Positions 1 to 64,000 of a stretch of DNA of 64,000 bases are shown in pieces. A model generated the notes under the pieces. That model saw only the letters and a program-made list of their open reading frames with translations, searched no databases and was not told the DNA's origin. The DNA lies in assembly GCA_027923505.1 (NCBI GenBank), contig BROI01000010.1:806001-870000 (forward strand), given 5' to 3'. Position 1 is the stretch's first letter. Each line of letters begins with the position of its first letter. A program made the position numbers and the translations under genes. This DNA is from Mayamaea pseudoterrestris. Taxonomy: Eukaryota.

Positions 1-1306
1 CCAAGACCAGCCAAGAATCCAGCACACTCCAGACTGATGTAAGAGGCACCGACGCATAGAGTCTTTCCAGGGCTCTCTTCTAAAGAAAAAACATCGTCAG
101 ACGAAATAGCAAGCTCGCCGCCTTCACATTCCAAAGGGGATGGGCGGCCACCAGTCGCAATCAAAAAGCGCGATGATGTGATAGTAGTCGTCTGCCCCTT
201 GCGATCCGTCGCTTCAATGGTATGCGGATCAATGAATTTCGCAAGCTTGTTTAGATAAGTAACATTCTTTTCTCGCAGCCGCACTCTATATTTAAAGTTA
301 AGTCCACGTATGTAGTTTTGTATATTTTCGCGTACAATTGACCACGCCACGCGCGTCTTGATTTCATTGTTTCCGTCATGGTCGCCACCTGTCTCGGCTC
401 CAAACATGATCCCATACCCGGGCATGTCGGCATGTATTGATTCTCTGAGAAGTGCGCCGGCATGAAGAAGCTTCTTTGGGATGCACCCTGCAGGAGGAAA
501 ACAAAATGTGAGTGGTAGTTGTGCAGTGTCAAGCAGCAACACCTCCAACGTACCAACATTAACGCAGGTACCACCCAAGCCCCAAGTGGTCCCATGTGGA
601 CTGGGTCGCACAAAGTCCAAGCAAGCCACCTTGGCGCCTAGCGCAGCCGCCTCCTTTGACGCTGCCATGCCACCCGAGCCGCCTCCTATGACGACGAAGT
701 CATAGTCGTAATTATGGTTTGGCGCGTGTCCATCGTCGACCATTGTAGCCGTCACTTCTTTTTCCTTGTCGGATGGAGCAAGAAAGGTTCGACACCAGTC
801 GCTGTAAAGTGCAAGTGAAAAGTAGCCAGAGAGCCAATCAGTCAGTCAGCAGTCAGATGCCATGCGACGGACCGGTTCATCCTACTAAACTTACAGAGTA
901 TCATCATGCCCACCAAGGAAGGAGTGAATCTCGTCCTTGACAAGGCCGTCGCTCTCCGACTTTGTAAACCAGCACATTGGTGATGTTGAATGTGTCTGCG
1001 CCAACGGATCGGTAAAGCATGTCCGAAAGCCATCATCACCAAGCAGCCAGGCTCGATACGTCGCTCGATCCTCAAAGGTATGCGGAATCACCTTGATACG
1101 ATGCGGAAATAAGATGGCAACGGATCGAAGAACGCTCACGGCCCTTGTGAAGAACCCACCTGCGACTCAGCGAAACGTGGATGAGTAAAAGGTCGAGCGT
1201 TTTGGTAAGAAGGCAAGTAGCCTTGACGCTCCGTTGCATTCAAATTTTAAATCTACTTACAGCTGTCATAGCCTGCTACATGGAGAACCTTTCGAGGGCC
1301 CGCCAT
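1..1306 (-). CDS. TXNRD: Thioredoxin reductase (large, animal/apicomplexan type) with N-terminal glutaredoxin-like domain (TGR-like); 3' end lies outside the window
   Basis: Spliced by hand: exons 1306-1261, 1159-895, 801-554, 487-<1, all with GT..AG introns in matching phase. Translation: MAGPRKVLHVAGYDSCGFF...FLGGHDDTLDWC...YDYDFVVIGGGSGGMAASKEAA (FAD-binding GxGxxG), WGLGGTCVNVGCIPKKLLH (redox CVNVGC), IATGGRP, KTLCVGASYISLECAGFLAGL. Confidence 0.93.
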
Positions 1307-1918
1307 GGTGATTCGCGTCGGTCGCCTCAACTCGTCTCGTCTCGCCTCACCTTCGCTGTCAATGGTCCGTGGACGCGAATGCGACGGACGTCCTTCATGG
1401 CGCGCCTCGAGGGACATACCGGTCCGATATGTACACAAAACGCCACAGTTCACTTGAACCAAGAAATAAATGCAATACTCGTACAATAATAGACGATTTT
1501 CCCTGCCAGGGATAATCTTTGTATTCTTTGCCTCATTGGCAAATGTGCCATGCCATGTTGATCTTTCGTTCCAGGCAATAACTACAAACTCTACCTAGGT
1601 TTCTCGTTTTGACAGCTCGGAGTTTTCATTGACATGAACAGAGCTCAAACGCGGCGGATTGGATGGACGGATGAAATAGCACAGGAATTTACAGGCTGCG
1701 GGCAATGATATGACTGTAGCAAGCGTCTGGAAGAGTTGTCGAGGATCTGCCAGAAGCTTGTGCGAACGGATCGACCGAGTCTTTTGTTCTTCCCGCTCTA
1801 CTCACTGCCAAACATATGGATAGCTATCGTACGAGCACACATTCATGTATCAACACGATATAATATATATATTAATCAACTGTATCATCTCTCCCGTATG
1901 AATCGCCACAGAGTCATT

Positions 1919-2133
1919 TCAAAAGAATTCATCCTTGTCAATGCGTGGACGCAACTTTTCGTATTGGTCCTTTGTCGGCGGCCCATATTTGGGCGGATGA
2001 TTGCGCAGCACATTCTGGTTTACCTTCTCCCAAGTGTTCAACATGGATCCCGTCTTTTTCGTATACATTGTAAAGCCGGCGCTAGATGCAAGCACGACGA
2101 GAAAGAGAGGAAGCGCCCATGACGATGGTTCAT

Positions 2134-2170
<37 letters not shown>

Positions 2171-2260
2171 TGTTCGTGGAATACCGGTATTCGGCTCGGC
2201 ACTTGCCTTCAGATCCTTATCTGGCGGAGGTCGTGGTGTATTAAAGGCCGGATTTGACAT
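1919..2260 (-). CDS. Small single-pass membrane protein of unknown function (about 113 aa)
   Basis: ORF from ATG 2260 (MSNPAFNTP...) with a poly-Thr tract, one hydrophobic segment (WALPLFLVVLASSAGFTMY) and a charged C-terminus. Divergent from UTP11. Confidence 0.65.
2134..2163. repeat. (TCG)10 microsatellite encoding poly-Thr on the minus strand
   Basis: Ten perfect TCG units read directly from the sequence. Confidence 0.95.
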
Positions 2261-2715
2261 GATCAAACTAGTTCGTGCAAGACCTGATTGAGATTGCAAA
2301 TGTCGCTTCTCGCTCGCGCCTTCTCGTTTCTCGTTTGCTCCCTGAGTGGTCGATAACGTTTTCTATGCTCTTTAGGCTCTTCAATGCCCATCAATTGCTG
2401 TGATATCATACAGAGTGATATTGGGTCACGTTGTTTTGCTGTAATGGCAAGATCAAACCGAAGGCGCCTTCAGAGAATGTTCGATCGCCGCTACCGCGTC
2501 GATTGTCGTCGATTTCACATCGTTCTTCGGTGCGACACTAAAAATGTCTTTTCATTCACGCATTTTAAACGCCGCCTGCGTCCATCACCACACAAAAAAA
2601 TCTGCAAGCAAGAAGTTGGATGCCAAAAATTGCCATCACACTTCTTCTATAACCATTACACAGACTATTATTGTCTATTCCTGTATTATTACTGACTACA
2701 GTCAGATTTGTCATC

Positions 2716-3588
2716 ATGTCGTCACTCCGTAACGCTGTCAAGCGCGTCACACACAAGGAACGCGCCCAGCCGCAGTCTCGATCGCACCTTGGCTGTTTGG
2801 AGAAGCACAAGGACTACAAGGTTCGCGCCCAAGACTATCATCGCAAGGAGGATCGCTTGAATAAGATGCGTACAACTGCTGCCATGCGAAATCCTGATGA
2901 ATTTTACTTTGGAATGAAAAATGCGCAAGTCAAAGACGGACATCACAAGAAAACGCGTGAGGCCAACCAGAAGGAGTTTGACAGAGCCATCGGCAGTGAT
3001 ACTATTCGTCTCATGAAGGATCAAGACTTGAGCTACATTCGCATGCAAAAGCAACGAGACGCGAAGAAGATAGAGCGCATGCAATCATCGCTCCAGTTTC
3101 TCGACGAAGGTGGGCATGGGAATAATAATTCGTCCAGTTGTCGGAAGCATACCATTTTTGTGGAAGATAGTGAGAAAGCGGAGAATTTTGATGTGGCGGA
3201 GCACTTTGACACAATACCGGCGCTGGCTGACCGGACGTTCAACCGACCTCGAGTGTCGCAACTTCGAGACGCTGCCATGCAAGCTGCAGGTAGCAGCACC
3301 AAACATCGAAATGATGGCACTGTTGAGCAATTAGCCATCAAGAGTAAAGCTGGTTTGCAAAATCTAGCCAAGAATGCACGCAAGCAAGCCAACGCATTAG
3401 CGCGCGCCAAGTCTAGCATGTATAGCGAATTAGAGGCGCGGACAAAGCGCGTGGGCGAATTGAGCCGGGCCGAGGCTCATTTGGTGACGGAGAAGCTGGT
3501 TGCCTCAAAGGGACGGAAACGTAAGGTCAAGGAGGCAATGGATGGTCGACCAGCGCAGTATGTGTGGCGAAGGAAGCGACTTGGATAG
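2716..3588 (+). CDS. UTP11: U3 snoRNP / SSU processome protein UTP11
   Basis: MSSLRNAVKRVTHKERAQP..LGCLEKHKDYKVRA.DYH..RNPDEFYF and C-terminal YVWRRKR match UTP11 motifs. True start is ATG 2716. Confidence 0.95.
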   Translation: MSSLRNAVKRVTHKERAQPQSRSHLGCLEKHKDYKVRAQDYHRKEDRLNKMRTTAAMRNPDEFYFGMKNAQVKDGHHKKTREANQKEFDRAIGSDTIRLMKDQDLSYIRMQKQRDAKKIERMQSSLQFLDEGGHGNNNSSSCRKHTIFVEDSEKAENFDVAEHFDTIPALADRTFNRPRVSQLRDAAMQAAGSSTKHRNDGTVEQLAIKSKAGLQNLAKNARKQANALARAKSSMYSELEARTKRVGELSRAEAHLVTEKLVASKGRKRKVKEAMDGRPAQYVWRRKRLG

Positions 3589-3953
3589 ATAATGATGTGT
3601 ATATTATTCACGGTCAAGCAAGATACATTTAAGATACCCTACTAGCAGCTGCCAAAAAGTAGTGTACTTTCGTCTTACTATAGTAAACAATCGCATTCAG
3701 TATATGTATTGGCAATGTACAAGTATTTATCGGTAGACAAAGTTGCTTCATCACTTTCAGTGGTCGGGTGCTGGACAGAGTAGTTTTTGGGCAAGTGCAA
3801 AGTGCAAACTCGCCAGGGTGGAAGGCGGGAGGCAGAATCTCATTTTTGGCAACGCAGCAACGACAGCTGTAGCAAGTTACATCATTGCAAAATCTGCTAT
3901 GCATATGTAGTCAATGCAAACAAAGAGACTGTCCATGTAGGATGCTAGGGTGC

Positions 3954-4488
3954 TTATTGCTCATCTATCTGCTCTCGAACCAAATGCTCAATTGACTGGC
4001 AGCTCTGAGCGTATTATAAAGAAAAGAGGCGACAGATGGTAAAAGATAGAAAGGCTTAGTGTTAGCATGATATATTCGATTCATGGACTTACCTTCATCA
4101 TTTCTGTACCAGTCTGTGAGAGCAGTACAAAAAACATGCGAGGTTCGTCGCCGTCAATCGAAAGATCATCCGTCCAATTTACGGCAGCAGCGTCATGCTG
4201 ACTTGATTCGTAATCGTCAAATGAATCCAACGACTGGATGCTTTCTGTCTTTGCAGTCGATAAACTGCCATCCTTGTAATTAAAGTCGTCGGCATTTGTG
4301 CACGCGGTTCCATCGCCATGCTGCGAACGGTCCAGCTGCGCCAGCGATTCAAGCACCAATGGACTGGCTTCAAGAGGGGGCGCTCTCTCCTCAAGCGTCA
4401 TTTTCTTCCTTGTCGTCATGTAGTAATGGACCATTACTTGCATTAGAATGACTCCAAGCCAAGCGAATAGGGAGAGTGTCATCTCCAT
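3954..4488 (-). CDS. Small two-exon protein with N-terminal membrane anchor, unknown function
   Basis: Exon 4488-4093, intron 4092-4005 (GTAAGT donor, TGCTAAC branch, pyrimidine tract, CAG), exon 4004-3954 giving SCQSIEHLVREQIDEQ*. Hydrophobic N-terminus (LSLFAWLGVILMQVMVHYY). Confidence 0.6.
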
Positions 4489-5160
4489 TGTGTGGGGTCG
4501 TTTGCGTTCCGAGGAAATATGAGCAACGACAGATTCTTTGCAGCGTGAGTGGCGCAGATCCTATATACAGAATGATCAGGTCACACAGTCGATCGCTGTC
4601 AAGTTGAACAAGTGAGTATTGTACGGACGAGCGGGTGCTTCGTAAGGTAACGTAATGTGAGTGGACGCCATTCGGGCTGTCGATCTCGAGAGACGCAAGC
4701 GACCCACAGCAAATGGGCTGCGAAAAATGTCGCTCGCCTACTTAGGGGAGTGTGCTGTTCTGCAGCCAATCATAATGCAAGTTGAAGGTATCTTCACTGC
4801 GGCACCGCATTTTGTGTGCTAGCTATCCTTCCGTCCCTTTACCATCAGTCAATGCGATATCAAAATAAAAAGGACTTCTTCAATGTTTTATATTCTTGAT
4901 CTACCGGTAGCTTAAGCAGGCTGCTGCTTTGAACTTTTTGAGTACTAAAAAACTGTAAGTTATAAGTACCATTTCTTGTGACCGGTAGTTGCATGCATAC
5001 AATCGTGCTCGTGGAGCTTTCATATGCAGGCACGCCTCTCAGCTGTTTCGTCGCAAAATTGTGACTGCTGCACATATCCTTTGTTTCGCTGCACAACGAC
5101 AAGTATCAAACATTGCCAACGAAAGGCGTCGGTCTTCCAACAAACTGGTTTTAAAATACG

Positions 5161-7971
5161 ATGAAGCAAGGTGAGAGCAAGTGAAGTGGACGCTTTCAAA
5201 GCTTCGTCTATTGATGCGCGGAAAAGACTCACTTGTTCGGCAGCAGCAAAGTGCACTAACATGACGCGCATGCCGTGTGTTTGTTTACCTTCACAGTCGA
5301 GCTTGTTGAAAAGGAGGAATCGTTTGACGAAGTTCCTGAAGAAACCAACGAACGAGTGCAAAAAGAGGCTTTAAACCAATCCAGTGTCAATGGAAGCTCG
5401 CAGTCACCACTGAACTTACAACTAAAGAACAAATGCTCAACGAGAGTTCCACGACGACTCGCCATGATTCTTCGAGCCTTCTTCTGTGATGTTCCCTTAC
5501 TATTGGTATTTCTCGTCTACGCTTCTCTCCTGTGGCTATCACATGTTTATGATAACTACCTCTACGAGCAACTACAAGCCATGCATATTTCCCAAGAGCG
5601 TCGAGCCACTGAAATAACATACTATACGCGGACCTGCTCGGAAGAAGATGTGACAGCCAAAAGTGGAGCAGACTTGTATCTGTCAATGAATGCTACTGCT
5701 GACCAGGCCTACAATCATCAGCTGCTACATGGTTTCACCGTCTTTCCCAGTGTCTTGACTCCTGCCACTGCAAATGCTTTGCGCCAGCATGTTGTCGAGC
5801 GGAACACTTTTAATGCTTCCGACGAAGAGTCGATTCATTTGATCGCGCATGACAATCGATACTCATTTGGGTTGCAGTCCTCGTTTCCGGCTGTGTCGAA
5901 TGCCTTGATTGAAATCGCCAATCACCGCCTCTTGCGACCCGCTCTAGAAAAAATTTTGGGCCGGAACCCAACTTTGATTGAAATGACCGCCATTACAAGC
6001 TCCTTCGGTGCCGTCGATCAGCATTGGCACGAGGACGTTGTTCCGACGGGATCGGCTGCTCAATATGCCAGAACATTTGGTCCCATCTACAGTTTGTTTG
6101 TGCCCTTGCAACTCACTACCAAGGCCATGGGTGCGACAGATGCTTGTCCTGGAACGCACTACTGCTCGGCTGCTGGAACGGACATCGTCTGCGGGCAGCA
6201 TGGAATTGCCATGGTGGGCGAGGATGGAGTTTGGCCTGCGGGCGATGGACTATTAATGAATATGCAAGCGTTTCATCGCGGAACGGCACACACTGATCCA
6301 TCTGGCCCTGATCGAGTCATGCTCATTTTGTCATTTACGAACCGGCAACGCCGGGCCGAGTCTCGACAGCTGTCACAAGGATACTCCTATAGTCTTCGTT
6401 GGGACCAGTATGGACATACGTTGAATGACATGTCCAAGGCGGATCGTATCATGCACAAGCCATGGACACTCTTGCGGACGCTCGGGTTGTTCAAGCTTCC
6501 TGGTACGGAATGGGGCATTGACTATGTCACGAGCGCGTGCATGCGCATCGCCAATGAAGATTATGGATTTAGAGAGGATGATTTAAATGACTTCTTGGAA
6601 CGAGGAGGCATCTGGTGGATTCCAACATTTCTCCAGGCGCAGCTCACGGATGACTCATACTCGTGGTATGATTACTTTCATGATACTGGCAAGCTATGTC
6701 TGAACTTCTTCCAGTCCAAACTGGTGCCGGGCTTTGCAGGAATTTATCTTTTCCTTTATACGATTGTTAGCGGGTTCTCACGTGAAGATCGATTGACTGC
6801 CACGGCAAGGAATGCTATTGTTCGCCTGTTTGTGTTGGGGTGCATCGTGTTTATTCTCTATCGACTGGCTATTATTCGCGTCGACAGTTCAGATTGGGCA
6901 AAAGACTTACGTCAAAAAAAGCGATACCGTGGAGTGATCAAGAATCAACGCTTGTTCGGGATAAAGAGTGAAGGTCCATCAACATTGCCCCATCGCCGCG
7001 ATGTTTTAATTGAGACGCGGTACGGGTCAGACACTCTGGCCATGTACGAAGACTACATTGATGGGCATCCAGGAAATCGGTTTTTTCGAGAGTATGTTAC
7101 TGGTGCGGCTGACTCCTTTCACCAATATCCCGAATTTTTAAAGAACGCTAGCGCTTACTATGTCTTTCAGGCCGTGAAGGACAATCAGGGTCGCTTCCTG
7201 TACCAAGGTCCAACGGGAGCTTGGGAGTGGATGACGGATGCCAAATCGATTGCGTATGTTCGGATGATATTGGCTACGCATTCGCACCCAACGAAGAAAA
7301 TGTTGGCCCGTGCGCTCCGTCGCCTTGTTAGCAATGTTATGTACGGCATACACAGCGAGACAAGGATGGCGCAAGGGCATACCGTTCCGTACTTGCAGCA
7401 TTTAAAAGTCAAGATAATTAGAAGCGATGGATATGAAGTCAAGCACTCACAACTGTCAAAAAAAGATTCCTCATCGCAGCTGCGGTCGTTTCTATCGCTC
7501 GAGTCGTTGCCGATTCTCAACAGGCGCATGGTCGCTGAGCATAAGAGTCCCTTACCGCCTCATGCAACACTCATGGAACCCGATGTCGGTGCTTGGCTTA
7601 CTGTCGATGATTTGGTTGAGTGTATGGATGATGATAACGACGATGACGTTGTGTATTGGTATCCCGCAATAATCGAGTCCATTACAGCCACCGGCGACTA
7701 TTTTATTCATTGGGCCGCCGGAGGAACAGGAACGTGTGAGCTGGGCTATGTGCGACCTTTTCGCGGCTACGTTGCTGGGCAAGAACTCGAGCTTTACCAT
7801 GGCGGCAATGACGGCCAGCTTGAATGCACTGTGCTTCGAGTAAATGACGATGGAACCTACGATTTATATTTTGCTGACGGCGAGATACTTCGAAACATAG
7901 GCATTGAATTTTTACGTCATACCGCCGACGAAAGCGACTCAGAGATTGCCAAATACAAGACTGCGTACTGA
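5161..7971 (+). CDS. Membrane-anchored PhyH-like Fe(II)/2-oxoglutarate dioxygenase with a DUF6824-like region and C-terminal Tudor/SH3-like domains
   Basis: Short first exon 5161-5170 (MKQ), intron 5171-5296, then the long ORF. DQHWHEDV (HxD), CPGTH, GD.LLMN..FHRG and DRVMLILSF give a PhyH-type triad. Three hydrophobic segments. DVL...HPGNRFFR...GRFL...W resembles diatom DUF6824. DLVEC...WYPAIIESITATGDYFIHW and TVLRVNDDGTYDLYFADGE are Tudor-like. Confidence 0.75.
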
Positions 7972-7994
7972 TTTAACTCTTTATACACATCACT

Positions 7995-8972
7995 TCAGCT
8001 ACTTAAATTTAAGATGGGTGGCATGTTGGCGACTCGCGTGTACATGTTTTCCCTATCGTCCGCGCGTTTTGTGCAAGCAATTTCGAACTCATACTGGACA
8101 GGAGGAACGTGATCGACAGGGCCGCCTACAATCTCAAAAACCTTGGCAAGCGCAGATCGTAACATCCCTTCGCCCATGTCCTGGAATGAAAGTGTAAGAA
8201 AAACGGTAGAACCTTGCCACTGGCACTGCATGTACTGCAACAATCCAATCCGGGGCGATTCTCACCTCAATGCGCTGACGCTCAATTACGGCGGCCGAGT
8301 CATTGCCAATCGGTCTTGGTGTATTATTAACTACTATTCGTATCACCCATTGCTCAAAGCTGTGCAAGCGAAAGAACTTAAATAGGTGAGCTTGAAATTT
8401 TGCCATGTAAGATGTAAGGTCTCGCTTCAAGTGCAGTACATACACGACTTTTTCTTCGTGGGACATGAGACCAAAAAGCTGACGCGAGGCTCTTCTCTCC
8501 AAGAAACTCAATGTCAAGCATCCCTAAAAATGAAATAATGAGAAACAGCTTCTCCATTGTGGAGGAAACTACTCTAACCTCACACGCTTCATCGTACGTA
8601 CGCTGAGTAACTCAGGCCCAATCTGCGAGAGACTACGAAGAAACGTTTCAATCGCTTGATTTATTTTTTGATCAAGATCATTTTCGAGGGACGACCGTGG
8701 CGCGTGGGTGCCTAACGTGGCGGAAATGCGAGTGTATGTGAGCCGAAACCCTTCACATTCAACCTGAGACGGCTTGACTGGTCCTGGCGATCGGATGCTG
8801 TAGTATTCCACAGCAACAAAATTAAGAGACAGCAGAAGCGAGAAATTCAGACATTCTATCGTGCTTATCTTTAAACTTACAAGAGAATGGTATGCAGAAT
8901 GCACTGCAATGCTTCACGGACTTGGCCTGTCGACAGCTCTAGCTCAGGAATGTGGTGCTCCTTGCAGTTCAT
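7995..8972 (-). CDS. ATG101: Autophagy-related protein 101 (HORMA), multi-exon
   Basis: ATG 8972: MNCKEHHIPELELSTGQVREALQCILHTILF|IRSPGPVKPSQVECEGFRLTYTRI...DQKINQAIETF...LSFLERR...FEQWVIRI...VDHVPPVQYEFEI. The pieces are joined by GT-AG introns. Confidence 0.9.
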
Positions 8973-9557
8973 GGGGCAACAGGTGAAGTGGTCTTGCGAC
9001 TTTCAATAGACCAGTACGAAGTGTAAGCTGTCAAATAAGCTGTGCGCCAAGGTGACTGGTGATGTAACTGGTCGTGGCAGCGGCGTCGATGTGCAATTCA
9101 ATAACACCTGTCACAGCGGTTGTGATTGATCCACGAGTTCTGTCATACCGGTACTACTTGGAACTGAATCGTCACAACTAAAATCTTGACACTGCTGCAA
9201 AGGAGCCTCTGTGGTTGTGCCAGGTCTATCAGTCGTAGATCATCTACCTGTACAGGTAGAAAAGATGCTAATGGGTAGTATTGTTTGTTTCATCGACAGT
9301 GAACTGCCACGCAGCTAGGTCAAACCAACGGAGATCTCTTTTGGGTCAGACCCCGGTCACTCGGCGCTCGCATCGAATGTCGCAAAGGTTCTGACGTACT
9401 TGAATGACGGCGCGCCTTGACAGCACCGCAAACTCGACGTGCACGTCGTCGCCCAATTCGCATGACGACGTACTGTATACATTCATACGGTTAGCTTTGC
9501 TTGTTCGCCCTGTCCATATTGACCAAATACCAAGATACTCAACACTTCTAGAGTAAT

Positions 9558-10693
9558 ATGATCCGACGTAGTGTATTTGCCTTTATGCTTTCTGCACGAT
9601 TCGCATCGGCTTTCGTCCCTGCGGTTCGATCGACGACGCGACGAATTTCATCGGCTGTTTGCGCTTCTGACAATGACTTTGAGGACTTTAAAGCAACGAC
9701 AGCCTTTATGTTTCCCGGCCAAGGTGCTCAATACGTTGGCATGTGCGCGGATCTTGTCAAGCAAGTGCCGAAAGCAAAAGAACTCTTTAACGAAGCGAGT
9801 GAGATTCTAGGGTATGACCTTCTCCAGGTCTGCATTGACGGCCCCAAGGAAAAACTTGATTCGACAGTCGTCTCGCAACCTGCCATATTCGTGGCATCTA
9901 TGGCAGCTGTCGAAAAGCTTAAGCAAGAGCAAGGGCAGGAAGCAGTCGATGCCGCCACGTGTGCAATGGGCTTGAGCTTGGGCGAGTATTCGGCCCTTTG
10001 CTTTGCCGACGCCATCTCCTTTGCGGACGGCGTAAAGATCACCAAGGCTCGAGGTGAAGCCATGCAATCTGCGTCAGATGCTGCTGATTCTGGCATGGTT
10101 TCCGTCATTGGTTTAGACAAGGAACGGGTGGCTGAGCTATGTGCGGCAGCCTCACGTATATCGGGTAAACAGATTCAGATTGCCAATTACCTTTGTAGCG
10201 GCAATTACGCTATCAGTGGCGCTACTGAGGCCTGCGCCATCGTCACTGAGATTGCCAAGCCTGAGTTCAAGGCTCGCATGACGGTCAAGCTTGCTGTCGC
10301 TGGTGCTTTTCACACAGATTTTATGAAGCCGGCCGTTTCCGCTTTGGAGCAAGTGCTCGCTGGAGTTGAAATCAAAAGGCCACGCATCCCTGTCGTGAGC
10401 AACGTGGACGCCAAGCCACACAGCGACCCAGAGACAATTAAAAAGCTGCTAGCGACGCAGGTATGTGATCACAAGCTCGCCTACTAGTTTTATGTCAAGT
10501 TGTTTTGCGTCACATCCTTTGCACTCACTCCTTCCCCTAACAGGTAACTAGTCCAGTACTTTGGGAAAATACCATGGATCTTGTCCTCTCCAAAGACTTT
10601 GGCAAGGCCTACGAGCTTGGACCAGGAAAGGTTACGGCAGGTATCCTGAAACGATTCAGCAAGACTGCCGAATGCATTAATGTTGAAGCCTAG
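9558..10693 (+). CDS. fabD: Plastid malonyl-CoA:ACP transacylase
   Basis: AFMFPGQGAQYVGM, SQPAIF, GLSLGEY (GxSxG), AGAFH. Intron 10461-10543, then VTSPVLWE...ELGPGKV...NVEA*. Bipartite targeting peptide ASA-FVP. Confidence 0.96.
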
Positions 10694-10958
10694 GATGCGC
10701 AATGATTGATTTCGCTTCATTCAAATAGCTAACAGTAACTAATTGCATGGTATCTATCATGTTGTAGGTCATATGCACCGGTATTATACGGTGTAGTCGT
10801 ACTATGCGTCGGTTTAATGAATTGATCCTTCTCATTGCCGCTGCGTCAGCCGAAATGCCTGTTTCAGTGAAAATCACGCCGATGCTAAACAACTCACACC
10901 ACAAGATACTCTACATCCTCTGTCGCTTGGTTGGGTTAGTTATACGAGTGTTAACGCA

Positions 10959-11705
10959 ATGATGTTGCGCTTGAAAGACAGAGTCAGACCAGGCGTTTCC
11001 AGGCGCGACGATTTTCCACTCGTTCCACATCTTTCGGCCCTGTTGATTGTCGACATACAAAAGTACCTTTCGGATGAACATGACAATGCAGTTCAGTCGC
11101 CTGCTCACTCTTCTTTTGTTAGAGAATCGCTTCCTCGTGCCATTGACAACATTCAAAGAGTCGCCGATCTTTTTCGCCTGCGTCGCGACAATGCTGCCAA
11201 GACGGACAAAGAACAGCATTCACAGTCAGCATGTTGTGGCTGTGAAGTCATGTGGACCTATCTGCAAGCACGAACGAGAGACTGTCGGGACATCAGCTTG
11301 GATTACAAGTTATCGGGTCCCGCCTTAGCCAATATTCCAGGAGTAGACGTCACGTTGGACCAACTTTTCCTCGATTACTTTAGACCCAACATGACTTCCG
11401 GCAAGGGCGACATCCTTCTGCCGAAGACCTCCTGTTCCGTATTTCAATCTACCAATCTCGACTATGTATTGAGAAACCTTGGAATTGAGCAACTCGTCAT
11501 TGTCGGACAGTTGACGGACCAGTGCATTGAAGGTGCTGTGCGCGATGCGGCAGATTTGGGATTTTTTGTTACCGTGATTCATGACGCTTGCGCAGCGCAA
11601 TCTCCAGTCGCCCACGAAAAGGGCATTGAATCCATGAAAGGCTTTGCTCGCATCGTATCAACTATGCAAGTCCTTCAGGAGCTACAGCTGTCGGCCGGCG
11701 CGTGA
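10959..11705 (+). CDS. Isochorismatase-family cysteine hydrolase (amidase-like)
   Basis: ALLIVDIQ (Asp), PKTSCSVF (Lys) and GQLTDQCIEGAVRDAADLGF (Cys) form the catalytic triad. Intronless. Confidence 0.9.
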   Translation: MMLRLKDRVRPGVSRRDDFPLVPHLSALLIVDIQKYLSDEHDNAVQSPAHSSFVRESLPRAIDNIQRVADLFRLRRDNAAKTDKEQHSQSACCGCEVMWTYLQARTRDCRDISLDYKLSGPALANIPGVDVTLDQLFLDYFRPNMTSGKGDILLPKTSCSVFQSTNLDYVLRNLGIEQLVIVGQLTDQCIEGAVRDAADLGFFVTVIHDACAAQSPVAHEKGIESMKGFARIVSTMQVLQELQLSAGA

Positions 11706-12235
11706 GGCAGATAAAGAGTCTTTGTGACTGTGTGTGAGGCCCCGGCTCATTCTTTGATGCAGGTCGACAAACGTTTGCTGGCTCAAGAAGTTGCTGCGGA
11801 AGGTGTGACTACGTGAATGCTGCGCAGACGCTTGAATGGAAACATGAAAATATAAGGGTACTGTTGTGATGATAAACGCTTTACGGTAGAATTTACTCGT
11901 CCAATTTTGTTCCGGAAGATGGTTGGCATGATAGGTTAATGACATATCATAGTGGCTACGCTTTTACAGATAAGGCACTGCGATTGTTTTAAGGATACGG
12001 ACCTGTCGGCTGTACAATATATTTTGCAATTCAGCATTTGAGCGTGACTTATTCGTGCGCGAAATCCTATGTCCGTCGACCGCTTTGAAAAAAGGCACGC
12101 CCATATGGCGACCTCAACTCTGCATGCCTGTTATCGGAGCCTCTCTTTGACGCGCATTTATTATCTTTCTGCTAACTGCAAAGTTCCAAAGTAAATCGCA
12201 AGCGACGGCGATCAATGGAACAAACCAAAGAACGA

Positions 12236-12333
12236 ACCTTTTGGACGGATCATTGTCATTGCGAACGATCGAGCCCTTTCTCGCACCTTTTGCATGGATC
12301 ATTGTCATTGCCAGCAATTGAGCCCTTTTTCGT
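12236..12333. repeat. Imperfect 49-bp tandem duplication (2 copies), intergenic
   Basis: ACCTTTTG..GGATCATTGTCATTGC...GAGCCCTTT.TCG occurs twice. GGATCATT is at 12247 and 12296. Confidence 0.85.
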
Positions 12334-12658
12334 TGTGTTGCTAGAAACTTTCATTTCATCGTCACTGATCTGCCTGAGAAGTTTGCGCGACAAAAACCTT
12401 TGTGTATTTGGTATGTATGCGAGCTCGTTAACCGATTGGAGGTTAACAGATAGGAATGTTTTTACAACGATAGCGACGAAATGATACAAGTACGTATGTA
12501 CATGGGAAAACTAAAACCATTTGTCAAATCTTGTATTTATATTCAGCGAATCACTGGCATCTTCATACCATCAACCAGCACCAGACCTCAGCTTTTCAAT
12601 CCTCCAATCGCTATGCCGTAGTTGCATATACAACGGTCATCTGCTTCTGCTTTAATCT

Positions 12659-13051
12659 CTACATCATTCGCAACTGGCGCTCCATGACAACATGAGGATT
12701 CTCCTTTGGAGCATCCGGCTGGTATTCTGGAAGCGTGAGAAAGTCGCAAAAGTCTAACTGAACGTCCGTCCCCGTAACAACGTCGCGATAAACGTGCGAG
12801 CTTGGCAATCCATGCGCCATGCGATCCTGCTGCAAGGCAATGCGCTGCTCCGTGGCAAGGATCATGGCGAGACCCGATCCGTAAACGTGGCGAACGTGAT
12901 CCAAGTGACTGCTTGCTTTAGATACACGCTGCTGCAAGCCATCGACTGGATGGGCGCCTTGGGCAGCAGCGGCTAGGTTGTTTCCGTTGGGACCTGCCTC
13001 CATCAGATTAGCAGGCTTGCTCATAATGGGAATACTAGTCATGTCGTCCAT
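12659..13051 (-). CDS. POMP: Proteasome maturation factor UMP1/POMP
   Basis: HPVD...VRHVYGSGLAMILATEQRI...GLPSSHVYRDVVTGTDVQLDFCDFL...PHVVMERQL matches the UMP1 pattern. Confidence 0.88.
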   Translation of the reverse strand: MDDMTSIPIMSKPANLMEAGPNGNNLAAAAQGAHPVDGLQQRVSKASSHLDHVRHVYGSGLAMILATEQRIALQQDRMAHGLPSSHVYRDVVTGTDVQLDFCDFLTLPEYQPDAPKENPHVVMERQLRMM

Positions 13052-13502
13052 TGCTGTGTAGTAACAACGAGTAGAAACGTTTAATAACGTCGTCAGTCGA
13101 TGATTGTGCGGCGCCGCGCTTGATTGTTGTAGTTGTGGCAGTTCGACGCGAATCGTCGCGGATCTATCTATTCGCTTTGCGACATGATTTTTGTCTGCCG
13201 TAATGAAAACGTATTTATCAGGCTTAAGTGTAAGTCACGGCTATAGTACAAAACTCAAAGCAAGGCATTTAATGTTTTCGTGAAAAAATGTGTTGGGCTC
13301 TAGTGCAAGATTACAAATTCCCGGAGGCTTAAACAAAGCTCGAAACTCGACGCGGCCATGACGATCGTGCTGCTGTGTTGCAGTGGAGGCTCGGCGATGT
13401 CTTTACAGTAAAGCAGCTACGGAAGAGGGATAACAATTTCAACAAAACAGTAAAGTTATTCCCTACGCTATTTTTTAATCAAATAAGACGGGAAACGATC
13501 AA

Positions 13503-16500
13503 ATGTCATCAGAAATGGCAGCCATTCTCGATGTCTCAAGTTTATTTCGGACGGAAACGGATCTCAACGCTGAAACATACGAGAGTCCCATTGTAGCAAT
13601 TCTCCAGGAAATTCGTCGCAAGAACGTTGCAGCTGCGGCTGCGACCAATGTTAATTATACGCTTGACGATGCTGGAAGCGATCCGTGGGAGTCATACGAT
13701 GATCACAATTCCGTCAGCCGTCAACCGCAGCAGCCTTCCTGGAATAGCAATATTGAGGCTGCAACAACCTGGATATGTACCTGCCCACAACAGGCCTCTT
13801 CGCCACATGGAACAACTAAGGTTGAGCAGGACTCTGCGACGATGAGTCAGCAGCCAGCCATTTCAGACCAATGCTTTACCTGCGGAAGGAGGAAACGTTC
13901 CTTGACATTGCCATGGGCAGCGGCTCGACGCGGTAGAAGCATTAGTAGTCATGGAATTCAATCAATGACAACTGAAATCAAGAACAGCGGTGATCCGCAG
14001 CACGCCTTGGCCTTGCTTCGAGCAACTCCACAGCTGCGCGTGTTAAGTCAAGCATCGACCGATATGACGCTCTGCGGACGCGCCGGCGACCGCAATGTGC
14101 TCGTCCAGTTTTTTATTAGCGGTGAGACCAAAGACTCGAGCACTCCGTCGACGACGGCGACCATTATGGAAGATTACAAACAAAGCATTATGCGCGAAAG
14201 GACCAATCAGCAAGCTGCAAGTGAACTGGCGAGTTTACTTTGGGTCCTTTCGCACGAAATGTCTCTCGAAGATTTTGGAATTGTTGAATCTGAAGTCTTC
14301 TCTTCCGTCTTTGGATTGGTGCATTCAGCGGATAAGATCAAGCGCATGGCGGGCTTGGCTTGCGTCGACGCGCTACTATCTGTGCCGTCGGCCGATGAAG
14401 AAAAGAAGGCAATAAAATTTGCCAATACATTATCGAATGGTTTGAGAGCGGCGCACGGTGACTATGAGTTTCTCAGCGCCGTTGCAAGGGCGCTGGGGCA
14501 CATGGCGCAGCGGGCTGCCAATGTTGATTTTGTGGAATCTGAAGTGACGCGCGCACTGGAATGGTTGAGAACAGATCGATCTGAAAGAAGGTACGCCAAC
14601 TGTTGGCCAAGCACATGTTTATGCTCCGAGACTCACACTTGCTATTCTGCGAATAATTTTAGACTCGCAGCATGCCTTTCACTCAAAGAGTTTGCCATTA
14701 ATGCTCCAACAACATTCCATTCCAAGACGAGTCAAGCAGCGTTGGGCCAGTCGGGATCCAACCTTTTCTTGGATATCATCTTCCACGCTGTTCACGACGC
14801 ACAGCCGATTGTGCGTGCATGCGCCGCCGACGCGCTGTCGCAGTGCCTGAAGATCTTAATGGAGCGACAGCATGCCTCGTTAACAGGACTCTTGTGCCAG
14901 GTGTACTTTAGCATGATGGACGGGCTAATGGCGGCGCTGCCAGAGAAGAAGCGGATGTCATGGCAACAAACGAACACCGTCGACGCCCAGCATCATGGAT
15001 CTCTTTTGATGGTGTCAACTATGCTTGCCTATGCCGGCAATTTTGTCGGTCCTCGATACGAAGAAATTTGTCGTGAAGTAACTAAGTTCACGCACTCTAA
15101 GCAGCCATTAATTCGATTGGAAGTTGTTCGATTGGTGCCCCGCCTAGCGCTGAGCTCGCCGAGAGACTTTGGAAGGCGATACCTACATCAATTTCTTATG
15201 TTTCTTTTAGAGTGTGCATCCTCTGCAAGTCCTCCTCGCGTGTGTCTTGATATCCGACCACTGGCCGTGACAGCCATTGGGCAACTCATTGTTGCCCTGG
15301 TTGACGATGAGACTGGGGAAGTCATTGGTGCGTCGGCTTTGCCGACGTTGAGAATTCATGATGATCCAAATGGGTCGAGTACAGGACAGATAGTAGAAAT
15401 GGCCGAGTGCGGTTATGTCCGACAAAAATTGAGCGACATATTCCTTCTCGTTCGCAAAGGTCTTGGCAGCTCCGCCAGTCCCAGAATGTTAAATGCCTCA
15501 CTCCATTGTGCAGCAAATCTTGTCGGGGCTTTGAATGACCTGGCTTTGCCCTATACGTCGGATTTGATTGACGACATGTTTCGGTCGGGATTAAGCAATG
15601 ATGTGATTCGCTGCTTGTATGCCATGGCCCGGTGCCTTCCTGCCGAACAAGGCAGGATAGAGGAACGAATGCTCCAAGAAGTATCCTACTGTTTAGCTGG
15701 GAATCGCAATGTGTATCACCCGTTTATGTCAGCTCGTCGCGCATCCTTAAACGACCAAGGCATTCAAAACCCTCAACGGCGTATTGATTTGCTTGCTGAT
15801 GTTGGAACGGAAGCACCAGATATTCAAATTGATATGGCCGCGGATAATTCGACGGTTGCGTCATTGGTATTAAGTCTACAGACCTTAGCATCGTTTTGCG
15901 GCACGACGGTTCGCGTCTCTGATTCCGGTGCTGTTGTCCCGCTCCTGCCATATGTTCAAGAGGTCGCAGCGCCATACTTGGTGCACCCTTCGGATGATGT
16001 CCGACGCGCTGCAGCACTAACGTGTTGCGTTCTTTTGATACCCCCTGATCAAGTAGGACAGATTGGCAGCTATTCGGGTATAATCATTGAGAACGTGCTC
16101 GGTCGTTTGCTTCCTGTCGCAGTTTCAGATCCATCTCCAAGCGTTCGTCTATGTGTTGTCAAAGCAATGGACGCTCGTTATGACTCGTACCTTTGTCAGT
16201 CTCATCATCTTCAAGAGCTCTTTCTGTTGCTTCAAGATGAGACGGTCGCTACTCGAGCGGCAGGACTTCGCCTTTTTGGAAGATTGGCAGCGGTGAACCC
16301 CGGTCCCATATTACCAGTAATGAGAAAGTTTCTGAACGATCTAATTATCGAGCTGCATTGTGGTGTGCATGGAAGAAGTCGCGAAGACGCGACTAGACTG
16401 CTGGTTGTTTTTTTAAGAGCCAACTCTTTTCAAAGATTGGTGCAGCCGGTTTTAGCGTCCCTTGTCACTGCACTGCCTTTAGACAAGTTTGCTCCCCCAC

Positions 16501-19500
16501 GACTTGCATCGGCTTCCCTTGAGGCGTTGGGTGATCTTGCTCGTGCTACTGGCATGTCGCTCATGCCTTGGGTGCACGATGTCATCCCTCATGTGCTTGA
16601 AATTATGCTTGATCAAAGTAGCGCAAGCAAGCAACGGACAAGTTTGCGTACACTTGGGCAGATCGCCGGATCAACGGCTTATGTTATCCGTCCCTACCTG
16701 GATTACCCCTCGCTTTTGTCGCAGGTAACGAGTATATTGCCTGCAACAAAGCGAGCACCATGGTCCCTCCGTCGAGAAGCTATGCGCACCCTTGGTGTTC
16801 TCGGTGCTCTGGATCCTGATAGGTATAATGGCGTCGATACGATGACGAGAAAAGCAGGCGCTGTTGGAGGTGCGTATTTTGAGGAGGTCGATCACCCTGG
16901 CGCTGACAGCAACGGGAGTGCAGCGAGGCTTCCTGCATCTGAAACTCGCCATGTCGATGTCGACGATGATCAGCCAGCTTACTTGTTCATGTATGAGCAA
17001 TATGCGATGGTGGCTCAGCCAGTGTCGACTTTGCCCCCGGCAAGAAGGCTAAGCCCGGCCAGCGATGAATTTTATCCGACTGTTGCCATTCAGGCTTTGA
17101 TGCGAGTATTCCGCGACCCGGCGCTGGCAGTGCATCACGGCATGGTTATTCAAGCGATTATGTTCATTTTTAACTCTCTTGGAATGGGCTGCGTTCCTTT
17201 TTTGCGGAAAGTTGTCCCTTACATGATTGGTCGCATACGCATGGCTGGTCCATCCGGCGTAAGAGAGTCGCTGCTCAAAGAGCTAGCCACTTTAAGCTTA
17301 ATTGTTCGTGAACATCTTCGGCCATATATTGCCGACATTTTTAATGTCGTTGAACAGTACTGGTCATCGAAACATTTGGCCACCGTCCTGAATTTAGTGT
17401 CGAAGACTGCGGTGGGGGTGCCCGATGAGTTTCGGCGTTTCGTGCCCCGCCTCATTCGATTGCTTCTTACTTCCCTTGATGAACTGCAAATCGCTGATTG
17501 GTCTGCTTCGATCTTTTTCTTTGCTGAAAAGGAGCGTCTTGAGGCGGAAAAGCTGGCCTTAATTTTAAAAAGCGTCAGCAATCTGAAATGCGTTCTCGGA
17601 GATTACCTACATGTTCTAGTCCCCGCTTTTCTAAAACTCGCCGATGCATTGGCTTCTATACTTCGGCAACAGGTTGAGGTGAACGAACCAGTTACATTGG
17701 AACTGTTGGTGCTTGTCTATCGGACAATTTCCTCGCTTGTGGATAGTCAGCGACCATCCGCTAGCCAAATGTCACGTTTATATTTTTCTGGCGATCAATA
17801 CTCTTTCCCGAGGAGTTCGGAGAATGGCCTGCCCTCTAGAGTTGTACAGCCTTTGCTGCGTGTTTTGAAAGTGAACCCGCCGAGAAGTCCCTCTGGTGCA
17901 TTGGCCATCGTTGAGACTTTGTGTGTGAGCGCAAGTCTAATCGGCGGTGTTAAGTGGGTCCAGCTTTACGATGGCTTTGTACGAGAGGCAATAGCCGATT
18001 GGCAAAAAAAATTTCCTGCTTTGAGCATCGGAAGCGACGCTTTACAGCCACATTCTTTCAAGGTTGACGATAGATCGTACACTTTACTAGACTTGTACGA
18101 TGATACAATCGAAGCGCTTTTGAAGCCACCTTCGCAAGTCTCTGGCGCCCTGGCGATACATCGAGCCACCTCAGTCTCTGCTGATGGTCCTCATCATCCG
18201 AGAATAGAAGTTTTAGCTGCAAGTCACGAAGGCTACGCTGAAGCTCGATTTCCAGCATTGCAAGGACCATCATCACAAAACCCTCAGCGCCGCGTCAACT
18301 TGACCAGCCTTCAACGTGCCTGGGATGTTTCACAGCGCTCGTCTCGTGACGACTGGGACGAATGGATGCGCCGGTTTGCTATACAGCTGCTCCGCGAAGC
18401 GCCATCCCCGGCATTGCGAGCGACGGCTAACTTGGCGCACGCGTATCAACCTTTGGCTCGCGAATTGTTCAGCGCAGCTTTCGCATGCTGCTGGAAGGAA
18501 CTTAGCCAGCCGTACCGGGTCAATCTTGTTGCTGCTTTAGAGACTGCCTTTGTGTCAAACGTGTCACCAGAAATCCTACAGCAATTGCTAAATCTTTGCG
18601 AGTTTATGGAGCATGACCAGAGCGGTGGTTTGCCTATCGGTATTCCGATTCTTGCCGATCTAGCGTTACATTGCAGAGCCTACGCAAAAGCTTTGCACTA
18701 TCGGGAGAGGGAATACAACCTTCAGCGGTCCAATAGCTGCGTCGAATCTTTAATTAGCATTAATCGCAAGCTAGACTTGCAGGATGCGGCTTTAGGAGTG
18801 TTAAAGGCATCAAGCATTGAGACCCTAGTGAAGGAGACTCGACCGATGCGAGTCGACTTGTCGCCTAACATGTCTGCTGATCACAAGTACGACTTGTTTT
18901 ACAGCGTCACATGGAGCACTGCGGATAGCGATATATCAGGATCAATAGACTTGACTGCAAGGCAAGAGTTATGGCTTATGAAGTTAGGATCTTGGTCAGA
19001 AGCCCTTGCTGTATATCAGAATAAATTGGACCATGATCCTGCTGACTTCGAATCGCTGCTTGGGTGCATGCGGTGTTTGGATGCGAGTGGGGAATGGCGT
19101 AGTGTGCTTGGGCTATTTCAGAAAAATTTGGCACCGGTAACATTCACAGGTGTTGCAGACAATGTAAATTTGCAGCTTCGAAATGATATACCGGCTCGCC
19201 TCAAGCGCAAGGCTATCCGTATGTGTGCGCATGCTGCATGGCGGCTTGGCCAATGGGATGACTTGGAGCAGTTTTCGTCGGAGATGGTGCGAGAACGGTC
19301 GTTTCCCAGTTCTTCCGCTGCAACCGTCGCTACTGGCCATGATGCCATTGCTTCTGCGGTTGATTACGATGGCGCTTTTTACAGTGCCGTCTTGCACGTG
19401 CATCGGAACGAGTGGCTTGAGGCAGCGGATGCTATTGATGCCGCAAGAAAGGCCATGGACTCGCGACTCACAGCGTTAATGGCCGAGTCATATAATCGCG

Positions 19501-22500
19501 CGTATCCGAGTATGGTGACCGCACAAACACTCGCAGAAATGGAAGAAATAATTGAGCTCAGAAAGGTTGAGGATCGCGCTAAGCATTCGGCGAATCAACA
19601 TCCAGCAAATCGTCCAAGCAAAGAAAATGCCAGAGAGCGACTTCTCGCCGTTTGGCGTGAAAGATTGGTTGGTTGCCGGGTTGATGCCGAGGTTCATGCG
19701 TCAGTTCTGGCCGTCCGGTCGTTGGTACTAGGCCCGGCCGATGAAGTGGAAGCTACAATACAGCTTAGTACTTTATCAAGACAGGCCCAGCGCTACAAAT
19801 TTGCAGAAAGAGTGTTGCTACGTCCACTTGCGGAGCTCGGAGCTGATCTTAACGGACCCATGTTTGGTTTTGGTTTGGCCGAAACACTTGGAGTTCGCAT
19901 GGGCTTTAATAAATTTGACACAAACTCCATAGCGACGCAGATTGACAAGGTCGTCGATTCTAGTGGTAAACCTGTCCTACCAATCTATGGTCCAAACCAC
20001 CAGCAATGGAGCAGAAACCTTGTGAACGAAGCAGGCGGCTACGATCGGTAAGTAATAAAAGTGGCTGGCGACGGCAATTTTAGGATTTGCGATGCTGACT
20101 TGTAGCTTTGAACAGATTGAATGTGCAGCATCGCCTTTACCTGGCTTATCTGAATCATTTGTGGTATACGGGTGCGCGAGGCGAGGCCATGAGTCGCTTA
20201 GAAAATTTATGTGACGCGGTTGATTTGGTTACTTTGTGCGAGGATGCTAGAGATAAAAGTTTGTGCGTGACTTGCTGGTTAGAACTCGGAGAATGGAAAC
20301 TGTCTCGGTCATGCACGCCGAATATGCCTATTGCGGACAGTACCCAGTTCAATGTGCTCGCTGCCTTCAAAAGGGCAACTACAATGGAAAATTGCGGCTA
20401 CCTTGCTTGGCATGCCTGGGCATTGTTCAACTTTCGGATAGCTATGCAGCTTGACGAGCAAGATAACGCTGTTGCGGATGGTGGCTATCGCGTCCGCGTT
20501 GACAGAAAGCAAAGGAATCATATCATTGCTGCCGTCAAGGGCTTTGTGAATGCCATCAGCATGGGACGTAAAAGGGAAAGCGCTTCTGTCCAGCAGGATC
20601 TTCTCAATTTGCTGACTTGTCTCTTTAAATATGGAGCTCTAACAGACGTGTCCAATGCCTTGAAAGAATGCGTTGGAGCAGTAGACCTTGAGGCGTGGCT
20701 AGGGGTCCTTCCACAGCTTCTTGCGCGAATTCATATGAAAGATTCTAATATCCGCACAATCCTTCACCCATTGCTGGTGCGACTCGGCCAAAAACATCCA
20801 CAAGCATTGATGTACCCTTTATCAGTACTGGTGAAGAGTCCTGTCGAGGAGCGAAAGGTGGCAGCGGAGAGTCTTATGAATACGCTGAAGGAGCACGCGA
20901 GTGCCCTTGTAGAGGAAGCACTCATGGTATCTTCCGAGCTCATTCGTATCGCTATTTTGTGGCTCGAAACGTGGCACGAAGGGTTAGAAGACGCATCACG
21001 ACTGTATTTTGTTGAAGGAAACGTTTCAGGAATGTTAGAGATTCTTCTGCCACTCCATGAGAAGGTTGAAGCTGGAGGTGAAACGATGCTCGAAGTCGAC
21101 TTTCTTGATAATTATGGGCATGACTTGGCGTCCGCTCACATGCATATTAAAGATTATATTCGCCTTGTTGTTGACGAGGGTGGTTCCTCCGTGCCTTCCG
21201 CGCGCCATCACAGACAAAGCGAAGAGGCAGAAGCTGCTATGAACAGGGCGTGGGATATATATTACACATTTTTTCGAAGAGTGAATAAACAATTACCTTC
21301 GCTCACTTCGCTCGAAATAAGCCAGTGCTCGCCAGCGTTATATCAAGCTAGAAGCCTTGAACTCGGCGTTCCCGGTACATATCGCGTCGATGGCTCATAT
21401 GTTAAGATCGACAAATTCATACCGCACGTCAGTGTTATAACAAGTAAGCAGCGACCGCGGAAAATAACTGTTCGCGGTAGTGACGGGAAAGACTACATGT
21501 TTTTACTTAAAGGGCATGAAGATCTACGTCAAGACGAACGCGTAATGCAACTATTCGGATTGGTGAACGCTCTTCTAGTTCGAGATCCGCAGACACGGAA
21601 ACAGGATTTGAAAATTCAGCGATATGCGATCTGTCCACTTTCACACAACTGCGGGATCGTTGGTTGGGTGCCGCACTCAGAAACACTTCATAGTTTGATT
21701 GTAAGTAACATAGTTGGTGTCGTGTGTTCATTTCACTCGCGGAATGCGTGTATGTGGACCTCACTCATTACCATGCTATCCAAATATGGTCACAGAGGGA
21801 CTACCGACAGTCAAAGAAAATCCCACTGAACATGGAGAATCGAGAAATGCTCAAGGTCAGAAGGAAAGAGTTTTGCTAAAGTTGCTTTTACCGCTTTGTA
21901 CTCACTCCGTTTCTTGGTCGCAGATTGCACCTGATTATGATTTGCTGACCGTCATGCAAAAGGTCGAGGTTTTCACGGCGGCTTCACGAAAAACGACGGG
22001 CAGAGGAAATGATTTGTATGAGATCCTTTGGCTAAAGAGTACCAACAGCGAAGAATGGCTTGAGCGGCGCACAAGGTATACGCGTAGCTTAGCCGTCATG
22101 TCCATCGTTGGCTACATTCTTGGACTTGGCGATCGTCATCCTTCCAACTTGATGATCGACAAGGTATCAGGAAGGGTATTGCATATTGATGTAAGTTTCG
22201 TTAAATTGTTAACATGGAATTGCTGTTTTATTGGTGACTCACTCGTCGTTGTATTGCCATATTGCTACTAGTTTGGTGACTGCTTTGATGTCGCCATGAT
22301 GCGCGACAAGTTCCCAGAGAAGGTTCCCTTTCGTCTCACTCGAATGCTGATCAAGGCCATGGAGGTGTCAGGAATCGAAGGTAGTTATCGGAGCACATGC
22401 GAACGAACCATGATGGTACTTCGGGAGAGTAGGGATTCGCTTGTCGCCATGCTTGAGGCATTTGTTTATGATCCATTGATTAGCTGGCGGCTTGCTGCCT

Positions 22501-23228
22501 TGTCCCCGGGTGATGCAACATCGGGACGATTACACGAAGGACTAGACGATGTCAGCTCTCTCACCCATCCAGACGTTTTGACGGTAGTGGCGGGTCATGG
22601 AGCACCTATTGACCTTGTTGATCGTGCAAATCGAGCTGCAGAGCGAGGCAATGTTTTGCATGAACCGATATCAGAGCACCCTGACGAAGATAACGAGAAT
22701 GAAGCCGATGATCAAGAAGGAGTTGAAGACGAGGACAACGATAATTTGATTATCGGCAACCCCACTGTTAGAGGTTCTTTGACCCGCGGACTTTCCATGC
22801 GAGCATCTAGCGCATCGGTCCGATCCAATCGTGCAGCGCGCTCCTTACAGATGTACTCTGACATTCAGGAGCTTGCCGCCAATGTTGTTAGCGAATCAAG
22901 AATTGCAAGCATAACCGGCGAGCGCAATCGTTTTGATTGCATGGATACCATGCAGACTAATTCTTCCATCGCTCGCGAACGAAGCAGTCTTCGTCAACGG
23001 GAGCTCTTATCGCTGGTGGAGCGTGAGCAAGGTATGATAGACGGAGTCCACGAAGAGACGCTAAACGCCAAGGCGCTCAAGGTCATTCGACGCGTGCAGG
23101 ACAAGCTTAGTGGGAACGACTTTGTTGACAATGATAGCGTGGACGACCAGGTCCAGCGATTAATTGTTCAGGCGACGAGCACAGAAAATTTATGCCAGCT
23201 ATTCGTTGGCTGGTGTGCATTTTGGTAA
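13503..23228 (+). CDS. TOR: Target of rapamycin kinase (PIKK: HEAT, FAT, FRB, kinase, FATC)
   Basis: [117 protein letters not shown]. Introns 14591-14662, 20048-20115, 21701-21795, 21856-21923, 22191-22271. Confidence 0.98.
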
Positions 23229-23308
23229 AAAACTACAGTGTCATACCTAGCGCCGCAATAACGACATGAACATCATGTTTATTGTTCTCTTTAATATATA
23301 TAACAGCT

Positions 23309-24502
23309 CTACAAACCCGAAAAGAAATTATTATTCATTTGCTGTAGCTTCGCCACGCCCGCTTCCATGGAATTTTGGTGCTGTAGATTGTCCTTGACAA
23401 CGGCAGGTGGTTGAACGACTGAAGCAGACTCAGGCTCGATAACTTGTTGTGGCTCTTGTTGAAGAGCGACTGGTTCCGGATCGACTGCAGCAGCTGCATC
23501 CTGCGTGGCCTGCACATCTTCAAAGGCAGCGTCTTCAGCCTCCACTTCTGGCGTCGACGCCGCAAGTTTGTTGACTCTCAGCTTGGTTCCCATCATAGAT
23601 GAACCCGACGGTTTCTTTTTTAAAAGGTTTTTGGAAACATTTGTCGGCGCCCTCAAGACGATCTTTGGAGCGTTACCACTGCTTGGCGGCGTCAGCAAGC
23701 GTCCCTTGCCATGTAGTTCCGCCGCCGTCTTGGCTGACGCAAGTGCGACCGATGAAGCTGCTGCAGCAGCTCCTCCTCCCTGAGCGCGGGCTTGGGCAAG
23801 AGCAATTCTCGCCGCTTCCTCTGATTGTAGCTGCTCGGCCAACGAGAGATTTTCTAGCAAGGATGATGTCGTCGTGCCGTTTGAGTCGGCGTTTGGCTTG
23901 GGGCCTTCTCCACGCTTCGCCGCTTCCACTGCGACTAGCTTCTCCAATTCCTGTCGATACAACATGGCAGCCTTCATAGTATATTTTTTATCAATCTTGA
24001 CATGCATGTCAACTCCATTTTTGCGAAAGAACTTGCGCGCATTTTCATTGCCTCCCAGGCGCATGGCATCCACTTGTCGCATCGTCCACTCATCCAAGTC
24101 AACGCTGCGAACAAAGGTCGTATGGACACCCAATGAACGATGCGTCGCCGAGCAATCAAGGCACAGAAAGACTCCTGTATTGATTGAAGATGATGAGTGA
24201 GCGAGTCATTGCATATTATCAAGTCAAGTGAAGATTGTACAGTAGCAAAATTCAACGTGCCGTCGCCTCGTTCAAATCCTTACAGCAAACGCTGACTACT
24301 TGTAAGTATGATATCGTATATACATACCAAACGTCACGCTCGCCCACGTAGGTCTCGTCGCCGGACAATCAAAGCAAATCTGATTGGCTGGCAAACTCTT
24401 GAGCTTTTTAAATTGCAGGTTCTTGTCGGCCGTTGGTAGACAGACTTGACCCTTGCCAGCGGCAGTAAATGTTCCGTCGGTACGTAAATTACCGGAAGAC
24501 AT
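23309..24502 (-). CDS. ADP-ribosylation factor GTPase-activating protein (ArfGAP2/3, Glo3-like)
   Basis: [49 protein letters not shown] (C4 zinc finger plus Arg finger). Intron 24327-24175. Confidence 0.93.
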
Positions 24503-24759
24503 GTCTTGTATCAGTCTGAAGCAAGAGTTAAGAAATATCTGTAGATCTGAAATCTCGACGAATGTTTGTTGCTGTGATGAAAGCTACGATGTTGCTCATG
24601 GTGAAGCGTCGTGACGAAACAGATCGGCCGTCCGTCCGTCCTTCGTCCGACTAGTAATAAAAAATGGCGCGCGGAGTGAAAGCGGTTATGAATGAACTGC
24701 ATCGTCCTTGGCGCGACGAACGTCACGCTCCGATTCGACTTTGCCTCACATTTTCCACC

Positions 24760-25737
24760 ATGACGACGACCAAGAGTTTCCTGCTACTCCTCTTCGTAAT
24801 CTCAGCACCGCCATGCGCTGCCTTTGTGGCGTGCCCATTAATAGGCGAAGTAAAGTCCTTCAAGTCGCGCTCTCTAATACTTGCAGCAGGCAGCAAGAAC
24901 GACTATCAAGGAGAAGACGATTCAAGAAAATTCTCACGCATTTCCGGAAATCAACGACCTCCATCGCCGCAGGACCTTGAAATCATGGACCAAATGATTG
25001 ACAAGCTTGCCGATGCTAAACCCTATGACTTACCTACTGCCGTTCAACGAGCGTTTCGAGTCATTAGCAGTCCACAATTCTTTCTTCGCATTGCCAATCG
25101 AGTCGATCAAGCGACAAGCAAAGAGCAGCGTGACAAGCTGCAGGCACTGGCAAGCAACCTTCTTAGTACACTGGAAGCTGTTGTCTCTACAACCACGGAT
25201 CGACTAGAAGAACGCTCGCACCAAGTGCAAAAAATAGTTGCTGCTGCTGCCGAAGATGACGGCGAGTTTCTCGTGCCTCTATCACCAGATAGACGATCGT
25301 CGATGCGCAACGCAATCATGAAGCTCGATCCAGCCGATCTGGATCAAGGATTCGTCGCAACGATTGATACTTGGATGAACAAGTCTCATCAGGATGGGTT
25401 GGATGGCATGGTCAAAATTCTTCAGCAAGTACTGCAAATGTACGCTGGTATAGTTGTGTTGCGCACTCGAAAGGAGCAACAGCAGTATGGAGAAACGTCA
25501 GTTGCTTCCGAAATTGTAAATCAAATGCTAGAGACGGACGCGGAAGAATGGGAGTCAGTTTTGTTGGATGCCAAGCGCGACGAACATTTGGATGCTGTGG
25601 TGGCCGAGCTCCAGCGAACAATGGAAACCATTGTGCTGGGATCCGAGGCGGCTGGATCAGCAATTCAACAAGTGCAGGCAGAGTACCTTCAAGAAATGGC
25701 CAAGCGAGTGGAAGCAGTACAGAAGAGAAGCAAATAA
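24760..25737 (+). CDS. Predicted plastid-targeted alpha-helical protein of unknown function
   Basis: ATG 24760: MTTTKSFLLLLFVISAPPCAA-FVA (signal peptide + F at +1), a basic transit-like segment, then a long helical-looking ORF. Confidence 0.75.
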   Translation: MTTTKSFLLLLFVISAPPCAAFVACPLIGEVKSFKSRSLILAAGSKNDYQGEDDSRKFSRISGNQRPPSPQDLEIMDQMIDKLADAKPYDLPTAVQRAFRVISSPQFFLRIANRVDQATSKEQRDKLQALASNLLSTLEAVVSTTTDRLEERSHQVQKIVAAAAEDDGEFLVPLSPDRRSSMRNAIMKLDPADLDQGFVATIDTWMNKSHQDGLDGMVKILQQVLQMYAGIVVLRTRKEQQQYGETSVASEIVNQMLETDAEEWESVLLDAKRDEHLDAVVAELQRTMETIVLGSEAAGSAIQQVQAEYLQEMAKRVEAVQKRSK

Positions 25738-25784
25738 CATATAGAAATCGCCCTAGTTTAATCAAACTCATTGCGCACCACTTG

Positions 25785-28700
25785 TTAACTAAAGCGAATG
25801 TACTTGAGCGCTAGCCACGTGAGGACGCGCGCCGCCACGAGAAAGGCTCCAAGCGCCACAGCATTGGCAACATGTCCGCTCTGTCCATAGTAGCCCCCAT
25901 AGAAATAGATTACATAGTCGCTCACTGTGCTGTTGCAAGGCAGATTCATCGTTTCGTTGCCCGTGCAATGTCCTTCGTCAAGGAGATATTCGTAAAATCC
26001 GCTGCCGGAGTTTGCTACGACAGTTTCGGTGCTATTCGCAAAGAGCGAAGTGACCATTCCGTTGTAAACATAGTGTCCTGGGGTGATAAAATATGGAAAC
26101 GCATAAAAAGTGCCACGAAGGTACTGAGGCAGGACGACCAGGCCAGAAAAGAAATTATTTAAACCGATAAAGACACTTGAGAGGATGATGGCAGTGGCTT
26201 GGGGCTTGACGAGACAAACAAACAGCTGCCCAAAGTAGGAATATATAGCAAAGTTGAAAGTAAAGAAGCCCCAAAACCCGATTGAGCGACCTACGCTTTG
26301 AAACGCACTTTCCCGCAGATTCAGAAAACCAGCAACTCCGAGGAAGCACAAACAAAACAAGAAGCAAGACCCAACAATGTAAAACTTTTCGGCCACTCCC
26401 AGAGCCAACCCGAGTGCCCCACTGTCATACATGCCAGCGTCATGGTGGCGGTAAAACATGTCGCGGATCTTGGACATGACGGGGAGCACTGACATGATGG
26501 CCATGATGCCAGTAATGATGAAAGATAGAAAAATTACCGATAGGCGGGCTCGAATTTCAGGCTCCGTATAAACAGCCGTCCGCCGGCTGGTGACAAAGGA
26601 TGACCCCAAAACAAAGGCAATGACGAGGCTTATCATCAAGCGAGCGAGATTGTACGTGGGTGATCTCCAGTAAATGAGATTCAAGCGACGGCTAATTAGA
26701 ATGCGTCGTCGACGTGCCGTTGTAGGGTACTCGGATCTGTACTGAAGTTTTAGTTCAGGGTCAGGGTTGTTGTGTATTCTATCAATTTCCGACAGCAGCG
26801 TTTCCAGCTGAGAAGAAGACGCAAACAAATCCGCCATGTCGCCTCCTTTACCAGAGTCTAGAACTCGAAGCATCCAGTCCGCTGGATTGTCACCAAGCTC
26901 AATGGGAGCAGCTCCTTTCGACTCCAGGTATGTCACAAGCGTCGAGCAATTATCGTCGCCCAACTCGCCATTATAGACTACCCGCCCACCCTTTTTCAAA
27001 AGCAGTAAGTCATCAAACATTTCAAAAACAGAGGCAGAAGGCTGATGGATGGTGGCGCAAATTGTTCGTCCACCGTCGGCAATGCGGCGAAGCGCTCGAA
27101 CAATGATCATGGCACTGCGAGAGTCGAGACCTGATGTCTGAGGAAAACAACAATGAGTCAACGTATCCTAACGTAAATATGCTGCCACAGCGATCCATGC
27201 AACGCACCGGCTCATCCAGAAATATGATCGACGGCGACGCCGCAAGCTCGACGGCAATAGAGAGGCGTTTCTTTTGTTCAAAGCTCAACCCAAAACTATC
27301 CGTCCCGACCAGGACACCCGCTAGTGGGGCCAGCTCAACAGCATCCATTATTTGATCAACAAAGTCGTCCACCTCCAAATCACTCTTGACAATCTCGGGG
27401 TCGAGTCGAAGCTTCGCCGAAAAGACGATACATTCGCGCACGGTCAACTCCGGTGTTTGTACATCAAACTGTTCCACGTACCCGGAGCATCGACGAAAAG
27501 AAATTGGGTCCTGCGGCCAGCCGTTTAAAAATATTTCACCTTTCACTGTTCCCGATCGCTTTCGCAGCGCAATCACATCCAACAGCGTCGTTTTCCTGCG
27601 ACGTCAATAATATGAGCGGCAAATCCTGAACGACATACCACAGGAAGGAGTATGTACGCACCCAGCGCCTGAGCTTCCCATCAAACAACACATTCTCCCA
27701 GGTCGAAAAATTCCGTTCACCTCCTGTAGCAATGTCAGCGTACTATTGCTCATTGAGGCATCTACTTCGTAAGAGACGTTTTTGAACGACAAGGTCACGG
27801 GCTTGAAGGGAATCTGAATTGCAGCTTGGTCAGCCGCGTCGATTCGACAGCGTGCTCTCCCTGTCTCGCTCGGGGCAGCGCCGCCTTCGTTTCGAATTAG
27901 AGTCAACCCGAGGGCTGTCAACGTGCAACAGAGTAGGCTGTACAGTATCATATAGAGGAAAGCCCAACCAATCCATCGGTTGGAGAATGGATTGCCATCC
28001 GGACCAATAAATCCTCCGTTTTCTAATATTTGGTTAGGATTTTCCCACCGGCCGCAACGAAATTCATTGACGACCAACGCTCGATATACCCACGCAAAAG
28101 GATTCCACCAGTAGAGCCACTTGAAATATCCTGGAATTGTTGCCGGCGGAATGATGAAGCCCCCAAACAGCACGAGCAGCAAGACGACGCATGCACTGTA
28201 GGCGGAAAGTGTTCCGGCGCTGGCAAACGAAGCAAATACTGCCAATTGCTGAATCATCAGAACCGCAAAGACAAATAGAAGAGCCAAGTAAGTAAAAAAA
28301 TTGGCCGCGGACTCTCGATCCGCTAAACCGATCATAAAGTAAAGAATCGTTGCAAACAACACGGTATCTATCATCGTTTGCGGGACTTGCGATAAGGACC
28401 TTCCAAAAACAAACGGCCACGCTGAATAAAAGTTGGCGTCGCTATGCTTATAGTAAATGACGCGATCAGAAATAAGCGCCGACGCACTCTGCATTGCCCC
28501 GAGGACGATGAAGAGTACTGCCTGAAATAAAGCGCCCAAAATAGATATCTGATCCGTCGTAGACAAGTAAGTGCCTCCCACGCTGACTCCCATAATAACG
28601 TTTTTGGCAAGACCAGCTATGATGACGCGTTTATCTCTCGTCCAAAGGGTAATGAACCGCCGGAGTAGCAAATGAGTGGACACAAAAAAATTGTTCGCAT

Positions 28701-30409
28701 ACTTGCGTTGTGCTTGAATTGGAATCTGCTCTTCGTCCTCGTCCCAACTCAATTTGGTCGGTATCTGCAACTCCTCTTGTATAAGCATTCCAAGTTCGCT
28801 ATATCGAAAAATTTCTGCCAGCTCTGAAATCGATGGCCGTGTTTGTGGGTTGCCATCACCATGTGCCCGCTCGAATTCAATCCCATCATCCTCACTCGAG
28901 ACCATTTGCAAAAAATCGGCAATGTCTACAAAGCGGGGACAAACGAAACCTACATCGGCAAAGTAGTCTTCAACTTGCTTGACCGGCCCTGCATAAATGA
29001 CTCGACCCTGCGACAATAAAATAATCTCATCGAAAAGCGAAACCGTCTCTGGGCTCGCCTGCAGCAATGACACCACTCGAGTGAATTTGCGAAAGGTGGA
29101 AAAGTATGCAAGTACCTGAATCATCTCGTACGTCGACGTCGCGTCGAGTCCTACGGAAATCTCGTCGCCGCCTAATATGGAAGCAAGTGATCCCATCATT
29201 TCGCCTACTGTCACTCTCCGACGCTGCCCTCCTAGTTATGATGGCGACAACAATAAAGTGACGAGTTAGGCTCTGCGTTGCAAACAAAAGTTCACCGTAA
29301 GTCATCCATCAGCAAAAAGCCTACCTACCACTAATTCCACGCACATCCGCGTCACCTACAAACGTGTCCTTCACGCTTTCCAAACCAAGTCCAATGAGAA
29401 TAAGGTTGACGAGCATGTGGTACTTCTCGCTATACCGCTGATGTTGCTGTTGCTCGTCATTTGAAGCATCTTTGCTGTTATTCAACGAATCGTCCAGCGA
29501 TTCATTCAAAATTTCGTTGGATCGCTTACACAGATTGGCAAAGGCAAATGTCTCTTCGACGGTCAACCTAGGTGCATGCTTGTCAAGTTGATCAATAAAG
29601 GCCGTCAAGTTTTCAATATGATAGTTGTGCTTTTGAAGAGCCGAGCCATTGTATAAAACGGAACCTTTGATTTTGTCCCCACGCTGTCGACGAAGACGAG
29701 CCGAAATGACGCGAAGCAGCGTTGTCTTGCCGCATCCAGGATGTCCAAGAACCAAGTAGGACTTGCCTGGTTTTAGCACCAAGTTGATGTTCTGAAGGAC
29801 ATGTTTCTCCGCGGCTGGTGTCGCGAGAGGAGCTCCCTTCAGTAGCTTCTTGATCAAGGCCATCGCATAGTAAACGGGTGATCGATTGAAGACGGTGCTG
29901 ATCTCATTGGTTCGCTCCGGCACAGCAACCGAATAGCAGAATTGGTTCATTCGCACTTCCAATGGATGACCAGGCGGTCGTAGATTGCCAAGGATTTTCT
30001 CAAGTCTCATAATGACTTCTGAATTATGTGTTGTTTGCTCCGCCATTTCAGCTTCCGTTTGAATCTCCATGACAAAGGACGAATCTGCAGCTTCCACGTC
30101 CGTGACAGAATGGAGGGAGGACGATAGTCTTCGACTGGAGTATCGCTTGCGCATAATTCTCGTTTCAATGATCCTTTTCAAATGCAGTCGCTCCATGCGA
30201 TTTCTTCGCTCATCATCTCGACGTAGCGCTGATCCTTGTCGGATCCGAGTGGGACGAGTTCGTGGATTGGGTGTAGATTGTGCTGCTGCTGCCGATTCAT
30301 CTTGTTGATTGTTGTCGCCATTTTCAACATCAATTTTATCAAGTTCGTTCTCTCCAAGCTCCACTGGTCCTTCACCAGCCTCACCAGTTTTCTTTGACTC
30401 GTCCGCCAT
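25785..30409 (-). CDS. Full-size ABCG (PDR-type) transporter, NBD-TMD-NBD-TMD
   Basis: Walker A GHPGCGKTT, signature ISG|GQRRRVTVGEMM, DEISVGLDA. Second NBD: GSSGAG|KTT, GYVEQFD, LSFEQKKRLSIAVELAA, FLDEP|TSGLDS, TIHQPS. Two multi-TM domains. Three introns near 29.3, 27.6 and 27.2 kb. Confidence 0.95.
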
Positions 30410-30643
30410 GGCGACAACGAGTCAATTAATTGCAAGTACTGTACTTGAATAGCCAATGGAAGCAGCAGCTGTGATGGAACAATGGGGAGGATCGCGAGCT
30501 CGTCGAAACACGAAGGTGAGTACCGGAGCGACTTATAGCAAAGCACATGCACCAGATCAGGGGATATCCGTTGGCGGACGACCAACAGACGCATGAGGCC
30601 CGCAGCTTCCACGCACAACTCGCAGCGCGCAACAACATTCACC

Positions 30644-33600
30644 ATGGCGCACCAATTGAACATTGGGCAGCTGCAGCAACTCATTGGAGGGACGCTGACT
30701 CCTGACCGAAACGTTAGCAAGGCGGGTGAGTATCTGATTATACAGAGATTGTAGTGAAACGCATTGCATTGGCCGCACCAATATTAAATTTGTAGCTCTC
30801 ACGCTTCTTGCTTGTTGCTTCTCATACAATTCCCACAGCGGAGCAGCAACTCCAAGAAGCTCAGCGCATTCCTGGATATCCTTTGATTGTCCTTCAGCTT
30901 GTTGCGGCGAATACGACGGATGTAGCGGTCCGTCAGGCCGCCGCTGTCAATTTCAAGAACCTTGTCAAAAAGGCATGGGACGAGCACCACGAGGATGGCA
31001 ATGACGGGATTGCCATTTCCTTGGACGATCGCAATACTATCAAGAGTCATTTGGTTCAACTCATGTGTACGGTACCTCCCATGATTCAGTCTCAGCTTTC
31101 CGAAACGATTAGTCTGATTGCTGCCGTAGATTATCCGCAGCAGTGGACAAACTTGATGCCAGAGCTCGTTCAGCAATTCAATCTTACGCAACCAACGATT
31201 CTAGTCGGAGTACTCAAGACGGCTAACTCTATCCTGAAGCGATTCCGCTATGTCACTCGAAGCGACGAGCTCTACACGGTGATTGCATACACGCTTCAGA
31301 ACATTCAAGCGCCGCTCTTGGCCTTGTTCAAGGCGCTCGGACAAGCGGTTGCGGCTGCTACGCAAAATGACACTCAACAATTGACAACGCATATGGAAGC
31401 ACTGCGACTGGTTTGTCGCATCTTTTACTCGCTTAATTATCAAGATCTGCCAGAGTTTTTTGAGGACCACATGAAGGAGTGGATGGACGACTTCGCCAAT
31501 TACTTGACTTATCACAATGCGGCCTTGGTCGATACGTCGGAGGAGGATGACCCAAGCCCCATTGACAAGTTGCAAGTTGCTATTATCAAAAACGTCGACT
31601 TGTATGCCGACAAGGATGAAGAGGCATTTTTGGTGTATTTGCCTCAATTCACAACGCTCATATGGAATTTGTTGTTGACCACGACGGCCTACCCCAAGCA
31701 CGATGAGTTGGTCACGACAAGCATTCGCTTTCTTTCGGGATTAGTGCAAAAGATTATGCACAAGAGTCTTTTTGCAGCGCCGGAAACCTTGCGACAGATT
31801 GTTTTGAATATTGTTATTCCAAATTTAATGTTTCGAGAAAGCGACGAGGAGCGCTTTAAGGGCGACCCGCGCGACTACATGATGACGGAGATTGAAGGAA
31901 GCGACTCTGAATCGCGACGCAAGTGTAGCCAGGACTTGCTTCGAAGCATGAATCGTCATTTTGAGACGGAAACGACGCAGATTTGCCAGGAGCATGTAGG
32001 CAATATGTTGGCCGAGTATGCCAAGGATCCGATTGGAAAGTGGGCGGCCAAGGATGCAGCGGTATGTATAGTCCGAATAGAGAGTGCTGTATTCGATTAC
32101 TTTTCATGCGTACAATGCTTACCCTTGTCCTTTTCTTCTTCACAATTTAGATCAACTTGGTCATGGGGGTCGCGATCCGCAAGGAGAGTGCGTCTGGCGT
32201 TGCCGAATTGAACAACGCCGTAAACATTATGGAATTCTTTCAAACCCAGATTTTCCCTGAGCTTCAAGACATGGAGCATATGCGTGTCCCCGTCGTCAAA
32301 GCCACGTCTATCAAGTTTGTCAGCACGTTTCGCAACCAGTTTAGTCGAGAGCAACATGGTCTGATTTTGCCAGTACTTATCAACCACCTCGGTTCACCCA
32401 TTGTCGTCGTGCACACATTCGCTGCCTACGCAATTGAACGCATCTTATTTACCAAGGAAGATGTTGATGGCCGCAAGCAGCCAAAGATTGGCGGCCCTGA
32501 ACTCCAGCCGGCATTGCAACCCTTGTTCAAGGGTCTCTTTGCATTGATTGATAAGTCTGACGCAAATGAGAATGACTACGTTATGAAATGTGTAATGCGA
32601 GCGCTCGTTACGCTTGGACCAGATGTTGCACCGGTGACGCAGGTTGTTATTGAAAAGTTGACTGCTGCTCTGGCTCGGGTCGCGAAGAATCCGCACAATC
32701 CGCAGTTTAACCATTGCTTGTTCGAGTCGATTGCTGTCTTGATTCGCTCAATGTGCTCCAACAATCCCAGCGCAACGGGCTCCTTCGAGCAGTTGCTTTT
32801 TGATCCATTTACGACGATTTTGCGCATGGATATTGGAGAGTTTACGCCTTACGTCATTCAAATCCTCGCCCAACTTTTGGAGTATCGTCCTGTCGGGTCA
32901 GGTCTCGGCCAGTCATACTCCAGTCTCTTCGAGCCTATACTGACACCTGTATTGTGGGAGCAGAAGGGAAATTTGCCGGCATTAACCCGCCTCATGCAAG
33001 CTTACATCAAGAAGGCTCCAGCTGATCTGATCCAGTACATCAATCAGATCCTAGGCGTGTTCCAAAAGCTCTTGTCGGTCCGTTCAACAGAAACATATGC
33101 TTTTGACGTCCTCACGTCAGCTGTCTTTTATCTCCCGGCCGAGCACATGGAACCAAAGATCCCTACGGTGTTCCAGATTCTTCTCGTCCGTCTGCAGGCC
33201 AGCACAACTGCACCTCGATACAAGCGTCTCATTTCTAACTTTTTCGCGTTATATGTCGCCAAACATTCTCCCAAGGTTTACATGGATCGCCTTGACGCCA
33301 TTCAGGTTGGATTGGGTGTGACGCTGCTCGAGCAAGTTTGGCTTCCGCGTCTTCAGACTGACCCTCCTTCCCAACATTTGGAAGCAAAGGCTCAAGTCGT
33401 TGCTTTGTCAAAATTGCTTTGCGATTACCCGCCGCTGTTGGCAGACTCCAAGGGTCAACAAATATGGATGGTTGGGATCGCAGCAACGATTAGGATCTTG
33501 ACGTCCGATCTTTTTAAGACGAGAGCTCAAGAGGGAGAGGAGGAAAGCGAAGCGCTAGAAATTGAGTACGACTCCAAGTTTTCTCTTCTTAAATATGCAT

Positions 33601-33785
33601 CCAAGCCAGCGGAAGACTACATCCCAGAGCATATTGACCCCGTGCGGCTGTTCGTTCATTCTCTTCACCGCCTTGTTTCGCCGCAGCCAGGGCAGTTGGC
33701 TCCACAACTCAAGGCCAATTTGGAGCCGCAACTTTTTAGTGGGCTCGAGACGATGTTCCAGAACGCAGGTTTGCAGCTGGTGTAA
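30644..33785 (+). CDS. CSE1: Exportin-2 / CSE1 (importin-alpha re-exporter)
   Basis: ATG 30644 (MAHQLNIGQLQQLIGGTL), intron 30726-30838, VRQAAAVNFKN (IBN_N), LNYQDLPEFFEDHM, EGSDSESRR, intron 32062-32150, ENDYVMKCVMR, NPQFNHCLFES. Confidence 0.96.
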
Positions 33786-34223
33786 ATTCCTGTGGCGAAA
33801 AATGATAAACCAAGTAAAAGACAATCTCTATTTCCCTTTTGTCAATAACATAGGCAAATTAAGATTTTAATTCTATATTCTAATAAACATTTCTGAACGG
33901 GAAATAATACATACCGTTCGCCCTGCTTAATAGTGTATCGAAAGACAGGTCCAGAGTGAGTTCCAGTGGGAAGTAAAGAACAAGACTGGGTAAAATATCG
34001 ATCATTAAATCACTCTTCGAAGACCGTGACACCCGTAGGGAGCAAACATTTTGTTCACTGACCCCCAGCTACCGACGCTGACGACTACATGTGCACCGAA
34101 ACGAGCGCCAATTTTTGCCGCCGTCCAGTGCACCGCCGCCAAACAAGCCACTGGGCAACGCCTATAGTACTTCGTTCAACATAAAATTAGTCAAAATCGA
34201 CGCGTCACGTACCTGAGGTTTGG

Positions 34224-35672
34224 TCAAAAGTCCAATGGCGACGAACCTCCTCCACTACTCGCGCATGAAACTTCATCTTTGCGACCCGCGCCTGACCGAA
34301 CACCAGTCCCACCCACGCTGCTACCCCCTTGTGCATACTCTTCTGGAGGTATATGGAGCAGCTGTACGTGCAATTTGCGTCGATCCCGCTTCAATCCATA
34401 AACGAGTGCGGCTGGTCGCTTGGTCGTGGTCATATCGCAATAGTGTCCGCCGCCGTTGGCTGTTGCAGCCGTGGCAGTTGTTACCTTGCGAATCTTGAGA
34501 ATACCTGAGAATTCCCGAAACTCTGGTGGTGGTGGGTATGAAGCTCGCGTAGCGAAATGCTCCGTCTCCAAGACAACATCGACGGATCGACGCAAAATCT
34601 TGGCCGCACGAGTATCAGATGCCTTTGCAGACGCTTCAACGACCATGACCACAACTGGGAGTTCCTCTTGACGAATTTTGGCCAAGACTAGAGGCAGTGC
34701 AATAGAAATCAGCAAACGATCAGTGTGGTACAAGAGTACTCGCATGACGCGGGTTGGTGTAGAGGTCGAATATATGGACGAAATGGTCGTCCAAAGTTGT
34801 TTGAAGAATCGAAATCCACATGGCTGAGTATGGAACGGCTTGAGCATGACATTCAATTCTTTCCAATTTCGTTGACTGCTCATCTTGCCGGACAAGTCGT
34901 ACGAATGGCAATAAACATTGACTGACTGTACTTGTGAAGGAATATGGTTCAAGGCAGACAGGCCAAGTCGCTGCTGTTGGACTGACTTTCGATACTGCCA
35001 AGCAATTTGTAAACCAGCTTCAGCCGCTTCTTCGATAATTGCATCTTTGTCATCATCCGACTCGTCCTCCTCTCCCTCTTGTAGCGAATTGAGAACGAAT
35101 GTCTCTGACGACATTTCGTGTTGCTGTTGCTGCGTTCGCTTCTCTTGCTTGTCCCAGTTTAAATTCTTGGGCAGCGCGTAAAGCAACGCTCCAATTTCTG
35201 CCTGAGTTGGAAGAAAAACTTCATTCTTGTTGCTCAAATCGTTTCGCGCACATCTTGATCTCGACAAAGGTTTTGTCAGCAGCTCAAAGTTTTCGTCTTG
35301 GTCGGCGACGGGGATCAACAGAAAATGTTCCTGTGAAAGAGCCTGCGAAGTATAAAGTGACGCAGATTGATAAGATAACGATGCATATACACCATATGCA
35401 TGTCTCTTCATGCATTTACTTACTTCGGCGCACCAATACGTGAGCAAAGCGTTGGTTAAACTATTTGTCCATCCATCCTCCTGCAGATAGACGCATGTTC
35501 CAAGCGGCAAGCCTCCTCCCAAAATGACGTCCAAGTCACGTAAACCAGACGACGTTAGTGTAATCCCTCCCGTCCATGCCTTGGTTCCCTGCAGGCCGCG
35601 TAGATTCACCTTGACGTCTTGGCTTGATGCATTTGAAGACTCCGGACGACGACGCCGAAAGGAGGAAGCCAT
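34224..35672 (-). CDS. ELP4: Elongator complex subunit 4
   Basis: ATG 35672 MASSFRRR; TSSGLRDLDVILGGGLPLG, LQIAWQY, YCHSYDLS, GLKRDRRKLHVQLLHIPPE, C-terminal LDF. In-frame 81-nt intron 35423-35343. Confidence 0.92.
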   Translation of the reverse strand: MASSFRRRRPESSNASSQDVKVNLRGLQGTKAWTGGITLTSSGLRDLDVILGGGLPLGTCVYLQEDGWTNSLTNALLTYWCAEVSKCMKRHAYGVYASLSYQSASLYTSQALSQEHFLLIPVADQDENFELLTKPLSRSRCARNDLSNKNEVFLPTQAEIGALLYALPKNLNWDKQEKRTQQQQHEMSSETFVLNSLQEGEEDESDDDKDAIIEEAAEAGLQIAWQYRKSVQQQRLGLSALNHIPSQVQSVNVYCHSYDLSGKMSSQRNWKELNVMLKPFHTQPCGFRFFKQLWTTISSIYSTSTPTRVMRVLLYHTDRLLISIALPLVLAKIRQEELPVVVMVVEASAKASDTRAAKILRRSVDVVLETEHFATRASYPPPPEFREFSGILKIRKVTTATAATANGGGHYCDMTTTKRPAALVYGLKRDRRKLHVQLLHIPPEEYAQGGSSVGGTGVRSGAGRKDEVSCASSGGGSSPLDF

Positions 35673-35770
35673 TTTCAGTTTTGTGTGGTGGTGCATCCTG
35701 CCGCAATACTTGATCGCTGCGACACCAAAGATCCAGCCAATCATATCATTGAAACGGCTTGGGCCGATTT

Positions 35771-35856
35771 TCAAAGTTTTCGGCACTACTTTATGATGCA
35801 CAGTGCTTGAAATATCAAAGTTTTTGGCACTACTCTTTAATCACAGTGACAATATT
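35771..35856. repeat. Imperfect 44-bp tandem duplication upstream of ELP4
   Basis: TCAAAGTTTT(C/T)GGCACTACT...CACAGTG...AATAT at 35771 and 35815. Confidence 0.8.
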
Positions 35857-37323
35857 ATTTTGTAGTTGAGTGAAACAGACAGTACATTCAATTACATTAA
35901 TGACAAGTTTTCACAACATGACAGATGAAAGAAGGATGCACACACAATATATTATCAGGACGCCTCGACCATGGCATCATGGAAGTTGATGAGCTCGCTC
36001 CATGACCTAGGTATGGCGGCGGCCTGTCAACACGATGAGAGTCCATCATATACTAGACTAGCAGTGCAACATAACTGCGCTATCACACGACGCTTCACAA
36101 GAACTTCGGCTAGAATCAATTGATATTGATTGGGCAAGGCATATTGCCCCATTTTTCTCCATCATGACCAGCACTTTGTCGTCCAATGATGATTGAACAG
36201 TATCATGTCGATTGAAGCTCCAGTATCAGTTCCATCTTAACGTCGAAATTTACAACCTGCATCTTCTCTGCAGCCTGCAGCTGCTGCAGCGTGACGCGTG
36301 ACGGTCCAGTCAAGTACAAACGACAAAGAGTACAATGGAAACAACGTATTGTTCAGCTTCTCATTTGAGCTGCCCACGATATAGAGAAAGTATGCAGGCT
36401 GTTTCATCTTTTATACGGATGTGACAGTAGAAGTTTCTCTTGTCGCCGGTTGGATTCTGTCGGTGAATGTTTGAGCACTCGACACAAAATGAGTCCACGT
36501 CTACGATACTCCTCTACACATAGATTTCATCCAGCTTGTGCTTGTTAAAACGAATATGCACACGATTCGTTGCTTGGTCACCTTAGTATTGAAGCTACGA
36601 CAGCGACGATGAGACACTCGATTCTTAGCATTGACGAGTTTGAAGGGCAAAGGGCACACAGCATTGGGAAACTCCTGGGGCGAAAACCTTTCGACGAGAG
36701 TGGCATGAAATCTTCCGACTGCTCATACATGCACCGAGGCCACGACCGTTTTATTGTGGCGCTTTGTATTGTCGGGGCAGCAGACGGATGAACGAGATTT
36801 CGCCTCCGCTTGTCGTGCTGAATGACCACGTATAAATTTTAATGGACATGTCATTCTTAAAACGACTGCACAATGAATGCATGGCCTTGACTGTGAGTAC
36901 CACGACAGTCCTGCCGTTACGCATACAGGTATAACGGAGATTGAGCAACGAATCGGCTGCAATATTGACGTAAGTTGCGAGCCGGGCAATCGTTTCTTGG
37001 CATTCGATCATCAATTGTTGACTGGTCACTACTTTATCGGCATTGAAATAGTCTTGGGCTGGTACTTTTCATCAATTAGCGAAATGCTCACGAGACACAA
37101 CTTGTGGAGCTGCAATAATAAATAAGTGCGAGATGTTTTTCATTGGATTATGACACAATCGAGCGCTATAGGAGACACATCTCTACCGGTAGCATTATGT
37201 GGCTACCCTTATATTAACCATACATGAGCAACGCTACTATGAACCGTCGCTCTTCGCTCTGGTGATCCCAAATGATTTTGACGGCGAGCGCCGTCATCGC
37301 TCGTCGCAATCTCGCATCAGGTC

Positions 37324-37755
37324 TTACTCAGTGTCGGCATCCTTGGCCGCTTCAACCGTCGTGACTGGTTCTTGCTTGTTGACCTTTGCCAATTCCTCTC
37401 CTTCTGACAGTCCCTTTTGGAACTCCTTTGGGACCTCTTTCAATTCTCCTGCAATTCGTCCAGCATCTTTGCCAAATTCTGCGAGTTTCTGTGGTCCCAA
37501 AAGAAAAGCAGCCGCGACTAGAATAATGGCAATTTCTGGAGCTCCCAGGCCAAATAGTCCTTGCGCTTGAATGGCTGCCACTGATTTTCGCTGTCTCTGC
37601 AGTGACGACGGTGCGTAGAAGGCTGATACGTCAAAGGACGAGGAAGGCGTCGTTGCCACGTGTCTGGAACGAAAACCCGTGGTGACGGGAGCAAAACAGT
37701 GGACGCTCCAGGCGCAAAGAGCGACGAGAAAGGCGACAGGATGAGAAATCATCAT
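37324..37755 (-). CDS. tatA: Plastid thylakoid Tat translocase subunit TatA/B (Tha4/Hcf106-like)
   Basis: Signal peptide + VHC-FAP, Ser/Thr-rich transit segment, then GLFGLGAPEIAIILVAAAFLLGPQKLAEFGKDAG...KEFQ (TatA/B TM helix plus amphipathic helix). Confidence 0.9.
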   Translation of the reverse strand: MMISHPVAFLVALCAWSVHCFAPVTTGFRSRHVATTPSSSFDVSAFYAPSSLQRQRKSVAAIQAQGLFGLGAPEIAIILVAAAFLLGPQKLAEFGKDAGRIAGELKEVPKEFQKGLSEGEELAKVNKQEPVTTVEAAKDADTE

Positions 37756-38006
37756 TATGCGAATGGATGGAGAATCGGCAAGTGTTATAGCAGTAGGTCG
37801 TCCAGCAGCACGCTGTGTCGATTCGAGGCGAATTTGAAGTTGATGGATCGATGGATGATGCTGATAGGATCATACCCGGAAGTCGAGAGTCGTAGCGGTT
37901 TTGATTGGCAGCCACCGATTCCTGCGTTAGTTTGCTCACTTTTTCTTTGAAACAATTTTACAGCAATTCTCTCATACATACACTATATATTAAGTAGCCA
38001 AGCAAC

Positions 38007-40058
38007 ATGGGTAATCGAGTAAAGGGAAAAGTCAAGAAAAAGTCCATCAAGGCGGCGCTCGGCTCGAGCGCTAGTTCCAAGCGCAAATTGTCGCGAATGG
38101 GCAAGCGACAGAAGGCGCACCACGCTGGTCTTGAGGCTTCCTTTATTGGTCGTTCAAAGTGTCTCAAGATGCTGCAAATTACGCTAAAGGATTTTCGGAG
38201 ACTCTGTATATTGAAGGGCATCTATCCGCGTGAACCAATCGGCAGAGCGCCTGGCAACAAAAAGGGACAAACATTTTATCACATCAAGGACGTTCGAGCG
38301 ATTGCCCATGAACCTGTTCTTGAAAAGTTTCGCGCCTTTCGTGCCTTTATGAAGAAGGTACGAAGAGCGGCCGGTCGGAATGAGAGAGACGAGGCCTCCC
38401 GCAAGCATTCGTTGGTGCCGACCTATTCAATTCATCATCTAGTCAAGGAGCGGTATCCGCGCTTTATGGATGCGCTTGGTGACTTGGATGATGCCTTGAC
38501 ACTGACATACTTGTTTGCGGCATTACCGAGCGAAGGATCCATTAAGGCATCCGTCGTCAACAAGGCCAAATCCTTGGCGGCAGCTTGGGGCGCTTACTGC
38601 GCGACGACCTCGGTTATTAACAAAGCATTTATTTCCGTAAAAGGAGTTTACATGGAAGCAGACGTTCAAGGGCAAGCAATTCGATGGATTGTACCACACT
38701 CTTTTACGCAGTATCTTCCTCAAGATGTGGACTACCGCGTCATGATGACTTTTTTTGAGTTTTACGAGGTTCTTTTAAAGTTTGTCCTTTTCAAACTCTT
38801 TGGCGATATTGGCGTTCGATACCCGCTGCCGAGTGGAGCTAGAGGCGCCAGCGTCGGGAGTACTAGTGCTGTTTTGGCAGGGCATTTGAAGGCCTTGAAA
38901 AGTGCGCTTGATTCATCGTCAAGTGCCATTTCCGATGTAGTCAAGGCTGCAGTTGACAAGGAACAACAGCCTGCGATTGCGACGTCACCAGGTGCGTCTT
39001 TGAAGGCGACTAAGGAGTGGGACAAGGCGGTTGGAGCGGCACTAAACTCGCTGCCAGAAATGGAGGAAAGTGACGATGAAGACGACGCGGAAGAGGATGA
39101 TGTCGACATTGCCGGTCCGTTGAAGGCTGCGCTTGACAACATGGTCGAAGAGCAGGCGCGAACATTAGTTCCAGCGCTATCTGACCACTTGAATGATGAT
39201 GGTATTAAGCGTAAGCGACTCTTTGCTGGCCTGACTTTTTTCTTTTCTCGCGAGATTCCGCGAGGGTATTTGGAGCTGGTGTGCTTGGCGTACGGAGGCA
39301 ACTTTGGTTGGGAGGGCGACGAGAGCCCCATTTCCAGCAAGGACCCATCTATTACTCACCACATTGTCGACCGACCAAAGCTACAGGCTTCGTACGAGTC
39401 TTTGCCGAATTCCCGAGAGTTTGTTCAGCCACAGTGGATAATTGATTGCGCGAACAACATGTTTATTTTGCCAGTTGCAAAGTACGCGGTAGGCGCCTCG
39501 CTACCGCCTCATTTATCGCCATGGGTTGACAATGACGAGGAAGGCTACAAGCCAGCGTATGCTGAAGAAATTGAGCGACTGAAGAATGGCGAGGATCCAT
39601 TGACGATTGAATTGATGGAAGTGGAGGCGACTACTGTTGATCAGCCAGGTCTCAATGAATTAACTTCAACGGGCGAAAAATTAGTTGATGACAATGAAGA
39701 AGTGCTTGTCGACGAAAGCGATGACGAGGATGACGACCCAGAAGAAAAGAAACGCCGTGCCGACCGCAGGCGCCAAAAGGAGGAGGAAGAGGCACAACGA
39801 CTAGCCAAGACGATGATGAGCAAGAAGGCGACTCATCTTTACAATCGAATGCAGCACGGTCTTGCGCAAAAGAAGGAGAAGGTTGAGATATTGCATCAGC
39901 GGCGAAGGGAAATAGAATCGACGAAGGAAAAGGATGCCTCGGGCAAGACACCTTTGAAGCAAAAGGTCGAGCGTCTGAAGAAGGAACGAAAAGTAATTGA
40001 AGACTCGTACGCTCAAAATGATGGTACGATGAAGAAGAGTAAAAAGATCAAACACTAG
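38007..40058 (+). CDS. PES1: Pescadillo / Nop7 ribosome biogenesis protein
   Basis: LQITLKDFRRLCILKGIYPREP, KERYPRFMDALGDLDDAL, DVDYRVMMTF, BRCT (LFAGLTFFFSREIPR...QPQWIIDC), LPPHLSPW. Confidence 0.97.
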   Translation: MGNRVKGKVKKKSIKAALGSSASSKRKLSRMGKRQKAHHAGLEASFIGRSKCLKMLQITLKDFRRLCILKGIYPREPIGRAPGNKKGQTFYHIKDVRAIAHEPVLEKFRAFRAFMKKVRRAAGRNERDEASRKHSLVPTYSIHHLVKERYPRFMDALGDLDDALTLTYLFAALPSEGSIKASVVNKAKSLAAAWGAYCATTSVINKAFISVKGVYMEADVQGQAIRWIVPHSFTQYLPQDVDYRVMMTFFEFYEVLLKFVLFKLFGDIGVRYPLPSGARGASVGSTSAVLAGHLKALKSALDSSSSAISDVVKAAVDKEQQPAIATSPGASLKATKEWDKAVGAALNSLPEMEESDDEDDAEEDDVDIAGPLKAALDNMVEEQARTLVPALSDHLNDDGIKRKRLFAGLTFFFSREIPRGYLELVCLAYGGNFGWEGDESPISSKDPSITHHIVDRPKLQASYESLPNSREFVQPQWIIDCANNMFILPVAKYAVGASLPPHLSPWVDNDEEGYKPAYAEEIERLKNGEDPLTIELMEVEATTVDQPGLNELTSTGEKLVDDNEEVLVDESDDEDDDPEEKKRRADRRRQKEEEEAQRLAKTMMSKKATHLYNRMQHGLAQKKEKVEILHQRRREIESTKEKDASGKTPLKQKVERLKKERKVIEDSYAQNDGTMKKSKKIKH

Positions 40059-40984
40059 AAGATTATTTGCGCAAGATGCACGTATGGCGGGAGTGACAAT
40101 AAAGCCGCATAGGCTGCTTTGGAGATAGTTAACTACTACGGCACAAAGTAAATCATTGAGTTATTATTTTGCTTATAAACAATTCTTATCACAACGTAAT
40201 TGTGCAGATGATGCCGGGTGGACAATCAATAACCCCAGCATGGAAACAGGCAACCACCTTCCCAGCCGTGCTTGGGCAATGAAAAGGAATTCATCGCAGT
40301 CATCCTGTGTGCCCGTTGCGTAACGAAGCTATCAGACTTCCACCAGCTTTTGCGGAATCTTCGAATTGCGAAGCAGAAATACATCTGAAAGCTTGTCGGT
40401 GCGAGGTGCGATCTGGCTTTCCAATAGGCTCAAGCTTATAATTGGGAAAGCGTCAAACAGTCAAGCATGCTCACAAAGTAATCTTGTCGCTTGATTCCTA
40501 CAGAATAAAAGGTATCTCGACAAGCCAGCTAAAACTTTACAGCACAGTTCCGTTTGGTTAGCAGCCAATCACCACCTGTTGTCGCGTCTTGTGGTCACTA
40601 TCCTGCCACTCGATGTCGGCGCTGCCTCTGTTAGCTTTCGAATTCTGACGAAGGATAATGTTGGTAAACAAAACATTTATCGTGTCTCCAGTGGAGGATA
40701 CAGCACAACTACTCGGCTATCACCCATTTACCATTTACCAATTACAGAAAGTTGCATTCGAAGCGACGCCAAATGACGTCTTGCTTGCTGCAAGTTGTTG
40801 CAATTGTCCATCCGTTGGTCCGAAAAAAATAATATGGTTTTGAGCGTATTGCTGGCGGTATCCTCTGGTCTATCGAGCAAACGTCAAGCATGCTGGAAGT
40901 ACAGTAATGGTGCACCTCCGACATGATTGATCCGATCCTCTGCACTTGCTCGATCGATGAGCGTGAGCGAGCACACATCATACA

Positions 40985-41237
40985 TACTATTGCGTTGTGA
41001 CGTAATTGACACTGGCACTCGTTTCGTACTATTGTCTAATGACGTAATTGACACTGGCACTTGTTTCACACTATTGCCTCAAAACGTAATTGACACTGGC
41101 ACATTGACGCTGTTTTCACTGGCACTCGTTTCGTACTATTGCCTGGAGTCGCTGTTTTCACTGGCACTCGTTTCGTATTATTGCCTGATGACGCTGTTTT
41201 CACTGGCACTTGTTTTGTACTATTGCCTCATGACGTA
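40985..41237. repeat. 42-bp minisatellite, about 6 units in two subtypes
   Basis: Units start at 40998, 41040, 41082 (truncated, 23 bp), 41105, 41147 and 41189. Shared core CACTGGCACT(C/T)GTTTCGTACTATTGCCT. Heads are TGACGTAATTGA-like (units 1-3) versus TGACGCTGTTTT-like (units 4-6). Confidence 0.95.
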
Positions 41238-42670
41238 GATTTTACCGTCGCATCAAGGACCGTACCGGTAGAGTGAAGAGTACCTTGAATTGATCCATTT
41301 TGTCACCATGTCACCATGGCGATCATCTCTATTCGACTCTCCTCCATTGAGCCGCGCGACGGAACAACGTAGAAACAAAACAACTCTTGTTTAATCTACA
41401 ATTACACTTGCTATTATAGTGCCTACTTTTCCATTAATCCACCAAGTCACTTGTTTGACGGTGGTCTGCGGTGGCGATCAAACAAATCGACGCCACAAGC
41501 TTGAAAGATATTGATCTGTTCCTACTTAATGGCGGCTTTGACAACTCAACGAACCTTTATTTGCAAATTTCCACCTTGATGAAATTTGTCGCAAGTTGAA
41601 CATTTCTAATGTGGCGATGTGACGCAAAACAAAGCAAGGTTTTTCACTCATGTGGGAGCTGGGAGCCATTGCCGATGACCTTATGACGTCGCTACACGCT
41701 GCACCGGTCATGTTTGTTCCGGATATCATTTCATTGCGTGACGAGAAGCAGCAAAGGAGTGGTTACCGATGTGTAACGAAGCTTGGAAGAATATACCTTC
41801 GCATGTACATTTGCGATTCAATATTCAGCTGTGCGAAAGCAATGGTTTGCAAATGAAGCAGGCAAATTGGAGTCACTGTGCCGATATGGATGGCTTGGCT
41901 GCTTGTCTTGTATACTGGTGGAACGCAAGCTCAGCAATTCTATCGTGGACATTTACATAAATGGTCATCAAGTAGTGTCGTTGGTGCACCAGGCCATCGA
42001 GTTGTTGGAAAGGATTCAACCTGCCGGTACCGTGGTTAGTTGATGCCCATGACTTTTCCAACCTTTGCGTTTGGTCAATTTGACGGCAATGTGTATCCTG
42101 CAATAATGAAAGCAGCCATGCGCGTGATCCTTTGAACCAGGTTGATTGTTGGAAAGCATTTGAAGCGATTGATTGGTGATGCAACAGGCGCACACATTGG
42201 CACTATTTCTTATTTGTAGGTTTCAGTTCAGTGAATGTTTAATGATAACGTTTTACTTGCACTAGCTATACATACTGGTAAGGCGCAAGGAGCTGCATAT
42301 ACGTACATAGTCTGATTATAACAAACTAGGACATCCACAGTGACTTCGAAAAGCCTAATAAGGGCGGGCCGGCCTCGCCACAACGGTCCTACTATAAATT
42401 ATTACCCGTTTGGCTTATATCTTCATACGACTGAGAAAACCCCCCGATACGCAACGTTCTTCGCAATCAGACGGTACCGGTAGTCGCAAGTCGGAAAGAT
42501 CCGTTTTGGCGCGAAGATCCGGCGTGATCGCATCGCAACACAAAATCAACCACCGAATGATATCCGTCGCGAAACCTTTGCCCTTGACTAATCTACCGTA
42601 AATCATATACAAGCAAAGCCATTGACCGCTACTACACTACATAAAATACTCACGAAAAGGAAGAGACAAA

Positions 42671-45600
42671 ATGTCGTCTCTCGCCAAACTCAGCATTCGT
42701 GGCGTCCGAGCGTTTTCGCCCGAGGATGAGGAGCAGGTGCGCACTGGAGAATTGATATCGGTACATGAAGCTACTACCGGCAGACTCACATGTTTCTGTG
42801 TTCTACTCTTCAGATTGTCGAATTTTACTTTCCGTTTACGATCATTGTCGGGCAGTAAGTTTTTCATACTCACGAGAAGGGTGAATGGGTGGTGAGTGCG
42901 TCTCCTTTCCTCGATTCGTTTCAACTCAATTCATGCGCTCTGCACTCTTTCATTTTAGAAACGGTTGCGGCAAGACCACCATTATTGAATGCCTCAAGTA
43001 TGCAATTACTGGAGGTCTCCCGCCTGGCAGCAAGGCTGGTCAAGCCTTTGTTCATGGTGAGTCAGTGGTGGTGACATTTTGCTTTATAGCTTGCATCATC
43101 TCACCTCTCACCTGCGGTACCGACAATCATTACATTTATACAATTCCCATACAGATCCTCGCCAAAGTGGAAGCAAACAATCCAAGGCGACTGTCAAGCT
43201 GCGTTTCAATACGCGGACGGGCCAACCAACGGTTGTCATTCGCTCGATGGAACTCACGCGCAACAAAACGACACTTTCATTCAAGCAGCTGGATGGAGTC
43301 ATTCGTACGTCGGATGCAGTCACTGGTACACGCAGCAATCTGTCTCACAAATGTTCTGAGCTTGATTCGACGCTGCCAGCCCTGCTCGGTATTTCAAAGG
43401 CCATTCTAGACAATGTTTTGTTTTGTCATCAGGAGGAAGCGTCTTGGCCGTTGCAGGAGGGTGCTGTTCTCAAAAAGAAATTTGACGACATTTTTGATTC
43501 GTAAGTTATACGCCTACTTATGCTACCGGTAATTTCGCATCTCTTCCTTACCTATGCCATCCATTGATGTTGACGCGCAGCACTCGGTACACCAAGGCGC
43601 TCGACGCCTTTCGCAAAAAGGAAAAGGACTTGTTGAGCACGTGTAAGGATATTAAAATCACTCTTGCTGGTCTCGATAGTACCAAGACGGCCGTGGAAGG
43701 ATACCGCCGTGAACTTCGCGAGCAAAAGGAGGCGGAGGAAGACTTGGCCAACGCCAGAATTAACGTTGGCAAGGAAATTGAAACGACGGAAAAAGATATT
43801 GACTACTACGAAGGCATTGTCGATAAGATCGACGATATTCAAACGGAGCTTTCAAAGATGCAAGGCATGGTCGACCAGCATAAGGCTGCACTGGATCGCC
43901 AACAGAAGATGGTCGACATTGACATGTCGGGAACGCACACGCTCGACGACCTTTCCATAATGCTGGCAGACTATGACAATAGCGTTGGAAGGGAAACTGC
44001 AAAGCAAGAGCTTGTAGAAAGCGAAATTCAAGAGCTCAATGACAAGATTGACAGCCTCCACAAAAGCGAAATGGATTTGAAGTCGACGCTGGGCAAACTC
44101 GAGTCTGAAAAGGAGACGTACGAGCAGCATCTGCGACAGCGCCTCGTCCTAATGGAGGGTATTGCCTCCTCGTACAATTTCAGTTTACTGGAATACACGC
44201 AGTCGCAGCAAATCAACACGTCGTTCCGTCAGTCGCTCACGGCAGGGAGTCAGTCGGTCGATACCGAGCAGCTGGTTGAAATTTCGCAAGAAGATATGCA
44301 AAACTTCTTTCGCAAGGCGGAGGATTTAAAATCGAATCTCGAGTCTGACCTGAAGAAGCACAAGCATCGGGTCCAGCGCGACGAAGATGTCTTGCAAAAG
44401 GATCTTCTCGATCTTGGCGGCAAACTCGGCGCTCTTGAAAAGGGTAAATTATGTTTGGCGCGAGAGTTTGTCGAATGATTAGTGTCGCTCACAATCTTTA
44501 ACTTACATTCAATAGACAAAGAAGAGCTTTTAAAACAGAAACGAGAAGGTAGAGAGGAAATGAATCAATTAAACAAGGACATTAGCAGCAGCTCGCGATT
44601 GCGTCGAGGCGAGGTACGCAAGTTCATGCCCCATTTTTCAGCCGTGCAATGGACCCTGGTAGCTAATGACAATGTTTGTTTTTGCGGTAGGTCGAGGAGG
44701 CAAAGAAAAACGCGGAGCGTTTAGGTACGTTGCTTCTTGTAGGGTTTGTTCCATTATGAATATTTCTAGTTCTCACCACGCGTGTGCCTCCTCTGTTTTA
44801 AGCCAATGAGCGCGATGAAGCGAACAGCGACCCTCGATTGCAGAATATTGAAATTGAAATCCGTCAGATCGAGGACAAGTGGGAAGAGCTTAAGCGCAAA
44901 CAAACTGACATCAAGGTTGAGCTTGACGCTCTACAAGAATCCGCGGAAGCGCACACGGCCATTGCGACGCTGGATGAGGAGCTTACTCGCGAATATGAGA
45001 CGTTAGAAGAGTCAGTCAAGGACTACTCAAGTCTTCTCTGTCGTTTTAACTTACAGGACTTAGAAAAGCTGCCAAAGATGAGCGGTGACGGTCAGGCTGT
45101 TGTCGATGCTGTTGAACAAATGGGAATCGAGATTCGTGACAAGCTTAACGATGCGCAAGACCGGCTTGGGATGGCCACCAGTGCCTACAACAAACAAGAG
45201 AGCGCGTTCGCCGAGAAGAGCTGGGCGCTTCGCACGATTCGTCAAAACCTTCAAGTTCTTGAGCAGCAGAAGAATGTTAGCGAAGGAGCGGTTGTAAAAG
45301 TTCGAGCTGTTGTCGAAAAATTGCGAGAGGACAACCCTGGCGTACTTTTAAATGAAAATGATCCCACTGCACTTCGCAAGCTCATTGATGAGAAGATTGA
45401 AGATATAAATGACAGCCTTGCATCAACCGATCCAAGCGTTATCAAGTCTGTGATGTAAGTCGCACGCGCATGCGCCCAGTTGTTGTTCCAGTCATCCTCT
45501 CATGTCAAGTTTTGATTACCTTACAGGAAAAGGCTTCTCAAGTTGGCCAATTCGAACAATCCAGTTTGTCCATGCTGTGAACAGAAGCTCGATACGCCGG

Positions 45601-47791
45601 AAAAACTTCGAACATATTCAGACCGGGGAAAGCTCTTGTGGTCCGACAATTCTCCATTGCTTTCCGATTTGGCCGAGGAGCGCGTAGCAGCGAAGTCGGA
45701 GTATCAATCCTGGCGATTGACCATTGATAAACATAGCTCTGCTATCCAAAATTATGTCGACTTGCAATCCGAACTAAAAGCTCGCGAGAGCGACAACCAA
45801 TCGTTGGACGGTGAGGTCAATTTGCTATCGCACATTCTTGCTCAGCTCAAAGATGAGATGGAGGATTTAAGGGCAGAAGCTGTCGACTTGGAGGAACTTG
45901 CAAAAGCTTCAGATCGGTGGAAGGATACGTCGCTGCGTATTGGTCAAAAAGCGATGACAATTCATAGCAAGCGCAAGGATCTGGCTATTCTCAATCGGTC
46001 ATCGGCAAATGTCCGTGATCGACGCACGGTCGACCGCGAGTATACGGCTGTCACTGAAGAAATCGATCGTCTCAGTAGCAAAAAGACTGGTTTAAATCAC
46101 GAAGCAACGAAGCTAAACCAGCTCATTTCGCAAACGGCACAACAGGCAAGTACTCAAGCGCGTGGATTTCGTGTCTGTATGTGCACAACACCAACATTCC
46201 AATCCTCTATTTTGCTAGGCGGCGAGTGCCGAATCCCGAGCGAAGGAGAAGGCAACGAAGTTTGCTGACTCCGAACGAGCTATGAACCGCAAGAATGAGA
46301 TTTTGGAACTCCAAAAAAATCTTGCGGAACGCGAAAAGCAGGTGAGCATGGTTGCGTGCGACATTGCGACATCTATAAATATCGTTCGACTAACCTATCA
46401 GTACACCCTTTCTCAGGTCGATCGGGACATCCCTTCCTTGAGCATGCGCGTCAAAGAAAGAGAATCCGAGAAGCAGCGTTTGCGTCAAGAAGGATCCTCA
46501 GAAGAGTCGAAGCTTCATCGCGCCATTCAAGAGTTTGACACTAGCCTTCAACACTTGGGGACCATCACGTATCAGATCGAGACTTACTCAAACTCTAACA
46601 AGGCCGAGGAGCACCAACGCATCCTATCGACCCTAGACAATTACGCTGACCATATTAAAGATTTGAAGGAGAAAGTATCCGCGTCGCAGCTCATACTTGA
46701 CAACCTTCGCAATATTTATAACAACAAGGAGCGCCGGAAGCGGCAACTTCAGTACAACGTTCAAATTATTGAAGAAAAGAACAAGCTAGCCGCGCTACAT
46801 GAGCAAATGCGAGACAAGAAACGAGCAATGAAGTCTATCGAACATTATGCAACGGCGCGAGATGAACTCCTTCAAGCACGCGAACGAAAGGCTAAACTTC
46901 TCGAGACGAAGAACCTTTCCCAGGGTCGATACTCCGAGATTCGCGATCGCATTCGTAGTCTCACGGTACGGCTCAATCAACCTGAGTACCGAGACGTTGA
47001 CAAGAAGCACCGCAAGGCAACTATTGAGTATGAGACGACGCATATTGCGGCCGCCGACCTGAAAAAATATCAGCAGGCACTTGATTCGGCACTTCTACAA
47101 TTTCACGCAAAAAAGCTGGCGGAGATCAACAAAAGCATTCGCGAGCTGTGGCTGATGACGTACAAGGGCGAAGACATTACTAATATCGTGATCCAGAGCG
47201 GACAAGAGCCAGGTGCACGCGCCCAGAAGTCGTATAATTATCGAGTCGTCATGACGAAAGGCTCTACAGAACTCGACATGCGTGGTCGCTGCTCAGCAGG
47301 ACAACGCGTTCTTGCTGTACGTTGGCTTGTCAGCGGTGTTATTGGTTGAATTCTGATCTAACGATATGTGCTTCTCATCACCACCAGTGCATTGTCATCC
47401 GCCTGGCTTTGGCTGAAAGCTTTGGAATTGATTGCGGCTGCATTGCGCTCGACGAGCCAACGGTGAACTTGGATGTACGTCTCGATGCAGCACGCCGGCA
47501 ATGTCGATTGACCACTTTCACTCACTTTCGTCTTCATCTCGTCAACAGTACGAAAATAAGAAAGGTCTTGCAATTGCGTTGGCTCAAATTGTTGCTTCGC
47601 GATCGCAACAGCGTAATTTCCAGTTGATACTCATTACGCATGACGAAGAATTTGTGAGTATGATGAAGACTGAGCTTGCGTCCCTTACCGGCTTTTCTAT
47701 GCCGGAATCGTACTTCCAAGTGGTTCGCGAGGAGAGTGCCGACGGAAAGCTGTATTCGAAGATCAAGAAAATTGATTGGGACAACATGTAG
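42671..47791 (+). CDS. RAD50: DNA repair protein RAD50, multi-exon (more than 10 introns)
   Basis: [36 protein letters not shown] (Walker A), [13 protein letters not shown], coiled coils, zinc hook VCPCCEQ, signature [13 protein letters not shown], Walker [18 protein letters not shown]. Confidence 0.97.
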
Positions 47792-47906
47792 ACGATCAAA
47801 CGATATATGCATATTTCAGAATAAAGTAGGTTACATTGAGTGACTATGACGCTACTGTAGGATGTAGGTAGGACTGAAGCTTAAGAAAGAAAGCAGCGTA
47901 TGCGTA

Positions 47907-50463
47907 TCAAATATCTTCCTCGTCATCGGCAACTGCTTGCAATGCCGTGAAAGCAGTGTCCGCCCAGTCGCTCGCGGAACCAGAATCCGATCTTTCGCAG
48001 CGGTGTGCACGAGGCTCGGCCGTCGACTTGCCGTCTTCCCTATTTTCCAGTTGAGCGACGCACATCTCTATTGCATCCGCAATCATGTAGTGAAGTTTAA
48101 TCATTGGGATGTGCCCATATGCTGCTACAGCTCCAGCTTGAAAGCAGTGATCCAAGTCGGCCTCCTTAGGGTCCGTGAATAACTTTGTATAATCCATCGG
48201 CCTTACCGAAGGCACAATTGTGGTGCTGCCTAGGAAGCGTTGAATAAACATTGTTTTCACCGGTCCTACCGCAGCGTCCATTTGATTAAGAAACGACATT
48301 TTCGCCTTCATGTCCGTCTTCAGATACATCTCCAGTGCGCTCAGTAGAAAACCTCCCCGGTAAGACGTCTCTTGCTTTCCCGACGACCAACGACTTGGCC
48401 TACCAACGCCGCCTTTGCTATTAAAAAAGAACGGAATGATATGCGGATTACATTGTGACGCAATGAAAAACTGACAGTTTAACATTTCACTGAGTCCTTG
48501 GGTCGGAATATCCTGCTGAATCGAACCATCCCAAAACGCCTGCTCCTTCTCGCCACCTTGATTGCGCACGGACCCATCTTCAAGTTTTACTTGCAAGCGC
48601 ACTGGCGGAACGAAACCAGGAACAGCAGCCGATGCAATCACTGCCGAGGCAATCGTCACGTTTGGCGCCGTAAGGTAATTAAGTAGCACCGGTGGACTCT
48701 TTTTGGACGTGGACGACAGCGTGATGCAAAAAATACGTCCCGTCTTCTGATAAGCTTCGTAAAATGTTGTTGATCCTTGCGAAAACCATTGTATAAGTTC
48801 CATCCACTCATCAAAGTCAAACATGCAGCCATTACGCAATACGCTCTTGATTCGATCCTTCCACGGACGACGAAAGCAGCAAAGCTTTTGCGACAGTATG
48901 CCTGGCTGCAGGTCTCGTTTCAGCTCCTCGTCGGTTCGCGTGCATATAATAGCCCCAATGACGCTGCCTGCCGACGTGCCGCTGATAATTCGAGGCAAGC
49001 ACCCTGCCTCGAGGAGCGCCGAAATGACTCCGAAGTGGTATAAACCCTGCGAAAGCGGACGAGGACAAAAGAGCAGTTGAGAAATCGATACAATACAATC
49101 AATTTAATTCTCTTCTTGAACAACGTACGAGCATGGCCCCACCCGACATGCAAAATGCGGTTCTTCCATAGGCTGCCCTCGCTCGCTTAAGAAACATGAG
49201 AACTTGTCCTCGATGAAAAACTGGCAAGGGTTTACTATTGAAATTACTGTCATGTTTAGAATCGCCATTTGAATTGGGCGCCAAGTCCTCCCACAAATGA
49301 CCGCTGCTGCTGCCATGCCCATTCGCATCGTAATGGTCACCATTTTCGTTGTATTCGCCGTTGATGTCACGCGGGTCGTGAATCGTCGCATCAATCAACG
49401 AACCAAAAAGCTTGGTTTTTTCGTCGCGCACTTTGCTTTGGAGAAGCTGCTCATAGTCCAGTAACTCGCGACTGGACATGTCTGCATTATCTCTCGTGGT
49501 TTGCTCGACACTTCTTGCGCCATCGGTGATCCAGTGCAGGGTCTCCACTACTTCGCTGACAAACTTTCTGACAATCGTCTTTGGTTCCCCAGTATTCGAA
49601 TAGCTAAACAAGTCTTCCGACATGATGCCGCCAACATTTTTGCGTGTGCATTGCTGCAAAACGGCCAAGGCGAGAATGGAATCGTTATTCTCTCGCGCCA
49701 GCCTCAAATCCTTAACCAACTCCAATATAAATCCCCAATTGTACTCGTGGGAAGTTTCATCGTCAACGCGATCCAGCCACTTTTGACGATGCTGCGATGC
49801 GTCGAGCTTCTTGGCGTGTATTTGCCACTCGTCATAGCTATTGGCAGCTTTCATGAGTTTGCGTAGTTTGCGATGCTTGGGACGTGCAATGAGATATTCG
49901 GCGCACATGATTCCAATTCGAATAACGACGTACACCAACAATTCGACCCAAATTAAAAAGTAAACGAGCCCCAGCAGCGGCCACCGCAAAACTTTAGCGC
50001 TAATGCCATGCAATCGCCCCGGCGTGACGGAGCAAATAGCCAAGACAACGAGAATTCCTCCAAAACTCTTCCATAAGAAAACTCCGACCTTCCAATCCAT
50101 CAGCGGCCATTCGCGGCTAAACCACTTGGCCCATGACTCCTTCGCTCGACTCGAATTCGTGTATTGCTGCAGCATGTCATTCATATTGGTAATAAGCTCA
50201 TTCCGACTGACGGTTCCATCGCCATTGGTGTCTAAATGCTTCAACCAGACTTCAGCAATTGACGTCTTGTTTTCACCTTCCATATACTGATGCCAAAGGT
50301 CTCCGAGGGTTGGCATGTCATTGTAGTAATGCGTCGTCCATTTGGGCAAGACAAAGTTGCAGACGGAAGAAATGATAGATTTGGTGTAATGGTAGGAACT
50401 TTGAAGGATGGAGCCTGTAGAATTGGAAATAGATGCTGCTTTGACTGCTGCAATGGCCGCCAT
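47907..50463 (-). CDS. Patatin-domain triacylglycerol lipase (SDP1/TGL3-5 family) with N-terminal EF-hand motif and TM segments
   Basis: A..Y.EW...A..LD, AYGRTAFCMSGGAML|GLYHFGV, LPRIISGTSAG (GxSxG), LLNYLTAPNV.IASAV.ASAAVPG, FWDGS, FIASQCNPHI.PF. One intron near 49.05-49.13 kb. Start at ATG 50463 is likely but uncertain. Confidence 0.93.
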
Positions 50464-52588
50464 GCTTAACTGCACTGTATTGATTATAGTGGCGGTGTAT
50501 AAAGGCTCTGCACGTCTCTCCTTCCGCGCTCTACTTTCAATTTCGCTTTCACCAGCGTTCAATGGTGGTTATGATCCTCTCTTCTTCGACGACCTTCGGA
50601 GTTGCTTGATGATGGTGTGGCACTTTCTGGATCGCGAAAGCGTTCCATGGAATTCTGACATGACGTGGTGGCGTCGTACCACCACTTAACATCGTCAACG
50701 CAGCGGTTTTAAACCATGTCGAAATGACACCATGACCATGCCATTCTTGCTGGACGTTAATGTGATCTTCCAAATGATTTGACGAGTGAAATGCTCCAGG
50801 AAGTAAATGACAGGCTGTAAATTCTTATATGGGTGCTGTAGGCACTACCGAATTGATGTGGAAGCATCGAAGAATTCGGATGTTGCCGCCGCGAGCACCC
50901 ATCGATGACTCCCATACGGTTTTTTTTGTGGACCTCACTCTTCATTGGAATGAAAAAGCGATTTGTGCAAGTTACAGGTCATGCGAAATCGTTATAAGCA
51001 AAACACTACGAGCCTGACTGCCATTGGACTTGTCTGGGCCGACTCGTCCACAATGTTAAAGCGACGACAGAATGAACGATTCGTCGCTGGCAGCTCGCAG
51101 GCACCAATGTAACAACTTCATGAAGGTAGGCGATAAATCTGGCTGCTAGCTCCATCAAGCATGATGCTAACACTACATACACATGATGAGTCATTCAAGG
51201 CTCGATGGGTCCCGCATCAGGAGGTTAAACTGTTACACCCTTTGTCGCTGACAATGAAGCCAAACAATCAAGACGCCTTGTATTTGTACCTAATGCTCTT
51301 ATTGTCAACTACATTACCATAACCCACTCAAAACAACACTTTGCGGACCATTCGAGTTCCTCCCGGATCTCACCATGGCCAGCTTCTCCAGGGCAATCGT
51401 CCGTGACTGAACTGAACGTCAATGCGGCAATTCGGCCTAAATCCACGAGACGAAGGTGTAGCTCCTGCCGAAACCTATATGATTTGATTACTCTGTTGAA
51501 CTCGTCATGGGTCAATCTATAAACTTGGCAGGAAACTTTGCTGGAACTGCTCGTATTCGCTTGACGCGCTTGGCAAAGAAGGCCTGGCACCTTGCCCGAT
51601 CGGAAGACAATTTGCTGGCGTGAGTGTCATGATTTTTGATGGAACTCATTGGGACCAAACTATGGAAGAGCGAGTGCTACTTGTACGCAATGGATGGAGG
51701 ACACCCTTCTCATCCGTATGTTCTCGACCTGCGCTGTTCGCCGTACCTCCGAGACGAAACTTGCGACACCGCGTTACGCCTCGGACCTACATCTACATCA
51801 ACATACAAATTTAAGCTATGGGGTACAATTTTTGTAATTTCCAACATGAATCCTACAGTAAACAGTCAATAATATGTATAATTAATCATCCGCAGCCGAA
51901 AAGAAAAAGGACAACCAAGGATCAGTGATCGGGGCATGAAGGCTCGACTCTTAAGGGCTTCTCGTCTCTGGTTTCATGCAGATCGGCCATGGAATGGGGG
52001 CTAGACTTTTAAAGTCGTACAGCACATAACGACACAATGGTGCAACCAATATGGACCCGCCACCTGCAACCAGAGACACCCGAAATAGAAATCCTCCACC
52101 GACACATCTCCGAGACGTCATGTTTGAACAACCTTCAGTGAAGGTGCATGCTGGTGGTTTAAACTCAAAAGCCAAGTTTCCGCGGACGTCTGTAGGACGC
52201 TTTTCTAACGGCGCAATGCTGCCGCAGATAACCTGGCACTTGTACCCGTCAATAGGGCACAAGTAGAGTTCCACCGTGCACACCTTCGACTTCCAGTCGA
52301 ACGAAAAGTAAAGGGAACCACCACCAAGAAGGACCAAGCAGGAATGAAGCGTCAACTACCTGTAGTAAAGGAAAAAAGCAGGTGTGAGATAATGGCCACC
52401 AAACCCTTCGACACACTCGCACAATTCGCCGCAAACACAGACGCGCACTCACGCAAAGCCTCGTCACTCCGCTCGAACCCTTCCTTCCAAAATAACACAA
52501 CACTCTCAACACTCTCAACACTCTTATGCAACACAATATGAACACAGACAGACACAACAAACAATATGAACTCATCCCAACGGGCTGA

Positions 52589-55206
52589 CTAGTAGTCAGC
52601 CTCGTTGTCCGCGCCATGAGCCATGGCAAAGAAGGCATCCAAGTCGGCTAGAAAGCTCATCCGATCAGCCGAATTCATAGACTCAATTTCCCGCAGGTCC
52701 AGCCCATGATCCAAGAGTATTTGACGGCGAGCGATACCCGAATGAACGCGGTAGGTCGAATGGTTCTGCCGACTGCATTCATGCCCAAACATGCCGAGAT
52801 CCGCCTGGCTATCGACAAAAGTCCAATCGAGTCCCAGCGGGTAGCCCTTCGGCTCAGGAGGTCTACCATCGGTGAGATCCACCCGCATTCGACACCCAAC
52901 TGTTCGATCAAAACTGCGGACAGAAACAGTTTCGGCCCAATGGACACAACGTTTCCGTTGGGCCTCGCTGTTTCGCTGCTGGAATTCCGAGTCTGCCTCG
53001 GTGTGTTGCTGCTGGTCTTCCAAGCCTGCCTCGCTGCTTCGCTGCTGGTCTTCCAAGCCTGCCTCGCTGCTTCGCTGCTGGTCTTCCAAGTCTGCATTGT
53101 TGCGTCGCTGCTCTTCCAAGTCTGCCTCGGTGTGTCGCTGCTGCACTTCCAAGTCTGCATTGTTGCGTCGCTGCTGCACTTCCAAGTCTGCCTCGGAGCG
53201 TCGCTGCTGCACTTCCAAGTCTGCCTTGTTGCGTCGCTGCTGCTCTTCCCAGTCTGCCTCGGTGTGTCGCTGCTGCTCTTCCAAGTCTGCCTCGGTGCAT
53301 CGCTGCACTTCCAAATCTGCCTTGTCTTTGGCCAATTTATCATCCTCGACAGCTTGATTTAAGCAAGACTTGGACTGGGAGCGAAGCTGACGGAGGGCTC
53401 GACGACGACGATTATTTAGAAAACGACGACGCCTGCCTCGCTTGCCAATGAAGTGCAAGACCACCCACAAAGCTGAAAGAACATGGTAGAGCCGCCATCC
53501 AGACCTTAAATCCGACATGTGCAAGGATCGTGGAGAAGCATTGGCGCCCTTGCCTGGCGCCGACGCTTTGCTTGGAGACGGCTCATTGGTGCAAACAACA
53601 GTAACGCTGAAACGCCCCTTTCCAAAGCCAACCGTGAGTAACTCTCGCCCTGCGAATGGATCATGAGAGCGGAAGAGCGTGACATCCGCCAAAGAAACCG
53701 TGTCGCTTGTGAACAAGCCAGAGGCATCGACGCCTTCCTCGTAGCTGCAGTCAATGCGGACCTTGACGCCATTCGTCTCATCCTCCGTAAAGTCAAAGTG
53801 AACCTTGGCGGCGCCAAGCGAATAACCTTCACCATGAACCATCAATTGGCTCCATCCTTGATGCTGCACCGCCACTGCACTTGTATTACTTTCGGAATGA
53901 TCGCTTGGTGGTGCTGCACTTGTATCACTCTCGAAATGATCGCTTGGTGGTGCTGCAATCATCAACAAAGGCTGCTGCGAATAGAACGAATCCTTGCCGA
54001 TACCGAATGTAAAACGCGGCTTGGCCAAAAAGAAACGACCGAGTGAGGCATCCGCTTGAGACTGGAAGACGACAAGCGCCGTGGAAGCCAAGGTACTGAT
54101 CGCGCCGCCAAGATACGGAACAAGCGCCTTGGTGCGATCCTCCTGCTTTAATTCCAAAGTGAAACGTGGCTGGGACAGGAACAAGTGGAAGAGCTCGCGC
54201 GAAACATCCACTGATCCGCTTTTGAAAAGAACGATAGCTTTGCCTTCGTCATTCTCCTTGAGCGCGTTCAAAGCAATGTCGTCATGAAACGTGCCGACGA
54301 ATGGAAGTGGCGCCACGCCGACCGCCTGCTGCGCCGTCTCGTTGCCGCAGACAATCGTGGAGACGGAGAGTTGCATCTCGCCATGCAAGTTCAACGCTGC
54401 ACTCTGAGTGGCCTTTCCACAAGTGAATGCGAATGCGACTGCGAGACCCGCGAGCGCCAGCATCACGCAAAAGAAACGCATCGCCTTGTTCGCCTCGGGC
54501 TTGCTGTTGGAGCGAGGGCAGCCTTGCTCAAAGTACCAGCATAAAAACTGCTCCTCGCGAGACAGTTTTGGACCCTCAATGACTCCGACTCGACCCTCCT
54601 CTATGGTCTGCATAGTCGTCTCGTCATGCAGTGATCGGACAAATGTCGCCGTCCGAGTCAAGCGCTCGCTCGGCTCGACGAGTATCGTCGACTCTGGATC
54701 GGTCGGTCCATGCGTCACTTCGGCGAACATCGCTGTCAAAAGCAATAGAATAGGGTAAAGTGAAGAGTATAGTGTGAGAGGGTGTTTGATAAGCAAGCAA
54801 GCAATCAAGCAAGTAGTCGAGTCGCCATTTGGCGATGCGTCGCGTACGACTCCTTTCCAGCGATCAATCAGCATCGACTCGGCAACTCGCACTCAGATCG
54901 CACATTGCACGTACCTTCATCCATCGGTTCCGTCGTGTTAACACCAGCGACTGGGAAGGGAACCTTATAGAAGCGAGTCACTGGAGTGCGACCAAAAACC
55001 AAGGTGGAGGGAAGACGAAAGGGAGGCCGCTTGAGCGGCACCCTGCGCTTTCGCTGCTGCGGAAACGACGACACCACGGGCGGAGCAGAGGCGTCTGTAG
55101 CTGCGGCTGTGGCAGTAGAGATGGGATTGTTGTAGTTGCTGGACATTAGAGACTTGGTATCAATGCTTGAGTTGATGATGACTGAAAACGCTTTTCGCTC
55201 GTCCAT
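52589..55206 (-). CDS. Orphan-like membrane protein with an 11-residue tandem repeat and a C-terminal RVxW / LGLDW motif block
   Basis: Exon 1 from ATG 55206 (or 55146) to 54915, phase-1 intron 54914-54733 (GTACGT...TTTTGACAG), then an open frame to the stop at 52589. Hydrophobic segments FFCVMLALAGLAVAFAF and LYHVLSALWVVLHFIG. Confidence 0.65.
52962..53324. repeat. 33-bp coding minisatellite (about 11 units, consensus EADLEvQQRRs)
   Basis: Repeated CTTCCAAGTCTGCCTCG...TCGCTGCTG units. Two units are shortened by one codon. Confidence 0.95.
53876..53953. repeat. 39-bp tandem duplication in the coding sequence (APPSDHxESxTSA x2)
   Basis: TGCACTTGTAT.ACT.TCG.AATGATCGCTTGGTGGTGC occurs twice. 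Confidence 0.9.
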
Positions 55207-55880
55207 CTCCAAATATTGTGAGCGAGGAAGGAGTCGTTCCTCGCTCGAGGCGTCAAGCGAAGAAACGGAAGAAAACCGGTCAAGTCGCAGGTGTACCGGT
55301 CAGACATAGACGGTCACCGCGATTGAACGGAGGCTGCGCGCCGCGCCTTGATCAATCCATCTAATCTGGCACCACTTTGCACGCAGAGATTTGGAAATGA
55401 TACAGTCATACAAAGATTAGAGTGGATTAGTCTACTGAAAGGTCCATTGGTGGTCGGAAGGGTGTAGTTGGTCAACTGATAACTGATCCCGCAGCAGCTC
55501 GAGAAGGACTTGACACTTGACATTCCTGTCACGCTGTGTCACGCGTCACCTTGCTTGCTGTCACGATGCAATTAGTCTGCTCGTTTTCGCTGCTACTTGC
55601 TCTCCATTTCACTCATGCTGGCTCAAAACCATTATCGTCGCTAGCGAGAACATGGATCATTCGAGTGCAGATGCGAATCGTAGCAAGGACTTGGAACTCT
55701 TGATGTGATCTAAAGCGGAAGGATGAAGAAGCAAGGATGCAACGCTATCAACTTTGATCGTTTAGTCGTTCAATGCACAAAATATTTGTTTCTTCTGTCG
55801 ACAACGGGATTCAGACATTTGCCATCGCCGGCTGGAACGAGCTGAAGGTTTTCTGCATCAAGCGTCGAGATGGTTCTAGG

Positions 55881-56045
55881 TTCTCGCAACGGTGGTGGCA
55901 CGTAGATCTTGCCATTGGAAGATACGAGTTCTGTCTCTTCGATACGATGCCTTTGAAAGCGTTCTGGTCGATGTACAAGCTCTTGTTGTATTTCTGTGTC
56001 TTGCGCTTGAGCTTTTGCGATGTTTTGCAGCTGCAGTGGATAGAT
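55881..56045 (-). mobile_element. Short relic of a Ty3/gypsy LTR-retrotransposon pol (RNase H-integrase linker)
   Basis: An ATG-less frame reads IYPLQLQNIAKAQAQDTEIQQELVHRPERFQRHRIEETELVSSNGKIYVPPPLRE. This resembles the 'PL...I...Q..D...GKIYVP..LR' segment that precedes the integrase HHCC finger. The similarity stops abruptly after LRE. Confidence 0.6.
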
Positions 56046-56926
56046 GGAGGCGTCTTCCCTCGCATCTCTTGCCGAGGCCGTCTGTTCCTTTCGGCTCGAC
56101 TGCTTGTTAATTGTTGGAGAATCCTAGACGACTGGTTAGCTTGCGTCCTTATAGACCTGATTGAATTTGCTTGGTAACGATGCAAGTGCCTTTGCGATTT
56201 GTCAAGCACGAGCGTGGGAGCTTGTTGCGTCCACGTATCAAAACATGGGCGTCGACGTATGTAAAGCCCAAACTTGTCTTCTTTTCACCGAGATGGAGCT
56301 TGTTTTGATGCACCTGACTCACGTGATGCTAATTACAGATTTACCGGTATATGCACTGCTACGTTGTTTGGTCGTGGCTCGTGGCTCGTGGCCCGCAGCG
56401 AGTTTCAACTCGCAGGCGGCTCGTTCTCGCTTTATTACATTGATCTTGTTCCAAAAATATTGCTCAGCTTTGGATTTGAGATCGTATTGGCACGCGTTCA
56501 CATGTATTTACAGTTTATGCGGGTACGACGAAGCGACACGGATACTCGCACTCATGCTTCGCCATCAACGTAGCTCGGCGTAGCTTGCATATTGGTGATT
56601 TGTTTGATTAACAAACAATATGCTCGCGTACATATTAATGCTGTTCATTCGACAAGTTGTGAATTTCGTAATTATACGTCAGTTGTACATGGATGCCACA
56701 TCTCCCTTCATCTTTGTGTTTCAGCCGTCATTTTATTTTGTGTCGTGCAACTTACAGTTAAGCCAAGCTGATTGACATTATCATCGTGAATACTCACTCA
56801 TGAATGACCGTCGAGCGCTCTGCACGACCCCACCGACCATCCGACCATCCCACACCGACATCACATCGGTTTGACAGCAACTCACAACTCTTCCACCACA
56901 ACTATCATACTTACTCATTCGTCGGC

Positions 56927-57873
56927 ATGGCCTCTCTCCCAGTCCACGAGAAAACTGTTGCCATAGGGAACAAAGGGCAAGAGTTGAATATATATCATTG
57001 GAATCTTCCCGAGAAAGATGAGTCAGCACCAACTGTCGCGTCGTCCGTAGTCGTAGTTTTATATCATGGGTTTCTCGCACATGGAAATTACCCGACCGTT
57101 CGATACGCAGCTGAAATGTTAGCAGCTGCTGGTTATATAATCATTGCTGCCGATCTGCCGGGTCATGGAAAGTCATCAGGTCTACGAGGATACCTTGCTC
57201 CACCAGACGAATTGGTTCAGACTGGCATCGACATTGCGCGCTACGCGAGTACTTTAGTTCCCAATTATGACAAGAACACGAAGATGTTCTTGATGGGATC
57301 AAGTTTGGGCGGAGCTATGGCACTGGCGGTTGCTCATCAAATGCAACAGCACCAAAACCAGCAGCAGGACACACAAAGGACAACCACAGCGCTCGCTGGA
57401 GTGGTCTTGCTCGCACCCATGCTGCGGCTGGGCATTGACACTCCAACAAGATATTTGCTGAGCATTCTAGCAAGCATTTTCCGACTTTTCAAGCGATACC
57501 AAGCTCCTCAACGAGCATGGACAAACAGTATCGCGACCCTATCAAGCGACAAGAATGTCATGTTGATCCGTTGTCAATTTCCGGTTCGACAATCCGAATT
57601 GGATCGGCGCGTACTTGCGTCGAGTTGGCGCACCGTATGGAGGATTCATCTACAGCTGCTGCTTTTAATCTTCCATGCTTGGTCATGGTGGCGCTCCAGG
57701 ATGTAGTTGTCGACGCGCAAGGGACAATGGATTTCTACGAGAAAATCCAGTCGAAAGACAAGACGTTGAAAACATACCCAGCCTTGCATGGACTACTCTG
57801 CGAGCCTTCTCCGATATGCGAGACGATTCATAGTGATCTACTGGAGTGGATGCAGCAGAGGACAAAACCATGA
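56927..57873 (+). pseudogene. Monoacylglycerol lipase/lysophospholipase (alpha/beta hydrolase) interrupted by a 1-nt frameshift (pseudogene or assembly error)
   Basis: YHGFLAH, DLPGHGKSSGLRG, GSSLGG and LLAPML are in one frame. PTFQAIPSSS..QYRDP, ALQDVVVD and LHGLLCEP (Asp, His of the triad) are in another. The switch is at ATTTTCCG, 57476-57483, with no intron there. Confidence 0.8.
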
Positions 57874-58527
57874 TTATTTACCTCGTGGATTGAATGTGAT
57901 GCTGTAAAACTGCCACCGTCTCCTTTGGACCAAAGATAAATCGTATGGAGTTGCATAGTCTGCGATTTTTAAGCTTATGGTTAGTCTATTTGTATAGCGT
58001 GTCACCGGATTGGCATTTGATGTATCATAGCTGCACTAACACGAAGTAGCATCGTTCCGCTATGATGTCAGCTCCGATGTCCGATAACGGAGCCAAGCCC
58101 ATCGGGACGACGCGAATCACACGCAGCAAGACCCACAAAATATTTAAATAGTGAGAGTTGCAATGTCAAGCAGCAAGCAGCACACCATGAGACAATCAGC
58201 CTCTATCTCCGACCCCTCTTTTTTGTACTTGAATATCCACGTTACATAACTAGTTTGAATGACGGCCAAATGGATGATACGTACTTGTCGGGTGGAGGTC
58301 GTCTCTGCGGGACGATACAGGGCAAAGTGCAGCTCTACTCATTGTAACGTTGTTATCCTGCAGCATGCAGCGTACCTAATGCTTATCGTCAAATGTTAAA
58401 ACATTGATTTTGAAGCTATATAATATTGTTAAACTTTCTACACGTGCTTGCATCTCTTGGATTCGTAACAGCAAAAGGATAATCATCAATCCGTCAACGG
58501 ACCAAAGACGTGCAATCTTCATCGATA

Positions 58528-58848
58528 CTAGTAGAAGTAACAGCAGCAGCAAGAGTTCCAAATGCTGCTCCACAAGCTTCCTCGTCCCCATTCACCGGGA
58601 CCACCATGATGCGGCGGTCCATGATGATGGGGCGGACCATGATGAGGCGGACGCAAGTGAAAGCTTGGAATATGGCAGCAAAAGGGCGACCACTGCGGCA
58701 TGTGAGGCATCATGTTTGGCATGCCAGGACCATGAGGCATTCCTGGGCCGTGCATTCCAGGACCAGGCGGTCCATGATGATGATGAGGACCTGGTCCATG
58801 ATGGCCGGGGCCATGGTGAGGAGGTCCATGATGGTGAGGAGGCGGCAT
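58528..58848 (-). CDS. Small His/Pro/Gly-rich protein with a Cys-rich C-terminus (CYSTM-like)
   Basis: MPPPHHHGPPHHGPGHHGPGPHHHHGPP...PFCCHIP...GSLWSSIWNSCCCCYFY*, 106 aa. Synonymous codons vary within the repeats. Confidence 0.7.
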   Translation of the reverse strand: MPPPHHHGPPHHGPGHHGPGPHHHHGPPGPGMHGPGMPHGPGMPNMMPHMPQWSPFCCHIPSFHLRPPHHGPPHHHGPPHHGGPGEWGRGSLWSSIWNSCCCCYFY

Positions 58849-59366
58849 GGTGAGGCGAGCAAGAAGAGATTGGAAAGTTGTGTGGAAGGAGTTGGCGTTT
58901 TTGCAATTGGCGAAACCAGATCCAACGCAAGGCACGCTTGGAGTCGGAAGCAATCATCCGTTGAATGAACGAGTTCTAAGTACCTGTTCTCAACGGAGAG
59001 GCGGCCGGTCGACGACACACATTATCGTACCAAAACCCTAACTGTCGTCAAACAAGCGAATTCGAAACATCGAAACTGCGGCATGCATGCATCTCACGAA
59101 ACGAGTGGAGGAAGGGACCATGGCGTCCAGGGAGGTAAGACTGACAGCATTGACAAGCAATATGATTAAAATGTTGTTGATGTCTGCAGCTGACAATTTT
59201 GTGATGGTCATCCATCTGCATGAAGCCTTCGTTTGATTCTTGCCTCTGACTTTTTTATCATCTCCCCAATATTCTTTGCAAACGAATTTTCATTTCTACT
59301 AAAAAGGAAAAGGAGGAATTACCGTCAAAGGAGGAATTAACAGTAGATACAGACAAAACGCCGACC

Positions 59367-60683
59367 ATGTCTGATACGGAGCAAGCCGGGGATGAGATGG
59401 CGGTCGACGAGCAGCAGACGGACAGCGGAGCTGTTGTGGATTTTGCCGACAATTCAAATTCCTCATCGGAGAAGAGACGCGTTTTTGTTGGAAACCTTTC
59501 CTGGAAAACGTCATGGCAAGACTTGAAGGACTACATGAGCACGGCTGGCTTGAACGTTATCCGCGCCGACGTTTTAATCAATGCAGACGGTCGATCGCGC
59601 GGGTGTGCAATTGTAGAATTTGCTACGCCCGAAGAGGCGGCACAGGCTGTCTTGACCTTAAATGACTCGGAGCTTGATGGAAGACAAATCTTTGTGCGAG
59701 AAGATCGAGAGGATCGAGTTGGACATACCCCGGCACCTCACCGCATAGGAAGCGCTCGACCAGCCAGCGGAAGTCGTAGGTTTTCATCGGGCGATCAGAG
59801 TCATCGCGTCTATGTCGGCAATTTGAGTTACGAAGTTGCCTGGCAAGACTTGAAGGACCACATGAAGCAAGCCGGCGATGTGGTGCATGCAGAAGTAATG
59901 ACGGATTCTCATACGGGACGCAGCAAAGGTTGCGGCATTGTCGAGTTTCGTAGCAAGCAAGACGCTGATGCTGCAATTGAAACTCTTACCAATTCGGAAC
60001 TTTACGGACGCACGATTTTTGTCCGCGAGGATCGAGAGATGTCGACGGCCAAAACGGGCAGCGCTGATGGATCCCGCGAAACTGGTTATCGCAACTCGAA
60101 TCCGTCTGTCTACGTTTGGAATTTGTCGACTGAAACAAGCTGGCAGGATTTGAAAGATCACATGCGTCGGGCTGGCAATGTGGATTCGGCCACCATCTTC
60201 ACCAAGAACCATGACGAGTTAAATGCTGGTATTGTTGTATATCAACGCCCGCAAGATGCTGCCCGAGCAATTCGCGAGTTGCAAGGAACTGAGCTCCACG
60301 GTATGCCGCTCAATTTGCGCGAGGATCGCATGCCGTCTGGCAGCAGCGGTCGAGGCACAAGTGGTAGACGTGGCGATGGTAGCCACGGTGCAGGACGCGG
60401 CCGTGGTGGTCGAGGAGAGGGTCGAGGTCGTGCTTTTGCCGGTGGGCGAGTTGAGTCTGTGCCTGATGAACGAGTGGTTGTAGTTTCAAACTTGGCAAGC
60501 GCAACGACGTGGCGCGAGCTTAAGGATCACTTTCGTGAGTGTGGCGATGTTCGGCGTGTAAATGTGGGGTTCGACGGAACAGGGATTGTCTCTTTTGGAT
60601 GCAAGGAAGATGCCGCCACTGCAGTTGACGCCATGAATGGAAGCGAGCTACAGGGAAGCATTATTGAAGTGCACCACCGCTAA
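59367..60683 (+). CDS. Four-RRM RNA/G-strand-binding protein (Gbp2/Hrb1/hnRNP M-like) with RGG linker
   Basis: VFVGNLSWKTSWQDLKD, RSRGCAIVEF, GRQIFVREDRE repeated; RGG segment GRGRGGRGEGRGR; fourth RRM at the C-terminus. Confidence 0.92.
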   Translation: MSDTEQAGDEMAVDEQQTDSGAVVDFADNSNSSSEKRRVFVGNLSWKTSWQDLKDYMSTAGLNVIRADVLINADGRSRGCAIVEFATPEEAAQAVLTLNDSELDGRQIFVREDREDRVGHTPAPHRIGSARPASGSRRFSSGDQSHRVYVGNLSYEVAWQDLKDHMKQAGDVVHAEVMTDSHTGRSKGCGIVEFRSKQDADAAIETLTNSELYGRTIFVREDREMSTAKTGSADGSRETGYRNSNPSVYVWNLSTETSWQDLKDHMRRAGNVDSATIFTKNHDELNAGIVVYQRPQDAARAIRELQGTELHGMPLNLREDRMPSGSSGRGTSGRRGDGSHGAGRGRGGRGEGRGRAFAGGRVESVPDERVVVVSNLASATTWRELKDHFRECGDVRRVNVGFDGTGIVSFGCKEDAATAVDAMNGSELQGSIIEVHHR

Positions 60684-60913
60684 ACGGCTGGCAGGTGCCA
60701 TTCTCCTCTCTTTCCAGTTTCATGTTACATAAATTCGTCTTCTTTGTGATTAGTGCTGCATTTGTCTCTGTTCCGCACATAATGGTTATACACGTTTCAT
60801 TGAATGGAATGTTGTGATGGAGCTTTTTGTGTTCGGCGGACTTTATTATCATTACAACGCTTTCCACGTTAACTATAGCAATGTTTATTATGTTTTTATG
60901 TGGAAGAGAGATT

Positions 60914-62023
60914 TTATTTTATACGTGGCGATGCTTTGTCTGACTTCAATCTCGTGTTGACGAGCGCACTCAGAATGAATGGGACAGCGAAGGCGAACAT
61001 AATAGCTCCTCTCTTCGGCGCAAAGCCTAATGGGTAAACTGTTTGTCCAATGCCGACGAGAAAAGCCCAAATTCCCACCATAACGTTTAACTGTATGAAG
61101 GTTGTTCCCTGCAGTCGATCGCGCTCAGCTGCATCCTTGAGCGAGTAGATGATGGTAGAAATCATAAACAGACGAGCGACAGCCGACCAATGCAAACTGA
61201 TCTCAAAGGCTCCAATCGCGAGGTGACTGGCATATCGAACATTAAAAATGCCATCCAATAGACTTGATACACCCGCGATTGAAACTAACACAAAAGCATT
61301 ACGAAACAGCGCGCCCTTGTGCTTGACTCGAAGTCCTAGTAAAGTTTCCTTCGTATCTTGCGCAAAGTCTTGAATTAGTGTTCTAGGGCTGGCTTTGCCG
61401 CCCAATCCTTGAACCCACCCACTATACGCAGCAAAAGCTCCCAGTAATCTTACTATCGTTGCAACGAGAGACAAGAGTAAAGCGGGGACAAAGGTTGGAA
61501 GGAATCCTGCTTCTCCTGGAACTGCAGCCAGACTCATGAGCGAGAATCCAAGTAGTCCAATGTTGAGACGCTTGTAGGTAACGCTCTTTAATCGATCATG
61601 ATTTGTAGCTCCTTGGAGAATATAGCAGAGCCCCGACGCAATTCCGTAGCCTGCAGCTCCTCCCAATTTGGAGGAAACCATAGTGTTGACAGTGTGATCC
61701 GGCATGACGAGCAAGACAGCTCCCATGAATCCAAACATGTAGCTTGCCATTCGGTAAATCTTTGACAGATTTTTCGTTCGACTTTTGATGCTATTGCTGT
61801 TGTCTTGCTGTTTGTGTTCATTGTCGTTGCTGGCGCCGTGTAAAGAGACCGAGCAGAGGCGAGGTTGATCATGGTAACGTCGTTCCTTCCAGGCTAAAGG
61901 ATGAGATATACTGGTAAATTGTAAAGCTACTTTTTCAGTTCCATGCCTATTAGAGATTTTATTGGTGACGAAGGCTTGTGCAAATGGAGGACAAAGAATC
62001 AGCAGCGACCGCAGAATCCTCAT
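60914..62023 (-). CDS. Predicted plastid multi-pass membrane protein of unknown function
   Basis: Signal peptide + AQA-FVT, a transit-like segment, about 8 hydrophobic helices, and a duplicated motif L..A...DRL...T...LN. Confidence 0.8.
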   Translation of the reverse strand: MRILRSLLILCPPFAQAFVTNKISNRHGTEKVALQFTSISHPLAWKERRYHDQPRLCSVSLHGASNDNEHKQQDNSNSIKSRTKNLSKIYRMASYMFGFMGAVLLVMPDHTVNTMVSSKLGGAAGYGIASGLCYILQGATNHDRLKSVTYKRLNIGLLGFSLMSLAAVPGEAGFLPTFVPALLLSLVATIVRLLGAFAAYSGWVQGLGGKASPRTLIQDFAQDTKETLLGLRVKHKGALFRNAFVLVSIAGVSSLLDGIFNVRYASHLAIGAFEISLHWSAVARLFMISTIIYSLKDAAERDRLQGTTFIQLNVMVGIWAFLVGIGQTVYPLGFAPKRGAIMFAFAVPFILSALVNTRLKSDKASPRIK

Positions 62024-62394
62024 GGTGGAACGAGGAAGTGTGATCGGAAGGTGCGAGATGGTTGATCATCGTGTCGTACTGGTTCACTTTCAGTATTTTG
62101 AAATGAGTACAAGAAATGTGCCGTTCTTCATATGCCTCGGATACCTTTTATATATGCCTGAATTTTGTATACGATTTAAAGTAGAGTTTGGATCCCGCAG
62201 GACCACTTTGTGACTCGTCCGGCGCGTGCATGTCTTCCGTCACGTGGCCTCGCCAAGTGAGAGGTGCGCTTGTTAATTGTCACCATGCCAATCGTTGCCT
62301 CCAACCATTGACGCGATCAACGCATTGCATTCATTCGATCTTTATATTTTGGCTTGGAGGCAGAGAGAGTCTTTAAAATTCATTGTTACCAAGC

Positions 62395-64000
62395 ATGAAG
62401 AGTTTCTTGCTCGTTCTGCTGCTCTCGACAGTGACAGCGACTACAGTCGATCGACAAGATGTTGGTGTCGAGGCATCCGCTGCAATCCAAGGACTGCTGC
62501 AGCAGGTTCGCTTCAAAGTCGCAAGTCTACTGGACAATGGAGCCAAAAGAGAAGCGATGAATGACAATGAAGGTCATGCGCAGGCGCTTATTGAATGGGT
62601 TCGATCCAAAACCAAGGCGAATGTTTATGAGCATCTAGAAGCTCGGCCATCTTCGTCAGTGCAGCAGCAATATGCATTGTATGCAACAACTACCATTCCA
62701 GCGAATACATTATTGTTTGAAATTCCGCAGGATCTCGTCATGACCCCGACTCGTATTGAGATTGATGACCGCGTTCAAGTGGAGTGGAATGATGATCATG
62801 AATACAACTACGGTCACGTTACGCGCGATCATGGCGATACTATGGATGTTCACTTTGACGATGATTCCGTTCATTCACTTGAACGAAGCTTGATTGAACA
62901 TGAAGCTTTTCCCGTCAATTGCGGAACCATTCAGCGACTAGTCCAAGAGATTCTTCTCGGCGACTCGAGCAAGTTTGCTCCTTATGTCAACTATTTAAAG
63001 AATCAACCACGTGGCCAGTTACCGGCTGATTGGAGCGAAGCAGGCCAGGATTTATTAAAAATGCTGATGGGATATGAAAGTAACAAAGAATTCGCTCTGC
63101 TTCCGCCGGAATCTTCCTTTGACTGGCTCAAAGAAGACTGGCGAGTCCGTTGCGGTCGACGCGGGGACGATGTTTCTAGTCTAGCATACTACACTTACGT
63201 GCAGCGAAGCTCTGACCAGGTTCTTGTTCCAGTACTCGATATGCTATTGCACTCAAATGCTCCTGATGAGCTGAATACGCGGACTGGACCTATTCGCAAT
63301 GGACGACGGCCAGTCAAGGTATTTTCCTCGCGCGAGATACAAGCAGGTGAAGCTTTGTACGCATCCTACAATCAATGCGCGGATTGCCAAAACAAAAACC
63401 ATATTGGCACGCCAGAACTGCTGCGTGAGCATGGCTTTGTGGAGGATTATCCGCAGCGTTGGATCTTGAGCGACGAAAATGTGGTATCCTTTGACCTGGT
63501 GCCTGAGACGATTGTTGGTATGGATGGAGCTACAATGAAGCAGATCTCGGTAAAATGGATTGATAAGCGGCCATCGCGAAAAAGTTTTGCCTATATGAAA
63601 AATCAGCTACAGCGACTGGCCGACTTTTGCGAAACGGAGCTTGTGTCGTTGGATCCGTCCATTCCTCCGCAAGAACTTGACGTGATTCTGCAATATTTGG
63701 ACGCCACCACGACGGCACTCTCACTTGCTATTAATGCATCGCCATCATCCCATACGTCTAGTATAGATTGTCGCGACACGAATACTTGCGATTTGGATCG
63801 CTTCGACCGATACGAGTCACTTGTTCCGAAGCAAGAGGTTTGGGGCGACGAGCGGCCAGCGACGTGCAACTCTAAGCGGGAGTATGTATTTAACACATGG
63901 GAAACAATTGACGAAGTCAATTCGCGCTATCAAGGAGTTACTTTCTCGGTGAATAATCAAATCAATGACATGTGCTTTGACCTTGACAACGTCGTGCAAA
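62395..64000 (+). CDS. Secreted SET-domain protein with Tudor-like insertion, fused to the start of an aminopropyltransferase (spermidine/spermine synthase-like) domain; partial
   Basis: Stop-free frame from ATG 62395 to the window edge, so it is missing from the ORF track. MKSFLLVLLLSTVTA (signal), LIEWVRS...LYATTTIPANTLLFEIP, SKFAPYVNYL, VLVPVLDMLLH, IQAGEALYASY, LLREHGFVE, then EVNSRYQGVTF...DMCFDLDNVVQ. Confidence 0.85.
   Translation, partial: MKSFLLVLLLSTVTATTVDRQDVGVEASAAIQGLLQQVRFKVASLLDNGAKREAMNDNEGHAQALIEWVRSKTKANVYEHLEARPSSSVQQQYALYATTTIPANTLLFEIPQDLVMTPTRIEIDDRVQVEWNDDHEYNYGHVTRDHGDTMDVHFDDDSVHSLERSLIEHEAFPVNCGTIQRLVQEILLGDSSKFAPYVNYLKNQPRGQLPADWSEAGQDLLKMLMGYESNKEFALLPPESSFDWLKEDWRVRCGRRGDDVSSLAYYTYVQRSSDQVLVPVLDMLLHSNAPDELNTRTGPIRNGRRPVKVFSSREIQAGEALYASYNQCADCQNKNHIGTPELLREHGFVEDYPQRWILSDENVVSFDLVPETIVGMDGATMKQISVKWIDKRPSRKSFAYMKNQLQRLADFCETELVSLDPSIPPQELDVILQYLDATTTALSLAINASPSSHTSSIDCRDTNTCDLDRFDRYESLVPKQEVWGDERPATCNSKREYVFNTWETIDEVNSRYQGVTFSVNNQINDMCFDLDNVVQ

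Follow-up and report, generated by a model that had tools for sequence, protein, structure and literature searches.

A candidate secretory SET–aminopropyltransferase fusion with a Tudor-like barrel and an AdoMetDC-like region in the diatom Mayamaea pseudoterrestris

The enzymes that make the long-chain polyamines of diatoms, and that attach methylated oligo-propyleneimine chains to the lysines of silaffins, are still a gap. A stretch of 64,000 nucleotides of Mayamaea pseudoterrestris (contig BROI01000010.1, positions 806,001 to 870,000; "the window") breaks off inside an open frame that bears on this gap, and the question is what the frame encodes and on what its product would act. An earlier note on this DNA had proposed a secreted fusion of SET, Tudor and aminopropyltransferase domains. 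We find a clean candidate gene, probably expressed and intron-less, with confident structure models, from which four predictions follow: an active aminopropyltransferase, a dead, non-self-cleaving decarboxylase, a protein substrate held by a Tudor-like barrel and a lumenal location. The gene is one of many paralogues, and what it adds is a sharper set of hypotheses; the system itself is of a kind already known.

The open frame and its gene

A frame that starts with ATG at 62395 on the forward strand stays open for 535 codons, up to the end of the window. Codon 536 opens with base 64000, and the frame passes beyond the window. An in-frame TAA lies upstream of the ATG (62374-62376), and the chance of 535 stop-free codons is about (61/64)^535, or ~7e-12 (GC ~47%). 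The frame had been reported as missing from the list of open reading frames; it is real, and it was missing because the list includes frames without an end inside the window only under an open-ended setting, where it appears as 62383..63999 (+), 539 aa counted from a TTG, with its first ATG at 62395.

The predicted gene model P0006 (1300 aa) is identical to the window frame over all 535 residues (Table 1). The window frame is the 5' 41% of a diatom nuclear gene that is probably expressed; an end of the frame right after the window, which would have spoken against the fusion, did not occur, as P0006 continues to 1300 aa. The region downstream of base 64000 is known here from this gene model, not from DNA. 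All four relatives that carry an organism name are from diatoms.

Two contigs, X4 (62299..64000) and X5 (62302..64000), cover the frame with no joint inside it. Both also contain a GT..AG joint in the neighbouring gene, and because of this spliced joint we read them as cDNA-like. The X5 contig has 3996 letters (93 + 3903) and extends 2297 letters past the window, which is the exact length still needed for the coding sequence. The contigs, which cannot give the true RNA start and whose runs both come from one study, suggest that the gene is transcribed; they look cDNA-derived, and the gene is probably without introns. The stretch from ~62023 to 62298, between two divergent genes, is covered by neither contig.

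Table 1. Features of the gene within the window (all positions are those of the window)
Feature	Residues or codons	Position	Strand	Basis
Candidate 5' leader		62299..62394	+	On the same contigs as the frame (X4, X5)
Coding sequence	Codons 1-535 of a 1300-codon gene	62395..63999	+	100% identity, 100% cover to P0006
Putative cleavable signal peptide, MKSFLLVLLLSTVTA	1-16	62395..62442	+	Hydrophobicity heuristics
SET domain, split by an insert	93-326	62671..63372	+	Pfam PF00856
Tudor-like five-strand beta barrel within the SET domain	119-171	62749..62907	+	Structure model, VIA
Predicted C-terminal lobe of an LSMT/SETD6/SETD3-type methyltransferase	327-461	63373..63777	+	VIA alignments span it
Linker with Cys, low model confidence	462-492	63778..63870	+	pLDDT 48-64 over 451-500
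Start of the aminopropyltransferase, N-terminal beta-sheet part	493-535	63871..63999	+	PRK00811, phmmer, model

Domains encoded within the window

The predicted order of domains in P0006 is a signal peptide, two helices, a SET domain with the Tudor-like barrel inside it, a linker, an aminopropyltransferase, a first AdoMetDC-like half, an alpha/beta domain and a second AdoMetDC-like half. The protein was modelled in two overlapping parts, residues 1-535 (pLDDT 85.1, pTM 0.78) and residues 500-1300 (pLDDT 88.7, pTM 0.90; residue 1 of this second model is P0006 residue 500). An alignment of 117 of 155 proteins, made up of all those below 660 aa plus 14 long ones, went into the structure modelling. 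The full order is common to 42 relatives of at least 1000 aa on many contigs. The family comprises 765 representatives at 50% identity, and the phmmer family of the window protein includes many SET-only proteins of 300-600 aa.

The N terminus has the form of a signal peptide: MK is followed by a hydrophobic core of 11-12 residues and by V-T-A, with a polar stretch after the V-x-A, and the best 9-aa Kyte-Doolittle mean is 2.88, at residue 5. A 19-aa window of at least 1.6 occurs nowhere in P0006, so that a membrane anchor is not predicted. Direct reading of residues 12-25 finds no F, W, Y or L and thus no plastid-type +1 residue; these heuristics agree with the claim of a signal peptide lacking the plastid F(+1) motif. 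An N-terminal hydrophobic segment is present in 97 of the 148 Met-started family proteins. P0006 has 18 Cys and 9 N-x-S/T sequons, and many of the Cys are invariant across relatives; C465 and C491 fall inside the linker and C459 just ahead of it. Because of the N-terminal hydrophobic segment, the lack of any other hydrophobic span, the Cys and sequons and the invariance of many Cys, the protein is probably a lumenal protein of the secretory pathway.

The SET domain is recognized by Pfam (PF00856, residues 93-326, E 3.7e-6, 27.7 bits against a cut-off of 22.4), and the LSMT-type fold of the model bears out its description as Rubisco-LSMT-like. Foldseek matches range from 8e-8 to 6e-6 in E and include SETD3 (3smt, 8.3e-8) and LSMT (1mlv, 4e-7). 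In VIA, the best matches are SETD6 (3qxy_A, Z 20.1, residues 59..450), LSMT (1mlv_A, Z 19.5, residues 56..461) and SETD3 (6mbj_A, Z 18.8, residues 56..460), with the next unrelated class, SMYD, at Z ~10. The likeness to LSMT, SETD6 and SETD3 covers residues 56-461 with 303-310 residues aligned, and in the model the two-lobe architecture of this group, a SET lobe with a C-terminal substrate-binding lobe, is fully kept. Identity, however, is only 12-16%. At the sequence level, the C-terminal lobe has no Pfam match (E up to 1 for residues 1-535 and up to 10 for P0006), and a phmmer search of residues 1-535 against PDB sequences returned 0 matches at E up to 1. Unlike these methyltransferases, the window protein has a signal peptide, a Tudor-like insert, a Leu in the "NH" motif and a fused aminopropyltransferase.

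SET domains are marked by an "NH" motif and by a Tyr close to their C-terminal end. In this family, H286 hardly varies. It is preceded by Leu here (DMLLHSN) and by S or N in most relatives (DMMSHRN, DMMNHRN), and with Leu in place of the Asn of the motif the SET methyltransferase may be weakened. The window protein has the Tyr (Y325); its nearest relative, P0007, has F at that place.

The titles of the matched entries bear on the likely substrate. SETD3 was solved with an actin peptide and SETD6 with a RelA peptide, LSMT is entitled a SET-domain protein methyltransferase, and the match in fourth place is a subunit of a plastid RNA polymerase complex.

The insert that splits the SET domain is predicted to fold as a barrel, with strands at residues 126-130, 137-145, 149-154, 159-163 and 167-169 (pLDDT 85-95). 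In VIA, the Tudor domain of MTF2 (5xfr_B) matches it with Z 8.5 and an rmsd of 1.4 over 49 residues, followed by the Tudor domains of PHF19 (6wau, Z 8.4), 53BP1 (3lgf, Z 7.9) and SMN (4qq6, Z 7.9); across all Tudor matches, the rmsd is 1.4-2.2 over 49-54 residues. A Z near 8 is middling in VIA, where values under 8 are common, and KOW, PWWP and SH3-like barrels score about equally (Z 7.4-8.1). As modelled, the barrel resembles those of the Tudor "royal family" (MTF2, PHF19, 53BP1, SMN) in having five strands and a size of ~50 residues; unlike theirs, it lies inside the SET domain of a predicted lumenal protein.

Sequence searches with residues 112-180 alone (62728-62934) gave no significant match in Pfam (best TOBE_2, E 0.11) or in the PDB (best MORN1, 0.093, and a cold-shock protein, 0.56). 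Among relatives, 7 of 29 have Tudor-family matches in the insert, all below cut-off, the best being P0030 (PTM_DIR17_Tudor, 26.1 bits against 27.2); P0007 matches Tudor_2 at E 0.057. The family consensus of the insert, VGDRV...G.itav..DgtyDv.yDDG, resembles Tudor signatures, and W131, Y136/Y138, F154 and D155-157 presumably occupy the pattern positions of residues that form the Tudor aromatic cage for a methyl-ammonium ligand. For the proposed Tudor domain, support comes from the barrel fold of the model, with Z ~8, and the insert has no significant sequence match. The model suggests a resemblance to methyl-lysine readers. Counted as residues between alignment anchors, 31 of 139 anchored family rows have the insert, and 27 of these 31 belong to one well-supported group of 41.

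Aminopropyltransferase and AdoMetDC-like domains

Still within the window, and in the same uninterrupted frame as the SET domain, the aminopropyltransferase starts at about residue 493-505. NCBIfam PRK00811 matches from residue 493 (E 2.7e-26), and phmmer aligns residues 505-673 of P0006 with the spermidine synthase of P. falciparum (4uoe, E 7.7e-14). The motif at the window edge had been likened to the N-terminal beta domain of spermidine/spermine synthases, and rightly: S.YQ and LD..VQ align to 4uoe within residues 505-535, the last complete codon of the window being the Q of LD..VQ (Q535), and the model places strands at 503-509, 514-520 and 525-530 (pLDDT 84-90).

Beyond the window, Pfam Spermine_synth (PF01564) matches residues 543-684 (E 8e-19, 68.3 bits against a cut-off of 22.9) and GGGD is found at residues 566-569. 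The second model aligns with spermidine synthases from P0006 residue 500 (Z 20-22, 232-240 residues), among them 2e5w_A (Z 22.3, rmsd 2.5, 236 residues). A downstream sequence without the aminopropyltransferase fold or a GGGD motif, which would have told against the fusion, is therefore not what this Pfam match, motif and fold match reveal.

GGGD binds decarboxylated AdoMet, and the Asp of the DSSD motif is catalytic. Q535, Y544-H545, GGGD566-569, E589, D619 and D641-L-S-E644 align with conserved residues of the P. falciparum enzyme, and at least 80% of the 42 long relatives have both GGGDS and DLSET conserved. Judged by these residues, the aminopropyltransferase domain looks competent. It shares with spermidine synthase/SpeE (PF01564) the fold, GGGD, the catalytic Asp and the cofactor-binding residues. 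It differs in its acceptor-site motif, which is DLSET here and DSSDP in spermidine synthases, in the loop that follows, and in its setting within a predicted secreted multi-domain protein. The NCBIfam equivalog cut-offs are missed (PRK00811, 92.5 bits against 260; TIGR00417, 68.9 against 249.55), so we regard the domain as a relative of SpeE and not as an orthodox SpeE.

After the aminopropyltransferase, two AdoMetDC-like halves flank an alpha/beta domain. Human AdoMetDC (1msv_A) matches across both halves (Z 13.6, 225 residues aligned, second-model residues 265..788), and other matches of this fold are 5tvf_E (Z 12.0), 1vr7_A (Z 10.9, 114 of 120 residues aligned) and 2iii_A (Z 10.6). Pfam AdoMet_dc (PF02675) reaches 16.2 bits on P0006, below its cut-off of 25 (E 0.013). 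Three relatives pass this cut-off, P0010 (42.5 bits), P0009 (27.9) and P0119 (25.1), which makes homology of the AdoMetDC-like domain likely. Of the three domains for which a Pfam search had been proposed, SET and Spermine_synth are thus above cut-off, and SAM_decarbox (AdoMet_dc) is below it, though the fold matches.

In AdoMetDC, self-cleavage between Glu and Ser gives the pyruvoyl group, and His68 and Cys83 (T. maritima numbering) take part. In the alignment, the "EG" of the family falls on E62-S63 of the proenzyme of T. maritima (1tlu), so that Ser63 is replaced by Gly; 1tmi differs from 1tlu only by an A at position 63. Opposite H68 of T. maritima the family has Q or R, and opposite C83 it has W. 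Taken alone, the alignment to the T. maritima enzyme has an E of 0.78, but the Pfam and fold matches point the same way. At least 80% of the 42 relatives retain "EGY", and P0006 has E826-G827. With glycine in place of the pyruvoyl serine, decarboxylase activity is very unlikely; from its sequence the decarboxylase looks dead, and a protein with such an AdoMetDC-like part would be unable to supply its own decarboxylated AdoMet.

An AdoMetDC fold without pyruvoyl chemistry has precedents in the T. brucei prozyme (AdoMetDC/prozyme entry 5tvf_E; see above) and in the N-terminal domain of human spermine synthase, both of which are inactive. In P0006, unlike in these, the predicted halves are in one chain with an alpha/beta domain of ~210 residues between them, and they come after the aminopropyltransferase and not before it. 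The pairing of the two halves is a prediction from the fold match; hhalign between them gives P 2.4e-4 and a probability of 44%.

The middle alpha/beta domain spans about residues 915-1125. It had no Pfam match at E up to 10 and no usable match in the ESM Atlas, and hhalign against the aminopropyltransferase domain gave P 0.42. The fold-search lists for the second model were filled by the aminopropyltransferase, so that the middle domain was barely probed.

Proposed function and alternatives

We propose that the protein is a secretory enzyme whose aminopropyltransferase and SET domains act on silaffin-type lysines and chains, and we give this reading a probability of about 0.5. Located in the lumen of the ER, the Golgi or the silica deposition vesicle, the aminopropyltransferase domain would add aminopropyl units from decarboxylated AdoMet onto amine acceptors, and the SET domain would N-methylate the same acceptors using AdoMet. 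The acceptors would most likely be lysine side chains of silaffin-type wall proteins together with the oligo-propyleneimine chains growing on them, and the protein substrate would be held by the Tudor-like barrel together with the SET module's C-lobe. The two AdoMetDC-like halves would form a single sandwich that has lost its catalytic activity and works as a scaffold or ligand-binding module, in which case decarboxylated AdoMet must come from another enzyme. We favor a protein substrate because three of the four closest SET folds are protein methyltransferases by title and because the barrel matches methyl-lysine readers. A role in long-chain polyamine formation or the silica wall is, for this gene as for the whole class, one that we infer.

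The acceptors could instead be free polyamines. The protein would then be a synthase and N-methylase of free long-chain polyamines, its aminopropyltransferase lengthening free diamines or oligoamines and its SET domain methylating their secondary amines, with no protein substrate; a literal reading of the earlier note gives this alternative. The kept catalytic residues of the aminopropyltransferase fit this arrangement, as does the presence of the polyamine aminopropyltransferase of T. thermophilus (1uir_A, Z 21.2) among the top fold matches. However, three of the four closest SET folds (SETD3, SETD6 and LSMT) are protein methyltransferases by title and their two-lobe architecture is kept, the Tudor-like barrel suggests a peptide ligand, and a protein with a dead AdoMetDC would make a poor self-contained polyamine factory. 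We consider free polyamines a possible but somewhat unlikely substrate.

A quite improbable alternative is a lumenal protein methyltransferase unrelated to silica, in which the aminopropyltransferase-like and AdoMetDC-like parts serve only for binding or as a scaffold, with no transfer. Such a protein would account for an AdoMetDC-like part that is already degenerate, for the altered acceptor-site motif and for an NCBIfam score far under the equivalog cut-off (92.5 bits against 260). Yet at least 80% of the 42 relatives retain GGGD, the catalytic Asp and the remaining cofactor-binding residues, which argues for selection on catalysis. A link to wall formation also speaks against it, at the level of the gene class: according to passages of a study of Seminavis robusta (bioRxiv 10.1101/2020.11.23.393678), the expression of 24 diatom-specific SET genes and of 8 AdoMetDC-aminopropyltransferase genes is highest at cytokinesis, together with that of silica-vesicle genes. 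That expression link concerns relatives and is tied to the window gene by gene class only.

It is extremely improbable that P0006, a predicted gene model, is wrong past the window (through an intron, a two-gene fusion or a pseudogene) and that the SET and aminopropyltransferase domains are not one protein, given that the aminopropyltransferase starts at residues 493-535 of the same uninterrupted window frame, that the 42 relatives of at least 1000 aa share the whole domain order, that the cDNA-like contig of 3996 letters goes past the window by exactly the 2297 letters still needed and that residues 500-1300 are modelled with a pTM of 0.90.

The preferred reading, a secretory enzyme acting on silaffin-type lysines, has a bolder form, a writer-reader of the secretory pathway, which we regard as speculative and on balance unlikely. 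Here, the barrel would bind silaffin-type proteins at lysines on which methylation or aminopropylation has already begun, and so tether the enzyme, the SET and aminopropyltransferase sites would work processively on neighboring lysines and on the growing chain, and the split, dead AdoMetDC sandwich with its alpha/beta insert would bind, hand over or sense decarboxylated AdoMet. If this were true, the attachment of polyamine chains to silaffins would fall to the barrel-bearing subfamily (31 of 139 rows).

The earlier note had assigned the gene to the diatom class of SET/aminopropyltransferase/AdoMetDC fusions, and the Pfam and fold matches yield the same domain set, which supports the assignment. 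This class is already in print, and by its predicted domains the gene is a further member of it, with a decarboxylase-like part that is inactive as judged from the alignment. The 2011 abstract of Michael reportedly describes fusions of a different arrangement whose AdoMetDC is catalytically dead and one of which also has a Tudor domain, and is said to propose silaffin modification. Our full-text literature search returned no paper joining a Tudor domain, silaffin and polyamine and nothing on a catalytically dead AdoMetDC, and in the literature we found no assay, localization or knock-out for the window gene or any member of the class.

As cited in PMC3820600 and PMC12029483, diatom fusions of AdoMetDC, aminopropyltransferase and a histone-type N-methyltransferase were described by Michael (2011, FEBS Lett 585:2627); on this account, they are like the window gene in domain set, in diatom host and in the proposed long-chain polyamine role. 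Passages of PMC3820600 and PMC12803844 have the class in print since 2011 and biochemically uncharacterised, and in the latter, from 2025, diatom aminopropyltransferase fusions are listed as still needing study and a single Nitzschia species is credited with 32 of them. When proteins of at least 1000 aa are labelled as fusions on the SET-region tree, 35 changes are needed; many short rows may be fragments, so we read neither gains nor losses of the fusion from the tree.

Diatom SET proteins have themselves been tied to wall formation, and passages of PMC11151724 and bioRxiv 10.1101/2020.11.23.393678 suggest that they act on wall proteins and long-chain polyamines. The seven diatom SET genes of Nemoto (2020, Mar Biotechnol 22:551), as portrayed in work that cites them, resemble the window gene in encoding diatom SET proteins and are linked to wall formation, and compared with their products the window gene encodes 765 further residues of aminopropyltransferase and AdoMetDC-like domains.

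Extent of the fusion gene and its aminopropyltransferase

The fusion gene opens at the first ATG of its ORF (62395) and runs stop-free for 535 codons to the last complete codon of the window (P0001, the window part of the protein), with an in-frame TAA 19 bases 5' of the ATG. By our own arithmetic at the local GC of 45-50%, the chance of such a stop-free frame is ~7e-12, and the open frame claimed in an earlier note is real; it was missing from the ORF track because frames running off the window are omitted by default. P0006, the full gene model of 1300 aa, was obtained by searching longer proteins and is 100% identical across all 535 window residues; it is labeled as the gene product of the window itself, on a contig of 1,067,527 bases.

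At the window edge, the earlier note had recognized a spermidine synthase-like motif, S.YQ...LD..VQ. This motif is covered by a phmmer alignment of P0006 residues 505-673 with Plasmodium falciparum spermidine synthase (E 7.7e-14), which starts inside the window. In addition, an NCBIfam model for polyamine aminopropyltransferase aligns from residue 493 onward (E 2.7e-26, with a score far below the equivalog cut-off), Spermine_synth of Pfam covers residues 543-684 (E 8e-19), and GGGD occupies residues 566-569, just beyond the window end. The length of P0006 and the Spermine_synth and GGGD matches therefore dispose of both outcomes that the earlier note had set against its own proposal: (i) a frame ending right past the window and (ii) downstream sequence lacking an aminopropyltransferase fold.

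A model of residues 500-1300 made from 42 long relatives (pLDDT 88.7, pTM 0.90) matched spermidine synthases in Foldseek at E ~1e-12, and fold alignment of residues 500-745 gave Z 20-22 and rmsd 2.5-3.0 over 232-240 residues. Compared with the P. falciparum enzyme, the fusion protein keeps Q535 of LD..VQ (its codon is the last complete one of the window), Y544-H545, GGGD, E589 and D619, and it has D641-x-S-E644 where the parasite enzyme has D-S-S-D. Both GGGDS and DLSET are conserved in at least 80% of the 42 long relatives. The roles given here to catalytic residues of the aminopropyltransferase, AdoMetDC-like and SET modules are those we take to hold from the structural literature.

Public sequencing runs supplied contigs matching the window. 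Those from X4 and X5 lack a 172-base GT..AG stretch that is read through in X1 and X2, a probable intron directly upstream of the neighboring four-RRM ORF. Because they skip this stretch, we read the X4 and X5 contigs as cDNA-like, the run type not being on record. They match 62299..64000 (X4) and 62302..64000 (X5) with no joint, and the X5 contig has 3996 letters, equal to 93 upstream plus 3903 for 1300 codons with stop. This fits an intron-less fusion gene, the contig agreement being by length only. Relative to the window, X2 has T>C at 62626 (Y78H), and X1, X4 and X5 have T>C at 63536 (M381T); the X2 differences at 63762 and 63939 are silent.

SET module and its Tudor-like insert

The Pfam SET domain (residues 93-326) scores above the curated cut-off. 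An AlphaFold2 model of residues 1-535 made from 117 family sequences was confident (mean pLDDT 85.1, pTM 0.78), and its top Foldseek matches were SETD3, Rubisco LSMT and SETD6 (E 8e-8 to 6e-6). An independent structure aligner returned SETD6 (Z 20.1), LSMT (Z 19.5), SETD3 (Z 18.8) and a plastid RNA-polymerase-associated SET protein (Z 18.2), each with 303-317 residues aligned within model residues 56-461; SMYD was the next class at Z ~10. These matches together bear out the description of the domain as Rubisco-LSMT-like, and the alignment to residue 461 places the C-terminal lobe of LSMT-type enzymes in the protein as well. A phmmer search of residues 1-535 against PDB sequences gave no matches. 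His286 and Tyr325 are present, His286 being preceded by Leu (Ser or Asn in most relatives).

Between conserved Pro111 and Cys176, the model contains five strands at pLDDT 85-95. In fold alignment this piece (residues 119-171) resembles several Tudor barrels, namely MTF2 (Z 8.5, rmsd 1.4 over 49 residues), PHF19 (Z 8.4, 54 residues aligned), 53BP1 (Z 7.9) and SMN (Z 7.9), as well as KOW, PWWP and SH3-like barrels (Z 7.4-8.1), values of ~8 being middling by the aligner's own guidance. Residues 112-180 searched alone had no significant sequence match in Pfam or PDB sequences. Of the Tudor domain claimed earlier, the barrel fold is supported in the model and family membership is unproven, and we call the insert Tudor-like.

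The insert is not unique to this gene: it is at least 60 residues long in 31 of the 139 family rows (150 aligned) that have both anchor residues, and the inserts share the signature VGDRV...G.itav..DgtyDv.yDDG. Tudor-family Pfam matches fell inside it in 7 of 29 insert-bearing relatives scanned, all below cut-offs (best 26.1 bits against 27.2); in P0007, the closest relative, Tudor_2 matches at E 0.057. The strongest such set belongs to P0044, a SET-only protein of 514 aa from Thalassiosira exigua whose insert is a tandem double barrel, 125 residues long (Tudor_5 1.5e-4, PTM_DIR17_Tudor 1.6e-4, TUDOR 5.3e-3). On a FastTree made from SET-region columns outside the insert, insert presence required 10 changes, where shuffling the labels gave 28.3 and none of 500 shuffles went as low, and 27 of the 31 insert-bearing rows fall in a single well-supported group of 41.

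AdoMetDC-like module

Pfam gave a weak AdoMet_dc match at P0006 residues 786-868 (E 0.013, below cut-off). In the residues 500-1300 model, the human AdoMetDC proenzyme 1msv_A aligned over 225 residues (Z 13.6) spanning model residues 265..788, and a T. brucei AdoMetDC/prozyme entry covered that span at Z 12.0; the small T. maritima AdoMetDC gave Z 10.9. We read the model as two AdoMetDC-like halves, ~765-885 and ~1140-1295, that would pack into one sandwich resembling the internally duplicated eukaryotic AdoMetDC. The second half is weakly supported by sequence (hhalign P 2.4e-4, probability 44%). The alpha/beta domain between the halves had no family or fold match in Pfam, ESM Atlas or an hhalign comparison with the aminopropyltransferase domain; it is conserved, with four nearly invariant Cys.

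In the T. maritima proenzyme 1tlu, E62-S63 are matched by the family "EG", His68 by Q or R and Cys83 by W, in an alignment that has E 0.78 by itself and agrees with the fold match and with the Pfam AdoMetDC match of P0010 (42.5 bits), the relative in that alignment. A deposited mutant, 1tmi, is identical to 1tlu except for Ala at position 63. "EGY" is conserved in at least 80% of the 42 long relatives. Since no pyruvoyl group could form in the absence of the serine, we regard the module, on these aligned residues, as a presumably dead scaffold. At the C-terminus, long relatives share LRD.qPRG.GRVvnf followed by P.WA at the extreme end, which could act in sorting or folding.

The Michael 2011 abstract reportedly already mentions a dead AdoMetDC and a single Tudor domain. 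In the papers covered we found no description of (i) the split sandwich with an inserted domain, (ii) how far the subfamily with the Tudor-like insert extends or (iii) the residues that argue for an active aminopropyltransferase next to an inactive decarboxylase; the full text of Michael 2011 may have them.

Family, proposed function and surroundings

Searching 1.84 billion representatives with the 535 residues, phmmer found 765 proteins at E<=1e-3 and 161 at E<=1e-30. In a set of 154 family proteins, 45 are 1000 aa or longer, and GGGD and the whole domain order are common to 42 of these. Four relatives carry an organism name, and each comes from a diatom (Phaeodactylum tricornutum, Fistulifera solaris, Thalassiosira exigua, Entomoneis); their labels read "predicted" or "hypothetical protein" or, where a pipeline assigned them, "spermidine synthase". 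The diatom fusion class is already in print (Michael 2011, as paraphrased by PMC3820600 and PMC12029483), its functions are described as still uncharacterized in PMC6356823 and PMC12803844, and, according to a Seminavis robusta preprint, diatom-specific SET and AdoMetDC-aminopropyltransferase genes peak with wall formation. The fusion gene is a further member of this class, with a function that we only infer; both the observation and the interpretation of the earlier note stand.

The N-terminus (residues 1-16) resembles a cleavable signal peptide, and the protein has no other hydrophobic span. The plastid-type F is absent, as previously noted, and residues 12-25 lack F, W, Y and L altogether. 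A hydrophobic window similar to that of residues 1-16 is found at the N-terminus of 97 of 148 Met-started family proteins. The fusion protein has 18 Cys, many invariant among relatives, and 9 N-x-S/T sequons. In the mechanism we consider most likely, the protein would aminopropylate and N-methylate amine acceptors in the lumen in the service of the silica wall. For these acceptors, we give a probability of roughly one half to protein-bound lysines, favored because the SET module is of the protein-methylating type, the barrel is Tudor-like and the decarboxylase appears dead. The same three features count against free polyamines, which we consider the less likely choice.

Around the fusion gene lie genes of a kind usual in eukaryotic nuclei (TOR kinase, pescadillo, Cse1/CAS, four-RRM protein), with no silica-related genes among the surrounding window ORFs.

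Coordinates of the fusion-gene ORF, its unassigned domain and neighboring features
Feature	Position	Strand	Remarks
Fusion-gene ORF	62383..63999	+	Appears when frames with open ends are listed
Alpha/beta domain, ~210 residues	P0006 915-1125		Between AdoMetDC-like halves
369-aa ORF	60914-62023	-	Divergent to fusion gene, 371 bp from its ATG
Four-RRM ORF	59367-60683
GT..AG stretch	59133-59304		Probable intron
TOR-kinase ORF 1	13503-20051	+	mTOR domain and FAT
TOR-kinase ORF 2	20189-21829	+	FAT, FRB, PI3/PI4 kinase
Cse1/CAS exportin ORFs	31063-32211, 32163-33785	+	Overlapping, different frames
DUF3336 ORF	49099-50463	-	Adjoins patatin ORF
Patatin ORF	47907-48824	-	Partial domain

The 369-aa ORF matched no Pfam family; judged by eye it has several hydrophobic stretches, and an X4 contig match (60910..62022) lies over it. 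The TOR-type kinase is split in two ORFs with probably an intron or frame break between them, and the Cse1/CAS split suggests a short intron or frameshift. The DUF3336 and patatin ORFs are probably a single patatin-like lipase gene with an intron.
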